Part shown: piece after piece, positions 1 through 64,000 of the stretch
How the letters are laid out: each line of letters opens with the position of its first letter
Numbering within the stretch: position 1 is the first letter of the stretch
Assembly (NCBI RefSeq): GCF_026153205.1
Contig: NZ_JAPFBW010000026.1
Coordinates: 32,315 to 96,314, forward strand
Length of the DNA: 64,000 nucleotides
Direction: 5' to 3'
Source of the DNA: Aquabacterium sp. A7-Y
GTDB lineage: Bacteria; Pseudomonadota; Gammaproteobacteria; Burkholderiales; Burkholderiaceae_C
Notes under the pieces: model-generated
Database searches by the model: none
Told to the model about the DNA's origin: nothing
The model's input: only the letters and a program-made list of their open reading frames with translations
Made by a program: the position numbers and the translations under genes

Positions 1-1
1 C

Positions 2-259
2 GGGCACTGCATGGGAGCGGCCGGGATCATGGAGGCCATCTGCACCGTGCTGACCCTGCAGAAGCAGATCGTCACGCCGACCGCCTTCACGCAGGGCAAC
101 GAGGAGGCCCTGGGCTTCGACCTGGTCTGGGGCCAGCCCCGGCCAGCGACGCTGGCGCACGGCATCTCCCAATCCTTCGGCTTCGGGGGCGCCTGCTCCT
201 GCGTGGTGATGAGCCGTTGGGACGCCTCGCAGCAGGCAGCAAGCGCAGGAGGACATTGA
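2..259 (+). CDS. beta-ketoacyl-ACP synthase (KS), C-terminal end; 5' partial
   Basis: The translation ends with the conserved KS C-terminus (GAAGIMEAI...SFGFGGACSCVV). The reading frame is open to the window start. Confidence 0.7.
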   Translation, partial: GHCMGAAGIMEAICTVLTLQKQIVTPTAFTQGNEEALGFDLVWGQPRPATLAHGISQSFGFGGACSCVVMSRWDASQQAASAGGH

Positions 260-260
260 G

Positions 261-1457
261 ATGGAACGCGTGGTGATCACCGGGCTCGGCGTCGTCGGCC
301 CTCATGGGGTCGGCCTGGCCCCCCTGCTCGATGCCGAGCGGGTGCAGGGCACCAGCTTCAGCGCCTGGCCGGCCAATGTGGCCCGGCCGCATGACGAGGC
401 CCTCGTGGCCCAGGTGTCGGACCTGCAGGCGCGGCGCTACTTCACCGAGCGCCAGATGCGCCTGGCGGACCGCGCCATGCTGCTGGCCTCCTCGGCCGCC
501 GGCCTGGCCATCGAGGACGCCGGCCTGCACGGGCAGGAGGCCCTGCTGCGCGAGGCCTGCACCTTCCTGGGCACGGCGCGCGCCGAGCTGCCCTCCTGCT
601 ACCAGTTCCTGCGCCCGCAGCTCAACGAGCCGCGCGAGCAGCTCAACGCGGCCGACTTCCCCAGGATCGCGCGCAACATCGCCTGCGGCCAGGTGGCCAT
701 CCGCTTCGGCCTGCAGGGTCCCAGCACGGTGCTGGCCTCCGGGCCGCTGTCCTCGCTGGAGGCGGCCACCCGGGCCGCGCGCTACATCCGCACCGGCCGT
801 GCCACGCATGCCCTGGTGGGCGGCTTCGAGGCCCTGTCACGCTTCGCGCTGTACCACTTCAGCCAGCACCAGCGCGCCCACCTGCAGGCGCGGCATCCCG
901 CCTTCTTCGGCACGGACCCGGGCCTGCTGGTGCCCTCCGAGGGTGCCTGCATGCTGATGCTGGAGTCGCTCAGCTCGGCGCGGGCCCGTGGCGCGCGCAT
1001 CCATGCCGAGATCGAGGGCTGGTGCGCCGGCCGGGTCGGTGATGACGAGAACGCGGCCGAGGTCCTGGCCGAGCGCTGGCAGGCCCTGTCGGCCGGGCAG
1101 GAGCCGCGGGTGCTCGCGCTGTCCTCCGGCGGCGCGACCCGCGCGCATGAGCGGGCCGAGAGCGCAGCGCTGCCGGCCTGGTGCCAGCGCCATCCGCAGG
1201 CCGCCGTGATGGCGCCGCGGGCGCTGGTGGGCGAGGGCGATGCCTGGGCCTCGGCCCTGCAGCTGGCCCTGGCCGCGAACCTGCTGGGCCAGCGCGAGTC
1301 GCTGCCCCTGCATTCGCTGGCCCCCTCGGCCGACGCCTCGGTGCAGCGTGCCGCGAGCGCCCGGCCCCTGCACGGCGACCTGGCTGTGGTCAGCGCGATG
1401 AACGAAACCCTGCACTACAGCATGCTGTCCCTGCGGCGCCCCCCCTCGGAGGCCTGA
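261..1457 (+). CDS. KS-like protein lacking the active-site Cys (chain-length-factor-like partner)
   Basis: KS fold (VVITGLGVV...). The catalytic-Cys position reads GPLSSLEA instead of ACSSSL, and the HGTGT motif is absent. It starts 2 nt after the upstream KS gene. Confidence 0.7.
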
Positions 1458-1461
1458 AGCC

Positions 1462-2247
1462 ATGACGAATTCAGCATCCACTCCCGCCGCCCCGGCGGAG
1501 CGCGCGGTCCTGGTGACCGGCGGCAGCCGCGGCATCGGCCGGGCGGCCTGCGTGGCGCTCGCCGACCTGGGGCAGGTCATCTACGTCAACTATGCGCGCG
1601 ACCGTGCCGCGGCCGACGCCACCTGCGCGCTGGTGGAGCAGGCGGGCGGACGCGCCCGTCCGCTGCAGGGCGCGGTCGAGGACCCGGCCGCCGTGCAGGC
1701 CATGTTCGAGCAGATCCGTGCCGACGGCCACTGGGTCCACACTCTGGTGAACAACGCCGGCATCGTGGCGGACAACATGGCCGCAATGATGACCCTGGAG
1801 CAGTGGCGCTCGGTGCTGTCCACCAACCTGGACGGCGCCTTCCACTGCACGCGGGCAGCGCTGTCGACCATGTCGGTGCGCAAAGCCGGCAGCATCGTCA
1901 ATGTGGCGTCGGTCAGCGGCCTGCGCGCCCAGCCAGGGCAGATCAACTACGCGGCCTCCAAGGCCGGCCTGATGGCCATGACCCGCGGCCTGGCCCGCGA
2001 GATGGGCCGCTACGGCGTGCGCGTCAACGCGGTGGCGCCGGGCTTCATCGAGACCGACATGCTGGAGAGCGTCAAGAGCAGCGAGCGCGGCCAGGCCATG
2101 CTCGACGAGGCCCTGAAACAGCAGGCCGCCCTGCGCCGCGCCGGCAAGCCCAAGGAGGTGGCCTCGGTCATCCGCTTCCTGTGCTCCCCCGCATCCAGCT
2201 ACGTCACCGGCCAGACGATCGTGGTCGATGGAGGTCTCAGTGTCTGA
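1462..2247 (+). CDS. fabG: 3-oxoacyl-ACP reductase (SDR family, FabG-like)
   Basis: [10 protein letters not shown] glycine-rich motif and NNAG; catalytic YAASKAG. About 260 aa. Confidence 0.85.
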
Positions 2248-4318
2248 TCTGCGCGATTTGCCCCTCGATATGCGGCCCCTGCTGCACCGGCTCTTCCAGC
2301 CCATCCGCATCAACCGCCTGGAGCTGCGCAACCGCAGCATGATGAGCTCCATCCACCTCAACCTGGAGGAGTTTCCGGACCAGTTCGAGCGCATGGCGCA
2401 TTTCTACCGGCTGCGCGCCCGCCATGGCGCCGGCCTGATCGTGACCTCGGGTTGCGCGCCCGACGTGGCCGGCGCCTTCGCCAAGGACGGCTTCTCGCTG
2501 AAGTCCGATGCCGAGCTGCCGGCGCACCGCCTGCTGACCGAGGCCGTGCATGCCGAGGGCGGCCACATCGCGCTGCAGATCATGCACTTCGGCCGCGAGG
2601 CCGTGCACGGGCACCTGGTCTCGGCCTCGCCGCTGAAGCTGGCCTCCAGCATCTTCTCGCCGCGCCAGATGGAGGAGGAGGAAATCCTGACCCTGATCGG
2701 CGCCTATGCCGACTGCGCACAGCGCGCCATCGAGGCGGGCTACGACGCCATCGAGCTGATCTACTCGCAGGGCTTCCTGATCCACCAGTTCCTGGCGCGC
2801 GGCACCAACCAGCGCGAGGACCGCTGGGGCGGCTCTCTGGAGAACCGCATGCGCCTGGCGATCGAGGTGGCCAAGGCCGTGCGGGAGCGGGTGGGGCCGG
2901 ACTATCCGGTGATCTTCCGCATCCCCTGCATGGACCTGTTCGAGGGCGGCCTGGACACCGAGGAGGCCTTGGCCCTGATCGAGGCCCTGCTGCCCTACGG
3001 CATCGACCTGCTCAGCGTCAGCATCGGCTGGCACGACTCCTACGTGCCCACGATCGCGATGACCGCGCCGCGGGCCGCCTTCGCCACCGCCACGCGTCTG
3101 GTGCGCCAGCGCTTCCCGGCGCTGAAGCTGTGCGCCAGCAACCGCATCAACGACCCGCGCGTGGCCGAGTCCCTGCTGCTGGACGGCAGCGCCGACATGG
3201 TGGCCATGGCACGCCCCTTCCTGGCGGATGCGGCCTTCATGGACAAGGCCCTGCGCAACGACTTCGACGGCATCAACCCCTGCATCGCCTGCAACCAGAA
3301 CTGCCTGGACTACGTCTTCGCGGGCCAGCCGGTGGGCTGCAGCACCAATCCGCAGTCGGTGCGTCCGGAGGAGGGCCACTACGCCCCCCTGGCGCAGGCG
3401 GTGGACGTGGCCGTGGTGGGCGGCGGCATCGGGGGCATGGCGGCCGCGCTGTTCCTGCGCCGCCGCGGGGCGCGCGTGACCCTGTTCGAGTCCTCGCAGG
3501 CCCTGGGCGGCCAGCTGCTGATGGCGGGCGAGATCCCGGACAAGCGCGAGTTCGCCGGCACCGTGCGCTACTACGGCCAGGCACTGCGGCGCGAGGGCGT
3601 GGAGGTGCTGCTGGGACGCGCCTTCCAGCCCGCCGACGCCCAGCGCTTCGGCCACGTGGTGGTGGCCACCGGCTGCGCGCCGCGCCTGCCCCAGGACCTG
3701 CCGGGCACCGACCTGCCTCATGTGCGCCAGTACAGCGATGTGCTGGCCCAGCAGCTGCCGGTGCTGCCGCCGGTGGTCATCATCGGCGGCGGCGGCGTGG
3801 CCTGCGACATGGCCAAGTACGTCAAGAAGCGCCACGACGAGCGCGAGCACGAGGCCTGGCAGTACCTGAGCAGCCGGGCCGAGCCCGGGAGCCTGCAGGC
3901 CTTCGCCGCCCCCGAGGCGTCCAGTGCCGCGCCGGTGACCCTGGTGCAGCGCAGCAGCCGCAAGTTCGCCATGCGCCTGGGCCGCACCACGCGCTGGATC
4001 CAGATCAAGGACCTGCAGCGTCTGGGCGTCGTGATGCGCAACCGGCTGGAGATCCAGGAGATCACCGCCGAGGGCGTGCGCATCCTGGACAAGAAGACCC
4101 AAGCCGTCGAGCTGCTGCCGGCCCGCACCGTGATCCTGGCCGCCGGCCACCAGCCGCGCAGCGAGCTGGTGCAGGCCCTGGTCGAGCGCGAGGTGCCGCA
4201 CAGCGTGATCGGCTCGACGGCGCTGGAGGCCGACGAGCGGGCAGTGACCAACATCAGCTCGGTCATCGCCTCCGCCTACGAGTTCGCGATGGCCTTCGGG
4301 AACGCCGCGCATGGATGA
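2228..4318 (+). CDS. 2,4-dienoyl-CoA reductase-like NADH:flavin oxidoreductase (OYE TIM barrel, 4Fe-4S motif, FAD/NAD(P)-binding domain)
   Basis: OYE-like N-terminus, [10 protein letters not shown] Fe-S motif and [14 protein letters not shown] dinucleotide fold. This is the FadH architecture. The start is uncertain (ATG 2228 overlapping fabG, or ATG 2273). Confidence 0.75.
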
Positions 4319-5231
4319 GACCCTGCCGCAGGGCCTGTGGCGCCTGCCATGGCCCCGCCTGCGCCGCGCGCTGACCGTGGCCGCCCTGCACCTGCACCAG
4401 TTCCTGTGGCTGGGGGTCTTCCTCGTCCCCTTCCAGCTGGGGCTGCTGCTGGCAGCCCTGGTGCTGGGCATGGTGCTGGTGATCGGCGTGGAGATGGGCC
4501 ACCACCGCTACTTCTCGCACCGCAGCTTCCGCGTCGGGCGCGGCTTCCAGTGCGTGATCGCGCTGTGGGCCTCGGCCTCCTTCGAGCGCGGCATCCTGTG
4601 GTGGGCCAGCATGCACCGCCTGCACCACCGCCATTCGGACACGCCCCTGGACCCGCACACGCCCCTGCGCCGCGCGGGCGGCGGCTTCCTGCATGCCTAC
4701 CTGCGCTGGGCTGTGCACCCGCGCAATGCCGAGCCGGACTACCGCCTCGTCAAGGACCTGCTGGCCTATCCCGAGCTGCGCTTCATCGGCCAGTTCCCCT
4801 ATCTGGTCAGCGCCGCCTATGCGGGTCTGGCCTGGGGCCTGGGCGCCGCGGGCTGGGTGGGCAGCTCGGGCCTGCAGACCTGGGTTTGGCTCTATGCCAT
4901 GCCGGTCACGCTGTGCCAGCAGATCATCTCCGCCCAGGCCACGCTGGCCCACGGCGTGCCGCGGCTGCCGGGGTCCTACCAGCCCCTGCCCTGCAAGGAC
5001 GCCTCGCTCAACCACCGCTGGCTGGGCCTGATCTCCACCGGCGGCGGCTTCCATAACAACCACCACCACTTTCCCAGCTCGGCACGGCTGGGTCTGCGGC
5101 CCGGCGAGTGGGACATCAGCTACGGCGCCATCCTGCTGTTCAAGCGCCTGGGCCTGGTGCACTCGATCAACGTGCCACAACGGGCGCTCGACTACGGCCG
5201 CACCGGCCGCATCGGCACCGACCGATCTTGA
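4311..5231 (+). CDS. membrane fatty-acid desaturase (histidine-box di-iron family)
   Basis: His boxes HRYFSH, HRLHHRHSD and HNNHHHFP, plus TM helices. ATGGATGA start/stop overlap with the upstream gene. Confidence 0.8.
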   Translation: MDETLPQGLWRLPWPRLRRALTVAALHLHQFLWLGVFLVPFQLGLLLAALVLGMVLVIGVEMGHHRYFSHRSFRVGRGFQCVIALWASASFERGILWWASMHRLHHRHSDTPLDPHTPLRRAGGGFLHAYLRWAVHPRNAEPDYRLVKDLLAYPELRFIGQFPYLVSAAYAGLAWGLGAAGWVGSSGLQTWVWLYAMPVTLCQQIISAQATLAHGVPRLPGSYQPLPCKDASLNHRWLGLISTGGGFHNNHHHFPSSARLGLRPGEWDISYGAILLFKRLGLVHSINVPQRALDYGRTGRIGTDRS

Positions 5232-5242
5232 GGAGCAGACAG

Positions 5243-6091
5243 ATGTACGAAGAAGGCCGCGCCTACCCGGTTCGCAAGCTGTCCCTGGATCTGCATGCGC
5301 CCGCCCGGCGCCTGTGGTTCGGCGGCGATGCGTTCCGGACCCACTGGTTCAACTCCCTCTCCCAGGGCCTGCCGCTGGCGGAACGTTATGCCTCGGACTG
5401 TGTCAAGGCAGCCATGGCCCATGTCGACGATCCCGAGCTGCTGGAGCGCAGCCGCGACTTCGTCGGCCAGGAGGCCACGCACAGCTTCCTGCACCGCCAG
5501 TGCAACGAGCAGCTGGAGGCCATGGGCCTGCACTACTGGCTCGACGGCTACACGGCCTGGCGCATGAGCAAGGCCCACTGGCTCAGCTGGCGCAGCGGCC
5601 TGGCCCTGACGGTGGCCTGGGAGCACTTCACCACCATCCTGTGCGAGCACACCCTGGCGCATTCCGGCATCGAGTCCGAGGCCGACGAGCCCTACCGGTC
5701 CCTGTGGATGTGGCACTGCGCCGAAGAACTGGAGCATTCGGCCCTCTCGCACGACCTCTACCTCGCCTGCCGAGGGTCCTATCTGCGCATGCTGCTGATC
5801 TACCTGTATGGATCCATGCTCTTCGTGACGGACTTCCTCACCCAGGCCTTCTTCAACATCTACCAGGACGGGCAGCTGTTCAAGCTGGCGACCTGGCGTG
5901 ACGTCGCGCGCTACTTCCTGGGCCGCAAGGGCCTGTTCTGGTATGCGCTGCCGCGCTGGCTGGGATTCCTGCGCCCGGGCTTCCGGACGCCGCGCGGCCA
6001 GCATGCCGCCCTGATCGATGCGGCGCTGGGCGCGCTCAAGGAGCGCCTGCGCATCATCCCCAAGGCCCATGCACAGCGCAGCGCCGCTTGA
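5243..6091 (+). CDS. PF10118-type predicted metal-dependent hydrolase
   Basis: Matches my recollection of the family pattern (FRTHWFNSLS...GQEATHS...WHCAEELEHS). GAGGAG RBS 6 nt upstream of ATG 5243. Confidence 0.65.
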   Translation: MYEEGRAYPVRKLSLDLHAPARRLWFGGDAFRTHWFNSLSQGLPLAERYASDCVKAAMAHVDDPELLERSRDFVGQEATHSFLHRQCNEQLEAMGLHYWLDGYTAWRMSKAHWLSWRSGLALTVAWEHFTTILCEHTLAHSGIESEADEPYRSLWMWHCAEELEHSALSHDLYLACRGSYLRMLLIYLYGSMLFVTDFLTQAFFNIYQDGQLFKLATWRDVARYFLGRKGLFWYALPRWLGFLRPGFRTPRGQHAALIDAALGALKERLRIIPKAHAQRSAA

Positions 6092-6695
6092 GCCGGGCTG
6101 CCTGGCCGTGCATGTGCTGCCGCGCGGGGCCGAGCCCCGGCGCCGGCCAGCCGGCAGCGGGCGCGCCGACCCGCGGGTGAGGGCGCTGCTCGCGGCCTAT
6201 GGCGGCCCGCACCACAACCTCTCGCACAGCGGCGGCTGGCTCTACCTGGCGGTCTCCGGCAGTCCGGTGGGCGTGGACCTGGAAGGCTTTGCCCGCCGTC
6301 GGCATGGCGAGGCCTTCCGCCGCTTCCTGCTGGAGCGGGAGGACCCGCGGGCGGAGCGCGCGCCGGTCGCGCCGGGCTCCCTGGACGAGCAGGCGCTGGC
6401 GGTGCGAGTGTGGTCCCGGCTGGAGGCCCTGACCAAGTGCGAGGGCCAGGGCCTCGACGGCGCGCTGGACCACCTGCGCGTGCCCGCCGGGCCGCTGCCA
6501 GAGCCCTGGTGCGTCGACACCGCACAGGGCCCGCGCTGGCTGCTGGACCTGCCCAGCCCTGCGGGCATGGTGGCCAGCCTGGCCAGCCCGGTCCGCCCCC
6601 GGCATGTCCGCCTGCATGGCCCCGACGACGCGGCGGGCGACACGCCGGGACTGGCCCCCTTTCCTGCCAATGGCATTGATGACTTTCAACAGTGA
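6069..6695 (+). CDS. 4'-phosphopantetheinyl transferase (Sfp/EntD type)
   Basis: LSHSGGW...GVDLE and W..LEALTKCEGQGL motifs. The start overlaps the upstream gene by 23 nt. Confidence 0.7.
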   Translation: MHSAAPLEPGCLAVHVLPRGAEPRRRPAGSGRADPRVRALLAAYGGPHHNLSHSGGWLYLAVSGSPVGVDLEGFARRRHGEAFRRFLLEREDPRAERAPVAPGSLDEQALAVRVWSRLEALTKCEGQGLDGALDHLRVPAGPLPEPWCVDTAQGPRWLLDLPSPAGMVASLASPVRPRHVRLHGPDDAAGDTPGLAPFPANGIDDFQQ

Positions 6696-6700
6696 AAACG

Positions 6701-7867
6701 ATGCAAGCTGAGCGTGATTCCGCAGCCGGCCACTGGCCGCCTCCCGCCCTGCTATGGATGAGCGGGCTGACTGTACCCATGACCGTGGTGGCGTCCTTCC
6801 TCTGGGCGGCCCATGCGCGCCAGCCCGGCTGGGTCTGGCTGGTGCCGGCGCTGATCTACATCGTCATCCCGCTGGGCGACTGGCTGGTGGGCGTGAACCG
6901 GCGCAATCCGACGGCGGCGCAGAAGCAGTCGCGGAGCGCCGAGCGCTGGAGCCGCTGGGCGGTCGAGCTCTTCGTGCCCCTGCAGCTGGCCAGCGTGCTG
7001 GCCGGGGCCTGGCTGGTCTCCGTGCTGGAGCTGCCGCTCTGGGCGCTGCTGGGCGCCGGCCTGGCCGTGGGCAGCGTCAATGGCGTGGGCTTCATCGCCT
7101 CGCACGAGCTGCTGCATCGCCGCTCGCGCTGGGCGCAGTGGGGCGCGCGCTGGGCGCTGGCACCCACCTTGTACGGCCACTTCATGGCCGAGCATGTGCG
7201 CGGCCACCACAAGGCCGTGTGCACCCCGCCCGATCCCACCAGCTCGCGCATGGGCGAGAACTATTGGCGTTATCTCGTGCGCGCCCTGGTCACGGGCTTC
7301 CAGTCGGCCTGGCACATCGAGGCGCAGCGCCTGGGCAAGAAGGGCAAGCCGGTGTGGTCGCTGGAGAACGAGAACTTCCTGGCCTGGTCCGCCTCGCTGC
7401 TGCTGTTCGGAGGCCTGCTCCTGGCCTTCGGCTGGAGCATCCTGCCCTTCCTGCTGCTGCAGGCCGCCTATGGCGTCGTGCTGCTGGAGGTCACCAACTA
7501 CATCGAGCACTACGGCATGCTGCGCAAGAAGCTGCCCAACGGCGAGTACGAGCGCTTCACCCACGCCCATGCCTGGGACAGCAACCACCTGGTCTGCTCG
7601 CTCTTCATCTACCAGCTGCAGCGCCATGCGGACCACCATGTGAATCCCAACCGGCCCTACCACCTGCTGCAGTCCGAGGCCCAGACCCCGCAGCTGCCGG
7701 CCAGCTACGTCACCCTGATGCTGGTGGCCTATGTGCCGCCGCTGTGGTTCCGCCTGATGAACCCCATGGTCATCCGTCACCATGGCGGCGACCTCAGCCT
7801 CGCCAATGTGGACCCGCGCAAGCGCGAGCAGATGATGGCCCTGGCGGCCCGCTGGGAGCAGGCATGA
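6701..7867 (+). CDS. AlkB-like integral-membrane di-iron hydroxylase/desaturase
   Basis: HELLHR, EHVRGHH, NYIEHYG and LQRHADHH motifs. The ORF track starts at GTG 6692; ATG 6701 is more likely. Confidence 0.75.
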   Translation: MQAERDSAAGHWPPPALLWMSGLTVPMTVVASFLWAAHARQPGWVWLVPALIYIVIPLGDWLVGVNRRNPTAAQKQSRSAERWSRWAVELFVPLQLASVLAGAWLVSVLELPLWALLGAGLAVGSVNGVGFIASHELLHRRSRWAQWGARWALAPTLYGHFMAEHVRGHHKAVCTPPDPTSSRMGENYWRYLVRALVTGFQSAWHIEAQRLGKKGKPVWSLENENFLAWSASLLLFGGLLLAFGWSILPFLLLQAAYGVVLLEVTNYIEHYGMLRKKLPNGEYERFTHAHAWDSNHLVCSLFIYQLQRHADHHVNPNRPYHLLQSEAQTPQLPASYVTLMLVAYVPPLWFRLMNPMVIRHHGGDLSLANVDPRKREQMMALAARWEQA

Positions 7868-7870
7868 GAC

Positions 7871-8114
7871 CCGCCAGGCCGCCCCGAAGGCGCTCGCACC
7901 GCAGTGCGCAGCACGGAGGTTACCCAATGAGCCCCGCCCGGCCGCCCCGAAGGGGCTCGCACCGCAGTGCGCAGCACGGAGGTTACCCAATGAGCCCCGC
8001 CCGGCCGCCCCGAAGGGGCTCGCACCGCAGTGCGCAGCACGGAGGTTACCCAATGAGCCCCGCCCGGCCGCCCGAAGGGGCTCGCATCGCAGTGCGAAGC
8101 ACGGAGGTTACCCA
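7871..8114. repeat. tandem repeat, 4 copies of a 62-63-bp unit, each containing GGAGG plus ATGAGC (the ribosome-binding site and start codon of the downstream gene)
   Basis: Direct reading: ATG at 7927, 7990, 8053 and 8115 with identical preceding ...gcaccgcagtgcgcagcacggaggttacccaATGagc. The last copy is 62 nt. Confidence 0.9.
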
Positions 8115-10241
8115 ATGAGCCGCGCCACCCTCAGCCAGCAGTGCCGCGATGCCGGCGACGCCTACTTTATGGCCATGGAGGCCCTGGGGCATGACGTGGG
8201 CATCGAGCTGCGCTGCACCCTGCGCCAGCCCGTGGATCTGGACCTGGCGCTGGCGGCCTTCGAGGCGCTGCTGCGCCGCTATCCGGCGCTGCGCGTGCGG
8301 CGCCAGCCCGACGCGCACGGCGAGGGCTGGTCCTGGCAGGCCCTGGACGAGGCCGGCGCGCTGGCGCTGTGGGAGCGCCAGGCCCGTGCCCTGCGCGATG
8401 GCCAGGCCGGTCCGGCCCTGGGCGAGGGCCTACCCTTGCTGCTGGTGGACCTGCAGGAGCGCACCCTGGTGTTCCGGTCCGACCACACCTTTGCCAATGG
8501 CCGCGCGGCCTTTGCCTGGATCGCCCGCTTCCTCGAACTGCTGCATGGCGAGCAGCCGGCAGCCCTGGCCGGCGCGCCGGCGGCCCGCGGGCCCGTGGCC
8601 TCGCTGCCGCGGGCGCTGGCGCAGTTCATGCGCCAGTCCTGGGCCCGGCGCAGCCTGGGGGCCCATCGGCGCGACCCCGGTGCGCGGCTGCGTCCGGCCG
8701 GGCCGCAGGAGGCCGGCTGGGTGAGCCGCGAATGGACCGTGCCCCTGGCCTCGCTGGAGGCCCTGCTGCAGGGTCATGGCCTGGGCAAGGGCGCGGGCTG
8801 GACGCAGGCGCTCAGCGAGGCGCTGTCCCAGCACCTGCTGGCCAGCCTGCCCGAGCTGCCGGGGCTGCCGCTGCAATGGGCCATCGATCTGCACGAGGCC
8901 TGCGGAGAACCCGTGACAGCCCAGGGCAACTACACGGCCCTGGTCAGCGCCTATGTGGGACGCGAGCACAGCCAGGCACAGCTGGAGCGCCTGATGCAGG
9001 ACGTGCGCCAGGGCCTGGGGCCCGCGCAGGCGCGGCTGATCCAGTTGCAGGCCGCCCGGCGGCCGGCCATGATCCGCTGGTTCTGCCAGAACCTGTGGCC
9101 GCGGCCGGACGGCGCGCCCCGGGCCGCGGCCATGGATCCCGTGCTGACCCTGTCCAATGTGGGCCAGCTGCAGGAGCCGGCCTTCGAGCAGTGGGTGGAC
9201 AAGGCCTCGTTGTGGACCCGCACGCCCTCCGTCTACCTCTCCTGCACGACGGTGGGCGCCCAGGCGACGCTGGCCCTGAGCTTCCCGCGCCAGCTCTTTG
9301 ACGAGGCCCGCCTCTGTGCCAGCCTGGAGGCCTGGGTGGCCCTTGTGCAGCAGCGCAGGGGAGCTGACGAGCATCCGGCCACGGCCCTTGCCGAGGAGCA
9401 TCCGCTGATGCCCCGCCACTTCCAGCTGGACCTGCAGCGCGGCCTGCCGCTGCACTGGAACGGCAGCCCCTTCCGCAGCCAGTTCTTCAATTCCGTGTCC
9501 CTGCTGCTGCCGGCCGGGGAGCGCTGGATCATCGACACGGTACGGCGCACCATCGAGACCCTGCCCGAGCCCCTGCGCAGCGAATGGAGCAGCTACGGGC
9601 GCGACTTTATCGCCCAGGAGTCCATCCACCGGGCCCTGCACCGCAAGTACAACGAGCAGACCACGGCCCAGGGGCTGCAGGACTGGATAGGCGGCAAGGT
9701 GGAGGAGCGCATCACCTGGGGCGAGAAGGGCACGCCCATCAACCAGCTGGCCTCCTCGGTGACCTTCGAGTACATCACGACGCTGTTCTGCACCCGCGTG
9801 ATCCGCGACCCGTCCTGGCTGGACGGGGCCGACCCGCAGATGGCCCGCCTGTGGCTGTGGCATGTCTGCGAGGAGCTGGAGCACAAGCATTTCGTGCTGG
9901 ACCTGTTCCGGGCCGCGGGCGGCGGCGAGTTGCGCCGTATCGCCTGGTTCATCTGGTTCTCCAGCTCCTTCATGAAGGACCTGCACTACCAGCTCTACCT
10001 GTCCCTGCGCGGCAGCGGCCTGCTGTGGCGCTGGCGCACCTGGCGCGATGCCGCGGTCTTCTACTTCGGCCGGCGCGGCATGACCTGGCTCTTCATAGGC
10101 GGCAGCCTGCGATTCCTCAGTCCCTGGTTCCGCCATCCCGAGGGTCCCGAGGACAGGCTGGCGCGGCAGTGGTTCCAGAGCAATCCGACGGCCTTCGTGG
10201 AAGGGCGCGCGGTCCCCTCGGCCGCAGGCAGCCGGGCATGA
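8115..10241 (+). CDS. two-domain protein: condensation/WS-DGAT-like acyltransferase N-domain (HxxxNG variant) fused to a PF10118 metal-dependent hydrolase domain
   Basis: N-domain has SDHTFANG in place of HHxxxDG. The C-domain is clearly paralogous to the 5243-6091 product (FFNSVSLLLP...GQESIHRALH...WHVCEELEHKHF). Confidence 0.65.
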   Translation: MSRATLSQQCRDAGDAYFMAMEALGHDVGIELRCTLRQPVDLDLALAAFEALLRRYPALRVRRQPDAHGEGWSWQALDEAGALALWERQARALRDGQAGPALGEGLPLLLVDLQERTLVFRSDHTFANGRAAFAWIARFLELLHGEQPAALAGAPAARGPVASLPRALAQFMRQSWARRSLGAHRRDPGARLRPAGPQEAGWVSREWTVPLASLEALLQGHGLGKGAGWTQALSEALSQHLLASLPELPGLPLQWAIDLHEACGEPVTAQGNYTALVSAYVGREHSQAQLERLMQDVRQGLGPAQARLIQLQAARRPAMIRWFCQNLWPRPDGAPRAAAMDPVLTLSNVGQLQEPAFEQWVDKASLWTRTPSVYLSCTTVGAQATLALSFPRQLFDEARLCASLEAWVALVQQRRGADEHPATALAEEHPLMPRHFQLDLQRGLPLHWNGSPFRSQFFNSVSLLLPAGERWIIDTVRRTIETLPEPLRSEWSSYGRDFIAQESIHRALHRKYNEQTTAQGLQDWIGGKVEERITWGEKGTPINQLASSVTFEYITTLFCTRVIRDPSWLDGADPQMARLWLWHVCEELEHKHFVLDLFRAAGGGELRRIAWFIWFSSSFMKDLHYQLYLSLRGSGLLWRWRTWRDAAVFYFGRRGMTWLFIGGSLRFLSPWFRHPEGPEDRLARQWFQSNPTAFVEGRAVPSAAGSRA

Positions 10242-11563
10242 GCGAGGCCGCGCACTGGCAGGCGCCGCCGCACGCCCCGCAGGCCATGGGCTGGCGGGAC
10301 GTGACCTGGCTGCGCATGGACGCGCCCTGCAACCGCATGGTCATCCACTGGGTGGCCTTCCTGGAGCAGTCCCCCAGCCTGGCCCAGTTGCACGAGCTGG
10401 TGGGCCGGCGCCTGCTGGCCTATCCCCGCTTCGCGCAGCGGGTCCGGCGCGGCCTGCTGGGCTACCGCTGGGAGCCCGTGGCGAGCCTGGATCCCGCCTA
10501 CCACCTGCAGGAGCGCGTGCTGCCGCAGGCCGTGGATGCCGCGGCGGTGGAGGCCAGCCTCGCCGACTGGGTGCCGGAGGCGTTGGACCCGCAGCGGCCA
10601 CTGTGGCAGTGGCGGCTGCTCCGATCCAGTACGGACGGGACGGCGGCACTGATCGTCCGACACCACCACTGCATGACGGACGGCGACGGCCTGGTGCATA
10701 TGCTGCGCCACCTCAGTGACGGCGCCCGGCAGGCCGTGGGCCACCCGCGCCTGGAGGACCCCGTCCGCGGTCGCTGCCGCCATGTACCGCCGCCATCGGC
10801 CCTGGGTTCGGCCCTGTCGCGCTGGCTGGGCACGGCCTGGCAGGTGCTGCGCCTGAGTCTGCTGCGACGGGACTCCAGGATGCACTACAGAGGTCGACCC
10901 GGGCGACAGAAGTGCCTGATGAGCAGCCCTTCGTTGCCTTTGGACCAGTTCAGGCAGGTGGCCCGTCGTCACGGCGTTACCATCAACGACGTTTGGCTGG
11001 GCGTGGTGGCCGGCGCGCTGCGTCGGCACGCGCAAACGCTTGGCTGGAGTGTCGACGACACGCAGCTGCGCGCTGCCGTCACCTACAACCTGAGGCAGCG
11101 CGAAGATGCCGCCATGATGGGCAACCACTTCACGCTGACGGCCCTCGCCCTGCCGACACACTTGGCAGAGGCCGGGCAGCGGCTGAGAGCGGTGAGTCAG
11201 GGCATGCAGGCAATCAAGACGTCCTGTCACCCCTATGCCACTCTGGCGCTCATGACGTGCATGGGCTGTTTGCCGCGCTTTCTGCAGAGCCTGGCAATGG
11301 GACTCTTCACGAGCAAGGGCTCCCTGGTGTCGACGAACTTGCAGGGGCCAGCCGAGCACCGCTACCTAGCGGGCGCTCGGATCCGCGAGTTTCACTGTTG
11401 GGTTCCTCAGACTGGGCACACGGCGCTGGGTCTGATGCTGAGCACCTATGCCGGTCAGGCAGTGATGAGCGTGTCCTGCGACGCGAAGCTGGTGCCTCAG
11501 CCAGGACTGCTGCTGTCGGCGCTCCAGGAAGAGCTACGGTTGCTGCTGGTCGCGGCGACATAA
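10238..11563 (+). CDS. wax ester synthase / diacylglycerol acyltransferase family (WS/DGAT)
   Basis: HHHCMTDGDG (HHxxxDG) motif. About 440 aa. ATGA overlap with the upstream gene. Confidence 0.75.
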   Translation: MSEAAHWQAPPHAPQAMGWRDVTWLRMDAPCNRMVIHWVAFLEQSPSLAQLHELVGRRLLAYPRFAQRVRRGLLGYRWEPVASLDPAYHLQERVLPQAVDAAAVEASLADWVPEALDPQRPLWQWRLLRSSTDGTAALIVRHHHCMTDGDGLVHMLRHLSDGARQAVGHPRLEDPVRGRCRHVPPPSALGSALSRWLGTAWQVLRLSLLRRDSRMHYRGRPGRQKCLMSSPSLPLDQFRQVARRHGVTINDVWLGVVAGALRRHAQTLGWSVDDTQLRAAVTYNLRQREDAAMMGNHFTLTALALPTHLAEAGQRLRAVSQGMQAIKTSCHPYATLALMTCMGCLPRFLQSLAMGLFTSKGSLVSTNLQGPAEHRYLAGARIREFHCWVPQTGHTALGLMLSTYAGQAVMSVSCDAKLVPQPGLLLSALQEELRLLLVAAT

Positions 11564-11755
11564 GTTGCGCAGCCTGGTATACGTCCTTGCGGAAAGCGTC
11601 CAAGCGGCCCACGTTGCCCGGCATCGCGTCGTCGTTGAAGCAGCCCTGGACCACGGGCCGCAGCCAGCGGCCAACCAAAGGGATCGGCCCGTGCATGCGA
11701 GACAGCAGCGCCTGTCGAATCGCCTCGAGGCTGGCGCGCCGTTGCGAGTCTGTCC

Positions 11756-12346
11756 TCAGCGCACGCGCTGCCGGCGGCGGGCCGCGAGGCCGACGCCCGC
11801 CAGGCCGGCCAGCATCAGCGCATAGGTCTCGGGCTCCGGCACGGCAGCCGTGACCTTGATCGACGAATAGTCGCCCAGTTCTGTCACACCCTGCAGGTGC
11901 AGCATCATGGTGCCGTCGAAGGACGCGGCGGTCACGCCCGAGCCGGTGATGGTCCACACCGCCTGGTCTGTCGACAGGAAGCGGTCGGAACCCGGCTTGT
12001 TGCTGGTCGGAAAGGCGATTTCCCAGTCGAAGTCATAGGACGCGTTGACATGCGCGCCATAGACCGGGGCTTTCTTCACCGCGTTGCCGCTGACGGCGCC
12101 GACGCTACCTTGCGGACCGTTGAATTCGATCCGGCTCAGAAAACTGGCGTTGCCCAGGCTGGCGAAGTCGCCCTGCAAGGTGAACCGAGCGCCGCCGGCG
12201 ACGTCTTCAACCGTCAGGGTCGCGAGCGGCTGGACCTGCTCGCCGCCCACCAGTTGGGTAAAGCTATAGGTGTAGCTGGCGGCCTGGGAAGTACCGGCCG
12301 CGGTGAGGGCCAAAGCCGAAACCGCAGCGTAAAGCATTGCCTTCAT
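11756..12346 (-). CDS. PEP-CTERM sorting-domain secreted protein
   Basis: N-terminal signal peptide. C-terminal VPEPETYALMLAGLAGVGLAARRRQ. GGAAGGA RBS. Confidence 0.75.
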   Translation of the reverse strand: MKAMLYAAVSALALTAAGTSQAASYTYSFTQLVGGEQVQPLATLTVEDVAGGARFTLQGDFASLGNASFLSRIEFNGPQGSVGAVSGNAVKKAPVYGAHVNASYDFDWEIAFPTSNKPGSDRFLSTDQAVWTITGSGVTAASFDGTMMLHLQGVTELGDYSSIKVTAAVPEPETYALMLAGLAGVGLAARRRQRVR

Positions 12347-12625
12347 CGGGGATCCTTCCTGAGGAAACATGGGAAATGGTCCCGACAATTATCGGGGCGA
12401 GCAACACGCCCTCATCGTAAGAATCCGTGGCGAACCGCAACTGTTGGCAGGAGCCGACAGCGTGGGGCAGGCCCGTACTCCCTCGATCTGCACTCCTAGG
12501 GATGGCTTCGCCTCAAGGCCCTCCGGCATGCTGCGGCCTTGCACGTGCAGCTTCGATGTTTCCCGAGCGCCGGCTTCGGCGCCGGCGTGGCTCCTTCATT
12601 TCGACACTTTCCTTTTCAAGAAGTC

Positions 12626-13801
12626 ATGATGAGAAATCATTACCAGGGAAAAACGATTCTGATCACCGGCGCGACCGGCTTTATCGGTTCGGTGCTGCTG
12701 CAGACCCTGCTGACGAAGCTGCCGGGGCTCAGGAAGGTGTACTGCCTCTACCGAAACGCTCCGAGTCTTCAGGACCCGCGCGTCACCTGGATCCGGGGCA
12801 ACACCTCGGAGCCTGCGTGGGGCCTCGGCGAAGACACGCTGAACCGCCTTCGTGAAGAGGTGCACTTCATCTTTCATCTTGCGGCCCACACGCGCTGGGA
12901 CCTCGGGCTGCGCGACCAGGTGCTTGCGAACACCCTCCCCAGCCTGTACGCGGCCGAGCTTGCCGCCAGCTGCAAGCAGCTGGAAAGCTGCGTGATCACG
13001 TCGAGCTATTGGGCCGCCTGCCACATCAAGGGCAGCTCGCAGATCGCCGAGACGGTGTTCCAGGACTATCGCGGCGAAGCGGAACTGGCCGAGATCCTGT
13101 CCAGCCCGTCCAAGGCCCGCCTCGCGGAATGGCCCAATGCCTACTCCTATGCGAAGAACCTCGCGGAGCGGCTGGTCCATCAGCGCTATCCGCAGCTGCC
13201 GGTCGTCATGGCGCGCGTCACGTCGGCCTGCGGAGCGTGGCAGTTCCCGTTCCGTGGCGCGTGCCGCTACGACAATGCCTTGCCGGCCTTCTTGCGGTCG
13301 ATCGCGCTGGGCGGGGTGCGCGCCTTCCCCGAAAGCATGCGCTTGGCGATCAATGACGCCATTCCGGTCGACCTGTGCGTCAATCTTCTACTGGCGAACG
13401 CCATCGAGCATGCCGGCGGCAGTTTCACGGTCATCCACTGCTCGTCCGCCAAGCAGAACCTGCCGCGCCTGGGTGCCATCGCGGAGATGGCCGGGCCGAT
13501 CGACTATCACCCGACTTATGACGACCTCTATGCCGCCTTGTCGGAACTGGACAACCCGCGGGTGGCCAAGCTCAACCGGCTGATCGTGGACACCTACCGG
13601 TTGGCGCTGGAGGAAAAGTACGTCTTTCTCGACAGCCATGCCAGGCGCCCCTTGCGCTGGATGAGCGCCGAGGACCAGGCGCTCTTCCCGATCGACGTGA
13701 ACGGCGTGGACTGGTCCGAGCTGATCGTCAGCATGATCGATCGCATGAAAGCCGCGACCCGGGAGGTCCCGACCGGCCCGCGGCAAGGTATCGCCGCCTG
13801 A
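12626..13801 (+). CDS. fatty acyl-CoA/ACP reductase-like NAD(P)-binding protein (male-sterility/FAR domain)
   Basis: ILITGATGFIGSVLL Rossmann motif and FAR-like layout. Confidence 0.7.
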   Translation: MMRNHYQGKTILITGATGFIGSVLLQTLLTKLPGLRKVYCLYRNAPSLQDPRVTWIRGNTSEPAWGLGEDTLNRLREEVHFIFHLAAHTRWDLGLRDQVLANTLPSLYAAELAASCKQLESCVITSSYWAACHIKGSSQIAETVFQDYRGEAELAEILSSPSKARLAEWPNAYSYAKNLAERLVHQRYPQLPVVMARVTSACGAWQFPFRGACRYDNALPAFLRSIALGGVRAFPESMRLAINDAIPVDLCVNLLLANAIEHAGGSFTVIHCSSAKQNLPRLGAIAEMAGPIDYHPTYDDLYAALSELDNPRVAKLNRLIVDTYRLALEEKYVFLDSHARRPLRWMSAEDQALFPIDVNGVDWSELIVSMIDRMKAATREVPTGPRQGIAA

Positions 13802-13846
13802 AGCGGGGATGGCGCCGCAGTACCGGGCCACGCCGGCGCCCCCCGG

Positions 13847-15127
13847 TCAACGGGCCGGCCGCCGCTGCTCGGCGAGCAGCGCCCGCTCCGTCTCCAGCGC
13901 CCGGGCCAGGGCGGCCTGTCCGCTGGACCGGGCAGCGGCGATCAGTGTCTGGTCGAGCAGGTCGCGCTGCGCATGGCTGCCGCCGAAGCGGTGCGCGCGG
14001 TGGCGAATCGGGCGCAGCAGCTCCACCGTGCGCGCGGGCTGTCCCGCCACGAACGCGAGGACGGCCTGCGTCGCCGGCGCACCGACCTCGCGAAGGAAAC
14101 CCGCATTGTCGTCGTCCCGCTGCAGCGCTTCGGCTTGCGTCCGCAGCAACGTGTTCACCGCGTCTTCGCGGCCAGCGCAGGCGAAGGCCATCGCTGCATG
14201 CAGGTCGTTGAAGGCGTAGTTGCCGCTCGCCGCTGCCGGCGCCCAGCGCTCGGCCAGCGATTGCCAGCGAGTGCCGACGTCCACACCGCGCAGCTGCAGC
14301 CGCCAAAGCAGTGCACAGCCGTCGAGCAGCTCCATCACCAGTGTCGGCTGGTGCCCGTCGATGGGGCCATCGAAGATCTCCAGCACCGCATCGTGGTCGC
14401 CCTGCTCCAGGTGGTACAGCGCGAGGTGCCACCAGTTGTGGACGGCGAGAAAGCTGTCTCGCTGCCAGGCCGGGTTGCCGCGCATCCACGCGATGCCTTC
14501 GTCGCGCCGGCCCTGCATCTCCATCACGTGCGCCACCGCATGCTGCGCCCAGGCGTCCGCCGCCTCGAGCGCTACCGCCTCGCGACCCAGGCGCTCGGCA
14601 CGCGGGTAGTCGCCGGTTTCCTCCAGGCCGAAGGCGTACATGCCGAGCACCGCGTGGTAGCCCGGCAAGCTCGGGCTCCACTCGGGGAAGGCCCGGGCGA
14701 TGCGGTCGCGCAGCATGCGCGAGTCGCCGGTGAAGAAGTCCAGCTGCTGGCCCACCTGCAGCGCGAGCGCGTCGCGCGGACAGTCGACGCTCAGGTCCTC
14801 CAGCGTGCGCGCGGCGCCGCGCCACTGCCCGTTACAAAGCAGCTCGATGGCGCGCAGGTGGTACGCCTCGCGCTCGTTGTGCGGCAAGGCCAGGGCCGTC
14901 GCACAGGCGTCGCGGGCTACGGGCAGCGCAGCGGCCTCGGTGCCCAGCAGGTGCAGCCAGGCACGCAGCACATGTCCCATGACCAGCTCGGGGGACGCCG
15001 CAAGGGCGGCATCGACCGTCGCGACAGGATCGCCGGAAAAGCAGCGCAGTTCGTGCTGCCCGCGTTCGAGCAGGTCCAGTGCCTTGGTGTTGCAGCCGGA
15101 CAGTTCATGGTCGGTGGCGTCTTTCAT
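13847..15127 (-). CDS. TTC38-like tetratricopeptide repeat protein
   Basis: TPR-like helical repeats over 426 aa. GGAGGG RBS. The 581-aa ORF in the track is an N-terminal over-extension. Confidence 0.6.
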   Translation of the reverse strand: MKDATDHELSGCNTKALDLLERGQHELRCFSGDPVATVDAALAASPELVMGHVLRAWLHLLGTEAAALPVARDACATALALPHNEREAYHLRAIELLCNGQWRGAARTLEDLSVDCPRDALALQVGQQLDFFTGDSRMLRDRIARAFPEWSPSLPGYHAVLGMYAFGLEETGDYPRAERLGREAVALEAADAWAQHAVAHVMEMQGRRDEGIAWMRGNPAWQRDSFLAVHNWWHLALYHLEQGDHDAVLEIFDGPIDGHQPTLVMELLDGCALLWRLQLRGVDVGTRWQSLAERWAPAAASGNYAFNDLHAAMAFACAGREDAVNTLLRTQAEALQRDDDNAGFLREVGAPATQAVLAFVAGQPARTVELLRPIRHRAHRFGGSHAQRDLLDQTLIAAARSSGQAALARALETERALLAEQRRPAR

Positions 15128-15238
15128 GTCTCTTGCCCTCCAAGGTTCAAGCGCGGGTCGCGCCCAGACAGTGACATGATGCGGAGGGCGCAGCGATGCA
15201 CTAAAGTCATCTCGGCAAGAAACCGGACATTTCCGCCA

Positions 15239-16306
15239 ATGCCGACCCCATCTGCCCTCGTTTCGGACGCCCCCCTCACGGTGGCGCTGCTCGCGGTACC
15301 GGATAGCACCGCGTCGACCTTGTTCGGCCTGTATGACCTCTTGATCAGCGCGCGGCGCGACTGGCAGATGCTGATGCACCGCGTCGAGGCCGCGGCGCCG
15401 CTGCGGCCGCTGATCGTGAGCCGCGACGGACAGCCGCTGCAGGCGGCGAACGGCGTCAACATCCATCCGCATGCCGGCTTCGATGACGGCATCCAGCCCG
15501 AGGTGGTCGTCATCACGGACCTGATGGTCCCGCCCTGGCAAACACTGGGCGACCGGTACGAGGTGGAGGCGCAGTGGATGCGCCGCCAGCACGCACGCGG
15601 CGCGACGCTCGCCTCGGCCTGTTCGGGTGCCGTGCTGCTGGCGCGCACGGGCCTGCTGGCCGGACAGGAGGCGACCTCACACTGGGGCTACTGCGATGCC
15701 CTCGCGCGCGAACATCCCGACACCCGCTGGCTGCCCGACAAGGCGCTGGTGACGAGCGGTGTCGGCCAGCGCCTGGTGATGGCGGGCAGCGGCACCAGCT
15801 GGCATGCCTTGGCGCTGTTCCTGATCGCGCGCTACGTCGGCGCCGAAGAAGCGATGCAGGTGGCCCGCCTCAACCTGCTGGACTGGGACACGACAAGCCC
15901 GCTCGCTTATGCCGCCATGGCGCGCACGACCCAGTTGGCCGACCCGGCCATCGGCCGCTGCCAGGAATGGGCGGCGCAGCACTACGACAGCGAGGCGCCA
16001 GTGGCAGCCATGGTGCAGATGAGCGGACTGCCGGAGCGGACCTTCCAGCGGCGTTTCGTGCAGGCCACCGGGCTGACGCCGCTCGACTATGTGCACACCT
16101 TGCGGCTCGAAGAGGCCAAGCAGATGCTGGAAGCCGGGGACTTGGCCATCGAGTCGATCGCGCTGGAGGTGGGCTACCAGGATGCGAGCTTTTTCGGCCG
16201 GCTGTTCCGGCGCAAGCTCGGTCTGACGCCGGCGCAGTACCGGCGGCGTTTCGGAGCGCTGGCGCGCCGGCTGGCGAGGGCGGCGCGGGCACAAGGCCCG
16301 GGTTGA
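15239..16306 (+). CDS. GlxA-family transcriptional regulator (DJ-1/PfpI domain plus AraC HTH)
   Basis: DJ-1-like N-domain with nucleophile Cys (ASACSGA). AraC-type HTH at the C-terminus. The 777-aa track ORF is an artefact. Confidence 0.8.
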   Translation: MPTPSALVSDAPLTVALLAVPDSTASTLFGLYDLLISARRDWQMLMHRVEAAAPLRPLIVSRDGQPLQAANGVNIHPHAGFDDGIQPEVVVITDLMVPPWQTLGDRYEVEAQWMRRQHARGATLASACSGAVLLARTGLLAGQEATSHWGYCDALAREHPDTRWLPDKALVTSGVGQRLVMAGSGTSWHALALFLIARYVGAEEAMQVARLNLLDWDTTSPLAYAAMARTTQLADPAIGRCQEWAAQHYDSEAPVAAMVQMSGLPERTFQRRFVQATGLTPLDYVHTLRLEEAKQMLEAGDLAIESIALEVGYQDASFFGRLFRRKLGLTPAQYRRRFGALARRLARAARAQGPG

Positions 16307-16411
16307 AAAGCCTGGATGGTCCGCAGCGGTTCCGCCAGTGGGCACTGGTTGCGTCAGAATGATGGCCCCGCGCTCTACGCACGGGACTGAAAAACTCGCG
16401 GTAGTGAAAAC

Positions 16412-16747
16412 ATGAAGTACTTCGGACACAACGCCCTCACGGCGGTCCTTGTCACCGTCCTGGCCGGCTGCGCAAGCGCGCCCCCGTTGAGTGAGGCCGG
16501 CGCGAGGGTCCGCGCCGTCACCGCCGAACAAGCGAAACAATGCAAGTTCGTGAAAACCGTCCAGTACACCGATCGGATTCTGGGCATGGGCAAGGACCCG
16601 ACCGTGATGCGAGCCATCGGCGAGACCAACCTTCGCAACGAAGTCGGTTTGACGGGCGCCAACGCCTTCGTGGTCACCAAAAACGACAGCAACTGGTTCC
16701 TTGGGAACGTCGACTATCAGGCCGAAGCCTTCACCTGTCCTTCCTGA
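16412..16747 (+). CDS. small lipoprotein (DUF4156-like)
   Basis: Signal peptide with LAGC lipobox. 111 aa. Confidence 0.6.
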   Translation: MKYFGHNALTAVLVTVLAGCASAPPLSEAGARVRAVTAEQAKQCKFVKTVQYTDRILGMGKDPTVMRAIGETNLRNEVGLTGANAFVVTKNDSNWFLGNVDYQAEAFTCPS

Positions 16748-16789
16748 GTCTGCTCGTGCCGCGCCTGTTCGAGGGCGAAATCGGCGCGC

Positions 16790-18529
16790 TCACGGCATGC
16801 CGAACCCGACCAGCAAGCTGACGAAGAGCGCGATCGCCAGGATGGCGGACAGGCTCTTCCAGAACAGCACAGGGTGCCGCTCGATCAAGGGCGGACGCGC
16901 CCTGCTGAAGAAGGTCTTGTTGGGATGGCGCAGGTCGTAAACAAACTCCGACAAGGCCTCGTAGCGCCTGAGCGGGTCGGGGTGCACGGCTTTTCTGAGG
17001 ACGGCGTCGATCCAGACCGGGATCTCGCGGTTTTCGTCCAGCACCGACTCGTAGTGCAGTTTCCTCTGCGCGGACAGTGTCCGGGCCTTCGCGACCTCGA
17101 CGCCGTACGGCAGCCGGCCCGACAGCATCTGGTAGGTCATCACGCCCAGTGAGAACAGGTCGGAACGGGCGCTCCCGGCTTCTCCCAGGAAGTACTCGGG
17201 CGCCGTGTATTGGGCGGTCCCGAGGATCTGGGTCCGCTCGAGCGGACTGGCCATCTCGGTGATGCCCGCCACGCTGGTCGCGCCGAAGTCGATGATCTTC
17301 ACCGTGCCGGTCTTGTCGATCACGATGTTCTCCGGCCTCAGGTCTTGGTGCAGCATCTCGAGGCGATGGAAGGCCTGCAGCCCTTTGGCGATCTGCTCCA
17401 CGATCCCGCGCACGGTTTCGAGGTCGGGCCGGGGGTTGTCGATCATCCACTGCGCCAAGGTCTGGCCATCGATGAACTCGGTCGCGACATACAGACAGCT
17501 GCGTTCCCGCGTGGGCCGGCACGGCTTCAACACATGCGCGCTGTTGATGCGCCGCGCGACCCACTCCTCCATCAGGAAACGCTCGAGGTAGGCCGGGTCG
17601 GCCTGGAGATCCACCGAGGGGGTCTTGAGGATGACCAGCCCATCGGTCTCGATGTCGACCGCGAGATAGATGTGGCTGCGGCTGCTGCCATGCACCTCTC
17701 TGACGATCCGGTACCCGTCGACGACCGTCCGCGCCTCCAGGATCGGCGGAAGGGGCAGTTCCGACAATTGACGATGGATCTCCCTGGCATCCTGGCTGCT
17801 GGGCAACTCGTCGATGACGACAATCTGGACGGTCAGGTTGTCGGCGCTGCCTCGCTGATAGGCCTCCTCGACGAGGCTGCGGGCAGCCCGGTCGAGGTCG
17901 CCTCGCCCGCCTTGCACCGCAGCGGCCAGGAAGGCCGCGTCGAGATGTTCGTACACGCCGTCTGAGGCGAGCAGGAACACGTCGCCCTTCTCGACCTGCA
18001 GCGCCTGGTAGTCGATCTCGATCTGCGGCTTGAAGCCCACCGCGCGGCTCAGGTAGCTTCGCCCCTCGGCAACACGCACCCGGTGATCCTGCGTGAGCTG
18101 TTCGAGCGCGCCGCCGTGCAGGCGGTAGATGCGCGTGTCGCCCACATGGAACACATGGGCGGTGGTGGACTTGAGGACCAGCGCGCTCAGGGCACAGACA
18201 TAGCCCCTGTCCTGGTCGTAGCGGTAAGGGCTTTGCTGAGTCCGCGAATGCAGCCAGGAATTGGTCGCGGTCAGTACACGCTCGACCGCCTTCTTGACCG
18301 ACCAGGCGTCCGAGGTGCAGTAGTAGTCGTCCAGAAAACCCATGACCGCGAACTCGCTGGCGATCTGGCTGACCGAGCTGCTGCCGATGCCGTCGGCCAG
18401 CGCGATGGCGATGCCTTTGGAGCTCAGCAGCGGCTCCTTCGGCACCGAGACGCCATAAAAGTCCTGGTTGACCTCCTTGCGGCCCTTGTCGGAATGTTGA
18501 CCGACCGAGATCCTCAGCTTGTTGCTCAT
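16790..18529 (-). CDS. bifunctional PP2C-type Ser/Thr phosphatase plus Ser/Thr protein kinase with C-terminal TM anchor
   Basis: PP2C motifs (NQDF, ALADGIGS, VGDTR, ASDGV). Kinase motifs (ILKT, HQDLRPENI, DFG, APE). C-terminal hydrophobic helix. An alternative start at 18604 adds 25 aa. Confidence 0.75.
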   Translation of the reverse strand: MSNKLRISVGQHSDKGRKEVNQDFYGVSVPKEPLLSSKGIAIALADGIGSSSVSQIASEFAVMGFLDDYYCTSDAWSVKKAVERVLTATNSWLHSRTQQSPYRYDQDRGYVCALSALVLKSTTAHVFHVGDTRIYRLHGGALEQLTQDHRVRVAEGRSYLSRAVGFKPQIEIDYQALQVEKGDVFLLASDGVYEHLDAAFLAAAVQGGRGDLDRAARSLVEEAYQRGSADNLTVQIVVIDELPSSQDAREIHRQLSELPLPPILEARTVVDGYRIVREVHGSSRSHIYLAVDIETDGLVILKTPSVDLQADPAYLERFLMEEWVARRINSAHVLKPCRPTRERSCLYVATEFIDGQTLAQWMIDNPRPDLETVRGIVEQIAKGLQAFHRLEMLHQDLRPENIVIDKTGTVKIIDFGATSVAGITEMASPLERTQILGTAQYTAPEYFLGEAGSARSDLFSLGVMTYQMLSGRLPYGVEVAKARTLSAQRKLHYESVLDENREIPVWIDAVLRKAVHPDPLRRYEALSEFVYDLRHPNKTFFSRARPPLIERHPVLFWKSLSAILAIALFVSLLVGFGMP

Positions 18530-18539
18530 GTCGCTATCG

Positions 18540-18560
18540 AAAAAAAAAGGCCGTGCGGCC
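18540..18560 (-). promoter_or_regulatory. GC hairpin (GGCCGCACGGCC) followed by a T9 tract 10 nt upstream of the phosphatase-kinase ATG (terminator-like or slippage-prone homopolymer)
   Basis: Read directly. The A9/T9 run is conspicuous in a 67%-GC genome. Confidence 0.4.
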
Positions 18561-18653
18561 TCGCGGAGTGTCAGCATGCCGGGCGCCTTATCGCGCGTGT
18601 CCATTTACAGTAAATAGGATATTCGTCAGGAAGCCCCGGACAGAGTTTTGTTC

Positions 18654-18671
18654 TGCATTTATTCAAATGCA
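18654..18671. promoter_or_regulatory. perfect 7-4-7 palindrome TGCATTTattcAAATGCA in an AT-rich divergent promoter region
   Basis: Read directly in the 18605-18878 intergenic region. Confidence 0.35.
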
Positions 18672-18878
18672 AACCAGCCCGCCTCTGTTGCAGGCGCGCT
18701 GAGCGGGTTCCCTACCGGGCCGCGGAAGGCACGCTTCGGCGGGCTCCGCCGGCTTGTGTTGATTCGGTCACGATATATTGGCGCGCGGCAAAACGGTTCC
18801 CGGCGGAAGGCGGCGCCGTCCCCAGCGACGTTTCAGGATTCGTAGCAGAATAGAGCCCGTGTCCCCACGGAGCGCACG

Positions 18879-19142
18879 ATGAGCAGCATCCCTCCCATCA
18901 GCGAAGCGAGCATGCAGGCGGTCGAGGACCGGTTTCCCGAGCTGGCGGCCATGGCCGGCCGAGCAGCGCATGAGCGCGCGTTGACCCAGACCGGTCGTGT
19001 GGTGATGAAGTCGGCCAACGGCATGCTGGTGGAAGCACGTGCGAACGGCGCGATCCGGGTCATCAAGCCGCTGCCTGCCACCACGCCGGTGGCGCGAGGG
19101 CTGGTCCTGACGCGCAAGAAGGCCGGTCACGGCGCCCGGTGA
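18879..19142 (+). CDS. small protein upstream of, and translationally coupled to, a zeta-toxin-like ATPase (putative antitoxin)
   Basis: 87 aa. Its stop overlaps the GTG start of the next gene (GTGA). Confidence 0.4.
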   Translation: MSSIPPISEASMQAVEDRFPELAAMAGRAAHERALTQTGRVVMKSANGMLVEARANGAIRVIKPLPATTPVARGLVLTRKKAGHGAR

Positions 19143-19918
19143 CCCAGGCCCAAGCCAGGTTGCGGGTTTTCGCCGGGCCCAACGGCTCCGGCAAGAGCAC
19201 GATCCACAGTGTGCTGCGCAAGGAGTGGATCGGCATTTACGTCAACGCCGACGACATCGAGAGGACCCTCAAACGGCAAGGTCGGCTCGACCTCGGTGAG
19301 TTCGATCTCGAGACCCAGGCATCCGACCTGATGCTGCCACTGCAGGCCTACCTTCGAACCTCGGCCCTGCTGACCCAACACGGACTCGACGGCATCGCGG
19401 AGCGGCTTCATCTCGAAGGATCGGCGCTGCATCTGCCAGCGGGAGAAATGAATTCCTATGTCGCCGCGGTGCTGGCCGACTTCATCCGGCGCGAACTGCT
19501 GCGGCAGGGCCTGTCCTTCACCTTTGAAACGGTGATGTCCTCGCCGGACAAGATCGACTTCATGCACGAGGCGCAGGCGCACGGCTACCGCACCTATCTG
19601 TACTTTGTCGCCACCGACGACCCCGCCATCAACATCGAGCGAGTGCGCCTGAGGGTGAGCCAGGGTGGACACGCCGTGCCGGACGACAAGGTGCTCCAGC
19701 GATACCAGCGCTCCATCGGCCTCCTCGACCGAGCCTGCAGCGCCGCCAACAGGGCCTACATCTTCGACAACTCCGGCGAGGCGCATGAGCTGATCGCCGA
19801 AGTGACCGACGGCGAGACCTTGACGGTACACGTGGACGCCCTGCCCGCCTGGTTCACCCGCACCACCTTGTGGCAGTCGTTCGAGCCGACCAGCGACACC
19901 CGGTCCGAGGCCGGCTGA
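19139..19918 (+). CDS. zeta-toxin-family P-loop ATPase/kinase-like protein
   Basis: FAGPNGSGKST Walker A followed by YVNADDI. 259 aa. Confidence 0.6.
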   Translation: MTQAQARLRVFAGPNGSGKSTIHSVLRKEWIGIYVNADDIERTLKRQGRLDLGEFDLETQASDLMLPLQAYLRTSALLTQHGLDGIAERLHLEGSALHLPAGEMNSYVAAVLADFIRRELLRQGLSFTFETVMSSPDKIDFMHEAQAHGYRTYLYFVATDDPAINIERVRLRVSQGGHAVPDDKVLQRYQRSIGLLDRACSAANRAYIFDNSGEAHELIAEVTDGETLTVHVDALPAWFTRTTLWQSFEPTSDTRSEAG

Positions 19919-20218
19919 TCTCGCGCAAACCTGAGCTGTGGGTCGGGCCAGTTCCTCAAGCAGAAAGTCGATGAAGACGCGCACCCGGTGCGGCTTGCCC
20001 GCGCACGGGTCGCGCGCACGCCCGAGGACCCGGCATACCCCGCAGTCGCGGGGGGCGGGAACGCAGGCACACACCTAGATTGGAACGGTACGAGGTGCAG
20101 GGCTGCAAGAAGCCCGTACCACGCTCTTCTCCGCGTCGAATAGCGGCCGGCGAATGATAGCTCTGCACCTCAACAGGACGTCGCACTCGCCTCCGTGTCG
20201 ACCGAGAGAGGAACCGAC

Positions 20219-22357
20219 ATGCCATCGCCGAAGCACTTCCTGCACCGGTTTGCATGGACCGGCTGCGCACACCCCGCGTCGAGCGCCTGCGCCTGTCTGC
20301 TGCTGGCAGCCACCCCCAGCTGGGCCCAGGATGTCTACATCGGCCCCGGCGAGCAGTACATCGACGAGGTTCCCGAAGGCAGCACCATTTTCCAGAGCCT
20401 CTATCTCTTCGAGAACGACGGCCGCTACCTCAAGCAGGGCGGCGGCACGATGGAGTACCAGGGCGTCGGCGGAACGCAGTTCATCAACCGTGGCCACTTG
20501 CGAGTGGCTCAGGGCACGCTCGGCTTCTTGCTCAATACCGGCAGCGCGACCTGGGACAACCGCGGCCTGGTCGAACTGGCGCCCGGCAGCCAACTCGACA
20601 TCCAGGTCGAACGCTACAACCATGTGTACCAGCGCGGCACCGTACGTATCGGCCCGAACGCCCGGTTCTCGATCTCGATGTTCGCCTCTCCGCTGGAAAG
20701 CAGCGGCACCTGGGAGATCGCACGCGGCGGCCGGCTCGATATCACCGGCTGGAGCGACTACTACCACAGCCCCTACCCCGGAGACAGCTACACCGGCACG
20801 CTGCACAACCAGGGCCGGGTGTCCTTCCTGAGGGGCACGGCGACGTTTTCAGCCGGCGCGACCATAGCTGGCGGTGAGGTGCAGGTGCTGCATGGGTCCA
20901 AGCTGTTGGTGGAGGCGGACCTTCGCCTGGGCGCCCTGCGCGTCGATGAAGCGATGCCCCACGAGTACGCACCGCCCATTGCCAGCGTCGTCCAGGCGGG
21001 CGGCGCGGTCCACGTGGGCGAGCTGAGGTGGGGCCAGGGCCTGCTGTCGGCCAGCGGCCCCATCACCGTGAGCGGCCTCGCCCATCTTTCGGCCGGCGCC
21101 TACCGTCCCGGCCCCAACGGCAGCGACCTCTACGACAAACGCCTGGACACGGAGCTGCGCATGGACGGCGGCGGCCGCTGGGACGGCGATGCCGACATCA
21201 CCGGCACCGGCAGCATGCACGTGGCCGCCGGCGCGGTGTTCGAAGACCTGCACACAGCGGACGGACGCGACGACGGCGGCGGGCCGGTGCCGCTGCGTGT
21301 CGCCCTCGGCAGCTTCGACAACCGCGGCACCTTCCTCAAGACGGGCGCGGCGGCGACCCGCATGGCCACCCCGTTCTCCAACACCGGCACGGTGCGGGTG
21401 CAAGACGCCGGCACCCTCACCTTCACCCGCCAGCTCGACAACCCCGGAACGCTGGAGGCCGTGCGCTCGCGTATCGTGGTATGGGGCGGCTTGGTGCAAT
21501 TGCGCCACACCGCCTTCGAGGGAGGCGTGTCCACCGAGTTGACCGGCGGACGCCTGAGGGCCGACGGCGGCACCATCCTGCTGAATGTCGGCGAGGCGTC
21601 CAACGACCCCGACTGGCGTCCGCGACTCGGGTACAACGCCGGTGCACTGGTCTACAAAGGCGCGGCCAGCCGGATCACCACCTCCTGGCTGGGCGACGAA
21701 GTCGACTTGCTGTTTCGCTCGCTGCACAACGACGGCCAGCTGAGCGTTCTCGATGACGCCCGACTGCCGGAGGGCTTGCATTTGAGGAATACCGGGCGGG
21801 TCGAGATCGATGAGCGCAGCCACGTGCACGTCAGCTCCTACGATCAGGGCAGCTACATCAACCAGCACGACATCCGCACCCTGGTGGCCGGCACGCTGGC
21901 CGCCACCTACAGCATGAGCTTCAGCCAAGGCACGCTGGGTGCCGGACTGGGCGAGGACATCGGCATCGCCCGCCTGCTCGGCGCCGACGTCTGGCTGTCT
22001 GCCAGCTCCGTGCTGGATCTCGACATCGCCTCGGCCGTCAGCTTCGACCGCTTCCTGCTGGACCATGCACTGCGCCTCTCGGAGGAAGCCAGCCTGTTTG
22101 CCGAGTTCGACCTCACTGGCCCGGTCGTCGGCCGATACCGCATCGTCGAAGCGGCGGGAGGTGTGATCGGCAGTTTTGCCTCGCTGCGGACCAATCTGGA
22201 CGCGAGCGTCTATCACTGGAGCGTGGTCTATGGCGACGACTACGTCGAGCTGGCGGTGTCCACCGCGCCTGAGCCCGGCACCTCTGCCTTGCTGGCGGTA
22301 GGCCTGCTCGGCGTGGCCGCGCTCAGCCGCCGGCGAACGCCTTTGGTAAAGCGCTGA
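20219..22357 (+). CDS. large PEP-CTERM protein with beta-helix-like Gly-rich repeats
   Basis: Signal peptide. Repetitive G/T/A-rich body. C-terminal VSTAPEPGTSALLAVGLLGVAALSRRRT. GAGAGGAA RBS. Confidence 0.7.
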   Translation: MPSPKHFLHRFAWTGCAHPASSACACLLLAATPSWAQDVYIGPGEQYIDEVPEGSTIFQSLYLFENDGRYLKQGGGTMEYQGVGGTQFINRGHLRVAQGTLGFLLNTGSATWDNRGLVELAPGSQLDIQVERYNHVYQRGTVRIGPNARFSISMFASPLESSGTWEIARGGRLDITGWSDYYHSPYPGDSYTGTLHNQGRVSFLRGTATFSAGATIAGGEVQVLHGSKLLVEADLRLGALRVDEAMPHEYAPPIASVVQAGGAVHVGELRWGQGLLSASGPITVSGLAHLSAGAYRPGPNGSDLYDKRLDTELRMDGGGRWDGDADITGTGSMHVAAGAVFEDLHTADGRDDGGGPVPLRVALGSFDNRGTFLKTGAAATRMATPFSNTGTVRVQDAGTLTFTRQLDNPGTLEAVRSRIVVWGGLVQLRHTAFEGGVSTELTGGRLRADGGTILLNVGEASNDPDWRPRLGYNAGALVYKGAASRITTSWLGDEVDLLFRSLHNDGQLSVLDDARLPEGLHLRNTGRVEIDERSHVHVSSYDQGSYINQHDIRTLVAGTLAATYSMSFSQGTLGAGLGEDIGIARLLGADVWLSASSVLDLDIASAVSFDRFLLDHALRLSEEASLFAEFDLTGPVVGRYRIVEAAGGVIGSFASLRTNLDASVYHWSVVYGDDYVELAVSTAPEPGTSALLAVGLLGVAALSRRRTPLVKR

Positions 22358-23550
22358 AAGGGTTGAACAAGGCGATGCATCCGCGCGGTCCGCAAGCACA
22401 ACAGCGCGGCAAGCGCGACCGCCGCAAGCAACTCGGCCGAGGGCCAATCGGCGTAGGACGGATAGGCCGCGCGGTGGGCCAGTTGGTACAGCCCAATGAA
22501 CCCGGGGATGCTGAGTGCGAACCCGCACACCCGCCACCCCGTTTTGCCGTCTCGTCGTCTGGCGGGCGGGGAAACCAGGGGCTGCGGCGCGACGGCGAGG
22601 ATCAAAAGCCCGACCACCAGGGGCAAGTGCCCGATCGCGTCCAGGGGGCCGGCAAGCGGAATGGCGCCGAGCAACAAGGCCAGCAGGACGATCGACGAAA
22701 CCTGCGACGACACGCGACCGAAGACGACGAGGAAGGCCAGACAGAACTCGACGAAACCGGCGGCCATCACGAAAAAGCGATGGTCGATACCGACGGCAAT
22801 TTGCCTCAGCTCGTGATTGAGGACGTCATAGGACCAGGCTGGATAGACCCATTTCTCGACGCCGACCCACATCAGGCTGAAGCCGACGGACAGCCGAAGG
22901 ACCGCGGGTGCGACCGTGCTTCGCCGAGACGAGCCGAACGCATGCAGTGCAAGATGGACCGAGATGCCCAGGAAGTAGAGGTAGTCGAGCAGGTGGAACC
23001 ATCCATAGATCCACGCCGAGTAGGCATAAAGCAGGAGCAGGCCGGACAGTCCGATGCACACGGTGCGGCCCCACAACACGGTCAGCGCTATCACGAGCTG
23101 GACAGCGGGCACCCAGGGCGCCCCACTGAAGAGCTCCGGAGTCAGGATGAAGGGACGGTACGCCGCATACCAGGCAACAGACGCAAAGTAGACCGCGACA
23201 CCCCCGCGCAGGAAAAGCGCCGCCCCCGACGCGTCGGCCAGCGCAAGCGGCCCCCTGCCCCGAAAGTCGTAACGCGCCACCGCGCGATCGATCCAGAAGA
23301 CCCCGGCCATGACGACCAGCGCTGACAGGTACAAGCCCATGAACAGGGGCATCGCAAGGACATCGGACATCTCCAGCGGCGTCGTGACGCAATTGACGAC
23401 CTTGGAGAACCACTTGACGTGCGCCTCCGCTCCAAGAGGCACCGCTGCGAGAGCACCAGCCGCTCCCCATGGCAGAACGCGCGGGACCCGGCGCAAGCTG
23501 GATTCGCTCTGCATTCGAACACTCCTTTGCGCGAGGCCGAGCGGCGCCAC
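22240..23550 (-). CDS. polytopic integral membrane protein, function unknown
   Basis: At least 9 hydrophobic segments. Its 3' end overlaps the convergent PEP-CTERM gene by about 118 nt. Start uncertain. Confidence 0.45.
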   Translation of the reverse strand: MAPLGLAQRSVRMQSESSLRRVPRVLPWGAAGALAAVPLGAEAHVKWFSKVVNCVTTPLEMSDVLAMPLFMGLYLSALVVMAGVFWIDRAVARYDFRGRGPLALADASGAALFLRGGVAVYFASVAWYAAYRPFILTPELFSGAPWVPAVQLVIALTVLWGRTVCIGLSGLLLLYAYSAWIYGWFHLLDYLYFLGISVHLALHAFGSSRRSTVAPAVLRLSVGFSLMWVGVEKWVYPAWSYDVLNHELRQIAVGIDHRFFVMAAGFVEFCLAFLVVFGRVSSQVSSIVLLALLLGAIPLAGPLDAIGHLPLVVGLLILAVAPQPLVSPPARRRDGKTGWRVCGFALSIPGFIGLYQLAHRAAYPSYADWPSAELLAAVALAALLCLRTARMHRLVQPFQRFTKGVRRRLSAATPSRPTASKAEVPGSGAVDTASST

Positions 23551-23917
23551 CGACCCGAGACGAGCCGCTTCTTTTCACCCAGTTCCAGTTGGCTCTCGTC
23601 GCTGCCCCTGTACCGAGAGCGGCACACCGGCAGTTGCTCAGGAAGATCTGCAGCCGGTCCTTGCGAAGTGACTGAAGCATGAACCTGAGGAGACCCAGTG
23701 ACAATGATCCCTGTCGGAAGCGGTTCAAGGCACCAGACGCGTAAATCACCGCGCCACGGACACCAGGGCGGGATGGCGGCGCTGTGGAGCAGCGCGGGCG
23801 CGGAAACTGCCGGAGCGCATGGTGTGACTTCGGATCGCTGTACGAAGATGCGCCTCACGGCGACCGCGCCAGGCCGGCCGCGGTGATCCTGCAAGGCATT
23901 TTGGACAAGCGCAGCGC

Positions 23918-24826
23918 ATGAAGATCCAACTCCAGGTCCGAAGCGGCCCGACCACCGGTACAGGGGAACCGGCGACCGGCACGTTCACGTCCCGCCCCTA
24001 TGGCTCTGCCCCACCACGCCCGTCGGCGGCGCAGCAGGAGATGCCGACGCGCACCTCGTCCTCGGCCCAACTCGCGCCACGCGGGGCGCTGCCGGCGGCA
24101 TCGTCCCGGGACGCCGGTGCTGCTGCTGAGCGCTCCGCGACCTCGCCGTCGGCACTCATCGATCAGGAGTCGAAGCTGGAAAAAAAGCAGCGCGAGAAAG
24201 TGGCGACCACGGCCAATGACATCGCGTTGTGGCAGGCGGGTGACTGGTCGCCCAACGGTTGCGTTCCCGTCGGTGCATGGCTCAGCCAACGCAAGGTGGC
24301 GAAGGCTGATGAAGAGCTGAGGACGGATGCCCTCGACTGCAAGCAGTCCACGCGCAACATCGCGGTGGCTGGCGGCCTGTTGAGCCGCGACGAGCTCAGG
24401 GCCTACGAAGGGCTGGCTGGCGAACGCGATCTCAGGAGAACCGGGCGCGACCTGGTGCCCGAAAACAGTCCGCAGATCAAGGGCCCCGAGGCGTTCAGGA
24501 ACTTGCCGCCAGGCTTTGCCATCAGTTTCGAGCCGCCCAGGGGGGTAGACGGCCCCTCGCGCACGAAACACTCGATGCTCAGTCTGGGCGAGGGTTATGC
24601 GGTCGGCAGCAACAACGGCTGCATCGACCCGCCGTCCGGCACCCCCGGCTTCTACAGCAAGATCGATCTCGCGCAGCCCGAGCTGTGGCTGCCGGACGGT
24701 CGTTTCAAGGGCGGCAAGAGCGCGGAGCATGTCGCCCAACATCCGGAAGACAGCTTCCAGGTGCACGTCAGCCCCATCAGTCAGTTCGCGACGCGGGTGA
24801 AGACCCAGGTGAAGGCCGAGCGCTAA
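23918..24826 (+). CDS. hypothetical protein with a Ser/Ala/Pro-rich disordered N-terminus
   Basis: ORF only. No recognisable domain. No clear RBS. Confidence 0.35.
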   Translation: MKIQLQVRSGPTTGTGEPATGTFTSRPYGSAPPRPSAAQQEMPTRTSSSAQLAPRGALPAASSRDAGAAAERSATSPSALIDQESKLEKKQREKVATTANDIALWQAGDWSPNGCVPVGAWLSQRKVAKADEELRTDALDCKQSTRNIAVAGGLLSRDELRAYEGLAGERDLRRTGRDLVPENSPQIKGPEAFRNLPPGFAISFEPPRGVDGPSRTKHSMLSLGEGYAVGSNNGCIDPPSGTPGFYSKIDLAQPELWLPDGRFKGGKSAEHVAQHPEDSFQVHVSPISQFATRVKTQVKAER

Positions 24827-24855
24827 GCGGCCTCCGACGGGCGGTCTGGCTCGCT

Positions 24856-24886
24856 GCAGTGAAGGCAACACCTGTTGCTTCACTGC
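24856..24886. terminator. long GC hairpin between convergent genes (possible bidirectional terminator, no U-tract)
   Basis: GCAGTGAAGGCAACAcctgTTGCTTCACTGC. Confidence 0.3.
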
Positions 24887-24921
24887 TGAACCTCGAGTAT
24901 CAGAGGTAGGTCAACAAGCTG

Positions 24922-26118
24922 CTAGAGCTGCAAGAGATCGGGGATCCGCACATCGGGATTCACATCGGCGTCATAGTCGACACCGCTCATCTCGAATCCG
25001 AAGAGGCGCAGGAACTCGGTCTTGTAGCCCGCGAAATCAGTCAGCTCATAGAGCCTGTCGGTGCTGACCTGATTCCACAGCTCGCGCACTCGCGCCTGGG
25101 TTCCCGGATCGAGCTCCTTGTAGTCTGTCCGAAAGCGCCCTTCTTCGTCGATGCAGGGTGACTTGCCGCTCAAGCTGTCGTGGTACAGGGCGTGGATCTG
25201 CTCGATACAGCCCTCATGAGTTCCTTGCTCCTTCATGACCTTGAACAGCAAGGACAGGTACAGCGGCATGATGGGGATCGCCGAGCTGGCTTGGGTCACC
25301 ACGGCCTTGAGCACGGAGACCCGGGCGTCTCCGCCCTTCACCGCCAAGCTGTCCCGGATGGCAAGTGCGGCCCGGTCGAGATCTTTCTTGGCGGCTCCGA
25401 TCGAGCCGTTCCAGTAGAGATCGCGTGTGGTGTCTTCGCCGAGGTAGGTGAATGCGGTGGTGGTGGCGCCGTCGGACAACACGCCGGCCGCGAGAAGCGC
25501 ATCCATCCACATCTGCCAGTCTTCACCGCCCATGACCGCCACGGTGCCGTCGATTTCCTCTTGCGTGGCGGGCTGCAACGTCGTCTCGTTCACCACTTCC
25601 TTGTCCGTGTCGATACCGCGCACGGTGATCGCTCGTCCTATCGGTTTCAGGGTCGAGCTGAACACCTTTCCTGTTCGGGGGTGGGTCCGCCTCGGCGCGG
25701 CGAGGCTGTAAACCACCTGATCCACCTGACCGAGATCTCGCTGGATGAGATCGATGGTCCTTTGCTTGGTCTCGTCGGAAAAGGCGTCCCCGTTGATGCT
25801 CTTGGCGTACAGGCCCTCATCGGCCGCGTACTCGTGGAAGGCCGCCGTGTTGTACCAGCCGGCGGTGGCGGGTTTGCTGTCGGTCCCCGGGCGTTCGAAG
25901 AACACCCCCAAGGTAGCGGCACGGCAGTTGAACGCTGCCGTGATCCGAGCCGCCAGCCCATACCCGGTGGACGCGCCTACCACCAGAACCTTCTTCGGGC
26001 CGCAGGGGATGGTGTCCTTGGCTTTGACGTATTCGATCTGCTGCTTGACGTTGGTCCTGCAGCCAAGGGGGTGGGCAGTCACGCAGATGAAGCCGCGGAC
26101 GCGCGGTTTGATGATCAT
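24922..26118 (-). CDS. fabV: trans-2-enoyl-CoA/ACP reductase FabV
   Basis: Characteristic [21 protein letters not shown]-terminus and about 398 aa length. Confidence 0.85.
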
Positions 26119-26465
26119 GAAGACCTCGATCGTCTGATTTTTTCGGCGACGCCCACGTCAACCTGTGGTGCGAACGCATGGAGCAGAAGCCCCTGGCAGT
26201 GTAAGCGCCGGGGAACAGGTGCCAGGCCGACCTGGCGCAGCCGCTTCTGCCCCCCGATGATGCGTCGCTGGCGGCTCGCATCCAGCGCGAGTACCGTCCT
26301 CTCCTGCGCTCTACAAACTGCACGGAGACATTGCGATCCAGCTGCATCTGCGGCCCATCGACTACCGCGCTTCGCGCCGGCAAGTTCGTGGGCCTGCCCG
26401 CCTTCCCCTGCCGCCGCGCTCGGTCGTATCCTTACCCCCCACAAGGATCAGTACAAAACCAACCC

Positions 26466-27173
26466 ATGCCCCGCACCCCTACCCCACCCGATGCAGACGC
26501 CCGTATCGGCAAGAAGATCGAATACGTCGCCCGTCGCCTGGGCGATCACCTGCAGGCCGAAGGCTTCGAGCGGCATGGCCGCACCCTGGTGCGGACGCGC
26601 GGCGAGGGGCACGGGCTGCACCGGCAGATCCTCCACCTGCAGGGCAGCAAGTGGAACGAGGGCAGCTACGGGGGCTTCTACGTTGCGCTGTCGGTGCTTT
26701 TCCCCAAAGTGAACGCCAGCGTCGCGACCATGCCCTCCCAGGCATGGCGGGCCGATGGCGCCGACTCGATCGACGAGGCAGCGGGGCAGGTGCGCGAGCG
26801 CCTGCACGAGGTGTTGCCGCCCGAAGGCCGGGCCTGGCCGGGCTGGCACGACTTCGGCGAGGTGCGCATCGAGAAGCACTGCGACCTTGACGCCCTGGCG
26901 TCCGACCTGCACGGGCTCCTCATGCAGGGCGCACTGCCCTGGTTCGAACGCCACGGCCGGCTCGAAGCGGTCCGCGATGGCGCCGGCATGCTGGGTGGCA
27001 ACATGCTGGACGTCCTGTGCGCCGCCGCATGGCTGGGGCCTGACGGCGACGCTGAACGTCTGCTGGCGCAGTTTGCGCCGAGGCTGAAGGAAGGCCGTAT
27101 TGCACCGGTCAACGAGCTGGCCGCGTGGCTGCGCTCGCTGGCGTTGGACCCGGCGCCGCTGCTCGGCGCCTAA
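26466..27173 (+). CDS. DUF4304 domain protein
   Basis: Family-like pattern (IGKKIEYVARRL...GFERHGRTL...). The ORF track begins 45 codons too early. Confidence 0.55.
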   Translation: MPRTPTPPDADARIGKKIEYVARRLGDHLQAEGFERHGRTLVRTRGEGHGLHRQILHLQGSKWNEGSYGGFYVALSVLFPKVNASVATMPSQAWRADGADSIDEAAGQVRERLHEVLPPEGRAWPGWHDFGEVRIEKHCDLDALASDLHGLLMQGALPWFERHGRLEAVRDGAGMLGGNMLDVLCAAAWLGPDGDAERLLAQFAPRLKEGRIAPVNELAAWLRSLALDPAPLLGA

Positions 27174-27278
27174 GGATTCACCGGTTCGCACCTCTCTCCG
27201 GGAGGCCGAGATGCGTTCGGCGTCCCCCAACTTGAGGCCTGACCCAGGTCGCAAGCACAGATACAAGGCCCTGAAGCT

Positions 27279-28181
27279 TCACAAGGGCCCGCGCATCAGC
27301 GAAACCACCACCTCCCGAAGCCAGCGATGACCCGCGTGGCCGTGGCTGCGCTCGTGCCAGACCATTCCCACCGGAAAACCCTCCACCGGAATCGGAGGAG
27401 CGACGCTCTTCAGCTTGCCGGAGCGGCCGGCGACCAGCCGCTCTGGAACGAGGGCCACGAAGTCGGACTGCGACACGATCTCGGGCACGGACAGGAAGGA
27501 CGCCGCGGACAGCACCACCTTGCGACGCAGGCCCAGGGCCGCGAGCGTCTCATCCACAGGCGTGGTGAAACCTCCGGCCAAGGAAACGATCACGTGCTCC
27601 AGTCGGACAAACTCCCGGGCCGTCATCCGCTCCTTGAGCGCAGGATGGTTGCGACGGCCGATCAACACGTACCGTTCGTCGAACAGATGCCTGCTGCGCA
27701 GACTCCGCGGGGCAGCGTCGGGGGTCATCAGCACAAGGTCGACATCCCCGCGCACCATCTGGGCCTCCAGCTGCTGCAGATCCAGGTGGCGCAAGGCCAC
27801 CCGCACCCCCGGCGCCTTCTTTCTGAGCGCGATCGCCAGCGGCTTGACCACCGCGACCTGGAGATAGTCGGTGCACGCGATCGTGACCGTCAACTCGGCC
27901 TTCGATGGCTCGAAGCGTTTGTGCTCCTCGACGGCGGCGCGCACCTGATCGAGCGCCAGGCGAAGCGGGCCGAGCAGGTCGAGCGCCTTTGCGGTCGGCG
28001 TCATGCCCCGCTGCGCCGGGATCAGCAGCGTGTCCTCGAAGAGGTCGCGCAACCGGCTCAGTTGAGCGCTCACCGCCGGTTGGCTCAAGTGCAGACGGGC
28101 GGCCGCCTTGGTGACGTTCTGCTCCACGAGCAAGGCCTCCAGCGTCACGAGGAGGTTGAGGTCAAGCCGCTTGCTATCCAT
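27279..28181 (-). CDS. LysR-family transcriptional regulator
   Basis: N-terminal HTH (LNLLVTLEALLVEQNVTKAAARLHLSQPAVSAQLSRLR) plus substrate-binding domain. Divergent from the quinone reductase gene. Confidence 0.85.
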   Translation of the reverse strand: MDSKRLDLNLLVTLEALLVEQNVTKAAARLHLSQPAVSAQLSRLRDLFEDTLLIPAQRGMTPTAKALDLLGPLRLALDQVRAAVEEHKRFEPSKAELTVTIACTDYLQVAVVKPLAIALRKKAPGVRVALRHLDLQQLEAQMVRGDVDLVLMTPDAAPRSLRSRHLFDERYVLIGRRNHPALKERMTAREFVRLEHVIVSLAGGFTTPVDETLAALGLRRKVVLSAASFLSVPEIVSQSDFVALVPERLVAGRSGKLKSVAPPIPVEGFPVGMVWHERSHGHAGHRWLREVVVSLMRGPL

Positions 28182-28291
28182 GCGATGGATAGTAGCCAAT
28201 CCATCTTCCGATTTCACCAATGGGCGGCTGCCGGCCAGACTGGCGCCATGGATCACCTGCTTCTATCAGGAGCGCCTCAGGAGAGTTGTCG

Positions 28292-29098
28292 ATGAAAAAG
28301 GTCTTGATCGTTTTTGCCCATCCGGAGCCCACATCCTTGAACCACCAGCTGGTGGAAACGGCCGTACATGTCTTGCAGCAAGATGGACACGAGGTGCTGC
28401 TGTCCGACCTTTACAGCATGGGCTGGAAAGCCGTCTTCGACGAGCAGGACTTCCCCCTTCGGGCTCATCCGCAGCGACTGTCGTTCATCGAGGAGTCGGG
28501 CCACTCGTACGCGGTGGGACGGCAGGCGCCCGACATCGCCGCGGAGCAGCAGAAGGTGCTGGCCGCCGACGCATTGATCCTCCAGTTCCCGCTGTGGTGG
28601 TTCGGCATGCCGGCCATCCTCAAGGGCTGGATCGATCGCGTCTGGGCCCGCGGGCTGGCCTACGGCTACGAGGGCGCGGGCAACCGCTACCGCTATGGCG
28701 ACGGCGCATTCAAGGGCAAGCGGGCCCTGGTGTCTGTCACGGTCGGCGGCCCCGCGGTGGACTACTCGCCGCGCGGCATCAACGGTCCGCTAGAGCAATT
28801 GCTCTTCCCGATCACCCACGGCACGCTCTTCTACCCCGGGATGGACGTGCTGCCTGTCCACGCCGTCTATGGCGCCGCGCAGCTGAGCGCTCAGGGAGCC
28901 GAGGTGGCCAAGGCGCAATGGGCAGCGCGACTCGAGCGGATTTTCGATGACACGCCGACCCCGTTCCGCCGCCAGAACGGCGGCGACTATCCGGACGGCC
29001 ATGTGCTCGCCCCCGATATCGCGAGCGGACGGAGCGGCTTGCTCGCCCACGTCGCAGACCAGGGGGCCTTGGCGCCAATGAAGCCTGCCGGCACCTGA
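28292..29098 (+). CDS. flavodoxin-like NAD(P)H dehydrogenase (quinone), NQO1/MdaB-like
   Basis: MKKVLIVFAHPEP... and LWWFGMPAILKGWIDRV motifs. AGGAGAG RBS. Confidence 0.8.
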   Translation: MKKVLIVFAHPEPTSLNHQLVETAVHVLQQDGHEVLLSDLYSMGWKAVFDEQDFPLRAHPQRLSFIEESGHSYAVGRQAPDIAAEQQKVLAADALILQFPLWWFGMPAILKGWIDRVWARGLAYGYEGAGNRYRYGDGAFKGKRALVSVTVGGPAVDYSPRGINGPLEQLLFPITHGTLFYPGMDVLPVHAVYGAAQLSAQGAEVAKAQWAARLERIFDDTPTPFRRQNGGDYPDGHVLAPDIASGRSGLLAHVADQGALAPMKPAGT

Positions 29099-29181
29099 AC
29101 GAGCCGCGCCAGAGCGGACATCCGTCCTCATCCTTGAGCCGAGCGCCTTGGCAGACAACAAATCCGACATACGGCCCGGCT

Positions 29182-29790
29182 TCACCGCGGCTCGGAGAAT
29201 CGGACCGACGAGAAGAAGACATCGAACGCGCCTTCGTTCTGCCTGTACGCTGCCGTTGCCTTCGCAGCGCCGCGCGTAGAGGCAGAACCGCATTGGACGT
29301 TCCAGGCATAGCCCGGGGTTTGGGAAAGGTAAGTCTTCGAGACGTAGTCGGCCGTGCTTGCACCCGTTCTTTCCGATGAAGTCGAAGCGGCCCAGTAGGC
29401 AAGGCTGTCCCCCAGCATCGCCTGACCATGGGCCGTTATAGCGACGGGAACCCCTGTGTGGCTGCCGAGGCGGTCGGCAAAGCCTGCTGCGTCGAGAGGC
29501 CGGCTGGCATAGGCGTCGTTCAGCTCCTGCTGGGTGTACTTGCGGAAACGCGCAGGCAGTTCATGTCTGTCGATGCGACACCGCACGGCCACAGTAGCGT
29601 CGCTGTCACTTGCCGGCCTGATGGACACGCCAACACGCCCCGGCTCCTCCTTGACGTGATGTTTCCAGCGGTCAGGAACCGAGAACGCGACACCGACAGC
29701 GGGAAGCGATACATCCCCTGCATCGGCATGAGCGTGAGCAAAGAGGGCGACGACGATCGCGAAGGCGTGATGGCAGGTGGGGGGAGGCAC
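29182..29790 (-). CDS. hypothetical secreted protein
   Basis: N-terminal signal-peptide-like segment. No recognised domain. Confidence 0.4.
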   Translation of the reverse strand: MPPPTCHHAFAIVVALFAHAHADAGDVSLPAVGVAFSVPDRWKHHVKEEPGRVGVSIRPASDSDATVAVRCRIDRHELPARFRKYTQQELNDAYASRPLDAAGFADRLGSHTGVPVAITAHGQAMLGDSLAYWAASTSSERTGASTADYVSKTYLSQTPGYAWNVQCGSASTRGAAKATAAYRQNEGAFDVFFSSVRFSEPR

Positions 29791-29981
29791 AGCAAACTCT
29801 CCGGTGGGGCGTCTCCGTCAATAGGCTGACGCCAAAGCCGTTGATTCTGCTCGGCCCAAGGCCAGTGCGCAAACGCCGAGCCCATTCCCTTGAGCGGAAC
29901 ACTGGCGGCATCAGGTCTTGGTCGGGTCAGCGGTGTGTGTGGTCAGGCTGATACGCATCGAAAAAGGATGGCCGCACCTGC

Positions 29982-30010
29982 TTGACGTAAAAGTGAAGAG
30001 TCTTTACAGT
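29982..30010 (+). promoter_or_regulatory. sigma70-like promoter TTGACG-N17-TACAGT
   Basis: Read directly. There is no annotated gene downstream other than a 63-codon GTG ORF. Confidence 0.4.
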
Positions 30011-30290
30011 TCGCCTTCTCGCTGCAGTGAATGCGGCGAGGACGACTTCAAAACATCCCAACACCGAAGAGTTCATCGTGCACCGCCAAGGCCACATCGC
30101 AAACAGCTCACTGCCCCTGCAGGGCCAGTGCCGGTTCGTGCGCGCCGCCTCTGGCAAGGCCAAGGCGGTCCTCACGTTGAACGAAAAACGGCATCCGCTC
30201 CAGAGCCAGCGAGCGACTTGGTCGCTGGGCGACGAGGATGGGAAACATCCGGGCGAGGGAGGCGCGTAAGGCGCACACCCTCCACTCGAT

Positions 30291-30324
30291 CACAGGTCGA
30301 GGCCCGGATTCCGAAAGGATCCGG
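30291..30324 (+). terminator. rho-independent terminator (GGCCCGGATtccgaaaggATCCGGGCC plus T6)
   Basis: Strong GC stem followed by TTTTTTG. Confidence 0.65.
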
Positions 30325-30474
30325 GCCTTTTTTGCTTTTCCGAGCCGGTCGGCAACCGGCTCACTGCCGCGTCCCACGCAGGACGCACCGGTGCGCCATG
30401 GCGCACCGGACTGCTCTTTGACAAGTTGCCGCGAACACGCCTGCACCACTGGGTGCGGCCCGTGTTCGCACTCA

Positions 30475-30550
30475 GCGGATATAGCTCAGCAGGCAGCGCC
30501 CGGTCACGCCATGGCCGAGGCCCCGAGTTCGATGCCCGGTATCCGCTCCA
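30475..30550 (+). tRNA. degenerate tRNA-like element (cloverleaf with GCC anticodon, C33, one mismatch in the D stem and one in the T stem, CCA encoded); probable tRNA pseudogene
   Basis: Hand-folded: acceptor GCGGATA/TATCCGC, D arm GCTC..GCGC, anticodon stem CGGTC/GGCCG with loop ACGCCAT, T loop TTCGATG. Confidence 0.4.
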
Positions 30551-30644
30551 TGACATCTCATTGCGGGTGTGTTCCGGTGCGCTTGCGCAGCGAGAGCACT
30601 TCACGGCCGGGAACCGCGGTCGTGCTGGAGCACAGCCGCAATGA

Positions 30645-30848
30645 AATCGCGACCCCCACGTCGACGAGCACGTGTTCCGCTTCGCGCAGCACTGGGCGGA
30701 CACCTGGTGCTCGAACCCGGCGTTCTGGCTCGAGGTGGCCGACACGCCAAACGGATTGAAGCTTCTGGAGATCAACGCCATCAACTCCAGTGGCTTCTAC
30801 GCCTGCGACATGGGGAAGTTCGTGAACGCCATCAATGCCCTGGTCTGA
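30645..30848 (+). pseudogene. C-terminal gene remnant (about 67 codons, no start), ATP-grasp-like C-terminus
   Basis: Frame-0 translation ...FWLEVADTPNGLKLLEINAINSSGFYACDMGKFVNAINALV* with an in-frame stop immediately upstream. Confidence 0.3.
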
Positions 30849-31061
30849 AGGAGCCGTCCGTGCGCTCTTTCCTGCCTGCGGCGGGTATGCCGAAGGAATC
30901 GCGCCTCAGTGGATGCACTGCAGGCGCTCATGAATCTGCTGTGGAAGGCGATCGCTCACAGGCCAGGGGCTCGGGCTGATGCTCTGCCCCGCCGGTGTGC
31001 GGTGTCCGGACCGCAAGTCTGTCGTCGCCGCACATGCCGCGCCGCCGGAAGCAGCCGATAC

Positions 31062-31113
31062 GGGTCATCGAGGGTTCGCACTGCAAGGTGCCGGGTTCGA
31101 CTCCCGGATGACC
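31062..31113 (+). other. tRNA 3'-half-like fragment (T arm GCCGGGTTCGACTCCCGG flanked by GGTCATC/GATGACC)
   Basis: Read directly. Does not form a complete cloverleaf. Confidence 0.3.
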
Positions 31114-31117
31114 GAAA

Positions 31118-31190
31118 GCTTGGATAGCTCAGTGGGTAGAGCAACGCACACCTCATGCGTCTGTCACGGGTTCGACTCCCGTTCCAAACC
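31118..31190 (+). tRNA. degenerate tRNA-like element (perfect D and T arms; anticodon loop CACCTCA with A33; acceptor mismatch; no CCA); probable pseudogene
   Basis: Hand-folded: GCTTGGA-TA-GCTCAGTGGGTAGAGC-A-ACGCA/CACCTCA/TGCGT-CTGTC-ACGGGTTCGACTCCCGT-TCCAAAC. Confidence 0.4.
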
Positions 31191-31432
31191 AGCAAGGGCC
31201 GCAAGGCCACCCGCCGAACGTGGGCCGCAGGATGGGCCCATCAGCGGCGGCCGCTCCGCACGACGGGCAAGCGGGGCTCCGCGTCCAGGGCCAGCCGAGG
31301 CGGTCTCGATCGGGAGGGAGACCGCCGACGCGCACCCTGGCACCCGGGCCCTGGCATTCGTCGTCCGCGGCCGCTGCTGTAACGGCACCCATTTCATAAC
31401 AACCGACACGCCAGACCACAAGGAGAACCGAC

Positions 31433-32569
31433 ATGAAGATCAAGCGTGTGACCGTCAAGAAAAACGAGCGCGGCCTGCTGCTGCGCAACGGAGATTTCGA
31501 GCGCGTGCTGCAGCCGGGCACGCACTGGCTGTTCGACGGCATGGACCAGCTGCGCGTGGAACTGTTCGCACAGGAACAGCCCGCGTTCACCCATGCGCTG
31601 GTGGACTACCTGATGGCCAAGGAGCCCGAGGTGGTCACCGCCGAGTTCGTGCGCGTGGAGCTCAACGAACACCAGGTGGGCCTGCGCAGCGAGAACGGCG
31701 TGCTGGTCGAAGTGCTGCCGCCGGCGACCCGCAAGCTGTACTGGAAGGGGTTGGTGGATGTTCGGGTGGAGGTGATCGACATCGCCGACTCGGCCGAAGC
31801 GCCGGCGTCGGTGGTGGCGCGCCTGGTGCAGACCCAGCTGCGTCAGCGTGCCGTGCAAGGACTGGCCGGCGTGCTGCAGGTGCAGGTGCCCGAGTACGGC
31901 GCCGGCATCGTGTGGATCGACGGCAAGATCGCCCGCGTGCTGGGGCCCGGCTCGTACGCCTTCTGGAAGTTCAACCGCAACGTCGTGGTGGAGCTGGTGG
32001 ACCTGCGACTGCAGGCGGTGGAGGTGTCGGGCCAGGAGATCCTGACCCGAGACAAGGTGGCCCTGCGCCTGAACCTCTCGGCCACCTGGCGCTTCACCGA
32101 CGTGCTCGCCGCCTACACCCGGCTGGCCAAGCCCGCGGAGCACCTGTACCGCGAGCTGCAGCTCGGCCTGCGTGCGGCCGTCGGCACGCGTTCGCTCGAC
32201 GACTTGCTGGAGAACAAGCGGGTGATCGACGAGGTCGTGACCGCCCAGGTACGCAGCAAGCTCTCGGCTTATGGGCTGGAGCTGGACGGCGTCGGCGTGA
32301 AGGACATCGTGCTGCCTGGCGAGATGAAGACCATCCTCGCCCAGGTGGTCGAGGCCGGGAAGTCGGCCGAAGCCAACGTCATCCGTCGCCGTGAAGAAAC
32401 CGCCGCGACCCGCTCGCTGCTCAACACGGCCAAGGTGATGGAGGACAACCCCGTCGCCCTGCGCCTGAAGGAGCTGGAGACGCTGGAACGCGTGGCCGAG
32501 CGCATCGACAAGATCTCGGTCTTCGGCGGTCTGGACCAGGTGCTCAACGGTCTGGTGAAGCTGCGTTGA
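31433..32569 (+). CDS. SPFH/band-7 (stomatin/prohibitin-like) domain protein
   Basis: 378 aa with SPFH-like core and coiled-coil C-terminus. AGGAGA RBS. Confidence 0.75.
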   Translation: MKIKRVTVKKNERGLLLRNGDFERVLQPGTHWLFDGMDQLRVELFAQEQPAFTHALVDYLMAKEPEVVTAEFVRVELNEHQVGLRSENGVLVEVLPPATRKLYWKGLVDVRVEVIDIADSAEAPASVVARLVQTQLRQRAVQGLAGVLQVQVPEYGAGIVWIDGKIARVLGPGSYAFWKFNRNVVVELVDLRLQAVEVSGQEILTRDKVALRLNLSATWRFTDVLAAYTRLAKPAEHLYRELQLGLRAAVGTRSLDDLLENKRVIDEVVTAQVRSKLSAYGLELDGVGVKDIVLPGEMKTILAQVVEAGKSAEANVIRRREETAATRSLLNTAKVMEDNPVALRLKELETLERVAERIDKISVFGGLDQVLNGLVKLR

Positions 32570-32593
32570 GCACGCTCCGGGATGCAGCTTGCA

Positions 32594-32619
32594 GGGCGCC
32601 GGAAGGCGCCCTTTTTTTC
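32594..32619 (+). terminator. rho-independent terminator GGGCGCCggaaGGCGCCC plus T7
   Basis: Immediately after the SPFH gene stop. Confidence 0.7.
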
Positions 32620-32685
32620 TTGTTGGCTCGGGGCGCCTCTACACTGCCGGTATCCAGGAACATCGAGACAGGGAGAAACCTCGCG

Positions 32686-32910
32686 ATGCAGGCGCCAAAT
32701 GTCCCGCCGGGCCGCTACCGGCACTACAAGGGCCAGTTCTACGAAGTCATCGGCGTTGCGCGCCATTCCGAAACCGAGGAGTGGCACGTGGTCTACCGAA
32801 CGCTCTATGGCGACATGAGCCTGTGGCTCAGGCCGGCCTCGATGTTCACGGAATCGGTCGAGGTGGACGGCCGGCAAATCCCCCGCTTCGAGCGCGTGGA
32901 CGACCGGTAG
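32686..32910 (+). CDS. DUF1653 domain protein
   Basis: YRHYKGQFYEVIGVARHSETEEWHVVYRTLYGD pattern. GGGAGA RBS. The track ORF over-extends the N-terminus. Confidence 0.6.
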   Translation: MQAPNVPPGRYRHYKGQFYEVIGVARHSETEEWHVVYRTLYGDMSLWLRPASMFTESVEVDGRQIPRFERVDDR

Positions 32911-32983
32911 CTGGCGCGCTTCCCTGCAATGGCACACCAGTCCCCCTGTCATCAGCCCGCGCCACGCCCCGCCGCCCCTTGCC

Positions 32984-33583
32984 ATGATGCCCGTGTCCGC
33001 CTTGCTCGCCGCCCTTCGGTCGGCGGGCCTCCCCACCGCTGACGCCGCCGCCGCGGCACTCGCCCCCCGTTTCGTGCCGCAGGATCTGGCCCGGTCCACG
33101 CCCTTGTTGCGCCAAGGGGAGGTCTGGCGCTTCGCCTTGGTCGTCGAGACCGGCCTGGTGCGCATGCACTTCCTGCGCCGTGACGGCCGCGAGTTCAACA
33201 AGAACTTTTTTGCCGAAGGCGCCTTGGTGTGCCCGGTGACACCCGCGATGTGGACCGGGCCTTCGCTGTTCGGCATCACCACCATCGAAGCCACGCGCAT
33301 CTGGCGCTGCGACGCCGAGGAGTTTCGCGAGGGTTTGGCCGCACACGGCCAGTGGTCGCCCTTGCAAAGCGAACTGCTGGTGAAGCTGCTGACGGGCAAG
33401 CTGCAGCGTGAACACGACCTGTTGGCGCTGGACGGCCGGCGGCGCTACGAGACCTTCTGCCAGCGCTTCCCGCATCTCGCCGCCCGCGTGCCGCTGGTGC
33501 ATCTGGCCACCTACCTGGGACTGACCGACGTGTCGCTGTCGCGCCTGCGTCGCGCTCAGCGCGAGAGCGCGCCCGTGGCCTGA
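32984..33583 (+). CDS. Crp/Fnr-family transcriptional regulator
   Basis: cNMP-binding-like domain plus C-terminal HTH (VPLVHLATYLGLTDVSLSRLRR). Confidence 0.7.
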   Translation: MMPVSALLAALRSAGLPTADAAAAALAPRFVPQDLARSTPLLRQGEVWRFALVVETGLVRMHFLRRDGREFNKNFFAEGALVCPVTPAMWTGPSLFGITTIEATRIWRCDAEEFREGLAAHGQWSPLQSELLVKLLTGKLQREHDLLALDGRRRYETFCQRFPHLAARVPLVHLATYLGLTDVSLSRLRRAQRESAPVA

Positions 33584-33664
33584 CCTGATCATTTGTTAAG
33601 GCACGGTCGGCCCGCTGCCACGAAGCTCTCGCTCAGCGCGCTGACGCTGAAAAAGGAGTGAACC

Positions 33665-34522
33665 GTGAAGCATCCAAGGACCGTCGCAGCCACCCTGGGC
33701 ACGGCCGCCGCCGTCGCCACCATCGCCGTGTGGGCGCTGTCAGCGCGTACCGAGGCGGACATCGCCGCGCACCGAAACGGTCTGGAGAAGCAGGGAGCGG
33801 CCGCGGCCAGCCGGCCGCCGAGCGCCGACCAGGTATCGGCCCTGCCGGCGCCGGTGCAGCGTTTTGTCCGATTCACCTTCCCCGGGCCCGTGCCCTCGTT
33901 CACACATGTCGAACTCGACATGGAGGGACGCTTCCGCCGCCCCAAGACGACCGATTTCATGCCGACGACGGCGAGCCAGTCGGTGGCAGTCGCCACGCCG
34001 GCCCTGGTGTTCGCGGCCACCACGCCTATCCTGCCTGGTGTGTGGGCGCGGGCCTACGACGCGTATGTCGACGGCAGGATGGAGATGAAAGCCAAGATCA
34101 TGTCGGCCGTCGCGGTGGTCGACGAGGTCTCGACGCCGGAGCTGGACCGCATTTCGCTGCGCCGCTGGCTGCTGGAGAGCCCGCTATATCCGATGGCCCT
34201 GTTGCCCGGCGGCCCGGTGCGCTGGGAGCCGGTGGACGAGCATCGCGCCCGTGCCGTGGTCGAGTACCGCGGCATGACGGCGTCCCTGATCGCGACCTTT
34301 GGGGCGGACGGCCGGCTGACGCGCTTCGACGCCGAAGCCGATGGCGACCTCGACACGCCGTATCACGGCTCGGGCGAGCATGTGGCACGCGACGACTACC
34401 AGCCGGTCGAGGGCATGATGATCCCGATGAAGTTTGTCATCGCGCGGGCAGCCGGCGGGCAGGTGTACCCGTTCTGGGAGGGCCGGGTCACGCGCATTCG
34501 TTTTGCCAAGGCCGGCGCCTGA
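33665..34522 (+). CDS. hypothetical membrane-anchored or secreted protein
   Basis: GTG start with AAGGAG RBS. N-terminal hydrophobic segment. Confidence 0.45.
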   Translation: MKHPRTVAATLGTAAAVATIAVWALSARTEADIAAHRNGLEKQGAAAASRPPSADQVSALPAPVQRFVRFTFPGPVPSFTHVELDMEGRFRRPKTTDFMPTTASQSVAVATPALVFAATTPILPGVWARAYDAYVDGRMEMKAKIMSAVAVVDEVSTPELDRISLRRWLLESPLYPMALLPGGPVRWEPVDEHRARAVVEYRGMTASLIATFGADGRLTRFDAEADGDLDTPYHGSGEHVARDDYQPVEGMMIPMKFVIARAAGGQVYPFWEGRVTRIRFAKAGA

Positions 34523-34609
34523 TCGCCGCGGGCGCCCTCGCGAGCGCCGCCGCGCTGAGAGGGCCGCCGCCCCCCCCCGTTCGCTCCGTGAGTGACCTCG
34601 GGCGATCCT

Positions 34610-35167
34610 TCAGGCGCGCTGCCTGCCTTGCGCCCTGCGACGAGCCAGCAAGGCAACGACGCCACCGAGCATCAGGGCATAGGTGCTGGGCTCCGGCACG
34701 GGCCCCAGCGGCGTGAAGACGTACCAGGCACCGCCGCCATAGTCACAGCCAAACTGGCAGGGTGTGGCAGTGACTCCGAGCGTATACGTCGTGTTCGCCT
34801 CCAGCAGCAGCCTCACCTGCCCCTCCGCGCGTTGACTTCCTGTCGTCGAATCCCTGTGCCCGATACCAGGGACGTAGCTGTCCCAGCTGATCTTCGCGCC
34901 GTTGAGCGTGAGCACTTCGAAGTTGTCGCCCGGGAAACCGATGTCCTCCAGCTTGAGCTGGACCCATTGTTGCTGCGCTCCGGTGACCAGACGCCAGGTG
35001 TCAATGTAAGGGTCACCCGGATAGATGGGGTCCCACCCCCATGTGATATAGCCGGCACCTCCGGCATAAGGGTCGACGTCGATCACGTCGCCGGTGAACT
35101 CCTGCGCAACCGCAGGAAGCATGAACACGGCGGCAGCAGCAGCCGCGATGATTTTTCTCACTGCCAT
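34610..35167 (-). CDS. PEP-CTERM sorting-domain secreted protein
   Basis: Signal peptide. C-terminal VPEPSTYALMLGGVVALLARRRAQ. AGAGAGGA RBS. Confidence 0.7.
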   Translation of the reverse strand: MAVRKIIAAAAAAVFMLPAVAQEFTGDVIDVDPYAGGAGYITWGWDPIYPGDPYIDTWRLVTGAQQQWVQLKLEDIGFPGDNFEVLTLNGAKISWDSYVPGIGHRDSTTGSQRAEGQVRLLLEANTTYTLGVTATPCQFGCDYGGGAWYVFTPLGPVPEPSTYALMLGGVVALLARRRAQGRQRA

Positions 35168-35332
35168 GGCATCCTCTCTGTTCGTTGGGGTTCATAGGCT
35201 GCGGGACTTTGACCGCGCAGCCGAAGCGACTATAGAGAGGAAGCGGAAAAAGGACTGTAAAGACTTACGCCCCCAGGGAGCCACGAGCCTTTGCAGCCCG
35301 CACTGGTCATGTAGTTCCTATTGCCAGCGATC

Positions 35333-35352
35333 ATTTCTGTATTGACAGAAAT
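35333..35352. promoter_or_regulatory. operator-like palindrome ATTTCTGT-attg-ACAGAAAT overlapping a TTGACA -35 box upstream of the GbsR-type repressor gene
   Basis: Read directly. A second copy lies at 35957-35976. Confidence 0.5.
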
Positions 35353-35376
35353 ACCAGAAAGGTTAAGCTCAAGGCC

Positions 35377-35928
35377 ATGGAACTGACTGACACCGGACGT
35401 CGCTTCGTCCTGCATTGGGGCGAGATGGGTACCGCATGGGGCGTGAACCGGACAGTTGCGCAGATTCATGCCCTGCTGTTCTTTCACGGCCGGCCCTTGA
35501 ATGCCGAAGAGATCTCGGCGACCCTCGGTGCGGCACGCTCCAACGTGAGCACCAGCTTGAAGGAGCTGCAGAACTGGAACCTGGTGCGGGTGACCCATGT
35601 GCTGGGCGACCGACGCGACTTCTTCGAAACGTCGCATGACGTATGGGAGCTGTTCCGAACCGTGGTGCGCGAGAGAAAGCTGCGCGAGTTCGACCCCACC
35701 GTCCGGTTGCTTCAACAGCTCACTGCCCAGCCGGGCTTCGAGAATGAGCCGGCCGATGTACAGGACCGCATCCGAGAGACCCTGCGTTTCATGGAGGCGC
35801 TCGAGTCTTGGAGCAGTGAGATGTTGCGGCTCTCTCCTGGCACCCTTGAAAAGATGCTTCGGATGGGCGCCGCGGTGCAGCGCTTCCTGCGTCCCTCTGA
35901 AAGCATGGGCGCCGACACGACTCCCTAA
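35377..35928 (+). CDS. GbsR/MarR-type winged-helix transcriptional regulator
   Basis: GbsR-like N-terminus (GEMGTAWGVNRTVAQIHALLFF...PLNAEEISATLGAARSNVSTSLKEL...GDRRDFF). Confidence 0.7.
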   Translation: MELTDTGRRFVLHWGEMGTAWGVNRTVAQIHALLFFHGRPLNAEEISATLGAARSNVSTSLKELQNWNLVRVTHVLGDRRDFFETSHDVWELFRTVVRERKLREFDPTVRLLQQLTAQPGFENEPADVQDRIRETLRFMEALESWSSEMLRLSPGTLEKMLRMGAAVQRFLRPSESMGADTTP

Positions 35929-35956
35929 GAACACGTCAACCTTTTTTTGCCCCACC

Positions 35957-35976
35957 ATTTCTGTTGAGACAGAAAA
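35957..35976. promoter_or_regulatory. second copy of the palindrome ATTTCTGT-tgag-ACAGAAAa, upstream of the membrane-protein gene
   Basis: Read directly. Confidence 0.5.
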
Positions 35977-36102
35977 TTCAGAAGGAAGGAATAAACGATC
36001 CCTAAGCCGCGCCTCCGTCTCGTCCTTCACCCTTAATTTCGCCCGTCGGGCAGCACGGCAGAGGTCCCTGCTCGACGCCACTCACCCTGCCCGAGCATTG
36101 CC

Positions 36103-36474
36103 ATGGACACCCTTGTGTTTCTTCTGTCCCTCTTCCTTGCGGTCGTCGGTCCCATCATCGCCATCACCTACATGCGCCCCATCCTCTTGAAGGTGCTGCG
36201 AGGCTTGTGCCCCGCCGACTGCGGCGCCGAATTCTGGGTCCGATCCGCCTATCTGCTCGCCGTCTCCGGCACGCTGCTCCTGCTGCTCAGCTTCGGCCTG
36301 TTCGAACCCGGGACGGCGTGGGTCGAGTCGCTGCGTCGAACCCTCTGGTTGATCCTCACAGGCGTGTTCCTGACCATTGCCTTCATCGCACAGAAGGTCT
36401 GGTCTCAAGTCCAGGTGCAAGCCCCGAATGTGGACCAGGCGGCCGGCCAGGGACCGGCAGGAAACGAAGCATGA
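36103..36474 (+). CDS. small integral membrane protein
   Basis: Three hydrophobic helices. Downstream of the second operator copy. Confidence 0.5.
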   Translation: MDTLVFLLSLFLAVVGPIIAITYMRPILLKVLRGLCPADCGAEFWVRSAYLLAVSGTLLLLLSFGLFEPGTAWVESLRRTLWLILTGVFLTIAFIAQKVWSQVQVQAPNVDQAAGQGPAGNEA

Positions 36475-36498
36475 GAGTCTGAACACCAAGGTGCCGTG

Positions 36499-36972
36499 AT
36501 GCAGACCTACCTGATCCTCAAATGGGTGCACATCGTCTCCAGTGTGCTGATGGTCGGCACCGGGCTGGGCTCGGCGTTTTACATGTTCTTCACGAATCGC
36601 AGCGGCGATGTGCGTGCCCAGGCTATCGTCAGCCGCCTCGTCGTCAGGGCAGACTGGTGGTTCACAGCGCCGACTGCGCTCATCCAGCCGGCCACCGGCA
36701 TCGCCATGGCGCATCTGGCGGGCTGGCCTCTCGGCACGCCCTGGCTCGCCACCTCCATCGCTTTGTACGTCGTCGCGGGCGCGTGCTGGCTGCCGGTGGT
36801 CTGGCTGCAGATCCGGATGGCTTCGCTGGCCCAGGAGGCGGCCCGATCCGGCACGCCGCTGCCCACCCAATACGGGCGATACGCCACGTGGTGGGAGGGA
36901 CTCGGGTATCCGGCCTTCTTCGCGATGGCAATCGTCTTCTTTCTGATGGTCAACAAGCCGGCTCTCTGGTGA
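36499..36972 (+). CDS. DUF2269-family membrane protein
   Basis: Four TM helices and family-like pattern (LKWVHIVSSVLMVGTGLGSAFYM). Confidence 0.55.
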   Translation: MQTYLILKWVHIVSSVLMVGTGLGSAFYMFFTNRSGDVRAQAIVSRLVVRADWWFTAPTALIQPATGIAMAHLAGWPLGTPWLATSIALYVVAGACWLPVVWLQIRMASLAQEAARSGTPLPTQYGRYATWWEGLGYPAFFAMAIVFFLMVNKPALW

Positions 36973-37023
36973 ACGCAAAGAGGGCGGCGATGAATCGGCC
37001 GAGTTGCCGACCGAAAGGCTGAA

Positions 37024-37566
37024 ATGCGAAACCACCTCCATCGTGCAAGGTCCGTCGCCTTACCGGCAGACAGCGGCATTGCCCACTTGTATGAGGATGC
37101 CCATCTGGCGGATGCGTTCGCCATCGCACTGCCGCCGTCGGCGACCGAGGACATTGAAGCATTGGCTCGCTCCGCGCTCGGCAATCCGGCACCCTGGTCC
37201 CGTGTGCTCCTGGCGCTGCGCGACGCAGCAATGACAAGATTCGGTGTGAAGACCTCCGAGCAGATCCGCGCCAAGCTGAGTCAAGATGGCGTCGAATGCA
37301 TCGACTTCTTCCGGATCTGCAGCCGGTCGAGCCGTGAGTTGGTCCTCGGCGAAGACGACGTGCACCTGGACTTCAGAGCGTCCGTGCTGCTACAGCCCCG
37401 GCACGGCGGGCCGGGCCATGAACTGGTGGCGACGACCGTCGTGCACTGTCACAACCGACTGGGCCGCGCCTATCTGGCGCTGATCGCGCCGTTTCATCGC
37501 CTCATCGTTCGGTCCACCCTGTCCAGGGCGGCAAGTCGGGGGTGGCCCGTCCGCGTCGACCGCTGA
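37024..37566 (+). CDS. DUF2867 domain protein
   Basis: ORF with family-like architecture. Low certainty on the family name. Confidence 0.5.
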
Positions 37567-37670
37567 TGCGCCATCGCGTCGGGCGGCCAGGCGCCAAGTT
37601 GCCTCGCTCGATGAATTCGCGCACCATGGCGCGCTGACGCGAAGCACAACCTGAGCCCAACTTCATCAAG

Positions 37671-37943
37671 ATGACCATCGAAATCTCCAAGGAAGCTCGC
37701 AAGGAGGCCATTGCCTCGATCGAGCGATACTTTCTCGAGAACATGGAGGAGAAGATCGGGAACATCGCCGCCGGGGCGCTTCTCGGCTTTTTCCTCGAGG
37801 AAATTGGTCCGATCGTCTACAACAAGGCCGTCGCAGACGTGCAGGAACGCCTGCAAACGAGGATCATGGAACTGGATATCGAAGTCCACGAAGACGAGTT
37901 CCAGTACTGGCGCAAGTTCGATCGACAGGCCAAGAAAAAGTGA
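37671..37943 (+). CDS. DUF2164 domain protein
   Basis: 90 aa with the EIxKEARKEAIxxIxRYF family pattern. Confidence 0.55.
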   Translation: MTIEISKEARKEAIASIERYFLENMEEKIGNIAAGALLGFFLEEIGPIVYNKAVADVQERLQTRIMELDIEVHEDEFQYWRKFDRQAKKK

Positions 37944-38144
37944 ACGATCGCTGGCACACCACCGAGCAGCAGGTTCGGCGCGTTCATCGGACGTGAGGAC
38001 GGCGGCAGTGGTGGCGGCGCCGCCGACTTCATTCTGACTTCACAAGGCGCCGGCAGACTTCGCCTGCGGTCCTGCTCTCCGAAGCACCTTTCTTTCGTGA
38101 TACAAGGGTCGGGACCTTTCCTCCGGATTGCCGATCGTCACGCC

Positions 38145-39164
38145 ATGCTGCGCCTTCTCTCTTGTGTTGCCTCGAGTTTGTTCGCTACCGCCTCCTTCGC
38201 GCAGACGACCGTCGCGTTTCCCGCTGGCGAGAAAACCGTTGGGAACGGTGCCAAAGCAGTTCCTGGGCAAGCCTCCAGCTGCAGTTTCGTCGGAGCCGAT
38301 CTGCCGAAAGACACGATCGTGATCGCGGCCGGCAGCTATTCGGGGCGGCAGCTCGACTTCCAGATCGACCAGAGCGGTCACGAGGCGACGCAGTTCGATG
38401 TGGCCGTGCACTCCGACAAACCCGTGGCGCTTCTTTTAGGCGCCTACGAGCCCACCATCTGGTCAATTGGCTGGAGCAAGGGCACCCGCGTGGTGGCCGT
38501 CTTCGCCACGGGGTATCACCGACAAGTGGTGGCAGGCCTGCCGAAAGGCACGCCGGTGATCACGTCGAGCTACGAAGAGAAGAGCCCATGCGGCTACAAC
38601 TACATCGGCAGCGAGCAGGGCCTGGCCTGGGTCAATCCGAAGGCGCGCAGCGTGTTCGGCACCGAAGCCGCTCGCGTTTACAACCAGGCGCCCGGCGGAC
38701 TCCTGGACATTGTCGAGTCGACGCGGTCCAAGACGGCCTATGTGACGTCGCCTGACACTCCGCCGCAGTCTTTCAGGGACACCGCGGCTCCGAAGGCCGG
38801 GACGGCCGGACTGGAGGACGCTGTCGCCAAGGGACTGCTGCGTCCCATCACCACGGCGGACCTTGACATGGTGCGAGAGCACTACCGGGCCATGGCATCG
38901 AAGACACCGACCGGCAAGCCCGACATTCCGCCAGTCGCGGGAGCCTCTTCGTCATCACCGCCCGAGGTTCGAATTCCCTCCATCTGGATGCACAGAGGAT
39001 ATGTCGTCCAGAAGCCGTTCGTGTATCCCGCGGGTCTGTATGGCGCCAACTCCGCATCGTTCGTTGTGCCCAAGGGCGTCGCGTCGCCGACCGGGAATCC
39101 CGGGCACAGCACGGTCATCGATTTGAACCGGAGCAACCCTTGCGTGAGTGCCATGTGTCGCTGA
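38145..39164 (+). CDS. hypothetical secreted protein
   Basis: Signal peptide MLRLLSCVASSLFATASFAQ. The track ORF starts 16 codons upstream at GTG. Confidence 0.5.
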   Translation: MLRLLSCVASSLFATASFAQTTVAFPAGEKTVGNGAKAVPGQASSCSFVGADLPKDTIVIAAGSYSGRQLDFQIDQSGHEATQFDVAVHSDKPVALLLGAYEPTIWSIGWSKGTRVVAVFATGYHRQVVAGLPKGTPVITSSYEEKSPCGYNYIGSEQGLAWVNPKARSVFGTEAARVYNQAPGGLLDIVESTRSKTAYVTSPDTPPQSFRDTAAPKAGTAGLEDAVAKGLLRPITTADLDMVREHYRAMASKTPTGKPDIPPVAGASSSSPPEVRIPSIWMHRGYVVQKPFVYPAGLYGANSASFVVPKGVASPTGNPGHSTVIDLNRSNPCVSAMCR

Positions 39165-39311
39165 CCAATTCATCGCCCCGACGCCGTCCGTCACGCCCCG
39201 CAGCAAGCCCGAGGTGAACGCCAACGTCGCCACAACACGAGCTTTGTCGATCGCCTTCGGCTGCCCCTCTTTTTTACCCGCCTGCCCCCAAACCTTCGCC
39301 CGGAAGCCGGC

Positions 39312-40655
39312 TCATCGCAAGGTCAAGCTCAAGAACTCGACCCCTTGCTTCCGGGACGATGCCATGTCGAAACGGGACAGGGTCGACTGCCCCAGTAGCG
39401 AGGCACAGTCCTCGCACACCACGGCGGCAACGTTCTTCAGCTCGAAGGGCCCCAGCCGGACCGACTCGAGCACCACCGCGTCCGCAGTCACCTTGCGACC
39501 ATCGGCCGTCCGCATTTCGACACGTGGCCTCGAGACCCGCCACACCACGTCCGCAGCCTCCAGGTCGGCCGTGCTGAACGTTGTCGTGGTCGCCCCGGTA
39601 TCCACCATGAAGGGTTTGGGCCGGGAGCGGCCCAGACTGAGCGGCGCGAAATAGTGGCCGGCATGGATGGGCAATCGAAGCACCGGCTGCTCGGCGGTGT
39701 CGGTCGGCGCCTCACGCTCCAACAGGCTTTCAATACCGAGTCGCTGGGCCGCGAAGTAGCCGGGCCGCCCTTTGGCTTCTCTGGCGGCATCGAAGGCCTG
39801 CAGGAGAGACAGTGCTTCGTAGTGCCGCTTCCGTGAAACCAGCAGTTTGGCAAGCTGACCCCTGACATCGACCAGGGTCGGCGCCACGGAAAGCGTCTTG
39901 TAGGACCAGTCGATCGCCTCGTCCGTGCGGCCCGACTTCGCGAGGCTGTCGGCGTAGTACGCGAACAGCTGCGGCGCCCCTTCCCCGAGTTCCAGCGCGC
40001 GCTCGAACTCGGCGGTGGCCTCGCCATACCGGTTCAGCCTGCTTAGCGCGACACCAAGGCGGAACCGGCCGGCACCGTCTTGCGGGTGGGTGGCGGCATA
40101 GCGCCGCCACAAGCTTTCCACGCATTCCGCATCACCGTGCCGCCAGCACTCCTGGGCCCGCTCGTCCAGCTCGTCGAAGCTCAGCCGCTCGGCGTTCGCC
40201 TGGACCACATAGTGTGCATAACCCCGCACGCCCACATAGGTCAGAGTCGGCAGCAGGAGCAGAGCCAGGCAGGTGAAGAGGAACACCTTGAACCGTCCCC
40301 TCTGGGTCGGTCGCGAGCTCCACAAGCTGTATGCACCGGCCAGAAGCATCGGCCAGATGAAGCTGCCGACCACCGCACCGGCGGCCTCCGCCCCTCCTCC
40401 GCCGCGTTGCAGGACAAGGGCGGCATTGACGCCGGCGCAGGCAAGGAAGGCCAGTAAAGCGCCGCCGCGGAGCCACGGTCCGGCGCGGGTCTCTTCGGGA
40501 CTGCTTCCGCGCAGGAAGCTGATGTCCCGGGCAGCAAAGTCGGAGGGATCAGCGGCGAAGCCGACAGGTTCTTGTCGCTCGTACGACAGCTGGTGGACCT
40601 TTGTGATGGACCAGGGCGTCCGAGATGCACCGACTGCCGCACCCGCCGCTTTCAT
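39312..40655 (-). CDS. TPR-repeat protein with C-terminal retropepsin-like (clan AA) aspartic protease domain and N-terminal TM
   Basis: DTGATTT active-site motif in the C-domain. TPR-like helices in the middle. AGAGGG RBS. Confidence 0.6.
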   Translation of the reverse strand: MKAAGAAVGASRTPWSITKVHQLSYERQEPVGFAADPSDFAARDISFLRGSSPEETRAGPWLRGGALLAFLACAGVNAALVLQRGGGGAEAAGAVVGSFIWPMLLAGAYSLWSSRPTQRGRFKVFLFTCLALLLLPTLTYVGVRGYAHYVVQANAERLSFDELDERAQECWRHGDAECVESLWRRYAATHPQDGAGRFRLGVALSRLNRYGEATAEFERALELGEGAPQLFAYYADSLAKSGRTDEAIDWSYKTLSVAPTLVDVRGQLAKLLVSRKRHYEALSLLQAFDAAREAKGRPGYFAAQRLGIESLLEREAPTDTAEQPVLRLPIHAGHYFAPLSLGRSRPKPFMVDTGATTTTFSTADLEAADVVWRVSRPRVEMRTADGRKVTADAVVLESVRLGPFELKNVAAVVCEDCASLLGQSTLSRFDMASSRKQGVEFLSLTLR

Positions 40656-40969
40656 TTGTGCCCGACACCCTCTTGTCTTGGAGAGTTTAAGGCTCGGCGC
40701 TCGTCCGGCGGACGGCATCGCGAGAGGGTTGCCGGGCGCTGTCTACTTTTCCTCGCTGGCGACGCTGCCCCCACCGAGATTCGCCTGCCGGCGGGCGCCT
40801 TTGGCCCCCCTCCAAACGGGGGAGTCGCCCCTCGGGCGAGATACCTGTTCGCTAAACTGCCCTCGGGACGATGTCTCCATGCACCCGCACTCGTCAGTAC
40901 AAACAGCGCGGTGAGGCTAACGGGTCAGGTCCCTCGACCAAACAATAATTTCGTGGAAAGGGAGTCAGC

Positions 40970-41710
40970 ATGTCGATACAGGCACCAACCAGGACAGGTT
41001 TCGAAAAATGGCAGGACGGCCTCGCGCGCGCCGTCGGCGACGCCAAGTGGAATGCGTACGACTGTGAAGTCGAGATGGCCGTCGGCGAGTTCAACCGGCA
41101 TCTCGGCGGCACATCGGGCTACCGCCCTCTGGATTGGCAGCTGATCAAAGCGATGTTATGGACCGAGAGCGGTGCCGAGCACGCGGAGTGGAAAGTCAAA
41201 CCGATGCAGATCGGCGTAGCCGGCGATCCCGGCCTGATGGCGCTTCTCTCGGGGAAAGAAGGTGGCGAGCTGATCATCCCGCCGACTTGGAGCGGGCTCC
41301 TCACCGCCGGCTCGGTGAGATCGATGCCTTCCCACAATATCCGCGCCGGGATCGCCTACCTGCTCATGCGCATGGCGAACTTCGAGCACAAGAGCGTCGC
41401 TGCTGAAGACGGGCAGATCCACGAAGTCACGGTCAAAGCAGGCGACAGTTTCGACAAGATCGCCAAGGCCCAGGGGACCACGATCGACGTACTGAAACAG
41501 TTGAACCCTTCCGGCAGTGTCCTTCGGGTGGGCCAGGTTCTGAAGTACAAGAAGGCATCGGTCCGGCGCGTCATCACCGGGTGGCGGCATATCAACACGG
41601 CCTCCATTGCACAACGGTATAACGGCGGCGGCGACCCCAACTACGCTAAGAAACTGGACTACGCATTGACTCTGATCCGGAAAGGAAAAGCTGCAGCATG
41701 TCCCCAATGA
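40970..41710 (+). CDS. lytic-transglycosylase/lysozyme-like domain plus LysM peptidoglycan-binding domain protein
   Basis: MLWTESG catalytic-Glu context. LysM motif (VTVKAGDSFDKIAKAQGTTIDVLKQLNP...VGQVLKY). Confidence 0.55.
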   Translation: MSIQAPTRTGFEKWQDGLARAVGDAKWNAYDCEVEMAVGEFNRHLGGTSGYRPLDWQLIKAMLWTESGAEHAEWKVKPMQIGVAGDPGLMALLSGKEGGELIIPPTWSGLLTAGSVRSMPSHNIRAGIAYLLMRMANFEHKSVAAEDGQIHEVTVKAGDSFDKIAKAQGTTIDVLKQLNPSGSVLRVGQVLKYKKASVRRVITGWRHINTASIAQRYNGGGDPNYAKKLDYALTLIRKGKAAACPQ

Positions 41711-42144
41711 AATCTCTCACGCTGGCCTTTTTTCTCGGCATGCCGGTGCTCGGAACCGCGTTTGCGGGGGAGCGCCAGGAGGCTTCCGCAGCACTTGAGG
41801 AATGCGGCGCCCATCCTCAGGCGGGCATGCGTGAATGCCTGCAGCAGAAGGCCCGTGACAGTGAAGCAGCGTTGAAACGGGCCGAGGAAAACGCGTCCCA
41901 GACCATTTCCAAATGGGACGAAGACGCGAAGTATGTCGCCAAGGCCAGGAGCACCTTGAAGGCGTCGAACAAGGCCTTTTCTCAATACCGGGAAGCGCAC
42001 TGTGCCCACGTCGCGACGCTCGCCGGAGGGGCCGCCGGCAACGCGCTTGAGATGCGCCGCCTCGCTTGCGTGTTGGAGCTGAACGGCGGCAGGGCCCGGC
42101 AGCTCTCTGACACGACAAGCGAATTGCCGTTGAAAGGGCAATAG
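41698..42144 (+). CDS. LprI-family (DUF1311) lysozyme-inhibitor-like periplasmic protein
   Basis: Signal peptide. Conserved Cys pairs and the W...AQ..W..YR.A.C pattern. Overlaps the upstream gene by 13 nt. Confidence 0.55.
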   Translation: MSPMKSLTLAFFLGMPVLGTAFAGERQEASAALEECGAHPQAGMRECLQQKARDSEAALKRAEENASQTISKWDEDAKYVAKARSTLKASNKAFSQYREAHCAHVATLAGGAAGNALEMRRLACVLELNGGRARQLSDTTSELPLKGQ

Positions 42145-42163
42145 AAAAAGCTCGGCGGGCCGT

Positions 42164-42463
42164 TCAGGCCTCCTGACCCTGCACGGCCAGGCGTCGCTCG
42201 TTGGCGGCGGCGATCATTTTCTGCACGCCGAACACCCCGATCAAGCCGACGGGTACAAACACACCGAAGCCGATGAAGGCCATCACAGCGAACAGCTTCA
42301 TGCGGGTGGCTGCATAGCCCAGCGTGCCGATCAGGCTCAGCAACAGAAAGCCAAGCAATACCACCATCAAGCCGCCCCGAAAGCTGTCTGAAATGTCGTT
42401 CCGTGCCAAAAACGACGCCGATACCATGAGGTTGATGATGACGGAGACGATGGCTTGAGTCAT
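42164..42463 (-). CDS. small membrane protein
   Basis: Three hydrophobic helices. Internal Met chosen as start. Confidence 0.35.
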   Translation of the reverse strand: MTQAIVSVIINLMVSASFLARNDISDSFRGGLMVVLLGFLLLSLIGTLGYAATRMKLFAVMAFIGFGVFVPVGLIGVFGVQKMIAAANERRLAVQGQEA

Positions 42464-42649
42464 GGCGATCTGCTGCGGCTTACGGTTGGGCAGGTGTGGG
42501 TCGGTGCGGGCTGCTCGTAGGAGCAACCCTTCTGTAGAGGCCGCATTGTCTGGGGCTGGATCGCGGTTCGACACCACCTATTGAAGGGGCTTCCCCCTGT
42601 TTGGGGGCTTCAGCGCCGGGTCGCTGCGTGCCGGGAACACGGTCGGAGA

Positions 42650-43396
42650 TCAGTGCGGCCGTATCAGGCCCCGGGCACGGAGCTCGGCAAGCACGGAGGC
42701 GACGACAGCATCGCAACGACCGCCGGCGAACGCATACAGTTCCGTCGCCACGCGGCCCACGTCGGCCCCGAGCAGGTTCCGCAGCATCGAGCGGACGCGC
42801 AGGTAGCGGGTCTTTACGACGTCCGGACTCACCTGCAGCGCCGACGCCGTTTCCTCCACGGTCATTTCCTGCACGGCGCGCAGCATGAACAGGCTCCGGT
42901 AGAGCGCCGGCAGCTGGTCGATGGCACGCTGCAGGAACTCGCGAGCTTGCGCCTGGGAGGCCGGGGTTTCCGGCGATGAAGTGTCGGAAGGAAGTTCTGC
43001 CATCGGGTCCTCCGCCAGATGTTCTGCGTCGAGCGGCGCCTCTGTCTCGTCGAGTTGCACCAGCCGGCTCTGCTTGCGCTGCAGGCTCAAGGCCCCATTG
43101 ATCGCGATGCGCGCCACCCAGGTCGACAAGGCCGCCTCGCCCCGGTAGGTCTGCATCGAGGCGAAGGCACGCAGGTAGGCTTCCTGCACCACGTCCTGCG
43201 CGTCGGCGTCGTCATTGACGATGCCGCGTGCCGTCCTGAACATCAGGCGGTTGTAGCGCCGCATGATCGCTTCGAAGGCAGAGGCGTCGCCGGTCAAGAC
43301 GGCCGCCACGAGGTCGAGGTCGCTGCGAGCATCGGGGATGCGCCGGGCCGCCACGCCGGCGGCCGGGTCCATCCTGGGGTACAACTGTTCTGACAT
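42650..43396 (-). CDS. ECF-type sigma-70 family RNA polymerase sigma factor with C-terminal extension
   Basis: Region 2 (DVVQEAYLRAF) and region 4 (MTVEETASALQVSPDVVKTRYLRVR) are both present. Confidence 0.8.
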   Translation of the reverse strand: MSEQLYPRMDPAAGVAARRIPDARSDLDLVAAVLTGDASAFEAIMRRYNRLMFRTARGIVNDDADAQDVVQEAYLRAFASMQTYRGEAALSTWVARIAINGALSLQRKQSRLVQLDETEAPLDAEHLAEDPMAELPSDTSSPETPASQAQAREFLQRAIDQLPALYRSLFMLRAVQEMTVEETASALQVSPDVVKTRYLRVRSMLRNLLGADVGRVATELYAFAGGRCDAVVASVLAELRARGLIRPH

Positions 43397-43472
43397 GAAC
43401 GAAAGGCTCTAGGTATCTCTGCTTGAGCGCAGGCGGCACGAAAAGGTGACAAGGGCCGCACTGGCGTGTCCG

Positions 43473-45056
43473 TCAATAGCCGTGGAAGCCCTCGGTGTGG
43501 ATGTCGGCGCTCGCGATGCCGATCCGACCCAATGCATTCTGCACGTCCGCCACCATCGCAGGCGAGCCGACGATGTAGAAAACCGGCGAGGACAGAGGTC
43601 CGCACAGCCGTTCGAGCAAACGTTCGTCGACGCGACCCGACAGTCCCTGCCATCCGTCCTGCAGCGCCGACGGATCGGACATCGTGGCGAACAAGCGGAA
43701 GTCGGGGCACCTGGCTTGCAGTGCTTGCAACTCGTCCAGGAAGGCGGCGTCCTCGGGCCTTCGGCTGGCGTAGATCAGGGTCACCGGAGAGGCCGGGCGC
43801 TCCAGCTGGGCCTGCCGCAACATGCTGACGAAGGGTGCGATGCCGATCCCGCCCGCGATGAACACCGTCTGGCGGGCCTCCGGGTCGCGCAGGGTGAGCC
43901 CGCCGAACGGGCCTTCGAGGCTCACTGAGCGACCGACAGGCAAGGCAGCGAGCGCGCGCTTGAACGGCGTCTCGCGCATCCGGGTGGCGATGACCAGCTC
44001 GGACTCGTGCGGGGCGCTGACCAGCGAGAAGGCGTGCCGCATCGCCGCCTGGCCGTCGCCGCTCGCAGGGGGCAGGACCAGGTTGATGGCCTGTCCGGCC
44101 ACGAAGTGGAATTCGTGCGGCCGCTCGAAGTGGAAGGCCAGCGTGTCCCGCGCGACAGCTTCCTTGCGGAGCAGACGGACCGCCTGCGCGCCGGTCCTGA
44201 GGGCTGTCGCGGCGCTGCTGGTGCTGCGGGACGGCGAGCGATGTGCAGCGTGCGGGTCGCCGGGACGGACGATGCGGGCGTAGGCGGAGTGGTTGTGGAT
44301 GGACTCGAAGTTCTCCACTTCGACTGTGTAGGCCCCGATGCGCAGATCCTGGTTGAGCGCCAAGGCCAGGTCGCGGACGATGTCCTCGGCGAACTTCGGG
44401 TTCTCGTAGGCCCGTTCGGTGACATGCTTTTCGTCGACCCGCTTCAGCAGCCCGTAGACCTCGCAGGAGGCGCTTCGCTCGGCGATGAGGATCAACTCTT
44501 CGATGAACATCGGCCCGTGCAGCTCGACGTCCAGCGTGAGGTGCGAACGCTGGTTGTGGGCCCCGTAGGCCGAGATCTCCTTGGAGCAGGGGCACAAGCT
44601 CGTTGCCGGCACCACCACACGCATCGAGAAGCGGTAGTCCCCTGAAGGCGCGAGCCGGCCCCGCCATGCCACCTGGTAGTCCAGGCGACTCTGCACGCCG
44701 GACACCGGTGCGGCCTTGGTCACGAAATACGGAAAGCGAAGCTCCACTTCGCCGCCCGGAGCATCGAGCCGGCCGAGCATGTCCCGCACCAGCATCTCGA
44801 AGGACGCCGGGTCCAGCACCTCGGGCCCGGCCTCCAGCAGCTCCAGAAACCGGGACATGTGGGTACCCTTGGTGGACGCCCCGAGCGCGACCGCCATCGA
44901 GAACTCGCCAACCGTCGGCTGGGCCGTACCGCCCCGGCTGGCGATCCGCAGCGGGTAACGCACGCCTTTGACGCCCACGGCATCGATGGGCAAGCTGCGC
45001 TTGTCCGGGCTGGCTTGAATGTCTGGCAGGAGGGTGAGGCGCTCGGGGGCGTTCAT
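43473..45056 (-). CDS. fusion protein: GTP cyclohydrolase FolE2/MptA domain plus ferredoxin-NADP-reductase-like FAD/NAD(P)-binding oxidoreductase domain
   Basis: N-half resembles FolE2 (…LCPCSKEIS…). C-half has RHAFSLVS (RxYS-like) and GGIGIAPF motifs. Confidence 0.65.
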   Translation of the reverse strand: MNAPERLTLLPDIQASPDKRSLPIDAVGVKGVRYPLRIASRGGTAQPTVGEFSMAVALGASTKGTHMSRFLELLEAGPEVLDPASFEMLVRDMLGRLDAPGGEVELRFPYFVTKAAPVSGVQSRLDYQVAWRGRLAPSGDYRFSMRVVVPATSLCPCSKEISAYGAHNQRSHLTLDVELHGPMFIEELILIAERSASCEVYGLLKRVDEKHVTERAYENPKFAEDIVRDLALALNQDLRIGAYTVEVENFESIHNHSAYARIVRPGDPHAAHRSPSRSTSSAATALRTGAQAVRLLRKEAVARDTLAFHFERPHEFHFVAGQAINLVLPPASGDGQAAMRHAFSLVSAPHESELVIATRMRETPFKRALAALPVGRSVSLEGPFGGLTLRDPEARQTVFIAGGIGIAPFVSMLRQAQLERPASPVTLIYASRRPEDAAFLDELQALQARCPDFRLFATMSDPSALQDGWQGLSGRVDERLLERLCGPLSSPVFYIVGSPAMVADVQNALGRIGIASADIHTEGFHGY

Positions 45057-45597
45057 GACGGCTGTGTCCTGGGTTCAGTGAAGGGCTTGTCCTCCTGTTA
45101 GACGCGGTGGCCGGCAAAAGGTGACAGGGGTCGGCGTGTAGGCTGCGGTGGCCCGGGCTGCCGTCTACAACGAGCTGCTATAGGTCCGGGCATGAACCTG
45201 CAGCATGAACGCATCGTCAGCCGATGCGGCGCAAACGTCCATCGAAGCGGCGGCTTCTCTTCCAGAACTTCCGCAGCGAGTACGAGCAAAGGGATGCACT
45301 CTCGCGGTGGTGGCACAACAATCAGCTGGAAGGCTCGGCTCGATTCGGCGGAGGTCCGAGCCGAGTTCTCGAAGACGGTTGGGCAGCTGATGATAAGCAG
45401 CGTCCTTCAGTCGATGGCCTGACTCAAGCCACCCTTTCCTATCTGGCTGAGCTCCTTGTCAATATCTGCGCGACCCGCACTATGCTCGTTTGCGGCACCG
45501 CCCGTAAGCCCGCCTTACAACATGCACGCACTCAGGGGGTGGCGGGGTGCGACCGCGCCGTTAGCATGCGCACACATAACAGCCCTGGGAGGGCGCC

Positions 45598-46079
45598 ATG
45601 TCGGACTACGAACACGAAGCAGCGAAGCCAGCCGTGCCTCATTGCAAGGGCGCAGCGCTGTCGCTCCGCTTCAACGGCGACTACCTGATGCTGAGCGGCA
45701 AGAAGACCTACATCTTCCCCGCCGTCTCAGGCAAGCCGGACAAGGCCGGTCACTTTTCGAACACTGTTGAGCGCCAGAAGCAGAAGGGCATCGGCCTCAC
45801 CCCAAGGGGGAATGCTGGGTCAATTTCCAGGAGCTGTGGGAGAACGCCTGATACAAGCGCGGGCCATACGCCGGGTGGGGCAACTTCCGCATCACAATCC
45901 ACAAGTTCCCCGCCACCGAGACGTATGGCCGCGGTGGCTTCTTCCTTCATGGGGGCGCCGTTCCTGGGAGCGCCGGCTGCATCGACTTGAACAACCGGAT
46001 CGACGATTTCGTCGCGGCAATGCGCGAAGAACTGGAAGGCGAGAAGCAGTGCTACATCTCCCTCTCCGTCTACTACTGA
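45598..46079 (+). pseudogene. tlde1/DUF2778-like (T6SS L,D-transpeptidase effector family) gene with a frameshift and an in-frame TGA
   Basis: N-part in frame 1 (…YIFPAVSGKPDKAGH…). C-part in frame 0 (…GGFFLHGGAVPGSAGCIDLN…). The frame switches near a C4/G5 run around 45800-45810. TGA at about 45849. Confidence 0.55.
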
Positions 46080-46085
46080 GCAAAG

Positions 46086-46337
46086 ATGGGTAGCAAGATT
46101 ATTGCCGCTATTGCCGCCATTGCCGCCCTAGGGGTCGCCGGCTTCGACGTGTACGTCACCTACATCAACCTGGTGGAAGCCTATGGCAGTGGCCCGCCCT
46201 ACTACGGCATGACGGAGAACATGGACAAGTGGGCCAGCCCGGTTGGCTTCTTGCTCATGTTCAACGCAGTCGCGCTCGTTCTCGTGTACGTGCTCGGCCG
46301 TTTGGCCTGGAAGCTGTGGAAGAAGCAGCCGTCGTAA
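46086..46337 (+). CDS. small two-TM membrane protein
   Basis: 83 aa ORF immediately after the tlde1-like pseudogene. Confidence 0.4.
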   Translation: MGSKIIAAIAAIAALGVAGFDVYVTYINLVEAYGSGPPYYGMTENMDKWASPVGFLLMFNAVALVLVYVLGRLAWKLWKKQPS

Positions 46338-46535
46338 GCCCGGCTATCTGCGCCATGTCACAACGACAGGTCGAGGACTCGTTCGACAAGATCGAGAACA
46401 AGACCGGCATCATCTTCCTGAAGGACTACTACGGTCCCGGGCTTTCCGGTGACACATTGACTTCTTTAACGGGTCGCGGATGACTGACTTGTCGTCCTGG
46501 TTCCGGATTGCTATCGGCTTCTCTATCCAGGGATA

Positions 46536-47024
46536 CTGGAGCGACTACAGGAAAGCCAAGGCCATCCGGTTTTGGCAGTTGGCATGAAACGGTTGCTCTA
46601 CACCGTCGCTGGCGGTGCCCTGTTTGCGGTGTTGTCCTACTTCCTGGTCGAGCTGTTCGCCCAGTGGTACGGCCCGAGGTACATCAAGTCGGACTCGGAC
46701 ATCGGCGACATCTACATGATCTCGCTCGGGTTCATGCTGGTGTGCCTGATCATCGGCGCGGTCTTTGGCTTCAAACTGGCGGGAAAGCGACCGAGCACCA
46801 CGAACAGCTAAGGACGCGCTGAACAACGGGCCCCTTGCCCCGAGCTGAGTCGAGCGAGCGTCACGGCAACGGAGCAAACGCCTTTGTCGGCGGCGCAAGA
46901 GGCCCCCTCGAACGCGGTCTGAGGCCTCGTTCGAGGCCTGCGTACCACTGCGGCAGACAGTACGTGCGCAGCATCTTGGGCACACCGATCCGTTGCCGGC
47001 CCACGCGACCACTCTTCGTATACA
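46536..47024. repeat. 489-bp direct repeat, copy A (about 99% identical to 53140-53628)
   Basis: Aligned by eye. The single amino-acid difference in the embedded ORF is D/N. Confidence 0.85.
46572..46811 (+). CDS. 79-aa two-TM membrane protein (copy A)
   Basis: Duplicate of the 53166-53405 ORF. Confidence 0.5.
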   Translation: MAVGMKRLLYTVAGGALFAVLSYFLVELFAQWYGPRYIKSDSDIGDIYMISLGFMLVCLIIGAVFGFKLAGKRPSTTNS

Positions 47025-48271
<1,247 letters not shown>

Positions 48272-48677
48272 GGCCGCGTCCACCGCCGGCCCATTAGAGG
48301 CAGGCCGAGGAGGAGGAGGAGCAGGACGGAAGCGGGTTCCAGAACGACCCGAGCGCTCCCCGTCACATAAAGCTCGTTCAACTCCGGCTGAATCCACGCC
48401 TGTTGAGCGTCGAGAAATGGCAGGGTCCCGAGGTTTTCAATGACCTGCGGGACAAGGGGCTTGAAGTAAGCCGTCACGGTGAAACTCGTGGCAGCCCCGA
48501 CCTGCTGCGCCGGGACCACCGTCGTGAAATTCATGGAGCAATGGCCGAGGAGAAAAGATCCGCGCAAAGGACTCAGCAACCGTGCGAGAAGCCCTGGGGA
48601 TCTGCCTGGCGGAACCAGGTGCGAAGGCGTGCAAACCCGGTCTCAAGTTGGCGTGCCAGCGGCCGTAAATAACGCTG

Positions 48678-50657
48678 GTGAGCCGTCTCTCCCGGTACCG
48701 TGCCGATTGCGGCGCGACGACACGCCTTGTTTTTATGCACCTGCCAGCCGCTGTCCGGACCTGCCACCGCGTGGCGATCCGCCTTACACGTTCGCATGCG
48801 GGCAAGCCGCATCCGGCCATCGCCAGCCTGCGCGCTGCGCTGCTGTGGCTGCTGGCCTGGCTCGCGACCGTGGCCGTCTCGGCGGCCTGCGCCCAACCGG
48901 TGGAGCTGTCGGCCTCCCGGGTCGGGACGCTGCTCGGCCAGGAGCTGCGCTACCTGGAGGACCCGGACGGGCGGCTCGACCTGGCGGCGGTCCGGGCCCG
49001 CGCCGACAGCATGCGGCCCAGCGAGCAGGCGGTGCCCAACTTCGGATACACCCGGACGACCTACTGGTTCCATGTGCGCTTGGTCAACCGCGACCCCCTG
49101 GTGACGCGCTGGTTGCTGGAAGCCCAGTACCCGCAGCTGGACGACGTGAGCTTCTACGCGCTGCGTGGCGACACGGTGGTCACCGCGTCGCGGGCCGGGC
49201 GGCTGTTTCCCTTCGGCCAACGCCAGGTCGAACACCGCAACCTGATCTACCCGCTCGAACTGGCCGAGGGCGAGGCGGTCGACATCTACCTGCGAGTCCA
49301 TACCCAGAGCTCGCTGCAGCTGCCGCTGCTGCTGAGCACGCCCGCCGCCTTGTTCACGCGCGACCTGAAAGTGCAACTCGCCCTCGGGCTCCTCTACGGC
49401 GTGCTGGTCGCGATGCTGGTGTTCAACCTGCTGGCCTACGTGCAGATCCGCCACCGGAGCTATCTGCACTACATGCAGTTCACCGGGAGCTATATGTTCT
49501 GCCAGCTGGCCATCAACGGGCTGGCGTTCCAATACCTGTGGCCCGACGCGCCGCGCTGGGCCGCCACGGCGCTGCCGGTTTTCGTCTGCATGTCGCTCGT
49601 GGGCATGCTCAACTTCAGCCGCTCCTTCCTCGATCTCGCGCATTGCCTGCCGAGGACGGACCGGCTGATGCGCGCGTATGCGCTCGCGCTGCTGCTGCTG
49701 GCCCTGGCGGCGCTGGTCACGCCTTACCGCATCGCCATCACGCTGGCGACGGTCAACGCCTTTTTCGTGTCCCTCGGCGTGTTCGCCGTCGCCGTCGTCG
49801 CCGTGTCGCGCGGCCTCAAGCAGGCGCGCTATTTCATGCTCGCGTGGGCCGCGCCGCTCGTCGGCATCGGGCTGTACCCGCTCAAGACCTTCGGCCTGCT
49901 GCCCAGCAACGTCCTGACCGAGTACGGGCTGCAGATCGGCTCCGCGGTCGAGGCGCTGCTGCTGTCGGCCGCCCTGCTGGACCGCATGAAGATCCTGAAG
50001 GAACAGAACGAACGCATCGAGGCCGATGCGCGACGCGACCTGGAGCAACGCGTGGCACAGCGCACCGAAGAGCTGAACGGCGCGCTGCGCGAGCTGTCGG
50101 ATGCCAACGCCGTGCTGCAGCAGATGAACGTGCTCGACGGTTTGACCGGGGTGAAGAACCGCAAGCATTTCGACGAGCGGCTGGACAGCGAATTGAAGAG
50201 CCAGGCCCGGACGGGCCGGCCGCTGTCGCTGCTACTGATCGACATCGACCACTTCAAGTCCGTCAACGACACGCACGGCCACCTGGCCGGAGATGCTTGC
50301 CTGCGCGCGGTCGCCGGGGCCATTGCGGCCTCTTTGTTCCGCCCGGGCGACGAGGTCTCGCGCTATGGTGGCGAGGAATTCGCGGTGGTGCTCCCCGAGA
50401 CGCCGGCGCCGGGCGCGGCGGCTCTGGCAGAGCGGATCCGCTCTGCGGTCGAGCAACTGCAGCTGCACTGGGAGCAGGGAGAGCGGATTCCGCTGACGGT
50501 CAGCATCGGCGTCGCCCAAGCGAAGCCCGGACAAGGCGCGGTCCCGCTGATCGCGACGGCTGACGCCCAGCTCTATCGCGCCAAGCACGAGGGCCGCAAC
50601 TGCGTCCGGACGGCGTCGGGCGAGGCGGGCGGCGTGGTGGTGCCGCTGCCGCGTTGA
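48678..50657 (+). CDS. diguanylate cyclase with 7TMR-DISM extracellular and 7TM sensor domains (GGDEF)
   Basis: Periplasmic domain, 7 TM helices, coiled coil, GGDEF domain with GGEEF. Start uncertain (48678 or 48735). Confidence 0.8.
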   Translation: MSRLSRYRADCGATTRLVFMHLPAAVRTCHRVAIRLTRSHAGKPHPAIASLRAALLWLLAWLATVAVSAACAQPVELSASRVGTLLGQELRYLEDPDGRLDLAAVRARADSMRPSEQAVPNFGYTRTTYWFHVRLVNRDPLVTRWLLEAQYPQLDDVSFYALRGDTVVTASRAGRLFPFGQRQVEHRNLIYPLELAEGEAVDIYLRVHTQSSLQLPLLLSTPAALFTRDLKVQLALGLLYGVLVAMLVFNLLAYVQIRHRSYLHYMQFTGSYMFCQLAINGLAFQYLWPDAPRWAATALPVFVCMSLVGMLNFSRSFLDLAHCLPRTDRLMRAYALALLLLALAALVTPYRIAITLATVNAFFVSLGVFAVAVVAVSRGLKQARYFMLAWAAPLVGIGLYPLKTFGLLPSNVLTEYGLQIGSAVEALLLSAALLDRMKILKEQNERIEADARRDLEQRVAQRTEELNGALRELSDANAVLQQMNVLDGLTGVKNRKHFDERLDSELKSQARTGRPLSLLLIDIDHFKSVNDTHGHLAGDACLRAVAGAIAASLFRPGDEVSRYGGEEFAVVLPETPAPGAAALAERIRSAVEQLQLHWEQGERIPLTVSIGVAQAKPGQGAVPLIATADAQLYRAKHEGRNCVRTASGEAGGVVVPLPR

Positions 50658-50993
50658 AGGCGGCCCGGCGCGACGCCTGTCGGCACGTGCCGCTGGTCAT
50701 GCGCCGAGGCAGCTTCTATGGTGAAGAGGGCTGCGCCTTCGATCACCCCATGCCTCCGATCCCGAGTGGCGACGGGTCTCAACGCAACAAGGCCCGGGCC
50801 AGGTGGCTGGAGCGCGTCGGGCTGGCGGAGCGAGCGGGCCCTGGCCGAGGGGGCCCGCCTGACCGCCGCGCATCCGCGGAGTGCGGTGCTGCGCATACAA
50901 TTCAGCCGCGCCCGCGGCGAGGACGGGCTGGGTCCGGTGCAGCGTGCAGGCGCTCAAGGCCTGCCTGGAGCAGGTGGGTAGGGAGTCTTCGAT

Positions 50994-51686
50994 ATGAATT
51001 ACACCCGCGCGGACCTGGCCGACCGACTAGCGGCCGAATACGTGCTCGGCACGCTCCACGGTCCGGCCCGCCACCGTTTCGAGGTGCTGTTGCCGGCCCA
51101 TCCGGTGTTGCGGCAGGCGGTGCGAGGCTGGGAGGCGCAGCTCGCACCGCTGATGCAAGCGGTGCCACCGGTCGAGCCTTCGCCCGAGGTGTGGCAACGT
51201 ATCGAGGCCGCGCTCGCGCGTCGGCACGCGGTCACCTCACCGGCGCGAGCGCCAGCGCAGCGGCGTTGGAACTCACTGGTGCTGTGGCGCGGCTGGGCGC
51301 TGTTCGCCAGTGCGGTGACAGCCTGCCTGACCTTGCTGCTGACCCGACCGCCGCCGTCGCGCCCCCCGCTCGTGGTCGTGCTGACGGCGCCGGAGGGCGC
51401 GCAGTCTTTTGTCGCGGGCATCAATGCCGACCGCCGCAGCATGGAAGTGCGGCCATTGGTGCACGTGACCCCGCCCTCCGGCCGCGATTTGCAGCTGTGG
51501 GTGCTGCCGCCGGGCGGTGCACCGCGCTCGCTGGGCCTGATCTCGCCGGACCGTGCCACCGTGCTGCGGCATCCCCCGCCGCCTCGCGGCGCCGACACGC
51601 TCGCGGTGACGCTGGAACCCGCAGGGGGCTCCCCGAGCGGCGCGCCGACCGGGCCCGTCCTCTACAGCGGAAGGCTGCAGCTCTGA
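50994..51686 (+). CDS. anti-sigma factor (RskA-like), orphan
   Basis: N-terminal anti-sigma helix (LAAEYVLGTL), central TM, periplasmic C-domain. No sigma factor gene is adjacent. Confidence 0.55.
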   Translation: MNYTRADLADRLAAEYVLGTLHGPARHRFEVLLPAHPVLRQAVRGWEAQLAPLMQAVPPVEPSPEVWQRIEAALARRHAVTSPARAPAQRRWNSLVLWRGWALFASAVTACLTLLLTRPPPSRPPLVVVLTAPEGAQSFVAGINADRRSMEVRPLVHVTPPSGRDLQLWVLPPGGAPRSLGLISPDRATVLRHPPPPRGADTLAVTLEPAGGSPSGAPTGPVLYSGRLQL

Positions 51687-51704
51687 GGGGTCGCGCGAAA
51701 AAGC

Positions 51705-51727
51705 AAACCCGCCAGGGGCGGGTTTCT
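51705..51727 (+). terminator. terminator-like hairpin AAACCCGCCaggGGCGGGTTT with weak U-tract
   Basis: Read directly after the anti-sigma gene stop. Confidence 0.4.
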
Positions 51728-51845
51728 CAGAGAGACGGGGTCACTCAGAGAGACGGGGTCAGGCCTTAAATTAAATCTTAACTGCTACGCCTTGCGAGGA
51801 CACCCGCCGGGATCGATGGGATGCGGGACTTCAAATTTAAGGCCT

Positions 51846-53100
51846 CGTATCTTGACCAAGCCGACCCGGAATGCATCGATGGCAAGATGGAGTCGGCCGG
51901 CCAGGGTGATGCCGATTAGGCTTTGGGCCATGAGTTGAACAACTCGGGAGCCCGTGGGTCAGATAGGACAGCCTTGGCCGTTCTTCGTTCACGAGACCGA
52001 ACGGTAACTTGAGCCGGCGTCGACGGCAGTGCGACCAGAGCTCGCATACGAGGATGGTCGGCAATGGAGAACTCGATTCAGTTCTGGCTGGGCATCGACG
52101 TGTCCAAGCGCAAGTTGGATGTAGCGCTGCTGGATGCGCGCGGCAAGTTCAGGTCGCGCAGCGTTCCAAACGACGCCAGTGGCTTTGCTCAATTGATGAA
52201 GTGGCTGCAAGAACGGGCGGCGACGCCTGGCACGTGTCATGTCTGCATGGAGGCCACCGGCCCCTATAGCGAAGCCTGTGCCACGTCGCTGAGCGATGCA
52301 GGCTGGCTCGTCAGTGTCGTCAATCCACTGCGCGTCAAAGGCTTCGCGCAAAGTGAGCTCCTGCGCAACAAGAACGACCGCGCGGACGCGCAGTTGCTCG
52401 CGCGCTTCTGCTCCAAGCATGCGCCTGAGCGCTGGGTCGCGGCGCCTGCACACGTGCGTCATTTGCGGGCCCTGGTTGATCGCCTGCAAGTCCTCAAAGA
52501 CATGGTGCAGCAGGAATCGAATCGACTCGAGGCACTCGATAACGATGCCATGTTGCGACAGTCGATCGGCGAGCACATTCAGTGGCTCAAGCGCTGCATG
52601 GCCGATCTGCAGCGGCAGATCGACGATCACATCGATGGGAATCCCGATCTGCGCGAGGACGCGGCGCTGATGCAAAGCATCCCGGGATTGGGACCTGTGA
52701 CGGCTGCCAAGGTCCTCGCCTACCTCGGCGATGTGCGCCGCTTCGGCAATGCCAAAGCGCTGGCCGCGTTCCTGGGGGTGACACCAAGGCAGCGGCAGTC
52801 GGGCACATCGATCAACGGGCGAACGATGCTGAGTCGCAGCGGTCATGCGGCGATGCGCACCGCGCTGTACATGCCGGCAGTCGTCGCGATGCAGCACAAC
52901 CGGGCGGTCAAGGCTTTCGGCGACCGTCTGCGTTCTCAGGGGATGGCACCTAAAGCCGTCATCGGCGCTTGTATGCACAAGCTCGCGCTGCTGATCTTCG
53001 GTGTCGTTCGCTCGGGCAAGGCTTTCGATGTCAGTTTGGCAATGCCCAAGCTTGACTTTCAAGACGGTATCTGACCCCGATGCCCGCCGATGCCCGATGC
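51846..53100 (+). mobile_element. IS110-family insertion sequence (ends approximate)
   Basis: Intact IS110-type transposase gene with a roughly 200-bp 5' leader. Confidence 0.5.
52064..53074 (+). CDS. IS110-family transposase
   Basis: N-terminal DEDD-type domain (WLGIDVSKRKLDVAL) and C-terminal IS110 domain. 336 aa. Confidence 0.85.
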   Translation: MENSIQFWLGIDVSKRKLDVALLDARGKFRSRSVPNDASGFAQLMKWLQERAATPGTCHVCMEATGPYSEACATSLSDAGWLVSVVNPLRVKGFAQSELLRNKNDRADAQLLARFCSKHAPERWVAAPAHVRHLRALVDRLQVLKDMVQQESNRLEALDNDAMLRQSIGEHIQWLKRCMADLQRQIDDHIDGNPDLREDAALMQSIPGLGPVTAAKVLAYLGDVRRFGNAKALAAFLGVTPRQRQSGTSINGRTMLSRSGHAAMRTALYMPAVVAMQHNRAVKAFGDRLRSQGMAPKAVIGACMHKLALLIFGVVRSGKAFDVSLAMPKLDFQDGI

Positions 53101-53139
53101 CGATGCTGACCTGACCCCGATGCTGACCCCTGGAGCGAC

Positions 53140-53628
53140 TACAGGAAAGCCAAGGCCATCCGGTTTTGGCAGTTGGCATGAAACGGTTGCTCTACACCGT
53201 CGCTGGCGGTGCCCTGTTTGCGGTGTTGTCCTACTTCCTGGTCGAGCTGTTCGCCCAGTGGTACGGCCCGAGGTACATCAAGTCGGACTCGGACATCGGC
53301 AACATCTACATGATCTCGCTCGGGTTCATGCTGGTGTGCCTGATCATCGGCGCGGTCTTTGGCTTCAAACTGGCGGGAAAGCGACCGAGCACCACGAACA
53401 GCTAAGGACGCGCTGAACAACGGGCCCCTTGCCCCGAGCTGAGTCGAGCGAGCGTCACGGCAACGGAGCAAACGCCTTTGTCGGCGGCGCAAGAGGCCCC
53501 CTCGAACGCGGTCTGAGGCCTCGTTCGAGGCCTGCGTACCACTGCGGCAGACAGTACGTGCGCAGCATCTTGGGCACACCGATCCGTTGCCGGCCCACAC
53601 GACCACTCTTCGTATACAGCGGCTCGAT
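53140..53628. repeat. 489-bp direct repeat, copy B
   Basis: See copy A. Confidence 0.85.
53166..53405 (+). CDS. 79-aa two-TM membrane protein (copy B)
   Basis: Differs from copy A by one residue. Confidence 0.5.
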   Translation: MAVGMKRLLYTVAGGALFAVLSYFLVELFAQWYGPRYIKSDSDIGNIYMISLGFMLVCLIIGAVFGFKLAGKRPSTTNS

Positions 53629-53710
53629 CCCCGCCATCAGCCGCGCCCCATGGCACGATGCGCTCCATCTCGGCGAGAAACTTCTCGCACCGCGTGCGCT
53701 TTTTCTTCAT
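53629..53710 (-). pseudogene. IS5/IS1182-family transposase, first ~27 codons only (truncated at the repeat B boundary)
   Basis: MKKKRTRCEKFLAEMERIVPW matches the characteristic IS5-family N-terminus (R.RFL.EME..VPW). Confidence 0.45.
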
Positions 53711-54149
53711 CGCATAGTCGGCGCTGGCAAAGCTACGTTGGCTCGTGGTCGTTCAGGACTGCACTTCGAGGCGCTCACGCATGCATGTGTCATGCCGGCT
53801 GCGGCGGATTGATGAGCGTCTCCTTGACGATCCTGTGGCGGCGGGCGCACCCACGTCCCGGGATCCAGGCGGGACGCGCCTGCCCTCAGTTCCTGCCGTC
53901 GCAATCAGTGATCTACCGGGCGACACAGCGCCTCGACGCCGAGAGCTGGCTGATGAAGCGGACGTAGAGAACGGCCCACCACCGGACGTGAGCACACGCA
54001 GCGCGCATGCCATCCTTGGAGCTTGAGGACATCGACTTCATGAGCAAATCTTTCTCAGTCCCGCCTCACAGCCGCCCCCGTTTCGTTTGTGCGCTTTTCG
54101 TTTGTTTCGATTAGAATGCGTGACCATCGAACCTGCCCCGGAACACGTC

Positions 54150-54617
54150 ATGACCCAGGCTCCGACCCTCGAAACCTCGCTGCCCGTCGAACGCGAGGTC
54201 GCGGCGGCCATGGAGAGCCAGCGCGCGCTGGCCGCCTACCTCAGCACCCAATTCGAGACCCAGCGCATCCAGATCTTCGATGAGAAGAACCAGGCTCATC
54301 AGGTCGAACTGCCAACGTCTGCCCTGCGCCTGCTGGTCGACATCCTGTCGGAGCTGGCTGATGGCAATGCCGTGAAGGTCGTGCCGATCCACGCTGAGCT
54401 GACGACCCAGGAGGCCGCCGACATGCTGAACGTGTCGCGCCCGCACCTTGTGAAGCTGCTGGAGAGCGGAGCGCTGCCGTTTCACAAGGCCGGAAAGCAT
54501 CGGCGCATCCGCTTTGCCGATCTGATGGCCTTCAAGGCCGAGCGTGACCATGCCAGCGCTGACGCGATGGAAGAACTGGCGAAGCAAGCCCAGGAGTTCC
54601 GACTGGGCTACGAATGA
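54150..54617 (+). CDS. excisionase/MerR-like HTH domain protein (putative antitoxin)
   Basis: HTH_17-like segment LTTQEAADMLNVSRPHLVKLLESGALPFHKAGKHRRIRFADL. ATGA overlap with the PIN gene. Confidence 0.6.
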   Translation: MTQAPTLETSLPVEREVAAAMESQRALAAYLSTQFETQRIQIFDEKNQAHQVELPTSALRLLVDILSELADGNAVKVVPIHAELTTQEAADMLNVSRPHLVKLLESGALPFHKAGKHRRIRFADLMAFKAERDHASADAMEELAKQAQEFRLGYE

Positions 54618-55189
54618 GGAACTCGTCGTTTACCGCGGTCTACGACGCCTGCGTGCTCTATCCTGCGCCACTGAGGGACTTCCTAATGTGGCTCGGCTTG
54701 TCTGGGCGATTTCGTGCGCGCTGGAGCACGCAGATCCACGACGAGTGGAAGCGCAACCTGCTGAAGAACCGCCCGGACCTCACGGCCGAGCAACTCGATC
54801 GGACCTCTAACTTGATGGACCGGGCAATCGCCGACGCGCCAGTCACAGGGTACGAGCCCCTGGTCGCCAGCCTCACCCTTCCCGACCCCGATGATCGGCA
54901 TGTTCTCGCAGCCGCGATTCGCTGCCACGCCAGCGTGATCGTGACCTTCAACGAGAAGGACTTTCCGGCCGACGTGCTGGAGTCGTTCGGGCTCGAGGCC
55001 CAGCACCCCGACGTGTTCGTCGAGAACCTCTTCGATCTCGATCAAGCTGCCGTCGTCGCTGCTGCCCAACGACAGCGGCAGCAGCTCAAGAACCCGCCGA
55101 TGGATGTCGACCGCTATCTCGACGTCCTGCTCAAGCAGGGTCTTGCCCAGACCGTGAAGGGGCTCTCAGCGTTTCGAGGTGTGCTTTGA
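54614..55189 (+). CDS. PIN-domain protein (putative toxin)
   Basis: PIN-like acidic residues (YDACVLYPA..., D...). 191 aa. Confidence 0.6.
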   Translation: MRNSSFTAVYDACVLYPAPLRDFLMWLGLSGRFRARWSTQIHDEWKRNLLKNRPDLTAEQLDRTSNLMDRAIADAPVTGYEPLVASLTLPDPDDRHVLAAAIRCHASVIVTFNEKDFPADVLESFGLEAQHPDVFVENLFDLDQAAVVAAAQRQRQQLKNPPMDVDRYLDVLLKQGLAQTVKGLSAFRGVL

Positions 55190-55438
55190 ACCGATGCAAG
55201 GCCACTACCAGGACAAGGCTCAGTGAGAACGAACGTCGCCTTTGTGTTGATAAGAAGAGTTAACGTCGCACGCTATACGAAACCCTGAGTTCCGCCAACA
55301 GATCGGTCAGCGGCTGCTTGAAGAGCGGACGCGGCTCGGTGACCCGTCCTGAATGGCGTTGACACCCAAGACGGTTGAAGACGACCAGACTAGCTGGTCA
55401 AGGACGCCCGGTGGACTGCGGGGCAAGCCCAAGGGGAG

Positions 55439-55690
55439 CTACTTCGCCTTCGATGCGCGACGCCCGGTGGTCACGTGATCCTCCACCATCCCGATGAGCG
55501 TGCGCGGAGGGATCTCCAGGGCGTTCGCAAGCGCAAAGATGGTGACCAGACTGGGCACCGACTCCCCTCGCTCCACGCGACTGAGGTGTCTCCAATTCAT
55601 CCCGGATCGCAGCGCCAGGTCACTGAGCGTGAGGCCTTGCTGCTGACGCTCAGCGCGAACGACGGCGCCAAATGCCTCGGTGACGTTCAT
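55439..55690 (-). CDS. XRE-family HTH regulator (Cro/CI-like)
   Basis: HTH (LTLSDLALRSGMNWRHLSRVERGE). Confidence 0.7.
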   Translation of the reverse strand: MNVTEAFGAVVRAERQQQGLTLSDLALRSGMNWRHLSRVERGESVPSLVTIFALANALEIPPRTLIGMVEDHVTTGRRASKAK

Positions 55691-55772
55691 GACCTTGCCA
55701 GCAAAAAAGTGCTGGCCATTCTGTTGGGACTGGCGCTACCATCTTCCACATCCATGTGGAGCACGTCCAGCG

Positions 55773-56147
55773 ATGAGCACGACCGAACAGCGCCCCTCCT
55801 CGGCCGCCGGCCGAGCCCTGCCCGACGTCGATGTCGACGCAGTGATACAAGTGATCGACAACTGGGCGGGGGGCCAACTCTCCTGGCCCTCCGTTGCGAA
55901 GGCTGTCGAAAGGCAGACCGGCAAGCGATACAGCCGAGTCGCCTTGCAGCGGCACAAGCGGGTACAACTTGCGTTCGCGATCAAGACGGCGACGATGCTG
56001 GAACGGCCCACAGGAAAGTCTCGCCTTGAGTCGGAGCTGGCGACAGCGAAGGAGCGTATCGCCAAGCAGGAAATGGCCATCGCGCGCCTCTTGCTCGAAA
56101 ACTGCAGGTTGAGGGAGCAGGTGCGGCGCCAGTTGGGGTTGAACTGA
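55773..56147 (+). CDS. hypothetical protein with C-terminal coiled coil
   Basis: ORF divergent from the XRE gene. Internal Met chosen as start. Confidence 0.35.
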   Translation: MSTTEQRPSSAAGRALPDVDVDAVIQVIDNWAGGQLSWPSVAKAVERQTGKRYSRVALQRHKRVQLAFAIKTATMLERPTGKSRLESELATAKERIAKQEMAIARLLLENCRLREQVRRQLGLN

Positions 56148-56203
56148 CCGTTGCGTTGAAAGGCGTCTCGAAGACGAAACACGTGCCGTGACCCTTGTTG
56201 CGA

Positions 56204-56506
56204 CTACTTGACGTCCTCCGGCGCGCAACGCCCGGCGGCCACCTGATCCTCGACCATCCCGATGAGCGTGTCCAAGGGCCGTTCAAGGGCCGCCGCGAGA
56301 GCGGTGATAGTGGGCAGGCCGGGCACGCACTCGCCTCGCTCCAACCGACCGAGGTATCTTGGCTTCATTCCAGAACGGACGGCAAGGTCAAGCCGGGTCA
56401 TACCTTGCCGCTGGCGTTCATTGCGAACAACGGCACCGAACGCCTTAGCGAGGGCCGTGGGTTTCCAGGTCTGGAGCGATGGCAACTCTTTTGAGCGAGC
56501 GGGCAT
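56204..56506 (-). CDS. XRE-family HTH regulator, paralog of the 55439-55690 product
   Basis: AFGAVVRNERQRQGMTRLDLAVRSGM...TLIGMVEDQV is nearly co-linear with the paralog. Confidence 0.7.
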   Translation of the reverse strand: MPARSKELPSLQTWKPTALAKAFGAVVRNERQRQGMTRLDLAVRSGMKPRYLGRLERGECVPGLPTITALAAALERPLDTLIGMVEDQVAAGRCAPEDVK

Positions 56507-56964
56507 TGCCTATCACCTTCGCGCGATGCAGGGACGGGGAACGAGCCACAACCAGATTGGCGAGGCTGTCGAGGACAGACCCGGGGAGAAGTGTGTCACG
56601 GCGCGAGGAATGCACTACATGCAGTGCAGTACTGCGAGCTACTTCGTACCGGTTAGAGAAGCCTCAAGATTCGGGCACCGCCATACGCGACGATACGGCC
56701 GACGGCAGTACAGCTGTTGCGGCTCCAAAGCAGACGCTCAACGTTCGACATAGGGGCGAACGCAAGTGAGCGAAGCCCGCTTGTGGACGTCCCCTCGATG
56801 GAGGGGTTCGGCCTCGGGTCCCTTTCTCGTACGAACGAGCGCATTCAGTGCTCGCACGCCACGTTCCCAAATCTCGGGAAGGGGAGGTGACGCGCCCGGA
56901 GGGCACGCATACATTCCAGGCGTCTACTCCTGAGTCGCGGGTCAACTCCCGCGACGAAGACGAG

Positions 56965-56999
56965 CGCCACCAGGCTTGCCGGCCTCGGTGGCGTTTTTG
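56965..56999 (+). terminator. rho-independent terminator CGCCACCAGGCttgccgGCCTCGGTGGCG plus T5
   Basis: Read directly. No annotated gene upstream on the same strand. Confidence 0.45.
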
Positions 57000-57175
57000 T
57001 TGGTGCGATGCTTTCCTGTGGTCCGACCGTGCCACTCGCGCAAACTCGGGACGACAGCCGGTGACGCTGCGCTCACGCCTCTCAGGAAATCTCTCCCGTT
57101 AGCTCCGCCCGCGGCGGGGTGAACCGCTTTAAACTACACACCAATGCTTGATAAGAACAGTTAACGTCGCACGCT

Positions 57176-57571
57176 ATGCGAAACCCCGAGGTCCGACAAC
57201 AGATCGGCCAGCGCCTGCTTGAAGAGCGGGCGCGGCTGGGTCTCACGCAACAGGCGCTCGCGGATGCGATTGGCGCGCCGCGTGTGAGCTTCGTGAAGTA
57301 CGAGTCGGGGCAGTCATCGCCCGCAGCTGAAACGCTCGCTGCGCTTGAGGTTGCCGGCGTCGACGTTCGATACGTCCTCACGGGGTTTCGAACCGCTCCC
57401 TCCGGCGTCGACCGTGACCGGTTCCGGCAAGCTTTTCTCGAAGTTGAGCGGCAGGTGAAGACGAACAAGGAGCGGTTGTCCACCGACGATCGTTTGAGCC
57501 TGGCCTGGCGCATCTACGATGCTCTCAGCCAGGTTCGACCTAGCAGACAAGCGCAGCCTAGCTCCAGATAA
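57176..57571 (+). CDS. XRE-family HTH regulator
   Basis: HTH (LTQQALADAIGAPRVSFVKYESGQ). Confidence 0.7.
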   Translation: MRNPEVRQQIGQRLLEERARLGLTQQALADAIGAPRVSFVKYESGQSSPAAETLAALEVAGVDVRYVLTGFRTAPSGVDRDRFRQAFLEVERQVKTNKERLSTDDRLSLAWRIYDALSQVRPSRQAQPSSR

Positions 57572-57595
57572 ACACTCTGTACACACCCGTCGCCA

Positions 57596-60118
57596 ATGCC
57601 TCTGACCCTTCCCCAACTCGAACGCCACCTGTTCAAAGCCGCCGACATCCTGCGCGGCAAGATGGACGCATCTGAGTACAAGGAATACATCTTCGGGATG
57701 CTGTTCCTCAAGCGCTGCTCGGACGTGTTCGAGCAGCGACGAGAAGAAGTCATCAAGCTTGAGTTGGAGACCGGCAAGAGCCTGGTCGACGCGTCAAAGT
57801 CAGCCGAGAACCCGCGGTGGTACAGGAAGGAGGGCTCATTCTGGGTGCCACCGCACTCTCGGTACATGTATCTGCTCAACGACGCCCACCAGAACGTCGG
57901 CGATTACCTCAACAAGGCGCTCACCGGCATCGAGACGGCTAACACCAGCCTCTACGATGTGCTGGAGCATATCGACTTCACGCGCAAGGTCGGCCAGAGC
58001 AAGATCCCCGACATCAAGCTGCGCCAGCTGATCACGCACTTCGGCATCCACCGCCTGCGCAACGAAGACTTCGAATTCCCCGACCTGCTGGGTGCCGCCT
58101 ACGAGTACCTGATCGGCGAGTTCGCCGACTCGGCCGGCAAAAAGGGAGGCGAGTTCTACACCCCGCGCTCGGTGGTGCGGATGATGGTGCGGCTGATCAA
58201 GCCCGAACTGAAGCACGACATCTATGACCCCTGCTGCGGCTCCGGCGGCATGCTGATCGCGGCCAAGGAGTACATCGACGAGCACGGCGAAGACGGCCGC
58301 AAGGCCAACCTCTTCGGGCAGGAGTTCAACGGCACGGTGTGGTCCATTGCCAAGATGAACATGCTGCTGCACGGCATCAGCACCGCCAACCTGCAGAACG
58401 AGGACACGCTGGCCGAGCCGCAGCACGTTGAAGGTGGGGAGCTGATGCGCTTCGACCGCGTGCTCACCAACCCGCCGTTCTCGATCAACTGGGGCAACAC
58501 CGAGAAGAACGCCGACGACACGCCCGCCTGGGCACCGAAGTTCCCCGAGCGCTTCCGCTTCGGCCAGGTGCCGCTGGGCGCCAAGAAGGCCGACTTGATG
58601 TTCCTGCAGCACATGCTGGCGGTCACCCGCGACCGCGGCATGATCGCCACCGTCATGCCGCACGGCGTGCTCTTCCGCGGCGGCGAAGAGAAGACCATTC
58701 GCGCTGGCGTCATCGATGCCGACCTGCTCGAAGCCGTGGTCGGCGTCGCGCCCAACCTGTTCTACGGCACCGGCATTCCCGCCTGCATTCTGGTGTTGCG
58801 CCAGCAGGTGCAAAGCGGTGCCCGCCGCGTCAGCGGCAAGCCGCCCGAGCGCCAAGGCAAGGTGCTGTTCATCAACGCTGACCGCGAGTTCTTCGAAGGC
58901 CGGGCGCAGAACCACCTGCTGCCCGAGCACATCGAGAAGATCGTCACCACCTTCGACGAGTTCCAGGCCGTGCCCGGGTTTTCGGCCATCGTCGACAACG
59001 CCACGCTGAAGGCCAACGACTACAACCTGAACATCCGCCGCTACGCCGACAACGCCCCGCCACCCGAACCGCACGACGTGCGCGCCCATTTGGTGGGCGG
59101 CGTGCCCAAAGCGGAAGTCGACGCGAAGGCCTCGCTGTTCGCTGCGCACGGTCTGAACCCGCTGGACCTGCTCGTAGAGCGCCCGAACGACCCTACTGGC
59201 AAGTACTTCGACTTCCGCCCTGAGCTCACGAAGCGTCAGGACCTCAAGCCCGCCATCGAAGGCAACGCCGGGCTCGTTGCCAAGGAGGCGGCCATCCGCG
59301 CAGCCTTCGAGCAGTGGTGGCAAGCCCACAGCGCCCGCATCACGGCGCTGGCCGGGCAAATGGACAACGCGGCCAGCCTCGTCGCCCTGCGCAACGACCT
59401 GCTGGCCAGCTTCAGCGAATCGCTCGAAGCCATCGGCCTGCTCGATCCCTTCCAGGTGCGCGGCATCGTGGCCGGCTTTTGGTACCAGACCAAGTACGAG
59501 TTCCTCACCCTGATGGCGCGCGGCGCCAAGGGGGTGGCCGACGCCTGGCGCACCAGCATCGTCACCGCGCTGGAAGACAAGGCCAGCAAGGAAAGCCCGC
59601 TGGAGCACAAGCTTGTCAAGTTCCTGATGAGCGACTTCGTCGAGGCGATCAACGAACTGGAGGCGAAGAAGGCCGAGTTGGACAGCCAGATCAAGGCGGC
59701 CAGCCCCAAAGACGCCGAAGGTGAGGACGGTGCCGATGCGGCGACTGGTGACGAGGCCGCGGATGGGGATGGCGACGAGGAGAACCCGGTCGAGGAAGCC
59801 CAACTCAAGACCTGGAAGAAGGAACTCGCCGCCGTCAAGAAGCAGCTCAAGGCCAAGAACGACAGCTTCAAGCAGCATATCAACGCCGCCGTCGATGGCC
59901 TCTCACCCGAGCAGGCGGCCAATCTGCTGCTGACCATCCTGCACAACGACATGCGTGCGATCGTCGAGCGCTACATCGCCGCTCAACGCAAAGCCATCGT
60001 CGTCGCGTTCGACAACTGGTGGGCCAAATACCGCGTGACGCTGACCGAGATCAAGGACAAGCGCGATGCGGCGGCGCAAGCGCTGCAGGGATTTTTGAAG
60101 GGGTTGCGGTATGTCTGA
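57596..60118 (+). CDS. hsdM: type I restriction-modification N6-adenine DNA methyltransferase subunit HsdM with long C-terminal extension
   Basis: HsdM N-domain, NPPF motif ([11 protein letters not shown]). 840 aa. Confidence 0.85.
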
Positions 60119-61409
60119 GCCCTGGAAAGAAGCCACGATTGCTCAATGTCTTGCCACGTCATTTGCGGGCGAATGGGGTACCGAACCGAAACCCGGCAAC
60201 GCGCTGGTGTTCCGGGCTACCGACATCGACGACGAGGGGCGAATTGTTGGCAATGGTGCTGAGAGGCGATTGCCGATTGGCAAGCTGACCGCAAAGCGGC
60301 TACAGGATGGCGACATACTGCTGGAAGGCTCTGGCGGTGGGCCAGACAAGCCCGTGGGTCGCGTGGCGTACTTTGCTGGCGACGACAGCGCTGGTCCCGC
60401 TGTCTGCTCGAACTTCTTCAAGACCCTTCGACCTGCTCGCGATCGAGTCGACTCTCGGTTTCTGCTTAGGAAGTTGGCGTGGTTCTACAAGCAAGCGCCG
60501 ATTCTTGCGCTCCAGCAGCAGACCACTGGCATCATCAATCTGAAGTTTGAGGAGTACCTTGCGTCGCCGATCACGGTGCCGCTCTCGATCGCAGAGCAAA
60601 GCACGATCGCGCACGTCCTCGACACCCTTGACACCGCCATCCACGAAACCGAGGCGATCATCGCCAAGCTCAAGGCTGTTAAGCAGGGCCTACTGCACGA
60701 TCTGCTGACGCGCGGCATCGATGCCAACGGCGAACTGCGTCCGCCCCAGGCTGAGGCGCCGCATCTCTACAAGCCGTCGCCGCTAGGGTGGATTCCGAAG
60801 GAGTGGGATGTTGTCTTGCTAGACCGTGTCGCAGTTCGGGGCAGCGGTCACACGCCGAGCAAGAGCATTCCGTCGTATTGGAATGGAGGCATCAAGTGGG
60901 TTTCTTTGGCCGACTCCCATCGTCTGGACAACATCTACATTGACGAGACGGACAAGGAGATCAGCGTTCTTGGTATCGCCAACTCTTCGGCTGTCTTGCA
61001 TACCGCGGGAACTGTGGTTCTTTCGCGAGACGCTGGGGTAGGAAAAAGCGCGGTGCTTGCACGTGACATGGCTGTAAGCCAGCACTTCATGGCATGGCGA
61101 TGCGGAGACCAACTGAACAATCTGTTCTTGTACTTCTATCTGCAACGTGAGAAACCTAGGTTCGAGGCGATTGCACTTGGGAGCACAGTCAAGACGATTG
61201 GCTTGTCTTTCTTCAAGAGCTATATGGTGGCGCTCCCAAGCCGCGCTGAGCAGGACCAAGCGGTCACCTCATTGATGTCCATGGAACGAAACTTGTCCGA
61301 CCATCTTGCAGAAGTCGACAAGCTCCGCGACTTCAAACTCGGCATCATGGACGACCTCCTCACCGGACGCGTCCGCGTCACGCCGCTGCTGGAAGCCACC
61401 GCCGCATGA
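60111..61409 (+). CDS. hsdS: type I restriction-modification specificity subunit HsdS
   Basis: Two target-recognition domains separated by conserved coiled regions. Overlaps hsdM by 8 nt. Confidence 0.8.
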
Positions 61410-63061
61410 ACCACCTCCTGCCGCCCGCCGAATCCCTGACGGTCGAGTTCAAGAGCGACCGGAGGCGCCTGCCTGACCACGAACTGGTCGAGGCGGTGGT
61501 GTGCCTCGCCAACACCGAGGGCGGCGAGCTGTGGCTGGGGGTGGAGGACGACGGCACTCCCACTGGGCTACACCCCGATCACCAGATGCTGATCGGCTTG
61601 CCCGGCCTGATTGCGGCGCGCACCTCGCCCTCGCTCAACGTGACGGTCGACACGGTGGAAGTGAACGGGCTGCCTGTCGCCCGCATCGCGGTGCCCAAGG
61701 CGCGCGCGGTCGTGGCGACGGCTAGCGGTGTCTATGTGCGGCGGCGGCTCAAACACGACGGCAAGCCCGAATGCACGCCGATGCTGCCGCACGAGCGCGA
61801 GAGCCGCGCCGCCAGCCTGGGGCTGACGGATGTGTCCTCGCAGCCGGTGGCCGGCGCCACGCTGGCCGACCTGGACCCGCTGGAGCGCGAACGCCTGCGC
61901 CAGGCGGTGCAGCAGTATGGCGGCGACCGCGTGCTGCTGGAGCTGGACGACGAGGCGCTGGACGGCGCGTTGGGGCTCACGGTGCGCGAGCCCGATGGCA
62001 GCCGCCTGCCCACTTTGACGGGCCTGCTGCTCGTGGGCCGCGAGAGCGCCTTGCGCGAACGCGTGCCCACGCACGAGTTCGCCTTTCAGGTGCTGGCGCA
62101 ACAGGCCGTGCGCTTCAACGAGTTCCGCCGCTTTCCGCTGCTGAAGGCGCTGGACTGGCTGGAGACCAACTTCCGCCCCTACAACCCGGAAGAGGAGTTG
62201 CAGGTGGGCCTGTTCCGCGTGCCGGTGCCGATGGTGGACATGGCGGCCTTTCGCGAGGCGGTGGCCAATGCGCTGATCCACCGCGATTACCACCGCCTGG
62301 GCGCGGTGCACGTGCGGCTGGAGGACGACGCCCTGGTGATCAGCAACCCGGGCGGGCTGGTGGAGGGCGTGACGCTGGCCAACCTGCTGGTGACCGAGCC
62401 GCGCCCGCGCAACCGCACGCTGGCCGATGCCATGAAGCGCATCGGCGTGGTCGAGCGCTCGGGCCGCGGCGTGGACACCATCTACCGCGGCATGCTGAAG
62501 TTCGGCCGGCCGGCGCCGGACTATTCGCGCACGGATGCGCACGGCGTGGTGGTGCGCCTGCCCACCGAGCCGGCCGATCTGGACTTTCGCCGCCTGGTGG
62601 TCGAAGAAGAACGTCGCCGCAGCGCCGAGTTACCGATTGACAGCCTGATCGCGCTGGCGGCGGTGCGGGAGTTGAAACGCATGACGGCTGACGAACTGGC
62701 CCAGCGCATCCAGCGGGACGCCGCGAGCGCGAAGCGCACGCTGGAGGCCTTGACCGAGGTCGGGTTGGTGGAGGCGCACGGCAACACGCGCGGGCGCAGC
62801 TACACGCTCTCAGCCGCGGTGTACCGGCAGGCGGGCGACAAGGCCGGCTACGTTCGGCAGGCCGGGTTCACCCCGCTGCAGAACGAGCAGATGGTGTTGA
62901 GCTACGTGCGACAGCATGGGCAGATCCGGCGCGCGGAGGTGATGGCGCTGTGCCGGCTCAGCGAGGGGCAGGCCAAGGAGCTGATTCGCAAGCTGAAGGA
63001 GCGCGGCGAGTTGGTACAACATGGCGAGCGCCGCGCGGCCTACTACACGGCCAGCCCCTGA
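61406..63061 (+). CDS. AlbA_2 (Schlafen-like) divergent-AAA / HATPase-like putative DNA-binding protein embedded in the hsd operon
   Basis: N-terminal ESLTVEFK...LANTEGGELWLGVEDDG (AlbA_2 signature). C-terminal winged-helix-like region. ATGA overlap with hsdS. Confidence 0.65.
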   Translation: MNHLLPPAESLTVEFKSDRRRLPDHELVEAVVCLANTEGGELWLGVEDDGTPTGLHPDHQMLIGLPGLIAARTSPSLNVTVDTVEVNGLPVARIAVPKARAVVATASGVYVRRRLKHDGKPECTPMLPHERESRAASLGLTDVSSQPVAGATLADLDPLERERLRQAVQQYGGDRVLLELDDEALDGALGLTVREPDGSRLPTLTGLLLVGRESALRERVPTHEFAFQVLAQQAVRFNEFRRFPLLKALDWLETNFRPYNPEEELQVGLFRVPVPMVDMAAFREAVANALIHRDYHRLGAVHVRLEDDALVISNPGGLVEGVTLANLLVTEPRPRNRTLADAMKRIGVVERSGRGVDTIYRGMLKFGRPAPDYSRTDAHGVVVRLPTEPADLDFRRLVVEEERRRSAELPIDSLIALAAVRELKRMTADELAQRIQRDAASAKRTLEALTEVGLVEAHGNTRGRSYTLSAAVYRQAGDKAGYVRQAGFTPLQNEQMVLSYVRQHGQIRRAEVMALCRLSEGQAKELIRKLKERGELVQHGERRAAYYTASP

Positions 63062-63151
63062 TCGGGCCGCCGGTTTGGACGGAAACGGGCGGTTTTGGAT
63101 GGTTATGGATGGCTTTGGATGGAGCCATCCAATCGGGAAGGAGCGTCGCTG

Positions 63152-64000
63152 ATGGGCAGGGAACTCGAAGACGTCGAAAAGCCGTTCGTCGCGCAATTGC
63201 AGGGGCTGGGCTGGACGCACGTCGAAGGCAGCCTGGACCAGCCGGCCGCCACCCGTCGCGGCAGCTTCGCCGAGGTGATCCAGAACGGCGTGCTGCGCGA
63301 GCGCCTGCGCGCCCTGAACCCCGGCCCCGACGGCCAGCCCTGGCTGGACGATGATCGCCTGTCGGAGGCGGTGGCCGCCGTCACCCGCTTGGGCACCCAC
63401 AAGCTGATGGAGGCCAACCAGAAGGCCACCGAGCTGCTGATCAAGGGCCTGACCGTCGAAGGCCTGCCGGGCTGGGACGGCGGCCGGGGTCAGACCCTGC
63501 GCTACATCGACTGGGACACGCCGGGCAACAACCGCTTCACCGTCGTGAACCAGTTCCGCGTCGATTGCCCGCCGGGCTTCAACAGCGCCAAGGCGTTCAT
63601 CGTGCCCGACCTGGTGCTGCTGGTGAACGGCATCCCGCTGGTGGTGGTGGAATGCAAGAGCCCGTCCATCCCTGAGCCCTTGGCGGAGGCCGTCGACCAG
63701 CTGCGCCGCTACAGCAACCAGCGCAAAGCGGCCTTCGAGATCGACGACAACGAAGGCAACGAGGCGCTGTTCTCCACCAACCAGCTGCTCATCGCCAGTT
63801 GCGTGGATGAGGCGCGGGTGGGCTGCATCGGCACCGGCTTCGAGCACTTCGCGCAGTGGAAGACCGTGGTCGGCCCGGACGGCAGCGGGTCCGAGGCCGA
63901 GGTGGCCCACGCGCTGCGCAAGACCCGGCTCAACGAGCAGGAGCGCCTGATCGCCGGCCTGCTGGCGCCCGCTCATCTGCTGGACGTGGTGAAGAACTTC
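63152..64000 (+). CDS. hsdR: type I restriction enzyme R subunit HsdR, N-terminal part (3' partial)
   Basis: HSDR_N-like domain (…VPDLVLLVNGIPLVVVECKSP…). GGGAAGGAG RBS. The frame is open to the window end. Confidence 0.75.
   Translation, partial: MGRELEDVEKPFVAQLQGLGWTHVEGSLDQPAATRRGSFAEVIQNGVLRERLRALNPGPDGQPWLDDDRLSEAVAAVTRLGTHKLMEANQKATELLIKGLTVEGLPGWDGGRGQTLRYIDWDTPGNNRFTVVNQFRVDCPPGFNSAKAFIVPDLVLLVNGIPLVVVECKSPSIPEPLAEAVDQLRRYSNQRKAAFEIDDNEGNEALFSTNQLLIASCVDEARVGCIGTGFEHFAQWKTVVGPDGSGSEAEVAHALRKTRLNEQERLIAGLLAPAHLLDVVKNF

Follow-up and report, generated by a model that had tools for sequence, protein, structure and literature searches.

Aryl-polyene (APE) systems are Gram-negative operons in which a KS pair (ApeO/ApeC), a ketoreductase (KR; ApeQ), a dehydratase (ApeI) and discrete ACPs are encoded. 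The rhizobial acpXL-fabZXL-fabF2XL-fabF1XL very-long-chain fatty acid cluster also has a dedicated ACP for a specialised acyl chain, and it ends with the lipid A acyltransferase LpxXL. It is not known to contain a thioester reductase, FadH, AlkB, a desaturase or a PF10118 protein. In the mycobacterial phthiocerol dimycocerosate (PDIM) pathway, PapA5 transfers acyl chains from their carrier onto a long-chain diol, forming esters. AlkB and wax-ester formation by WS/DGAT are found in alkane degraders (Acinetobacter, Marinobacter, Alcanivorax), and acyl-ACP desaturase, ADO, AurF/CmlI and CylC/NocO combine a ferritin-like di-iron fold with lipid or carrier-bound substrates.

The window analysed here is a 64,000-nucleotide stretch of DNA from Aquabacterium sp. 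A7-Y. Ten co-oriented, densely packed plus-strand genes lie across positions 2-11563 at its left edge, the first being a KS truncated by that edge. Genes were called by GC3 frame analysis, an ORF listing and Pfam/NCBIfam scans. The features are as follows.

2-256, plus strand: 3' end of a KS gene that runs off the left edge (Pfam Ketoacyl-synt_C; NCBIfam FabF-like C-terminus)
261-1457, plus strand: KS-like partner (CLF-like) without catalytic residues (Pfam ketoacyl-synt N-domain only)
1462-2247, plus strand: FabG-type 3-oxoacyl-ACP reductase, the KR (adh_short_C2, E 1.3e-61)
2228-4318, plus strand: FadH-type FMN / 4Fe-4S / FAD-NADPH 2,4-dienoyl-thioester reductase (Oxidored_FMN and Pyr_redox_2)
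4311-5231, plus strand: membrane acyl-CoA/SCD-type (delta-9-like) histidine-box desaturase (FA_desaturase, E 1.1e-17)
5243-6091, plus strand: PF10118a, ferritin-like di-iron oxygenase-fold protein
6069-6695, plus strand: Sfp/AcpT-type 4'-phosphopantetheinyl transferase, PPTase (Pfam ACPS, E 3.8e-6)
6692-7867, plus strand: AlkB alkane 1-monooxygenase, a membrane di-iron omega-hydroxylase (E 1.7e-114 to PDB 8F6T)
7864-8126, no strand: 63-bp tandem repeat, 4.2 copies (TRF score 477, 96% matches)
8115-10241, plus strand: 708-aa fusion of two domains (PF10118 at the C-terminus)
8115-9410, plus strand: N-terminal domain of the fusion, PapA5/condensation-superfamily acyltransferase-like (motif DHTFANG)
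9411-10241, plus strand: C-terminal domain of the fusion, PF10118b, ferritin-like di-iron (PF10118, E 6.5e-48)
10238-11563, plus strand: WS/DGAT-family O-acyltransferase (WS_DGAT_cat and WS_DGAT_C; TIGR02946, E 1.1e-74)
11756-12388, minus strand: PEP-CTERM gene (Pfam/NCBIfam scan)
12626-13801, plus strand: NAD_binding_4 FAR (Pfam/NCBIfam scan)

An initial annotation had described a single translationally coupled biosynthetic locus with a KS/CLF-type pair, KR, FadH-type reductase, PPTase, acyltransferases and two membrane di-iron enzymes. That description holds, and the stop/start junctions it quoted (1457/1462, 4311/4318, 6069/6091, 6692/6695, 10238/10241) are exact in the ORF listing and translations. 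However, it counted eleven co-oriented genes where the ORF recount gives ten, one of them truncated; the fusion was probably counted twice. Its implied gene order also needs correction, because PF10118 comes after the desaturase and AlkB after the PPTase.

The ten genes probably form the downstream two-thirds of a dedicated, self-contained operon for lipid biosynthesis that has some 13 genes in all. Their core order is found again in at least five diverged lineages, with 44-69% protein identity between lineages: the window clade (L001, L002, L003, L018), Pseudoduganella rivuli (L004, L008, L014, L015), L009/L010, L011 and L016. P. rivuli FT92W is an isolate that carries this order. In relatives the genes run thioester reductase, ACP, ApeI-like dehydratase, KS, KS-like partner, FabG and FadH-like reductase, followed by desaturase, PF10118, PPTase, AlkB, PapA5-like::PF10118 fusion and WS/DGAT. 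The upstream set (thioester reductase, ACP, ApeI-like dehydratase, full KS) is known only from related contigs. An ACP and a dehydratase had been predicted upstream of the window, and both are present in L001, L018, L008, L011 and L015. The ACP carries the motif LDSIEAF, the dehydratase matches the Pfam ApeI-like family, and the thioester reductase matches TIGR01746 (E 8e-52) and MxaA (PDB 4U7W, E 1.5e-30). Each of the eight genes tested is under purifying selection (dN/dS 0.09-0.25). As had been suspected, literature searches brought up neither a pathway that matches the locus nor a characterised cluster with the same gene set.

The right flank varies among relatives, and so the cluster is taken to end after WS/DGAT. 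A minus-strand PEP-CTERM gene, overlooked previously, separates WS/DGAT from the FAR gene. The FAR had been included in the cluster. However, its identity to the conserved thioester reductase encoded upstream is 25%, it lies beyond the minus-strand gene, and the L001 and L018 clusters have no FAR beside them. Its position behind the opposite-strand gene and its absence in relatives place it outside the cluster, and it is not the pathway reductase. Along with the FAR, an AraC-type regulator lies near the cluster. In Pseudoduganella, LolA-like and FtsX-like genes are found downstream.

Gene content, catalytic motifs, folds, conserved order and purifying selection are demonstrated, and the chemical steps are all inferred from family membership. 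On this footing the locus may be an orphan type II FAS/PKS-like cluster leading to an oxygenated, capped lipid assembled on its own ACP, a reading that we place slightly on the probable side.

The chain-building genes are shared in part with APE systems: both have a discrete ACP, a KS paired with a catalytically dead KS-like protein, a KR of the FabG kind and a hot-dog dehydratase of the ApeI-like family. The 419-aa KS of L001 is full length and has a Cys-His-His triad; its end is 88% identical to the window KS fragment. In the partner, Cys is replaced by Pro (ASGPLSS), the first His region is deleted and the second His is replaced by Gly. Alignment with cluster KSs and E. coli FabF indicates that the loss of all three residues is kept in three lineages (orthologues 52-89% identical). 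Could the Cys-less gene be a pseudogene? This option, raised earlier, is excluded by purifying selection (dN/dS 0.19). The PPTase has syntenic orthologues in L001, L003, L008 and L009, and those of L008 and L009 have weak matches to AcpT, AusB and HetI. No starter-loading enzyme or malonyl transferase was found in the cluster or window. The ACP, dehydratase, KS, KS order also resembles that of the rhizobial acpXL cluster.

The FadH-like protein matches E. coli FadH 2,4-dienoyl-CoA reductase (PDB 1PS9) over its full length (E 3.9e-152) and shares its FMN domain, 4Fe-4S Cys motif (C-x2-C-x3-C-x11-C) and FAD/NADPH domain. Unlike E. coli fadH, the cluster gene lies within a biosynthetic operon and overlaps the KR gene. 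It encodes the sole enoyl-reducing enzyme of the cluster and appears to take the place of a FabI/FabK/FabV-type enoyl reductase, which is missing; its substrate is presumed to be an ACP thioester rather than a CoA thioester. With no other C=C reductase, the chain would be largely saturated or partly unsaturated and not a polyene pigment.

This bears on the idea of a pigment, either a variant aryl-polyene or a plain polyene, that would be made by the KS pair, the KR and the ApeI-like dehydratase and anchored as an ester in the outer membrane. Besides the dehydratase match, FabG is similar to FlxB, the flexirubin KR (E 6e-72; its TIGR01830 match, E 2.6e-75, is below that model's cut-off), and Pseudoduganella has the LolA-like and FtsX-like genes downstream. 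Among plasmid records, the KS-like partner comes closest to a KS-family gene of E. coli (30% identity), presumably a member of the aryl-polyene locus of that species. However, the dienoyl reductase is always present and would destroy conjugation. Both the KS and the KS-like protein stay under all curated NCBIfam cut-offs, every curated KS model included, and are FabF-like in appearance; the KS is closer to FabF (E 5.6e-71) than to 6SMO_B (E 5.9e-51), presumably ApeO. Unlike APE operons, the cluster lacks aryl starter machinery, lipid-anchoring/export genes and a thioesterase (cluster scans found no aryl-activating ligase, second ACP, ApeR-type KS, thioesterase, LPLAT, glycosyltransferase or MMPL exporter), and it adds the FadH-type and thioester reductases, AlkB, desaturase, PF10118 and PapA5/WS-DGAT acyltransferases. 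A pigment is therefore an unlikely product.

Of the two membrane enzymes, the desaturase matches SCD1 (PDB 4YMK, E 4.4e-13) and has the histidine boxes HRYFSH, HRLHH and HNNHH. By its motifs (HELLH, EHVRGHH, NYIEHYG, LQRHADHH) and its match to Fontimonas AlkB, the window AlkB is a canonical alkane 1-monooxygenase. It has no fused or adjacent rubredoxin, the whole window is devoid of rubredoxin motifs, and no ferredoxin/reductase partner is present in the cluster or window. Electrons for AlkB, the desaturase and the PF10118 proteins would all have to come from donors whose genes lie elsewhere. AlkB resembles catabolic AlkBs about as closely as it does those of other cluster lineages, which gives no support for a dedicated biosynthetic clade.

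Perhaps, then, two unrelated units are merely neighbours, an APE-like type II FAS/PKS module and an alkane-oxidation/wax-ester storage module (AlkB, PF10118, WS/DGAT). The canonical AlkB would fit, as would the storage-lipid family of WS/DGAT (HHxxxDG intact as HHCMTDG), the PF10118 genes that the alkane degraders Acinetobacter, Marinobacter, Dietzia and Mycobacterium carry on plasmids, and the nearby FAR and AraC-type regulator. Nevertheless, AlkB and PF10118b occur in all five cluster lineages, embedded between PPTase and acyltransferases, with stop/start overlaps or near-abutments in several. Unlike in alkane degraders, AlkB and WS/DGAT here sit inside a carrier-protein biosynthetic operon that is without rubredoxin, its reductase, alcohol and aldehyde dehydrogenases, alkS or an AraC regulator. 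A canonical Ralstonia alkB locus has neither PF10118 nor any of these genes, and most lineages lack WS/DGAT. We regard two unrelated neighbouring units as improbable.

The WS/DGAT and fusion genes overlap, as alkB does in relatives with the genes next to it. In L001 and L018 the alkB/fusion junction is a plain ATGA overlap, whereas in the window the tandem repeat breaks this ATGA junction and fills the operon's sole sizeable intergenic gap. Every copy restores GGAGG-N8-ATGAGC (four copies observed, none expected by chance).

The PF10118 domains had been called hydrolases, in line with the database label 'metal-dependent hydrolase'. In fact they adopt the four-helix-bundle fold of ferritin-like di-iron oxygenases, and their E/ExxH/E/ExxH ligands are invariant (aligned motifs QExxH and HxxEExxH; QESIH and HVCEELEH in PF10118b). 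The earlier count of two di-iron enzymes is thus right for the membrane pair, but the window version carries four with PF10118a and PF10118b. We know of no PF10118 member with a known activity, and identity to any solved structure is about 10%. Clusters have two to four paralogues. In four of the five lineages a PF10118b orthologue adjoins alkB (42-50% identity in L008, L009 and L011; in L016 alkB is followed by a PF10118 gene), and the PapA5-like domain intervenes in the window clade. Outside the cluster, PF10118 genes have unrelated contexts, and a constant pairing with membrane di-iron enzymes is therefore not the general rule.

Like the ferritin-like enzymes that act on carrier-bound substrates, PF10118 occurs in a carrier-protein pathway. 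Might it act like ADO, turning a fatty aldehyde from the thioester reductase into an alkane or alkene, which AlkB re-hydroxylates before esterification? ADO is one of many ferritin-like matches and is outscored by CmlI, RNR R2 and AurF. The thioester reductase resembles MxaA, an enzyme that catalyses four-electron reduction to the alcohol, which would make a deformylation/re-hydroxylation loop redundant. This scheme also leaves the multiple paralogues unaccounted for, and there is little to recommend it. A halogenated lipid is a more distant prospect still. CylC homologues, a group of ferritin-like di-iron enzymes, chlorinate fatty acyl chains while these are bound to an ACP, and their QExxH and HxxDExxH motifs resemble those of PF10118 (PMC12101540). 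However, the likeness is confined to motif and fold class, the second motif of NocO (279-286, against 158-165 in PF10118) implies a different architecture, and CylC homologues are reported to be nearly exclusive to cyanobacteria (PMC8406957). We consider PF10118 halogenases very improbable.

The fusion N-domain had been termed condensation-like. The superfamily is right, but the domain is more specifically a very rare PapA5-like acyltransferase, with 37 representatives in a set of 1.84 billion proteins, and it is joined to the second PF10118 in one protein. This assignment is of low confidence, as it draws on a low-confidence model (pLDDT 56) and remote transitive Pfam matches: the domain has no Pfam match of its own, its remote homologues match PapA_C, and hhalign against WS/DGAT is non-significant (probability 3.7%). 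The modelled fold resembles PapA5 and condensation-type chain-release enzymes. DHTFANG replaces HHxxxDG, keeping the catalytic His. Unlike PapA5, the domain has Asp changed to Asn, is fused to a di-iron domain and belongs to a Gram-negative host without type I PKS. Diol esterification by PapA5 would fit the capping step proposed for the cluster. The earlier suggestion of wax-ester-like end chemistry suits the window clade (L001, L002, L003, L018), where WS/DGAT is the final operon gene, but not the other lineages, which lack it and have the PapA5-like enzyme alone or UbiA and IspH. WS/DGAT and the UbiA/IspH pair are thus alternative end modules, each working on acceptors of the hydroxyl type.

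For an orphan lipid cluster, the following route can be proposed. The PPTase would prime the cluster's own ACP, on which the KS, its inactive partner, the KR and the dehydratase would elongate an acyl chain, with malonyl loading borrowed from primary FAS and conjugated dienoyl intermediates reduced by the FadH-type enzyme. The MxaA-like thioester reductase would free the chain as an aldehyde or alcohol. The neutral lipid could then be tailored at the membrane by the desaturase (a cis double bond) and AlkB (omega-hydroxylation), and the PF10118 proteins may perform further O2-dependent oxidation, on the ACP-bound chain or alongside the membrane enzymes. In the window clade, O-acylation of the hydroxyls by the PapA5-like domain and WS/DGAT would give a wax-ester or diol-diester type lipid; elsewhere, capping would fall to the PapA5-like enzyme alone or to the UbiA-type prenyltransferase with IspH. 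The operon, known from just a few Burkholderiales, is conserved and hitherto undescribed, and an oxygenated, ester-capped fatty chain is its proposed product class.

The genes at the start of the window were mapped by combining GC3 frame analysis, the ORF list, translations and Pfam/NCBIfam scans. The first 12 kb have a GC content of 69-73%, against 61-69% elsewhere in the window, and third-position GC (0.84-0.95) singles out one frame per segment. The resulting gene map is as follows.

Genes of the co-oriented lipid cluster
2-256, plus strand, 3' end of a ketosynthase (KS) gene (Ketoacyl-synt_C)
261-1457, plus strand, KS-like protein (N-domain only)
1462-2247, plus strand, FabG-type SDR
2228-4318, plus strand, FadH-like protein (Oxidored_FMN and Pyr_redox_2)
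4311-5231, plus strand, FA_desaturase protein
5243-6091, plus strand, PF10118 protein
6069-6695, plus strand, ACPS-type PPTase
6692-7867, plus strand, AlkB, a second FA_desaturase-family protein
8115-10241, plus strand, 708-aa fusion protein, with PF10118 as its C-terminal 280 residues
10238-11563, plus strand, WS/DGAT

The ORF list and translations bear out the stop/start overlaps quoted in the initial annotation. The genes it named are also present, in a slightly different order from the one implied. Two features had been overlooked. One is a minus-strand gene for a PEP-CTERM sorting-signal protein (11756-12388), lying between the WS/DGAT gene, the last of the cluster, and the downstream fatty acyl reductase (FAR) gene; a second PEP-CTERM protein is encoded at 20195-22357 on the plus strand. 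The other is a 63-bp tandem repeat in the sole real gap (7868-8114). The repeat itself (7864-8126, 4.2 copies, 96% matches) sits exactly at the ATGA stop/start overlap of alkB and the fusion gene. Each copy rebuilds a GGAGG ribosome-binding site with ATGAGC and holds small GC hairpins, and the last copy, at 62 bp, puts the upstream ATGs out of frame. It is absent from the relatives L001, L002 and L018 and may be an assembly artefact. A promoter and terminator scan gave no informative signal in this 70% GC DNA.

A search of 5.8 billion proteins found just three close relatives of the fusion protein. Synteny comparison showed that the contigs of these three, together with one JGI contig (L001, L002, L003 and L018), have the genes and gene order of the window. 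An ACP and a dehydratase had been predicted upstream of the window, and both were seen in the orthologous contigs L001, L008, L011, L015 and L018. In L001 and L018 the upstream genes encode a 105-aa ACP (LDSIEAF), a 161-aa FabA/ApeI-like dehydratase and a full 419-aa KS; in L001 these are preceded by a gene for a 380-aa NAD_binding_4 reductase. Searches with the PF10118 protein and with the fusion's N-terminal domain led to more distant versions of the cluster.

Gene order in the distant cluster versions
Pseudoduganella rivuli FT92W, an isolate in culture (GCA_009674485.1, contigs WKJJ01000022 and WKJJ01000025; L004, L008, L014, L015): reductase, ACP, dehydratase, KS, KS-like, FabG, FadH, desaturase, PF10118, PF10118, PPTase, separate 418-aa acyltransferase-like gene, PF10118, AlkB
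L016 (from FabG onwards): FabG, FadH, desaturase, PF10118, PPTase, AlkB, PF10118, separate 452-aa acyltransferase-like gene
L009/L010 and L011: the same core with 3 or 4 PF10118 genes, then IspH and a UbiA-family prenyltransferase, no acyltransferases

Protein identity between cluster lineages is 44-69%. Eight genes were tested for selection within the clade of the window, and every one has a dN/dS in the range 0.09-0.25. The family is rare. The diagnostic orthologue of the protein at 5243-6091 turned up in about ten 90%-identity clusters, and these come exclusively from Burkholderiales-like sources (a Burkholderiaceae MAG, Duganella/Pseudoduganella) or metagenome assemblies. A scan of GTDB representatives yielded one distant locus and a metagenome scan one more. 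An exact-sequence look-up of the window's KS-like protein returned no record, and tblastn against plasmids found no copy of the cluster. The KS-like protein did match a Rhizobium etli plasmid, at what looks like a NodF/NodE-type pair and no relative of this cluster. A Cupriavidus match carried no annotation.

The operon end differs between lineages. In L009 (8160-10391) and L011 (13002-14842) it consists of a full-scoring IspH (HMBPP reductase) paralogue, which exceeds the cut-off of TIGR00216, and a UbiA-family enzyme, a type to which ether-forming DGGGP synthases also belong. These end genes imply that in these two lineages the product is prenylated or ether-linked. A thioredoxin is also present in the L009 cluster and a CMAS/UbiE-like methyltransferase lies upstream in L011.

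The right flank is never the same: L001 has an ABC-F ATPase, L018 an integrase, a phospholipase C and an IS110 transposase, and the window the PEP-CTERM gene and FAR. Therefore, the cluster ends after WS/DGAT and FAR lies outside it. The earlier inclusion of FAR in the pathway is thus rejected on synteny (it is non-syntenic in the relatives) and orientation. FAR shares only 25% identity with the reductase conserved upstream, and its thioester-reductase match is weak (E 1.7e-17, where the L011 reductase reaches 8e-52). It probably forms a fatty-alcohol unit distinct from the cluster. The gene (12626-13801, plus strand) is eukaryote-like, combining NAD_binding_4 with a weak 'Sterile' C-terminus. 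Next comes the gene of an AraC-family regulator containing a DJ-1/PfpI domain (from about 15300 to 16306, plus strand), and a long minus-strand ORF with weak TPR matches (13847-15592) overlaps this region.

Several genes further into the window deserve mention in their own right. A single 604-aa ORF (16790-18604, minus strand) joins a PP2C phosphatase to a Ser/Thr protein kinase domain and is adjoined by a zeta-toxin-like gene (19139-19918). At 43473-45056 (minus strand) a GTP cyclohydrolase FolE2 domain is fused to FAD_binding_6 and NAD_binding_1, which are ferredoxin-reductase-type domains; the combination is an unfamiliar one. AT skew is strongly positive relative to the rest of the window at 22001-24000 (0.24) and 58001-60000 (0.18). 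The latter segment overlaps the HsdM gene of a type I restriction-modification system (57596-60118), with a Schlafen/AlbA_2 gene next (61406-63061).

What kind of synthase does the cluster encode? Aligned full-length KSs of L001, L008 and L011 contain STACAS, HLTA and HGTAT, a Cys-His-His triad. The window retains only the last 84 residues of its KS, 88% identical to the L001 KS. In the KS-like partner the Cys is replaced by Pro (ASGPLSS), the first His region is missing and the second His is Gly. The same losses occur in three lineages and dN/dS is 0.19, which argues against the FabF pseudogene that the initial annotation had considered; judged by its sequence, the partner is a conserved non-catalytic subunit and no decayed FabF. 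Classical aromatic-PKS CLFs carry Gln at the active-site Cys position. The partner has Pro, not Gln, so decarboxylative priming is not expected. Both KS and partner are generically FabF-like and fall below every curated NCBIfam cut-off. Their company is that of a type II KS/CLF-type system: a KR (FabG) and a PPTase in the window, and an ACP and an ApeI-like dehydratase upstream in the relatives. Among the better structural-database matches is PDB 9S5H (KS E 2.6e-66, KS-like E 3.5e-18), a recent deposit whose chains B and C are a heteromeric pair of '3-oxoacyl-ACP synthases'; literature searches found no paper for it.

The FadH-like protein is a full-length match to E. coli FadH (PDB 1PS9, E 3.9e-152) and keeps the iron-sulfur motif C-x2-C-x3-C-x11-C, while scoring under every NCBIfam equivalog cut-off. 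It is the sole C=C reductase in every cluster version. A FabV-type trans-2-enoyl reductase gene lies about 13 kb away in the window (24922-26118, minus strand). This is presumably the housekeeping FAS enoyl reductase, although its product could in principle serve the cluster too, where FabI/K/V-type enzymes are lacking.

The cluster brings an ACP, a PPTase, a KS pair, a KR and a dehydratase of its own, as expected of a type II synthase akin to aryl-polyene (APE) systems, and a polyene pigment might accordingly be considered as product. However, FadH is constant, and all APE accessory genes are absent. APE clusters have an aryl-carboxylate activating enzyme, a thioesterase, LPLAT/GT anchoring and LolA/MMPL export, none of which occurs in the window or the complete orthologous operons, in agreement with the aryl-polyene mismatch claimed at the outset. 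A pigment is therefore unlikely. Thailandenes, the Burkholderia polyene aldehydes/acids, were ruled out as product too, being made by a three-gene type I PKS. Polyyne clusters (cay/ccn/col/pgn) encode a fatty acyl-AMP ligase, an ACP, at least three desaturases, a thioesterase and a rubredoxin. Here there is no AMP-ligase, thioesterase or rubredoxin, only one SCD-type desaturase, and a KS pair instead.

The reductase upstream in the relatives is a stand-alone thioester reductase nearest the MxaA release domain (PDB 4U7W, E 1.5e-30); it matches TIGR01746 with E 8e-52 at 177 bits vs a cut-off of 213. Two histidine-box enzymes follow in the cluster. The desaturase is of the SCD/acyl-CoA delta-9 type. 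The second has all the AlkB signature motifs (HELLH, EHVRGHH, NYIEHYG, LQRHADHH) and aligns with Fontimonas AlkB (PDB 8F6T) over residues 43-389 (E 1.7e-114), which marks it as a canonical AlkB by sequence. AlkB is 44-54% identical between cluster lineages and the catabolic-type Fontimonas enzyme aligns similarly well; a cluster-specific AlkB clade is not demonstrable from such values. A regular-expression scan for the rubredoxin motif (CxxCG ... CPxC) in six frames of the 64-kb window found none, and the orthologous loci have no rubredoxin either. AlkB's partner may be encoded elsewhere. WS/DGAT (PF03007 and PF06974) has HHxxxDG intact as HHCMTDG and matches TIGR02946 with E 1.1e-74, at 252 bits vs a cut-off of 310.

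Perhaps a synthase module and an alkane/wax-ester module, the latter with AlkB and WS/DGAT, have simply come to lie side by side by chance. Yet AlkB and the PF10118 domain found in the fusion occur together in every lineage, with junctions that overlap or are closely spaced. Nor are there accessory genes for alkane catabolism, and an ordinary alkB locus, that of Ralstonia, bears little resemblance to this one. Chance placement is thus improbable, and a single pathway is the reading followed here.

The PF10118 proteins, named 'metal-dependent hydrolase' in databases, have the four-helix bundle and the E, ExxH, E, ExxH ligands of ferritin-like di-iron oxygenases/oxidases (FDOs). There are two to four copies per cluster. 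One orthologous group lies behind the desaturase, immediately so in the window clade and with a further PF10118 gene in between elsewhere. Another adjoins AlkB, to which it is linked in the window clade via the N-terminal domain of the fusion. The motifs here are QExxH and HxxEExxH. These resemble QExxH and HxxDExxH of CylC (PMC12101540), which makes a CylC-like halogenase an attractive role. The likeness is one of motifs only, and such a role seems very improbable; a di-iron oxygenase is the preferred assignment. Sequence searches of the PDB gave chance matches only, for PF10118 and the fusion's N-terminal domain alike, and the literature searches returned nothing relevant on PF10118/COG3687.

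In the plasmid tblastn, PF10118 genes turned up in many unrelated contexts. An obligatory pairing with a membrane desaturase was ruled out by stand-alone copies beside TetR genes or between gatA and gatB, as in Aquabacterium lacunae (L021, 3478-7396). On a Ralstonia solanacearum megaplasmid (L007, 6097-7720) PF10118 overlaps a fatty acid desaturase gene. On a Dietzia plasmid (L013, 893-4646) it lies between an SDR and a PDR/VanB-type reductase, giving an oxygenase-plus-reductase look.

For the N-terminal domain of the fusion, a weak model points to a PapA5-like acyltransferase, which would be very rare. An hhalign comparison with the cluster's WS/DGAT was not significant (probability 3.7%), with the His motifs aligned. 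Fusion of a PapA5-like domain to a di-iron domain suggests coupled hydroxylation and acylation, and could help to make omega-functionalised lipids.

From the parts list, catalytic motifs, folds, conserved order and purifying selection, we infer the following chemistry. Since the cluster has neither a starter-loading enzyme nor a malonyl transferase, an acyl primer is probably extended with malonyl-ACP supplied by FAS. The FadH-type enzyme would reduce the 2,4-dienoyl-ACP one cycle late, leaving a mostly saturated chain, and the MxaA-like reductase would free this chain as an aldehyde or alcohol. The desaturase and AlkB, as membrane di-iron enzymes, would work on the neutral lipid in the membrane, AlkB introducing an omega-hydroxyl, and the PF10118 di-iron proteins may carry out further O2-dependent steps. 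Because the operon end varies, the core product presumably has hydroxyls that are capped later. Capping would fall to the PapA5-like domain and WS/DGAT in the window clade, to the PapA5-like protein alone in Pseudoduganella and L016, and to the UbiA enzyme with IspH in L009 and L011. In the window clade, two hydroxyls (C1 via the reductase, omega via AlkB) and two O-acyltransferases could yield a diol-diester wax, reminiscent of mycobacterial PDIM. The general scheme of a type II synthase chain, di-iron oxidation and capping is somewhat favoured; the exact product is much less certain.

Every catalytic family involved is already known and the locus is a type II FAS/PKS-like lipid cluster. The gene combination is in no paper within reach of the literature searches. 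What is unusual is a canonical AlkB in biosynthesis, a FadH-type enzyme as enoyl reductase, and PF10118 proteins as candidate di-iron oxygenases, one fused to a PapA5-like domain. It is a tentative suggestion that these Gram-negative Burkholderiales have a bacterial lipid pathway of a new class: four to six di-iron enzymes would oxidise a chain assembled on its own carrier protein, and the product would be a PDIM-like diol-diester or an oxygenated envelope lipid capped by an ether. Since P. rivuli FT92W is a cultured carrier, the hypothesis is directly testable. If true, this would be the first biosynthetic, non-catabolic use of a canonical AlkB, as a tailoring enzyme, with enoyl reduction in a type II synthase left to a FadH-type dienoyl reductase, and it would add a new, extremely rare PapA5-like acyltransferase family. 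It would also provide the first functional context, and the first testable function, for PF10118 as a new ferritin-like di-iron oxygenase family mis-named as hydrolases, a re-annotation that would touch many genomes. Bacterial lipid/polyketide chemistry would thereby gain a new branch.

Follow-up and report, generated by a model that had tools for sequence, protein, structure and literature searches.

The window analysed here, a 64,000-nucleotide (64-kb) stretch of DNA, carries two co-oriented genes which flank an unusual tandem repeat. The upstream gene encodes a fatty-acid desaturase/AlkB-like membrane enzyme (Pfam PF00487, E 5.7e-30; GC3 = 0.91 in this frame), and the downstream gene encodes a 708-aa protein with a C-terminal metal-dependent hydrolase domain (PF10118) and an N-terminal region of ~430 aa for which there was no match in Pfam. 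The 63-bp array between them was by a wide margin the strongest repeat found by TRF in the window (7864–8126, 4.2 copies, 96% matches, score 477), and its onset at ATG 7864 lies 7 nt before the position of 7871 given in a first-pass annotation of the sequence. That annotation had described four tandem units of ~63 bp, each with a Shine-Dalgarno (SD) sequence and an ATG, and this description is borne out by the TRF copy number and the unit alignment, with GGAGG, then 7 nt, then ATGAGC present in every unit. The features we refer to are as follows.

6692..7867, + strand: upstream gene, 391 aa from GTG 6692, fatty-acid desaturase/AlkB-like membrane enzyme (PF00487)
7864..8114, + strand: 251-bp insertion of four tandem element units (TRF, unit alignment, covariance model)
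7864–7926, + strand: unit u0 (unit alignment)
7927–7989, + strand: unit u1 (unit alignment)
7990–8052, + strand: unit u2 (unit alignment)
8053–8114, + strand: unit u3, 62 nt (unit alignment)
7864..8118, + strand: 84-codon array ORF (translation)
7915..7919, + strand: element-borne Shine-Dalgarno GGAGG of u0, 7 nt 5' of ATG 7927 (pattern GGAGGTTACCCAATGA)
7978–7982, 8041–8045 and 8103–8107, + strand: equivalent Shine-Dalgarno sequences of u1, u2 and u3, the last serving ATG 8115
7929..7958, + strand: stem-loop 1 of u1, GAGCCCC / GGGGCTC, 7 bp with a 16-nt loop, arms at 7929–7935/7952–7958 (inverted repeats, MFE folds, compensatory changes in the family)
7992–8021 and 8055–8083, + strand: equivalents of stem-loop 1 in u2 and u3
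7958..7971, + strand: stem-loop 2 of u1, CGCAC-CGCA-GTGCG, found in every unit (direct reading)
8115..10241, + strand: downstream gene, 708 aa, native start ATG 8115 (Pfam, orthologues)

No differences separate u1 from u2 in the unit alignment, u0 differs from u1 by three substitutions, and u3 differs from u1 and u2 by a C run which is shorter by one C and by two substitutions. A 41-mer ending GGAGGTTACCCAATGAGC occurs four times (0 expected from 100 shuffles), the pattern GGAGGTTACCCAATGA is found at 7915, 7978, 8041 and 8103, and the 26-mer core used below to retrieve related sequences is exact in 4/4 units. Each unit scored 64–90 bits with a covariance model of 50 family members, and when the 64-kb window was searched for the repeat elsewhere, by low-stringency BLAST and by a full-sensitivity, filter-free covariance-model search, nothing beyond the four array units matched.

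The desaturase stop (TGA 7865–7867) sits within the first ATGA of the array (7864–7867), and because ATG 7864 is in frame with the internal ATGs at 7927, 7990 and 8053, each of which is preceded by an SD, the array forms a single 84-codon ORF with the translation MRPARPPRRRSHRSAQHGGYP(MSPARPPRRGSHRSAQHGGYP)x2 MSPARPPEGARIAVRSTEVTQ*. This ORF ends at TGA 8116–8118, which forms a second ATGA with the start codon of the 708-aa gene. The shared frame of the three internal ATGs and their common stop over ATG 8115 had been recognised earlier, and the termination-reinitiation suggested at that point is a sensible reading, as the nested frames finish in the ATGA overlap with the real start.

Filled and empty sites of a dispersed family

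At three orthologous loci (L001–L003, 70–89% aa identity, with the nearest relative of the 708-aa protein being 89% identical) there is no spacer between the two genes, and the desaturase stop and the downstream start overlap as ATGA in the sequence ..TGGGAGCAGGCATGAGC... The desaturase orthologues have the same end (..GAGCAGGCATGA), the orthologues of the 708-aa protein (709–710 aa) begin at the ATGA overlap, and the covariance model finds nothing at these loci. The window therefore contains a 251-bp insertion at that overlap. The earlier view that the repeat re-iterates the downstream gene's own RBS and start is not supported, as the three orthologues have no such RBS or spacer and the same unit precedes unrelated genes.

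A second filled and empty pair was found in which L015 reads ..gcc ATGAGC[unit]ACCCA GTGAGC.. and the closest empty orthologue, L097, reads ..gcc GTGAGC.. (L098–L100 are also empty), which indicates that the right-hand copy is native and that ATGAGC arrives with the element. The empty orthologous sites represent an insertion polymorphism of the element family. Exact look-ups of three adjacent proteins gave no match to a second genome of the same species in the collections searched, and the junction of the desaturase end with ATGAG was absent from the metagenomes scanned. The plasmid collection yielded four diverged matches only, and no close empty orthologue of a Variovorax chromid locus.

The 26-mer taken from the unit gave 104 exact matches, spread over 91 stretches and many genera of the Burkholderiales, among them Variovorax, Rhodoferax, Alicycliphilus, Ideonella, Rubrivivax, Methylibium, Piscinibacter, Aquabacterium, Ramlibacter and Paraburkholderia. 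It should be noted that retrieval by an exact 26-mer fixes 26 of the 62–65 nt, and that conservation and family statistics are therefore biased to well-preserved copies. The unit consensus, ATGAGC-stem1-loop-stem1'-CGCACCGCAGTGCG-[A/C]AGCACGGAGGTTACCCA, is matched by the units in the window. The usual form is a single 62- or 65-nt unit, with tandem arrays of two to at least five units at about one-fifth of loci, and these arrays often sit at the ends of MAG contigs. Clustering of the 69 downstream proteins gave 58 unrelated groups, and the genes have no common function. A search of Rfam 15 with 7700–8300 returned no family match (noise only, E above 2), and we found no published description of the family in Rfam 15 or in the searchable literature, of which coverage is incomplete. 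We consider it highly probable that the four units in the window represent a short insertion element in tandem, one which is dispersed across the Burkholderiales.

The position of the element is consistent across the family, with the NTG directly after ...ACCCA being a coding-frame start in nearly all loci (judged by GC3), the left TGA a stop in frame with the upstream coding sequence in 64/80, and an identical layout in an annotated record between two permease CDSs. The window agrees with this (stop 7865–7867, start 8115, co-oriented gene). Unit lengths are 62 nt (21 units), 65 nt (61) and 89/92 nt (3), and are thus 2 mod 3 in 85/96 units; in 77/96 the stop of the mini-ORF lies over the following start, and the frame is retained in a 32-nt deletion derivative (L057). 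The remaining 11/96 units (66-nt in-frame fusions and 64-nt units) break the rule, which is therefore a tendency and not a requirement. Other arrays consist of read-through units followed by a terminating last unit, as does the one in the window, where u3 has the canonical length of 62 nt and the 63-nt u0–u2 hold an extra C.

Target preference was measured with 98 native NTGA overlaps of these loci as the reference. A C at -1 was found at 88% of element sites compared to 57% of the native overlaps (P 7e-6), and GC at +5/+6 at 68% compared to 29% (P 2e-7). The left hexamer is ATGAGC in 84/96 units irrespective of the right-hand start codon, with GTG on the left in 4/96 and on the right in 36/84; this, and the comparison of L015 with L097, rules out a target-site duplication. 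An element-borne right-hand NTGAGC, hinted at by the 43% GTG on the right, was also discarded, as 32% of native overlaps have GTG (P 0.27) and the right flanks include TTGTCC and GTGTCC, which speak against it.

Conservation of the hairpins

The palindrome noted in the first-pass annotation, CGCAC-CGCA-GTGCG, does recur in each unit, but a better one is GAGCCCC...GGGGCTC. The GA of the TGA stop is part of this stem 1, which is degenerate in u0. In the family alignment, changes on both sides of stem 1 were found at four pairs, and the covariation score was reached by 2/500 and 0/500 shuffles and collapsed in slid controls. Across the family, compensatory changes preserve the pairing of stem 1. 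Amongst the single changes which preserve pairing, ~15 cells are sense-strand G-U compared to ~5 with a wobble on the antisense strand only. The pairs of stem 2 are kept in 94.6–99% of the family yet barely vary, the stem lying partly inside the search pattern, and the SD is invariant in the alignment but lies inside the retrieval 26-mer. At orthologous filled sites the element is 97–100% identical with flanking third codon positions 47–100% identical (47–68% in the two most diverged pairs), and this high identity could be the result of parallel insertion or gene conversion instead of purifying selection. The whole array folds no better than shuffles (z 0.11), and on this basis a large structured leader RNA was dropped from consideration. 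No terminator-like sites were found in 7600–8400 (stem 1 is followed by GCACC and there is no U run), and no promoter signal was found at the array.

These observations bear on the possibility that the element is a host-domesticated cis-regulatory RNA, such as a protein or RNase site, an mRNA stabiliser or a processing site, which sets the relative expression of the flanking genes and for which mobility is secondary. The compensatory changes in stem 1, the predominance of sense-strand G-U amongst the single changes, and the identity of the element where synonymous sites have diverged would all suit such a role. Against it stand the absence of an Rfam 15 match and of terminator or promoter signals, the array fold, and the functionally unrelated downstream genes, and the conservation of the hairpin is equally expected if a transposition enzyme recognises the structure. 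We regard this explanation as unlikely, at perhaps one chance in a handful.

A proposed mini-ORF relay at operon junctions

The best explanation of the locus, to which we give a probability of about 0.8, is a four-copy operon-junction insertion element carrying an SD and a mini-ORF relay. This reading builds on what was observed directly, namely the insertion as compared with empty sites, the dispersal of the family, the statistics on position and frame, and the conservation of the hairpin. The element would be a non-coding insertion of ~62 nt placed directly 5' of a gene start codon, with C|NTGAGC stop/start overlaps within operons as the preferred target. Its first four bases, ATGA, give the upstream gene its stop codon back and provide the start of a mini-ORF, which runs through the GC-rich hairpin and the second small hairpin, and a consensus SD (GGAGG) lies 7 nt before the native start. 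A unit length of 2 mod 3 puts the mini-ORF stop on the TGA overlapping that start, such that ribosomes could be relayed from the upstream gene to the mini-ORF and from there to the next gene, and further ribosomes could initiate de novo at the SD. In the window the unit was amplified to four copies, the extra C in three of these makes them read-through units, and the resulting array is one 84-codon ORF running from the desaturase stop to the start of the 708-aa gene. The sequence suggests that the relay is translated and keeps the insertion near-neutral, and the element would be tolerated inside operons because it re-creates the stop, RBS and stop/start overlap disrupted by the insertion. The filled and empty sites alone lead us to infer present or past mobility of the element, for which we identified no transposase, recombinase or terminal inverted repeats.

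The first-pass annotation had read the array as a local tandem amplification of the gene's own initiation region, which could act as a slippage-prone copy-number switch or uORF tuner of the 708-aa gene. Local amplification did occur, though after insertion, as is evident from the identity of u1 and u2, and arrays elsewhere in the family are tandem too, with a variable number of units. As every unit contributes a further SD and an ATG in the frame that leads to the one TGA, copy number could alter ribosome delivery and may act as a switch for expression. However, the orthologues have the ATGA overlap without the SD/ATG module, and the same module is found before at least 58 unrelated gene families, which makes an origin from the gene's own initiation region improbable, and slightly more so than a regulatory RNA.

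It is very improbable that the array extends the N-terminus of the 708-aa protein in frame, by four 21-aa repeats, and that this is obscured by a sequencing error of 1 nt in u3. One added C in u3 would join ATG 7864 in frame with the gene, and 66-nt in-frame units (6/96) and an annotated fusion (P0132) do occur elsewhere. However, 62 nt with CCC is the canonical form of the subfamily in many genomes (L047, L068, L089, L092 and L093), so that the oddity is the extra C of u0–u2 and not u3; furthermore, the two substitutions in u3 speak for a real, older unit, and the extension is absent from the orthologous proteins.

There is a negligible chance that the array codes for a small, basic and functional protein of 84 aa, or that the single units code for functional peptides of 21–22 aa. 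The ORF does have an SD and start, and its C-terminal ..ARTAVRSTEVTQ is recurrent across the family, but this recurrent peptide is encoded by a nearly invariant nucleotide core, the read-through units use a different frame, the compensatory stem changes alter residues (P/A/R exchanges) and keep pairing, and amongst 1.84 billion representatives there were only 21 weak matches, mostly to other array ORFs; we rejected it on the peptide-altering changes and the scarce, weak matches. Equally remote is an assembly artefact in the form of a mis-resolved tandem repeat: the source is probably a draft assembly, family arrays often end MAG contigs, and the number of identical units like u1 and u2 could be mis-estimated, but u0 and u3 are each three positions off u1/u2 so that at least three distinct units are real, tandem arrays recur for the family in independent assemblies, and the insertion itself is beyond artefact.

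Comparison with known repeats and significance

The first-pass annotation was aware of no description of an array like this, but the insertion element and relay we favour have a counterpart in the mycobacterial MIRUs (Supply et al. 1997). According to two accounts (PMC12548453, section 11; PMC3184786), these are intercistronic units of 40–100 bp, often tandem and co-oriented with the flanking genes, with small ORFs that overlap the upstream stop and downstream start at a -4 nt spacing; they seemingly insert at start codons, giving filled and empty sites with short direct repeats at the flanks, and are thought to minimise the impact on target gene expression. The Burkholderiales element is likewise intercistronic, co-oriented, within this size range and often tandem, and its small ORF ends over the flanking stop and start codons. 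The two come from different phyla (Actinomycetota as against Burkholderiales) and are likened here by layout. In addition, the Burkholderiales unit has a clear consensus SD and a hairpin preserved through compensatory changes, targets C|NTGAGC, and is near-identical across genera. We see MIRUs as the closest analogue, in that the element would work like a MIRU, but do not file it as one given its taxon, which is Burkholderiales and not Mycobacterium. By this analogy the kind of element is already known from MIRUs, and the Burkholderiales family itself is new to Rfam 15 and the searchable literature.

REP/BIME and REPIN sequences are short, GC-rich, extragenic stem-loop repeats of proteobacteria which are non-autonomous and mobilised by RAYTs, and resemble the element in being short GC-rich stem-loop repeats with a structure conserved via compensatory changes; however, REPs are mostly found after genes, either in both orientations or paired as inverted copies, and without an SD/start/stop design (PMC2817692, PMC3337134). 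In contrast, nearly all copies of the element have the orientation of the downstream gene, and the element lies on the start codon. No inverted pairs were seen among the copies and no RAYT was linked to the element.

MITEs such as Correia/CREE, ERIC and RUP are small non-autonomous insertions with terminal inverted repeats and target-site duplications, and are sometimes co-transcribed and affect the expression of neighbouring genes. The element is also a small, non-autonomous insertion seen as filled and empty sites, but on direct sequence comparison its ends match at 5/13 positions and form no terminal inverted repeats (the only stems are internal), and its left ATGAGC is element-borne and no duplication, with the left and right hexamers differing systematically.

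Neisseria REP2 is described in PMC3184786 as a dispersed repeat directly upstream of genes which supplies an RBS and ATG and has two internal stem-loops, all of which liken it to the element, but REP2 also brings a promoter and stands at the head of transcription units. The element lacks any promoter-like signal and lies inside operons between translationally coupled genes, to which it adds a relay mini-ORF. Engineered bicistronic designs and natural leader mini-ORFs (PMC12548453) also couple a short ORF with its own SD to a downstream gene by ending over the gene start and delivering ribosomes; those are fixed, single-copy and serve one gene, whereas the element is a portable, repeated cassette.

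A more far-reaching interpretation, which we put forward only tentatively and think somewhat more likely to be wrong than right, is that these are widespread, operon-junction-specific mobile cassettes of the Burkholderiales which are convergent with MIRUs. Such cassettes might have dedicated machinery that recognises the folded hairpin and C|NTGAGC core and sets a portable SD with its relay mini-ORF precisely onto stop/start overlaps. Once inserted, they might join the translational wiring of the operon under purifying selection and, by tandem amplification and frame-healing indels like those in the window, tune the downstream gene in a heritable, VNTR-like manner. The precise target and conserved hairpin do point to a site-specific insertion mechanism. 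There are practical consequences too, as the units mislead annotation, causing spurious small ORFs and N-terminal extensions to be called, and the arrays break short-read assemblies, while the family is a candidate typing marker for environmental Burkholderiales, as MIRU-VNTR is for tuberculosis. Copy number may also give rise to heritable variation in expression. Should the family prove to be what it seems, the MIRU strategy would have been invented a second time, independently, and the family would offer a natural replicated experiment on translational coupling in which hundreds of junctions carry 0, 1 or n relay units in related genomes.

The array and its gene neighbourhood

The outstanding repeat of the window is a single array at 7864–8126 (Tandem Repeats Finder: period 63, 4.2 copies, 96% matches, score 477). 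It lies in a tightly packed, co-oriented lipid/wax-ester-type cluster whose upstream part is ordered ketoacyl synthase, SDR, FMN/FAD enoate reductase, desaturase, PF10118 hydrolase and phosphopantetheinyl transferase.

Array units and genes of the window
6692–7867, second desaturase, directly 5' of the array
7864–7926, unit u0, three substitutions relative to u1
7927–7989, unit u1, same sequence as u2
7990–8052, unit u2, same sequence as u1
8053–8114, unit u3, one C fewer in the C run plus two substitutions
8115–10241, 708-aa protein with a C-terminal PF10118 domain, directly 3' of the array
10238–11563, WS/DGAT, next after the 708-aa gene
after the WS/DGAT, fatty acyl reductase
24922–26157, minus strand, FabV-like gene, protein 100% identical to one of Aquabacterium sp. 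A7-Y

The four-unit, 63-bp structure described in the first-pass annotation is real, as seen from the repeat search, the unit alignment and a 41-mer with the 3' end GGAGGTTACCCAATGAGC that occurs four times versus not at all in 100 shuffles. The ATGs at 7927, 7990 and 8053 do share one frame, as it had stated, and stop at TGA 8116–8118 which overlaps ATG 8115. The array itself starts at ATG 7864, and because this overlaps the TGA stop (7865–7867) of the upstream desaturase-family gene in the same frame, one 84-codon ORF connects the stop of that gene with the start of the 708-aa gene. An extra C common to u0–u2, located in the loop of stem 1 of the unit, makes these read-through units whose mini-ORF runs into the next unit; u3, of the canonical 62 nt, is the one that terminates on the start codon. 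Such frame-healing may be interpreted as avoiding several successive reinitiation steps. The array as a whole showed no excess folding stability, and no promoter or terminator signal and no Rfam match were found for it. A C-to-A substitution seen only in u0 leaves CCGCCAGG perfectly complementary to CCTGGCGG at the 3' end of the desaturase gene (7840–7847 with 7871–7878) with u0's own stem 1 lost; either chance or an alternative pairing could account for this.

Full-length homologues of the 708-aa protein numbered only three among 5.8 billion proteins (89, 83 and 70% identity). Its N-terminal 430 aa (8115–9410) had no Pfam match at E up to 0.01, and the 'acyltransferase' half of the acyltransferase–hydrolase fusion named in the first-pass annotation is an unverified, putative label. 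Exact look-ups of the desaturase, 708-aa and WS/DGAT proteins gave no match among public proteins, and public annotation near the array therefore probably uses other start codons. The fully identical FabV-like protein places the source of the window in Aquabacterium sp. A7-Y or an almost identical strain. Distant from the array, defence- or mobile-type genes are found at 16790–19918 and 57572–63061 (a PP2C–protein kinase fusion, a zeta-toxin-like protein, a type I restriction-modification HsdM methylase and a Schlafen/AlbA_2 protein with HATPase_c_4), and two perfect tandem copies of an 18-bp sequence lie at 51726–51761.

Filled and empty insertion sites

Three homologue contigs have the same gene order as the window, and in all three the desaturase and 709–710-aa genes share four bases in an ATGA-type overlap (..TGGGAGCAGGCATGAGC..) with no spacer, whereas the window junction reads ..TGGGAGCAGGCATGAG[A...251 bp...ACCCA]ATGAGC.. 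This comparison indicates that 251 bp were inserted exactly at the ATGA stop/start overlap. As the relatives overlap without a spacer, the SD-bearing sequence is not the ancestral initiation region of the 708-aa gene, and the proposal that the repeat originated as that gene's own RBS is wrong, although the translational relay proposed with it is plausible.

A second filled site in Alicycliphilus denitrificans (L015, ..gcc ATGAGC[unit]ACCCA GTGAGC cac..) can be paired with its closest empty orthologue (L097, 92% amino acid identity, ..gcc GTGAGC cat..), and Diaphorobacter loci farther from L015 read ..gcc ATGAGC.. The most parsimonious reading of these junctions is that the right-hand hexamer is native and that the element would be ATGAGC...ACCCA, placed between C and the native start codon, replacing the third base of the last sense codon of the upstream gene and supplying a new stop. 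Only 4/96 units have GTG as the left copy, which rules out simple target-site duplication. A second perfect target, C|ATGAGC at 10237–10243, is present at the stop/start overlap of the 708-aa and WS/DGAT genes and is unoccupied.

A dispersed family with a relay frame and a covarying hairpin

An exact search with the 26-mer GCAGTGCGMAGCACGGAGGTTACCCA in one genome per bacterial species returned 104 matches in 91 stretches, from Variovorax, Rhodoferax, Alicycliphilus, Comamonas, Xenophilus, Ramlibacter, Caenimonas, Hylemonella, Ideonella, Rubrivivax, Methylibium, Piscinibacter, Aquabacterium, Pseudaquabacterium, Albitalea and Paraburkholderia/Burkholderia (all Burkholderiales) as well as many MAGs; a Variovorax chromid and a Cupriavidus megaplasmid have diverged copies. 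Clustering of the 69 downstream proteins with a length of 60 aa or more gave 58 clusters, which shows that the genes behind the element are unrelated. In an annotated Variovorax record, the left TGA of the unit is the stop of one permease CDS, and the GTG directly after the unit is the start of the next. Exact copies were also seen in MAGs labelled Chitinophaga pinensis (L004) and Synechococcus sp. (L051), where the flanking genes have a GC3 of ~0.9 and the contigs are probably mis-binned Burkholderiales. Sequence-string and keyword searches, with incomplete literature coverage, found no description of the family, which is apparently undescribed.

Among 96 complete units, 85 have lengths of 2 mod 3 (62 nt, n = 21; 65 nt, n = 61; 89 or 92 nt, n = 3), with six 66-nt units that read in frame into the downstream gene and four of 64 nt. 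The relay-frame bias is strong: the mini-ORF from the left ATG stops on a TGA overlapping the following NTG in 77/96 units, in 64/80 cases the upstream coding frame terminates at the left TGA, and at nearly all loci the NTG after ...ACCCA opens the frame with the highest third-position GC (~0.9). Each subfamily differs in length by multiples of three (62/65, +24, +27, plus a 32-nt deletion derivative). In this derivative (L057 ~950–981, minus strand) ATGAGC is fused directly to GCAGTGCGAAGCACGGAGGTTACCCA; it is without stem 1 and retains an 11-codon mini-ORF stopping on the next GTGA.

The left hexamer is ATGAGC in 84/96 units, and the right-hand start is ATG in 43/84 and GTG in 36/84, with TGA at +2..+4 in 78/84. 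Of 98 NTGA overlaps native to these loci, 32% are GTGA and 56% ATGA, so that the GTG share at the element does not stand out (P 0.27). Compared with this background, C at −1 (88% versus 57%, P 7e-6) and GC at +5/+6 (68% versus 29%, P 2e-7) are enriched and represent real target preferences.

Arrays of two to at least five units are present at about one fifth of loci and often coincide with MAG contig ends (L010, L013, L046, L049, L056, L069, L070 and L079); they break short-read assemblies, and draft copy numbers, including that of the window, are therefore uncertain. Tandems of mixed subfamilies before one start codon (L025 5621–5750, L054 3290–3480 and L065 6595–6730; the 65-nt type beside the 62-nt or CAAGCAAG type) imply repeated independent insertion and not local duplication, since every insertion re-creates a target. 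The 84-aa array ORF had only 21 hits among 1.84 billion representative proteins, most being 41–86-aa ORFs translated from other arrays with, as in the window, at least one read-through unit (...GSHRSAQHGGYP-M...) and then a terminating unit (...ARTAVRSTEVTQ-stop); one of the 21 is fused in frame with a real protein. Two separate gene junctions can each have a unit in a single 8-kb locus (L060 2626–2690 and 3434–3498; L088 2584–2651, 113–180 and 1–53), so several junctions per operon can be hit. Orthologous flanking genes surround differing element content at L087 ~1700–1830 and L050 ~515–606, where one genome has a pair of 65-nt-type units and the other a single 89-nt long variant with additional spacer.

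Stem 1 (GAGCCCCC/GGGGGCTC, 7–8 bp) takes in the GA of the stop codon and is maintained by covariation, with compensatory variants GAGCGCC/GGCGCTC, GAGCCCGC/GCGGGCTC, GAGCCGCC/GGCGGCTC, GAGCCAC/GTGGCTC and GAGCTCTC/GAGGGCTC. In gap-free alignments of the 65-nt and 62-nt subfamilies, 97.2% and 95.9% of stem 1 cells are paired, both-sided changes occur at four pairs, and only 2/500 and 0/500 shuffles reached the observed covariation score; pairing dropped to 22–51% when the partner was shifted by 1–3 columns. Single changes that keep pairing are mostly G-U on the sense strand, a weak hint that this strand (mRNA, or one DNA strand) is the one that folds. Stem 2 (CGCAC-CGCA-GTGCG) is nearly invariant, in part because the search pattern overlaps it, and the SD is predicted to be about half accessible.

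At orthologous filled sites the element is 97–100% identical (26 positions being fixed by the search pattern and the other 36–40 free) versus 47–100% at flanking third codon positions. These fall to 47–68% in the two most diverged pairs, L006/L066 (element 65/66 identical, flanks 66–68%) and L008/L092 (60/62, flanks 47–52%), and both differences in the latter form one compensatory pair. Purifying selection, gene conversion or parallel insertion at a highly specific target are possible explanations.

Known elements and a proposed ribosome relay

The element lacks the defining features of intrinsic terminators, of MITEs (terminal inverted repeats and target-site duplication) and of REP/REPIN elements (in orientation, position and inverted pairs). 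Neisseria REP2 likewise provides an RBS and ATG, but unlike the element carries promoters and heads transcription units (PMC3184786). The closest analogues are MIRUs, which appear mobile, insert at start codons with an ORF coupled to the target gene at −4 nt spacing, and probably minimise the impact on target expression (2025 review, PMC12548453, citing Supply et al. 1997); filled and empty sites, tetranucleotide direct repeats and ORF ends overlapping adjacent genes have been described (Delihas, PMC3184786). Compared by description, the element appears to have all of these functional features, but because it differs in its Burkholderiales host, explicit SD and covarying hairpin, and the comparison covers functional features, we would not file it as a MIRU.

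The element carries its own SD at 7-nt spacing. We suggest that the 84-codon ORF would be translated by ribosomes that have completed the desaturase gene or that start at the native internal SD GGGAG 5' of ATG 7864; these would terminate at 8116–8118 and reinitiate at 8115 with the help of GGAGG 8103–8107, and internal SD/ATG pairs may contribute same-frame initiation events. The target C|NTGAGC resembles the element's own 5' end and some arrays have ACCC|ATGAGC junctions, which would fit, speculatively, site-specific recombination of a junction-bearing intermediate. The array consists of tandem MIRU-like, SD-carrying start-codon insertion elements that are widespread in Burkholderiales, and through such a relay and internal initiations their insertion would be close to neutral for the operon.

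Follow-up and report, generated by a model that had tools for sequence, protein, structure and literature searches.

A condensation-type domain fused to a PF10118 domain in a Burkholderiales lipid/polyketide cluster, a candidate oxygenase-acyltransferase

Gene content and order around the fusion gene

We analyzed a stretch of 64,000 nucleotides from Aquabacterium sp. A7-Y (the window); all features described below lie on its forward (+) strand. The gene under study (positions 8115 to 10241) encodes a protein of 708 amino acids that matches WP_265405696.1 exactly and is annotated just as a "metal-dependent hydrolase." An initial annotation of the window had described a single fused open reading frame (ORF) at this place, and the 708-residue ORF was found as described. 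Its GC3 of 0.92 is of the coding type.

The same cluster encodes a CLF-like ketosynthase (261 to 1457), a ketoreductase (1462 to 2247), and an OYE/FadH-like reductase (2228 to 4318). An ACP, a FabA-like DH, and a KS sit farther upstream, as locus L001 shows. These are followed by an SCD1-like membrane acyl desaturase (4311 to 5231) and by PF10118a, a free-standing PF10118 paralogue (5243 to 6091) that is always found downstream of the SCD-like desaturase. A 4'-phosphopantetheinyl transferase (PPTase) (6018 to 6695) comes next, and a homologue of the AlkB-family alkane 1-monooxygenases (6692 to 7867; PDB 8f6t, E = 1.7e-114) lies directly upstream of the fusion gene. On the other side, the stop codon of the fusion gene overlaps the start of a canonical WS/DGAT gene (10238 to 11563) as ATGA. 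The initial annotation had noted an intact WS/DGAT at 10238, and the motif HHHCMTDGDG together with matches to PF03007 and PF06974 bears this out. A fatty acyl reductase (NAD_binding_4) is encoded at 12539 to 13801.

Three relatives have the gene order SCD-like desaturase, PF10118a, (PPTase), AlkB-like, fusion, and WS/DGAT. The end of the AlkB gene overlaps the start of the fusion gene by ATGA in all three of them. In the window, a tandem repeat of 63 bp (4.2 copies; 7864 to 8126) is inserted at this junction and supplies both the SD sequence and the ATG of the fusion gene. RNA folding of the repeat gave no excess structure (z = -0.04). We read the locus as a rare Burkholderiales lipid/polyketide cluster that would make a long-chain product. 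Our literature search on this combination of genes returned nothing relevant.

The fusion is conserved and both of its domains are under purifying selection

The protein consists of three parts. The N-domain (8115 to 9344; residues 1 to 410) is a stand-alone-type condensation-superfamily domain that has no Pfam model of its own, and residues 1 to 430 gave zero Pfam or NCBIfam matches. A poorly conserved linker (9345 to 9410; residues 411 to 432) leads to the C-terminal PF10118 domain (the C-domain; 9411 to 10139; residues 433 to 675), which we propose to be an AurF-like ferritin-type di-iron domain. PF10118 is matched there with an E value of 6.5e-48 (164 bits versus a Pfam gathering cutoff of 33.2). 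When codons were compared with those of the homologue at 79% identity, dN/dS was 0.27 in the N-domain, 0.17 in the C-domain, and 0.76 in the 22-residue linker. Both domains are therefore under purifying selection, with the linker relaxed.

When 5.8 billion proteins were searched by word index with the N-domain as the query, just three relatives were returned (87, 79, and 68% identity). Each is a fusion homologue of 709 to 710 amino acids with a C-terminal PF10118 domain and a linker that keeps the reading frame. The 90% cluster of WP_265405696.1 has eight members, drawn from assemblies of NCBI, ENA, and Logan. Since the architecture is kept in homologues at 68 to 87% identity and across this eight-member cluster, the fusion is real. 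The initial annotation had itself raised the possibility of a frameshift, and the halves do occur as separate genes in Collimonas and Pseudoduganella, but four divergent sequences from independent assemblies share the same uninterrupted ORF with the linker in frame throughout, so that a sequencing, assembly, or frameshift artefact joining two genes has a negligible chance of being right and was rejected.

Relatives point to a fusion of two neighboring genes

We scanned 185,579 species, each represented by a single genome, with the motif [DE]HTF[AG]NG[RK][AGS], which was built from six close sequences; three genomes in all carried it. In Collimonas humicola and Pseudoduganella rivuli, a C-like gene (approximately 32% identity) is followed by a separate PF10118 gene some 80 to 200 nt on, so that a stop codon and an intergenic gap take the place of the linker. 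This pair lies within recognizably the same cluster (KS, CLF, KR, OYE reductase, desaturase, PF10118a, and AlkB-like). Because the two halves are adjacent but separate in these species, the Aquabacterium-type gene is best explained as a fusion of two neighboring genes. The separate PF10118 gene is 46 to 47% identical to the C-domain of the fusion and approximately 33% identical to PF10118a, and the PF10118 duplication is therefore older than the fusion.

More distant contexts differ in composition. In a Chromatiales metagenome-assembled genome, a C-like gene follows an NRPS C-A-T-R module, a thioesterase, and a FAAL-ACP, without PF10118, and another member of the N-domain family adjoins a type I PKS. 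The C-like family is thus generally tied to carrier-protein assembly systems. Short contigs that carry other family members gave no hint of a substrate. In a related cluster (L021/L022), which carries three PF10118 paralogues, the AlkB-like gene is directly followed by PF10118b, the closest free-standing relative of the C-domain (52% identity), and the C-like gene is absent. The C-type and PF10118 activities are thus not obligatorily coupled. The PF10118 paralogues in such clusters track the membrane desaturase and AlkB genes.

The N-domain belongs to the condensation superfamily and keeps the equivalent of the catalytic His

The counterpart of the active-site motif HHxxxDG in the N-domain is DHTFANG (8481 to 8501; residues 123 to 129). 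Of the two His residues in HHxxxDG, the catalytic one is the second, and H124 aligns with it; the first is replaced by D, and the Asp is replaced by Asn (N128). The motif had initially been described as lacking both the second His and the Asp. The Asp is indeed gone, but the His that is missing is the first one. We know of no characterized member with the Asp-to-Asn change.

To delimit the family, we ran an exhaustive HMMER search with the N-domain profile against 1.84 billion cluster representatives (E ≤ 1e-3), which yielded 48 proteins. Nearly all are free-standing proteins of 400 to 450 amino acids, and the fused type occurs in one representative. In an alignment of 44 sequences, His124 is invariant (44/44), N128 is present in 36, and G129 is present in 42; an Asp occupies position 128 in four. 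The family motif derived from this alignment is [N/S/D]-H-x-[F/L/W]-x-N-G. Residues W74, G129, W135, D187, D258, G271, N272, and S347 are conserved in at least 90% of the sequences.

The fusion's own N-domain gave zero Pfam matches to Condensation, PapA_C, or WS_DGAT_cat even at E ≤ 1, and a PDB sequence search with a four-sequence N-domain profile gave nothing meaningful. The 44 relatives were also run against Pfam one by one: 28 matched PapA_C (best, 8e-10), 11 matched Condensation, and two matched WS_DGAT_cat. With the family profile, the PDB matches were AzeD (8S6L; 5.5e-11), the C-domains of PvdL (5e-9), PapA5 (3e-7), and further C-domains; in this search, the counterparts of the family NHxFxNG were PHIIADG in AzeD and HHLVVDG in PvdL. 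The N-domain has the two-lobed, V-shaped, CAT-like fold, and NRPS X-domain/Oxy complexes (6m7l and 4tx3) are among its fold matches. The condensation/CoA-dependent acyltransferase fold of the N-domain is confirmed by the matches of the family profile to AzeD, PvdL, and PapA5 and those of the relatives to PapA_C and Condensation, with a Pfam link that is transitive through the relatives. A lack of similarity to the acyltransferase fold, which the initial annotation had set out as a refuting outcome, is not what the AzeD and PapA5 matches indicate.

Within the superfamily, the N-domain had initially been compared with both condensation enzymes and WS/DGAT. The condensation part of that comparison holds, with AzeD and PapA5 nearer, and the WS/DGAT part does not. 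Zero matches to PF03007, PF06974, or TIGR02946 were found for the N-domain, and hhalign gave a probability of 2 to 4% between the N-domain family and the neighboring WS/DGAT (10238 to 11563). The N-domain was accordingly rejected as a paralogue of this neighbor. WS/DGAT enzymes (Marinobacter Ma2 [6CHJ] and the neighbor itself, which is part of the same cluster) have the superfamily fold in common with the N-domain.

The top match in both structure and sequence is AzeD from Pseudomonas aeruginosa, a member of the "C_standalone" clade that is 16% identical to the N-domain. Of the two His residues, AzeD too is short of the first alone (AzeD preprint, which also reviews the catalytic role of the second His). 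AzeD retains the Asp (PHxxxDG), whereas the N-domain has Asn. The substrate of AzeD is an azabicyclic NRPS product; the N-domain, by contrast, is encoded in a lipid cluster and has PF10118 as its fusion partner. AzeD is a dehydratase, and its authors state that it is unknown if other stand-alone C proteins are dehydratases (AzeD preprint). PapA5 (1Q9J), the phthiocerol dimycocerosyl transferase, differs in having the canonical HHxxxDG motif, in coming from a different phylum, and in having no PF10118 partner; the PapA_C Pfam model is not reached by the N-domain of the fusion itself.

The C-domain has the ligand layout of AurF-type di-iron proteins

Identity between the C-domain and PF10118a, the free-standing protein encoded at 5243 to 6091, is 34% (E = 7e-45). 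The two share the blocks FFNSVS/WFNSLS, QExxH, and WxWHxxEELEH, in agreement with their initial description as paralogues.

An alignment of 126 PF10118 sequences singles out ten Glu and His residues that are at least 99% conserved: E469, E502, H505, H509, E552, H583, E586, E587, E589, and H590. E469 (9519 to 9521; 100% conserved) is a putative metal ligand assigned to helix 1. The ExxH(xxxH) motif E502-S-I-H505-R-A-L-H509 (9618 to 9641) is likewise 100% conserved. E552 (9768 to 9770; 99% conserved) is a putative ligand assigned to helix 3, and H583-VC-E586-E587-L-E589-H590 (9861 to 9884) forms an HxxxExxH motif as in H223/E227/H230 of AurF. The helix assignments come from a low-confidence model alone (pLDDT 42): the full-length AF2 model of the fusion, made on a four-sequence alignment, is unusable at this pLDDT of 42.

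The core pattern of PF10118, E(33)ExxH ... E(31)HxxxExxH, resembles that of the AurF/CmlI-type N-oxygenases (PF11583), whose seven ligands are arranged as E...ExxH...E...HxxxExxH. In AurF, the di-iron ligands are Glu101, Glu136, His139, Glu196, His223, Glu227, and His230 (PMC11775713). The Glu/His set of PF10118 has the order of these seven ligands and a similar spacing. Three further invariant residues (H509, E586, and E589) set PF10118 apart from AurF, as does a C-terminal part that is hydrophobic. The contexts differ as well: arylamine in the case of AurF versus lipid/alkane in the case of the PF10118 fusion.

Six of 18 PF10118 members gave a long, co-linear, subthreshold match to the AurF model (best, 8.1e-5; 22 bits versus a cutoff of 29.6), in which residues 51 to 204 of the best-matching member aligned with profile positions 88 to 241. 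Subthreshold matches to Rubrerythrin (6/18) and COQ7 (one member) also fall within ferritin-like di-iron families. The fusion's own C-domain was not matched by the AurF model, and its link is transitive through relatives. Neither the C-domain nor a PF10118 profile retrieved a relative from the PDB by sequence, ferritin-like proteins included. The ligand layout and the subthreshold AurF and Rubrerythrin matches favor a di-iron oxygenase or oxidase over a hydrolase, and we regard the C-domain as probably a ferritin-like enzyme of this type. The reading of PF10118 as a "metal-dependent hydrolase" is doubtful.

Among 8,000 scored candidates, the PF10118 profile matched 458, in Proteobacteria and Actinobacteria. 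The best 120 matches are single-domain proteins of approximately 270 to 320 amino acids (one exception has 418), which confines the fusion architecture to one small clade; their names say "metal-dependent hydrolase" at most. A literature search on PF10118, COG3687, and UCP07580/IPR016516 returned nothing relevant on function. On Acinetobacter plasmids, PF10118 lies beside a CYP153 alkane-hydroxylase operon, near PaaI thioesterases, and on a Ralstonia plasmid it lies beside an FAD oxidoreductase and overlaps an alpha/beta-hydrolase gene. Elsewhere, PF10118 genes are mostly solitary and adjoin a TetR regulator, a context that does not indicate a substrate.

Discussion

We favor the reading that the fusion is a tailoring enzyme combining an oxygenase with an acyltransferase and acting after the upstream AlkB homologue, to which we give a probability of roughly 0.4. 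In the most economical model, the cluster would build and then oxidize a long alkyl or acyl chain, with AlkB and the PF10118 di-iron domains introducing oxygen functions into it. The C-domain, as a di-iron oxygenase or oxidase, would act on the same lipid and probably partner the upstream AlkB hydroxylase. The C-type domain and the WS/DGAT would then esterify the hydroxyls formed by oxidation. H124 would most likely serve as the general base as a carrier-protein- or CoA-bound acyl chain is transferred onto the product hydroxyl in the manner of PapA5, and the acyl donor would probably be drawn from the ACP of the cluster, as PapA5 does. The fusion of the two domains could channel the oxidized intermediate to the ester-forming site. 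The analysis establishes the fusion itself, the N-domain fold, the invariance of the His across the family, the adjacency of the genes in relatives, and the conserved Glu/His residues of PF10118. We infer that the C-domain binds a di-iron center and acts as an oxygenase, that the N-domain transfers acyl chains, which substrates they use, and in what order the steps occur. Against acyl transfer stands the nearest solved relative, AzeD, being a dehydratase.

The initial annotation had combined a WS/DGAT-like ester synthase with a hydrolase, so that the protein would couple ester formation with (thio)ester cleavage or editing. The fold of the N-domain fits this proposal, as do the Pfam/NCBI name of PF10118 ("metal-dependent hydrolase"), its overlap with the alpha/beta-hydrolase gene on the Ralstonia plasmid, and its proximity to PaaI thioesterases on the Acinetobacter plasmids. 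The ester-forming half survives insofar as the acyltransferase fold is present, and the ester-cleaving half is doubtful in view of the AurF-like ligand layout; as a whole, we consider the proposal unlikely.

The function of AzeD itself suggests another pairing, in which an AzeD-like N-domain would remove water after hydroxylation by the di-iron domain or AlkB and thus leave a double bond. Identity to AzeD is 16%, and the authors of that work leave the dehydratase status of other stand-alone C proteins unknown. The FAAL-ACP and PKS loading and offloading genes that neighbor family members fit acyl transfer, and PapA_C is the commonest Pfam match in the family. A hydroxylase-dehydratase pair is therefore improbable in our judgment.

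A further possibility is that the N-domain is a noncatalytic dock that offers acyl-ACP to the fused di-iron oxygenase. In NRPS X-domain/Oxy P450 and interface-domain/beta-hydroxylase pairs, a C-fold domain is likewise coupled to an oxygenase acting on a carrier-tethered substrate. The X-domain/Oxy complexes among the fold matches, the departure of the motif from HHxxxDG, and the cluster's own ACP and PPTase would all suit such a role. However, X-domains and interface domains have a degenerate active site and are coupled noncovalently, whereas the fusion has an invariant His and a covalent partner. Most family members are also free-standing and have no PF10118 partner, and the N-domain evolves at a dN/dS of 0.27. 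The invariance of His124 and the conservation of other polar residues at 90% or above disfavor a pure scaffold, and we rate this reading as unlikely.

Both superfamilies joined in the fusion were already known; what is new is the fusion architecture, which is limited to one small clade. Also new are a rare xHxxxNG branch of stand-alone condensation proteins, without a Pfam model, beside the recently described AzeD clade, and the signs that the PF10118 family is AurF-like and di-iron, with links to AlkB- and desaturase-centered lipid pathways. PF10118 is widespread and has no characterized member, and its name is probably wrong. The fusion and the gene adjacency in Collimonas and Pseudoduganella constitute a Rosetta-stone tie between PF10118 and a condensation-type enzyme, AlkB, and wax-ester genes, and they offer a setting in which PF10118 could be assayed on long alkyl or acyl chains in the presence of O2 and the ACP of the cluster. 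The analysis also flags an unstudied cluster of type II KS/CLF, AlkB, and WS/DGAT genes. On the broadest reading, which we advance tentatively and as a fairly long shot, PF10118 would be a large, misnamed family of AurF-like di-iron oxygenases for long-chain alkyls, working beside membrane AlkB and desaturase enzymes and hard-wired here to an xHxxxNG enzyme in a self-contained oxidize-then-acylate or hydroxylate-then-dehydrate module. If this were true, the module would yield bacterial ester or olefinic lipids of a class not yet described, and its hydroxylate-then-dehydrate version would form C=C bonds by a new route.

Make-up and spread of the gene cluster

The lipid/polyketide-type gene cluster, represented by positions 261-13801 of the window and by related loci, includes genes for a dedicated ACP, a FabA-like DH, KS/CLF, a KR, an OYE/FadH-type reductase, an SCD-like desaturase, PF10118, and a 4'-phosphopantetheinyl transferase (PPTase). 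The remaining genes encode an AlkB homologue, the fusion of a condensation-like (C-like) domain to PF10118, a WS/DGAT, and a fatty acyl reductase. The cluster is kept in Aquabacterium-like metagenome contigs and partly in Collimonas humicola and Pseudoduganella rivuli (loci L001, L003, L016, and L017, together with L021, which carries a variant of it). A literature search on this combination of genes found no paper.

A gene for a PEP-CTERM-anchored secreted protein (11756-12388, minus strand) lies on the opposite strand between the WS/DGAT and fatty acyl reductase genes; in the related locus L001, the fatty acyl reductase gene is found at the opposite end of the cluster instead. The PPTase open reading frame (ORF), as listed, starts 74 nt within the 3' end of the free-standing PF10118 gene (overlap at 6018-6091), and its real start may be further downstream. 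The PPTase position in Collimonas is occupied by an unrelated 109-aa ORF without a Pfam match. Elsewhere in the window, a type I restriction-modification methylase subunit (N-6 DNA methylase; WP_265405745.1) is encoded at 57596-60118.

A tandem repeat at the start of the fusion gene

A tandem repeat with a 63-bp unit (4.2 copies, 96% match; 7864-8126) is inserted exactly where the AlkB gene stops and the fusion gene starts; at this junction, three relatives simply have an ATGA overlap. Every unit contains GGAGG-N7-ATG, and the Shine-Dalgarno sequence and start codon of the fusion gene therefore come from the last repeat copy. The array encodes an 84-codon ORF (7864-8118) with ATGA overlaps at both ends, one with the AlkB stop and one with the fusion start; owing to a 1-nt deletion in copy 4, this ORF and the fusion are in different reading frames. 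There were no further copies of the unit elsewhere within the window, and the RNA fold of the repeat was not better than those of shuffled sequences.

C-like and PF10118 proteins in other settings

Another rare architecture among the C-like family is P0036 (650 aa; L018 1-1953), whose hydrophobic N-terminal extension of ~225 aa looks like a membrane domain.

PF10118 also occurs in a module of Acinetobacter haemolyticus plasmid NZ_CP139049.1 (L014 2859-10459). Within this Tn3-flanked module, the PF10118 gene lies beside an operon for a CYP153-type alkane hydroxylase (AraC, ferredoxin, P450, and FAD reductase) and beside genes for a TetR regulator, a BtrH_N protein, and a pair of PaaI thioesterases. 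This PF10118 gene recurs on at least 54 Acinetobacter plasmids. The cluster variant of GCA_043727255.1 (L021 3639-8089 and L022 4316-8766) has three PF10118 paralogues: a tandem pair that follows the desaturase gene and a single copy directly behind the AlkB-like gene. It has neither a C-like gene nor a WS/DGAT gene. Given the gene content of this variant, PF10118 goes with membrane di-iron enzymes rather than with acyltransferases.

Follow-up and report, generated by a model that had tools for sequence, protein, structure and literature searches.

A probable collapsed tRNA-array locus in Aquabacterium sp. A7-Y retains a structured, tRNA-like RNA upstream of an SPFH gene

Positions 29980-32620 of the 64,000-nt stretch of Aquabacterium sp. 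A7-Y DNA analysed here (the window) are a copy of a conserved Burkholderiales module that carries internal deletions, as seen from synteny and from alignment to relatives. In its full form, the module runs from a promoter, a leader ORF and a terminator through a tRNA array (L-array), an HNH endonuclease gene, a structured RNA and an SPFH/Band-7 gene to a gene for the RtcB ligase. We hold with high confidence that the window carries a collapsed version of this module in which the SPFH-associated RNA has survived. That RNA is a multi-domain element of about 350 nt (30901-31248) whose window copy is structurally intact, and the minihelix and 'tRNA-Arg' at its centre are two of its modules, rather than tRNA relics. 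The features are collected in Table 1.

Table 1. Features of the locus, in window coordinates
Feature	Position	Strand	Basis or remark
Array-leader promoter, TTGACG-17-TACAGT	29982-30010	+	only sigma-70-like site in 29800-32700
Palindrome GTGAAGAgTCTTTAC overlapping the array-leader promoter	29982-30010	+	putative operator
Small leader ORF, 63 codons, GTG start, C-terminus HPGEGGA-stop	30078-30269	+	conserved in relatives
Intrinsic terminator/attenuator hairpin and T-run, between leader ORF and first tRNA	30299-30335	+	terminator scan
Hairpin directly 5' of tRNA-Gly, GCGAACACG...CGTGTTCGC	30428-30470	+	conserved in relatives
tRNA-Gly(GCC), C33, first gene of a long tRNA array, collapsed here	30475-30550	+	ARAGORN; orthology to relatives' first array gene
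R2K_3 ATP-grasp gene, C-terminal remnant	30645-30848	+	PF14243 profile 116-169 of 169, E 8e-5
HNH endonuclease gene, last ~11 codons, stop codon mutated	30878-30913	+	alignment; weak tblastn match
First hairpin of the SPFH-associated RNA, 11 bp	30901-30927	+	read directly from sequence
5' three-way-junction domain	30934-31059	+	RNAalifold, 37 pairs on 32 sequences
Module 1, minihelix: acceptor-like 7-bp stem, 8-nt linker, small GNRA-capped hairpin, T-arm	31062-31113	+	
Module 2, tRNA-like cloverleaf, b7a-tRNA core	31118-31190	+	ARAGORN; Rfam tRNA 50.4 bits
3' domain of the RNA, whole	31197-31248	+	
3' domain, hairpin GGCC-GCAA-GGCC	31197-31208	+	conserved in 25 aligned relatives
3' domain, hairpin with conserved internal loop GAACG/CAUCAG	31213-31248	+	conserved in 25 aligned relatives
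SPFH/Band-7 gene, stomatin-like, intact	31433-32569	+	PF01145, E 1e-33
Intrinsic terminator directly 3' of SPFH, at relatives' rtcB place	32593-32622	+	terminator scan

A conserved locus and what remains of it

Our comparison set comprises 80 related Burkholderiales loci, retrieved via the SPFH protein. Two of these loci, L019 and L021, come from a single MAG. Among them, the array varies from 0 to 20 tRNA genes and opens with a tRNA-Gly that carries C33, and the last tRNA-like call lies about 300 nt 5' of SPFH, its 'anticodon' differing from genome to genome. Of the 80 loci, 49 have HNH, 66 RtcB and 40 a divergent gene for a 139-aa protein; all three are missing from the window. Erosion of the locus is common across the family. 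In the 55 loci that are fully flanked, array size spans 0-20, RtcB is adjacent in 43 and lost or stub-sized in 12, and HNH is intact in 31.

By alignment, the stretch from 29980 to 30577 matches the leader and first tRNA-Gly of L035, L030, L003, L002 and others, 30888-31390 matches the HNH 3' end and RNA of relatives, and 30578-30887 has no counterpart among the 80. On the 3' side of 32569, we find only one short reverse-strand alignment, to L018 (window 35333-35649). The deletions took every array tRNA but the first, all but the 3' third of an R2K ATP-grasp gene once lodged between array and HNH, and nearly all of HNH, with rtcB absent as well. Where an L-array has many closely spaced tRNA genes on one strand and a linked HNH endonuclease gene, the window has a single array-type tRNA and about 11 terminal HNH codons; its leader and first gene align as orthologues of those in intact arrays, with promoter, terminator and hairpins conserved. 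A tblastn search at E ≤ 50 returned no remnant of RtcB, of the 139-aa gene or of HNH beyond these 11 C-terminal codons, and similarity to RtcB is found nowhere in the 64-kb window. The initial annotation had read the region as an island junction or integration hotspot, and had proposed the synteny comparison with relatives. That comparison points instead to a single conserved, operon-like locus from which array, HNH and rtcB have been deleted; the missing DNA is internal to this locus, which argues against an island boundary or hotspot.

The leader promoter is almost invariant in 15 relatives, and in 40 relatives it adjoins the divergent gene, whose 139-aa product is a putative regulator that has no Pfam match. 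Relatives keep the start context of the leader ORF, an FVRA motif and an HPGEGxA-stop motif, and the middle varies. Loci of 16 relatives carry the terminator hairpin in identical or almost identical form, in each case 5' of the array. A second hairpin in the leader lies at 30388-30409, and the one directly 5' of tRNA-Gly aligns with the relatives' GCAAGACGA...TCGTCTTGC, with double changes, read directly from the alignment, that preserve the stem.

ARAGORN reports exactly two tRNA-like genes in the window, one for Gly (GCC, 30475-30550) and one for Arg (CCT, 31118-31190), in agreement with the coordinates, the GCC anticodon and the C33 and A33 that the initial annotation had given for two cloverleaves. 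The Rfam tRNA model leaves the Gly element unreported even at E ≤ 10, whereas the L003 orthologue scores 51.9 bits with the same model. Its loop, read by hand, is A32-C33-GCC-A37-U38, and two pairs that all 12 aligned orthologues keep are broken (U12:C23 in the D-stem and A52:C62 in the T-stem). The acceptor and anticodon stems are intact and CCA is encoded; the cloverleaf folds at -24.2 kcal/mol, against -30.3 kcal/mol for a non-cloverleaf minimum. The element has neither the U33 nor the stable, model-recognised cloverleaf of a canonical elongator tRNA-Gly, and it is probably now a decaying pseudogene. C33, earlier taken as a mark of that decay, is the family state: the loop ACGCCAT occurs in 10 of 13 aligned copies (the window's included), and C33 in 11 of 14 Gly-GCC genes of relatives. 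Across the array tRNAs as a whole, 13% have this atypical anticodon loop with C33.

The ATP-grasp-like fragment that the initial annotation noticed 3' of tRNA-Gly is indeed the C-terminus of an R2K_3 domain, although at 23.3 bits it lies under the PF14243 gathering score of 26.3, the level expected of a complete domain. It occupies a stop-to-stop frame with a GC3 of 0.90, directly preceded by a stop codon at 30642-30644 and 95 nt away from tRNA-Gly, and the NCBI annotation of Aquabacterium sp. A7-Y contains a 58-aa version of it at 98% identity. The remnant is absent from the 80 relatives; locus L086 has in common with the window an R2K remnant, a shorter one, placed after the final tRNA of its array and ahead of an intact HNH gene. 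Nucleotide homology to relatives restarts at 30888, at the HNH 3' end, and the weak tblastn match covers HNH residues 203-213. The initial claim that the whole cluster is decayed is borne out for the Gly element and the ATP-grasp piece, both of which are remnants, but not for the minihelix or for 31118-31190.

The SPFH gene gives a full-length 378-aa match with 75-89% identity to the 80 relatives and has a GC3 of 0.90. We saw no membrane anchor in its product, and the best PDB matches are stomatin chains. Within the window, the scan for terminators detected none from the end of the RNA up to SPFH.

A multi-domain RNA upstream of SPFH

In relatives, the RNA lies 230-440 nt 5' of SPFH on the same strand; in the window, its last position is 31248 and the first of SPFH is 31433. 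Every one of its helices pairs in the window copy, save for a single U:U. Its first hairpin has an equivalent of different sequence in relatives, where it spans the HNH stop codon (alignment columns 15-55). In the three-way-junction domain that follows, 94.6% of alignment cells are paired and 22 of the 37 pairs show changes on both sides; the covariation score of 0.392, on a structure derived from the same alignment used to test it, compares with 0.04-0.10 for slid controls and was reached by none of 500 shuffles. The U:U is the only mismatch among the window's 37 pairs in this domain.

The two central modules both resemble parts of a tRNA. Module 1, read by hand, is a perfect 7-bp stem (GGTCATC/GATGACC) around a canonical T-arm, CCGGG-TTCGACT-CCCGG, which confirms the acceptor and T-arm element of the initial annotation. 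It was then considered a mere fragment; it is a conserved module with heavy compensatory change, its stem varying in sequence between genomes while pairing is maintained. NCCA follows it in 48 of 52 members, and the window, with GAAAG, is the sole copy with GAAA. Module 2 has a short acceptor stem, canonical D- and T-arms, a 5-bp anticodon stem and a hypervariable loop, and its match to the Rfam tRNA model clears the gathering score of 29. Most orthologues have an acceptor stem of only 4 bp (TGGA/TCCA); in the window copy, 5 pairs are clean, and ARAGORN stretches these to 7 through a C2:A71 mismatch. The loop takes 36 different sequences in the 52 members, with 7 nt kept in 51 and U33 in 40. 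The window's loop, CACCUCA, is the only one with A33, and its abnormality had been counted as decay, although a variable, non-decoding loop is typical of the family. Acidovorax-type loci have a short GNRA hairpin in place of the whole anticodon arm. In the 3' hairpins, the inner pairs covary, and the window's first one carries a U-A to C-G double change.

Nearly all relatives have two T-loops about 75 nt apart. R1, a covariance model of modules 1 and 2, was built from a homogeneous sequence subset (MAFFT alignments had misregistered the module-1 stem), and it matches at the expected place in all 78 loci with enough upstream sequence. The window copy scores 101.6 bits (E 2.5e-21), within a family range of 67-151 bits, against at most 71 bits for pairs of tRNAs. 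Counted on the model-fitted alignment, 98.5% of cells in the two modules are paired, 22 of 33 pairs have changes on both sides, and the covariation score is 0.404, compared with 0.06-0.08 for slid controls. This conservation and covariation support the initial annotation's fallback suggestion, that the two elements could be unusual but functional tRNA-like RNAs.

No Rfam family covers the flanking domains of the RNA, and at E ≤ 10 over 29800-31500 Rfam gives tRNA and noise only, with no HEARO match. Curated families other than tRNA were rejected, since YrlA (19.7 bits) and mascRNA (16.8 bits) both fall far under gathering. A phage origin was likewise rejected: a viral-contig scan with the 5'-domain motif gave mostly chance matches, and R1 recognised a true member in none of 80 viral loci. 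A contig of 124 kb in that scan, L120, ends in a tRNA array beside the 5'-domain motif.

Proposed function and alternative explanations

It is likely, judging from the gene neighbourhood, that the RNA serves as the RNA partner of SPFH in a response to translational stress or in RNA repair. We propose that it probably binds a stomatin-like SPFH oligomer to form an RNP, which through tRNA mimicry would draw in or display damaged tRNAs or factors that handle tRNA, RtcB among them, under translational stress, in analogy to Ro60-Y RNA. This particular mechanism, drawn from the same neighbourhood, is tentative, and we put its chances somewhat below even. The RNA-SPFH pair persists in the window without a neighbouring ligase, and with no RtcB in the 64 kb, a ligase-cofactor role is impossible locally unless rtcB is elsewhere in the genome. 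RNA and SPFH survive where RtcB, HNH and the array are all lost, in the window and in about one-fifth of relatives, so the pair may be a self-sufficient RNP. The published b7a-tRNA could then be the mere core of a six-domain RNA of about 350 nt, an obligate partner of a soluble SPFH protein, with the RNP sensing or decoying tRNA attack rather than simply assisting RtcB. We regard this broader reading as possible but rather unlikely. The RNP may in effect be a bacterial counterpart, by analogy, of Ro-Y RNA or vault particles. The window's own RNA may have been drifting since its partners were lost, because it has no N-CCA after module 1 and is the sole A33 copy.

Two explanations would deny that the elements belong to a special RNA. 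The initial annotation saw in them tRNA genes in decay, or duplicated att sites that integrative elements had left behind at an old island boundary or hotspot. Such sites, too, place a degenerate tRNA beside gene fragments: the tRNA-Gly is truly degenerate, R2K and HNH remnants are present, and horizontal spread of L-arrays is thought to occur (PMC8421152). Yet the tRNA-Gly is orthologous to the gene that opens the array and is no partial duplicate; 27000-35000 holds no att-like direct repeats of tRNA 3' halves beyond chance matches and no duplicated tRNA 3' end; and the 10 ORFs scanned from 24.9 to 34.5 kb include no integrase, as the initial annotation had itself remarked of the adjacent DNA. 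With minihelix and cloverleaf conserved in position and structure in 78 of 78 relatives, with compensatory changes, and the missing DNA internal to one locus, this account is largely refuted and very improbable. It is scarcely credible that the two elements called by ARAGORN work in decoding, one as a spare tRNA-Gly and the other as a rare tRNA-Arg(CCU). ARAGORN does call both, the second reaches 50.4 bits in Rfam, and the Gly gene encodes CCA and has sound acceptor and anticodon stems, but the 'Arg' orthologues read Ile, Met, Thr, Glu, Val, Ser, Lys, Ala or ARAGORN's '???', mostly on 4-bp acceptor stems (5 clean pairs here), the 'Arg' element itself combines A33 with the lack of a CCA, and the Gly copy has two broken stems and goes unreported by the tRNA model.

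Other alternatives accept the RNA and differ on what it does. It could be a cis-acting 5' leader of the SPFH(-rtcB) mRNA, for instance a tRNA-mimicking processing or attenuation element, rather than part of a stable, trans-acting RNP. The invariable placement 230-440 nt 5' of SPFH on the same strand, the lack of a detected terminator in the window's RNA-SPFH interval and the persistence of the RNA only alongside SPFH all speak for such a leader, while the spacer between RNA and start codon is poorly conserved and varies in length, and some six independently covarying helical domains with an encoded CCA end are more typical of stable RNAs. Neither of the latter points is decisive, and we consider a cis-acting role unlikely without dismissing it. 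There is a slim chance that the RNA instead acts as decoy or sensor against nucleases that attack tRNA (anticodon nucleases, contact-dependent-inhibition or toxin tRNases), its cloverleaf serving as bait in the shape of a tRNA, with an anticodon loop that diversifies with the local threat. A loop that keeps the tRNA format (7 nt in 51 of 52 members, U33 in 40) yet takes 36 sequences would suit this role, as would the linkage to spare tRNA arrays and a repair ligase, the 13% of array tRNAs with C33 and the 'sponge' role suggested for Anabaena array tRNAs (PMC8421152). However, the GNRA swap in Acidovorax-type loci implies that the loop is dispensable there, its variability could be neutral, and, HNH apart, no nuclease gene is consistently linked.

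Relation to known systems

Taken alone, the window is a modest result, being a mostly dismantled copy. Tied to its relatives, it places spare tRNA arrays, an HNH nuclease, SPFH, RtcB and a tRNA-mimicking RNA in one Burkholderiales locus, the same parts that stand under a single repressor in Anabaena. Work on cryptic tRNA operons and translational stress is thereby tied to a predicted Band-7 RNA-repair system. The SPFH-associated RNA family lacks an Rfam model, and tRNA finders type its cloverleaf differently in each genome (Arg here; Ile, Met, Thr, Val and further types elsewhere), which pollutes tRNA inventories. The analysis offers an RNA of defined boundaries together with its covariance model, and the eroded loci form a natural series on which questions of dependency between the parts can be put.

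The closest known element is the b7a-tRNA, an unvalidated prediction of a tRNA-like ncRNA beside Band-7/SPFH and usually RtcB, described second-hand in a preprint (bioRxiv 10.1101/312249, citing Burroughs & Aravind 2016) that is essentially the one source our literature search on b7a-tRNA or SPFH with RtcB found. On that second-hand description, the window cloverleaf matches the predicted 'band-7-associated tRNA': it stands directly 5' of SPFH on the same strand, it is strongly tRNA-like by both Rfam and ARAGORN, and it shares homology and structure with the elements of other genomes. It departs from the description in that the window is without RtcB, and in that the conserved domains number about six in our alignments: besides the cloverleaf, a stop-codon hairpin, a three-way junction, a CCA-minihelix and two 3' hairpins.

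A second parallel is YrlA. Bacterial Y RNAs (Rfam RF02553) occur with Ro60 (Rsr) in rsr-yrlBA-rtcBA operons, have a tRNA-mimicking domain and are a proposed cofactor in RNA repair (10.1101/312249). The SPFH-associated RNA resembles them in being structured, in having a domain that mimics tRNA and in its place next to genes for a scaffold protein and RtcB, and the order T-arm, spacer, D-arm across the junction of modules 1 and 2 gives a weak YrlA match. That match is far from the RF02553 gathering score of 69, the partner is SPFH rather than Ro60/TROVE (no TROVE domain occurs among the 10 ORFs scanned), and two tandem tRNA-like modules stand where YrlA has a single permuted one that a Ro-binding stem closes.

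Translational stress induces L-arrays, which are associated with HNH and rtcB (PMC8421152), and the TrcR regulon of Anabaena consists of a slipin/SPFH gene, HNH genes, rtcB and the tRNA array (PMC10272220). The Burkholderiales loci share with both the supernumerary tandem tRNAs together with HNH and rtcB, and with Anabaena the slipin/SPFH gene that is co-regulated there. The window, unlike L-arrays, retains one damaged tRNA only. Where Anabaena has TrcR, the putative Burkholderiales regulator is the 139-aa protein without a Pfam match. In contrast to Anabaena, the Burkholderiales parts are physically contiguous, behind a common conserved leader with a small ORF and a terminator.

An RNA of tandem tRNA-like modules beside the SPFH gene

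Across the whole window ARAGORN calls just two tRNA-like genes, a tRNA-Gly (GCC) and a tRNA-Arg (CCT), with boundaries identical to those the initial annotation had given its two cloverleaves. With the Rfam tRNA model the second scores 50.4 bits and the first gives no hit even at E<=10. The SPFH protein, used as a query against species-representative genomes, gave 80 loci (75-89% identity) from Aquabacterium, Piscinibacter, Rubrivivax, Roseateles, Ideonella, Acidovorax and relatives. Upstream of SPFH in nearly all of them are two T-loop motifs about 75 nt apart, and their alignment resolves into two tandem modules.

The stem of module 1 varies in sequence while its pairing is kept (GGTCATC/GATGACC, GGTGATG/CATCACC, GAACGAT/ATCGTTC, GGGAATG/CATTCCT and others), and N-CCA follows it in 48 of 52 members. 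Module 2 has a 5-bp anticodon stem with a 7-nt loop that takes 36 distinct sequences in the same 52; in the first 60 loci run through ARAGORN, its nominal anticodon changes between genomes (GAU, CAU, CGU, CUC, AAC, CGA, UUU, CGC or undetermined). In Acidovorax-type loci a short GAAA-capped hairpin replaces the whole anticodon arm, and thus the loop does not decode. A covariance model of both modules, built from 15 members, finds the RNA at the expected place in all 78 loci with enough upstream sequence, an invariable linkage to SPFH. The window copy scores 101.6 bits (E 2.5e-21), within a family range of 67-151, while adjacent tRNA pairs reach at most 71. Among the 52 best members, in an alignment fitted to the model, pairing holds in 98.5% of cells and both sides have changed in 22 of 33 pairs; on this model-fitted alignment covariation scores 0.404, slid controls score 0.06-0.08, and none of 500 shuffles reaches the observed value. 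Such conservation and covariation contradict the view of these two elements as degenerate, and bear out for them the alternative that the initial annotation had also raised, a functional tRNA-like RNA.

The segment from the HNH stop codon to module 1 is conserved as strongly as the genes. Its three-way junction has 94.6% of cells paired and 22 pairs changed on both sides, and scores 0.392 against 0.04-0.10 for slid controls (0 of 500 shuffles reach it), with the structure derived from the same alignment. Together with a first hairpin and two further hairpins downstream of module 2, these additional elements extend the RNA unit to about 350 nt (30901-31248), which no Rfam 15 family matches, except for the tRNA model on its cloverleaf. 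All helices are intact in the window: the 5' domain has a single U:U in its 37 pairs, and modules 1 and 2 have no broken pair. The HNH deletion ends just before the first hairpin, and in the T-stem of module 2 a G-C pair has become A-U with pairing preserved. Read from sequence, these features suggest that the RNA-SPFH pair is still under selection. Apart from GAAAG in place of N-CCA after module 1, and A33, the window copy shows no oddities.

Features of the locus, in window coordinates
Feature	Position	Description	Basis
Small leader ORF	30078-30269	ends conserved (…FVRA…HPGEGxA*), middle variable	
Strong terminator	30299-30335	the same or almost the same in 16 relatives' loci	
Two more leader hairpins	30388-30409 and 30428-30470	pairing kept via double changes	
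tRNA-Gly	30475-30550	acceptor stem intact, CCA encoded, loop A-C-GCC-A-U (C33)	base-by-base reading
First hairpin	30901-30927	spans HNH stop codon in relatives; kept with compensating substitutions despite HNH loss	
Three-way junction	30934-31059	37 pairs	RNAalifold on plain MAFFT alignment, 32 loci
Module 1	31062-31113	7-bp acceptor-like stem, 8-nt linker, small GNRA-capped hairpin, T-arm	alignment
T-arm element (module 1 in window)	31062-31113	canonical T-arm inside perfect 7-bp stem GGTCATC/GATGACC	base-by-base reading
Module 2	31118-31190	short acceptor stem (TGGA/TCCA in most), invariant D-arm, canonical T-arm	alignment
'tRNA-Arg' element (module 2 in window)	31118-31190	loop C-A-CCU-C-A (A33), C2:A71 mismatch, without CCA	base-by-base reading
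GGYC-GNRA-GRCC hairpin	31197-31208	conserved, downstream of module 2	
Hairpin with GAACG/CAUCAG	31213-31248	conserved internal loop, downstream of module 2	
SPFH/Band-7 gene	31433-32569	intact, 243 nt downstream of tRNA-like elements	

The full locus and its erosion

In the first 60 loci, ARAGORN finds up to 20 same-strand tRNA genes upstream of SPFH that the window lacks. Many of these arrays open with tRNA-Gly(GCC), and a gap of about 0.8-1.1 kb separates the array from a last 'tRNA' about 300 nt upstream of SPFH. A 213-aa HNH endonuclease fills this gap in one relative (L003), where an RtcB RNA ligase follows SPFH. By tblastn, 49 of the 80 loci have HNH, 66 have RtcB and 40 have a divergent 139-aa gene that lies upstream of the array; none of the three was found in the window. 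The locus is often eroded: of 55 relatives whose flanks are complete, 43 keep an adjacent RtcB and 12 lack it or retain stubs, 31 have an intact HNH, and arrays hold 0-20 tRNAs, with zero in 23 loci. Individual loci depart from the usual layout. L035 has no RtcB after SPFH and carries an RtcB-like gene, 56% identical to the usual one, within the tRNA array upstream of HNH (L035:7664-8845). Acidovorax, Delftia and Hydrogenophaga loci (L061-L080) have an RNA variant with a short GNRA-capped hairpin instead of the cloverleaf's anticodon arm, about 300-400 nt upstream of SPFH, and keep RtcB without HNH or array tRNAs. An IMG/VR contig of 124 kb classified as viral (L120) has at its end (positions 55-2690) a tRNA array and, after it, the beginning of the 5'-domain motif; it may be a provirus call taking in such a locus. 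Two contigs of one Roseateles MAG (L019 and L021) place two SPFH-RNA-RtcB copies in a single genome bin, so the window's eroded locus could be a redundant paralogue.

By blastn, 29980-30577 aligns with the relatives' leader and first tRNA-Gly, and 30888-31390 with the last few HNH codons and the conserved intergenic RNA; the 80 relatives contain nothing equivalent to 30578-30887. Past the SPFH stop the only alignment to relatives is one short reverse-strand match, to L018, at 35333-35649, and an intrinsic terminator (32593-32612) occupies the position of their rtcB. On the left, homology starts only at the promoter (29977), and the adjacent 202-aa ORF (29182-29790, minus strand) is absent from relatives' flanks and without a Pfam match. 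In the conserved, elaborate leader (29982-30470), the palindrome GT(G/A)AAGAnTCTTTAC overlaps a promoter close to consensus; judging by its layout, the leader may be a translation-sensing attenuator before the tRNA array.

The unmatched interval contains a frame (30645-30848; GC3 0.90, a strong coding signature) that matches the last third of an R2K_3 ATP-grasp domain (PF14243, E 8e-5), as the initial annotation had proposed in calling it an ATP-grasp-like C-terminal fragment. It cannot be complete because a stop codon (30642-30644) lies directly upstream and the tRNA 95 nt upstream. By tblastn it is found in 0 of the 80 loci. A JGI contig (L086) runs from array tRNAs through a shorter R2K remnant (83.5% nucleotide identity over 79 nt) to an intact HNH gene, which places an R2K_3 gene between array and HNH in the common ancestor of the window and L086. 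The mapping and L086 thus identify the window as a copy of the locus from which all array genes but one, the 5' portion of R2K, HNH, RtcB and the 139-aa gene are gone. NCBI annotates in Aquabacterium sp. A7-Y a 58-aa 'ATP-grasp domain-containing protein' 98% identical to the remnant, which puts the window within Aquabacterium or close to it. The closest full homologue found is an 86-aa protein on T4-like phage contigs; on Logan metagenome contigs (L081-L085) this stand-alone R2K_3-like protein, 61% identical to the remnant, neighbors T4-like phage genes that include NAD synthase, PTH2 and CoaE. This short form could be a genuine phage protein and not a truncation.

Decay of the tRNA-Gly

U33 is near-universal in tRNAs, and the C33 of this gene had been taken as a sign of decay. 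Twelve orthologues align with it at 85% column-wise identity, and the loop ACGCCAT occurs in 10 of the 13 copies, the window's included, and in 11 of the 14 Gly-GCC genes that the ARAGORN survey recorded in relatives; C33 thus characterises the array gene and is no lesion. Across loci L002-L060, it occurs in 37 of 295 array tRNAs (13%), concentrated in Gly-GCC (11/14, where A32 and U38 may pair), Glu-UUC (11/27) and some His, and may reflect adaptation of spare tRNAs against anticodon-loop nucleases or non-decoding use. The lesions lie elsewhere. Two changes unique to the window, A23->C and G52->A, leave mismatches in the D-stem (U12:C23) and T-stem (A52:C62), each breaking a pair kept in every aligned orthologue. 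The L003 orthologue scores 51.9 bits with the Rfam tRNA model, which leaves the window copy unreported; in ViennaRNA five orthologues tested fold to a cloverleaf or near-cloverleaf, and the window copy, at -24.2 kcal/mol as a cloverleaf, is more stable by 6 kcal/mol in a non-cloverleaf fold. The tRNA-Gly is a decaying remnant, and its decay was caused by array collapse, not att duplication. The interval 27000-35000 contains no direct repeats of tRNA ends, and the missing DNA consists of parts of one conserved locus, which speaks against the att sites and island junction of the initial annotation. Its notion of remnants holds for the tRNA-Gly and the R2K piece, and not for the two elements within the conserved RNA.

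Possible roles and relation to known systems

Among solved structures, the SPFH protein best matches stomatin chains. It has an N-terminal extension of about 150 residues (31433-31880) where stomatin has its membrane hairpin, and residues 7-41 resemble the start of the SPFH domain (a weak HflK match); sequence comparison suggests a partial internal duplication and a soluble protein. The RNA-SPFH pair persists without RtcB in the window and in about a fifth of relatives, which argues against a function limited to helping a neighboring ligase. We tentatively favor a role in recruitment, which we consider a serious possibility short of probable: the RNA would be a stable transcript binding a stomatin-like SPFH oligomer, its tRNA-like modules would bring in tRNA-handling proteins or damaged tRNAs, and this recruitment would serve a translational-stress or RNA-repair response. 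The RNA might instead be a cis-acting leader of the SPFH mRNA, which seems unlikely, or a decoy or sensor for tRNA-targeting nucleases, which we regard as more doubtful still.

A preprint on the Y RNA YrlA summarises the work of Burroughs and Aravind (2016) on Band-7-associated RNA (10.1101/312249), and the element at 31118-31190 fits every point of the predicted b7a-tRNA (band-7-associated tRNA), as summarised there, except for the missing RtcB. Identity with YrlA itself was rejected (19.7 bits against a gathering score of 69). Long tRNA arrays (L-arrays) occur in many phyla, including all classes of Proteobacteria, with horizontal spread; in cyanobacteria they are linked to HNH and rtcB genes, and translational stress induces them (PMC8421152). 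In Anabaena, the repressor TrcR controls an array, rtcB, two HNH genes and a slipin/SPFH gene (PMC10272220), the same list of parts that is contiguous in the Burkholderiales loci. The window contains a new and eroded example of kinds already known, the b7a-tRNA/Band-7 system and the L-array. What is most likely new is the extended RNA architecture, relative to the b7a-tRNA as the citing preprint summarises it, and the compact arrangement, in Burkholderiales, of array, HNH, RNA, SPFH and RtcB in one locus.
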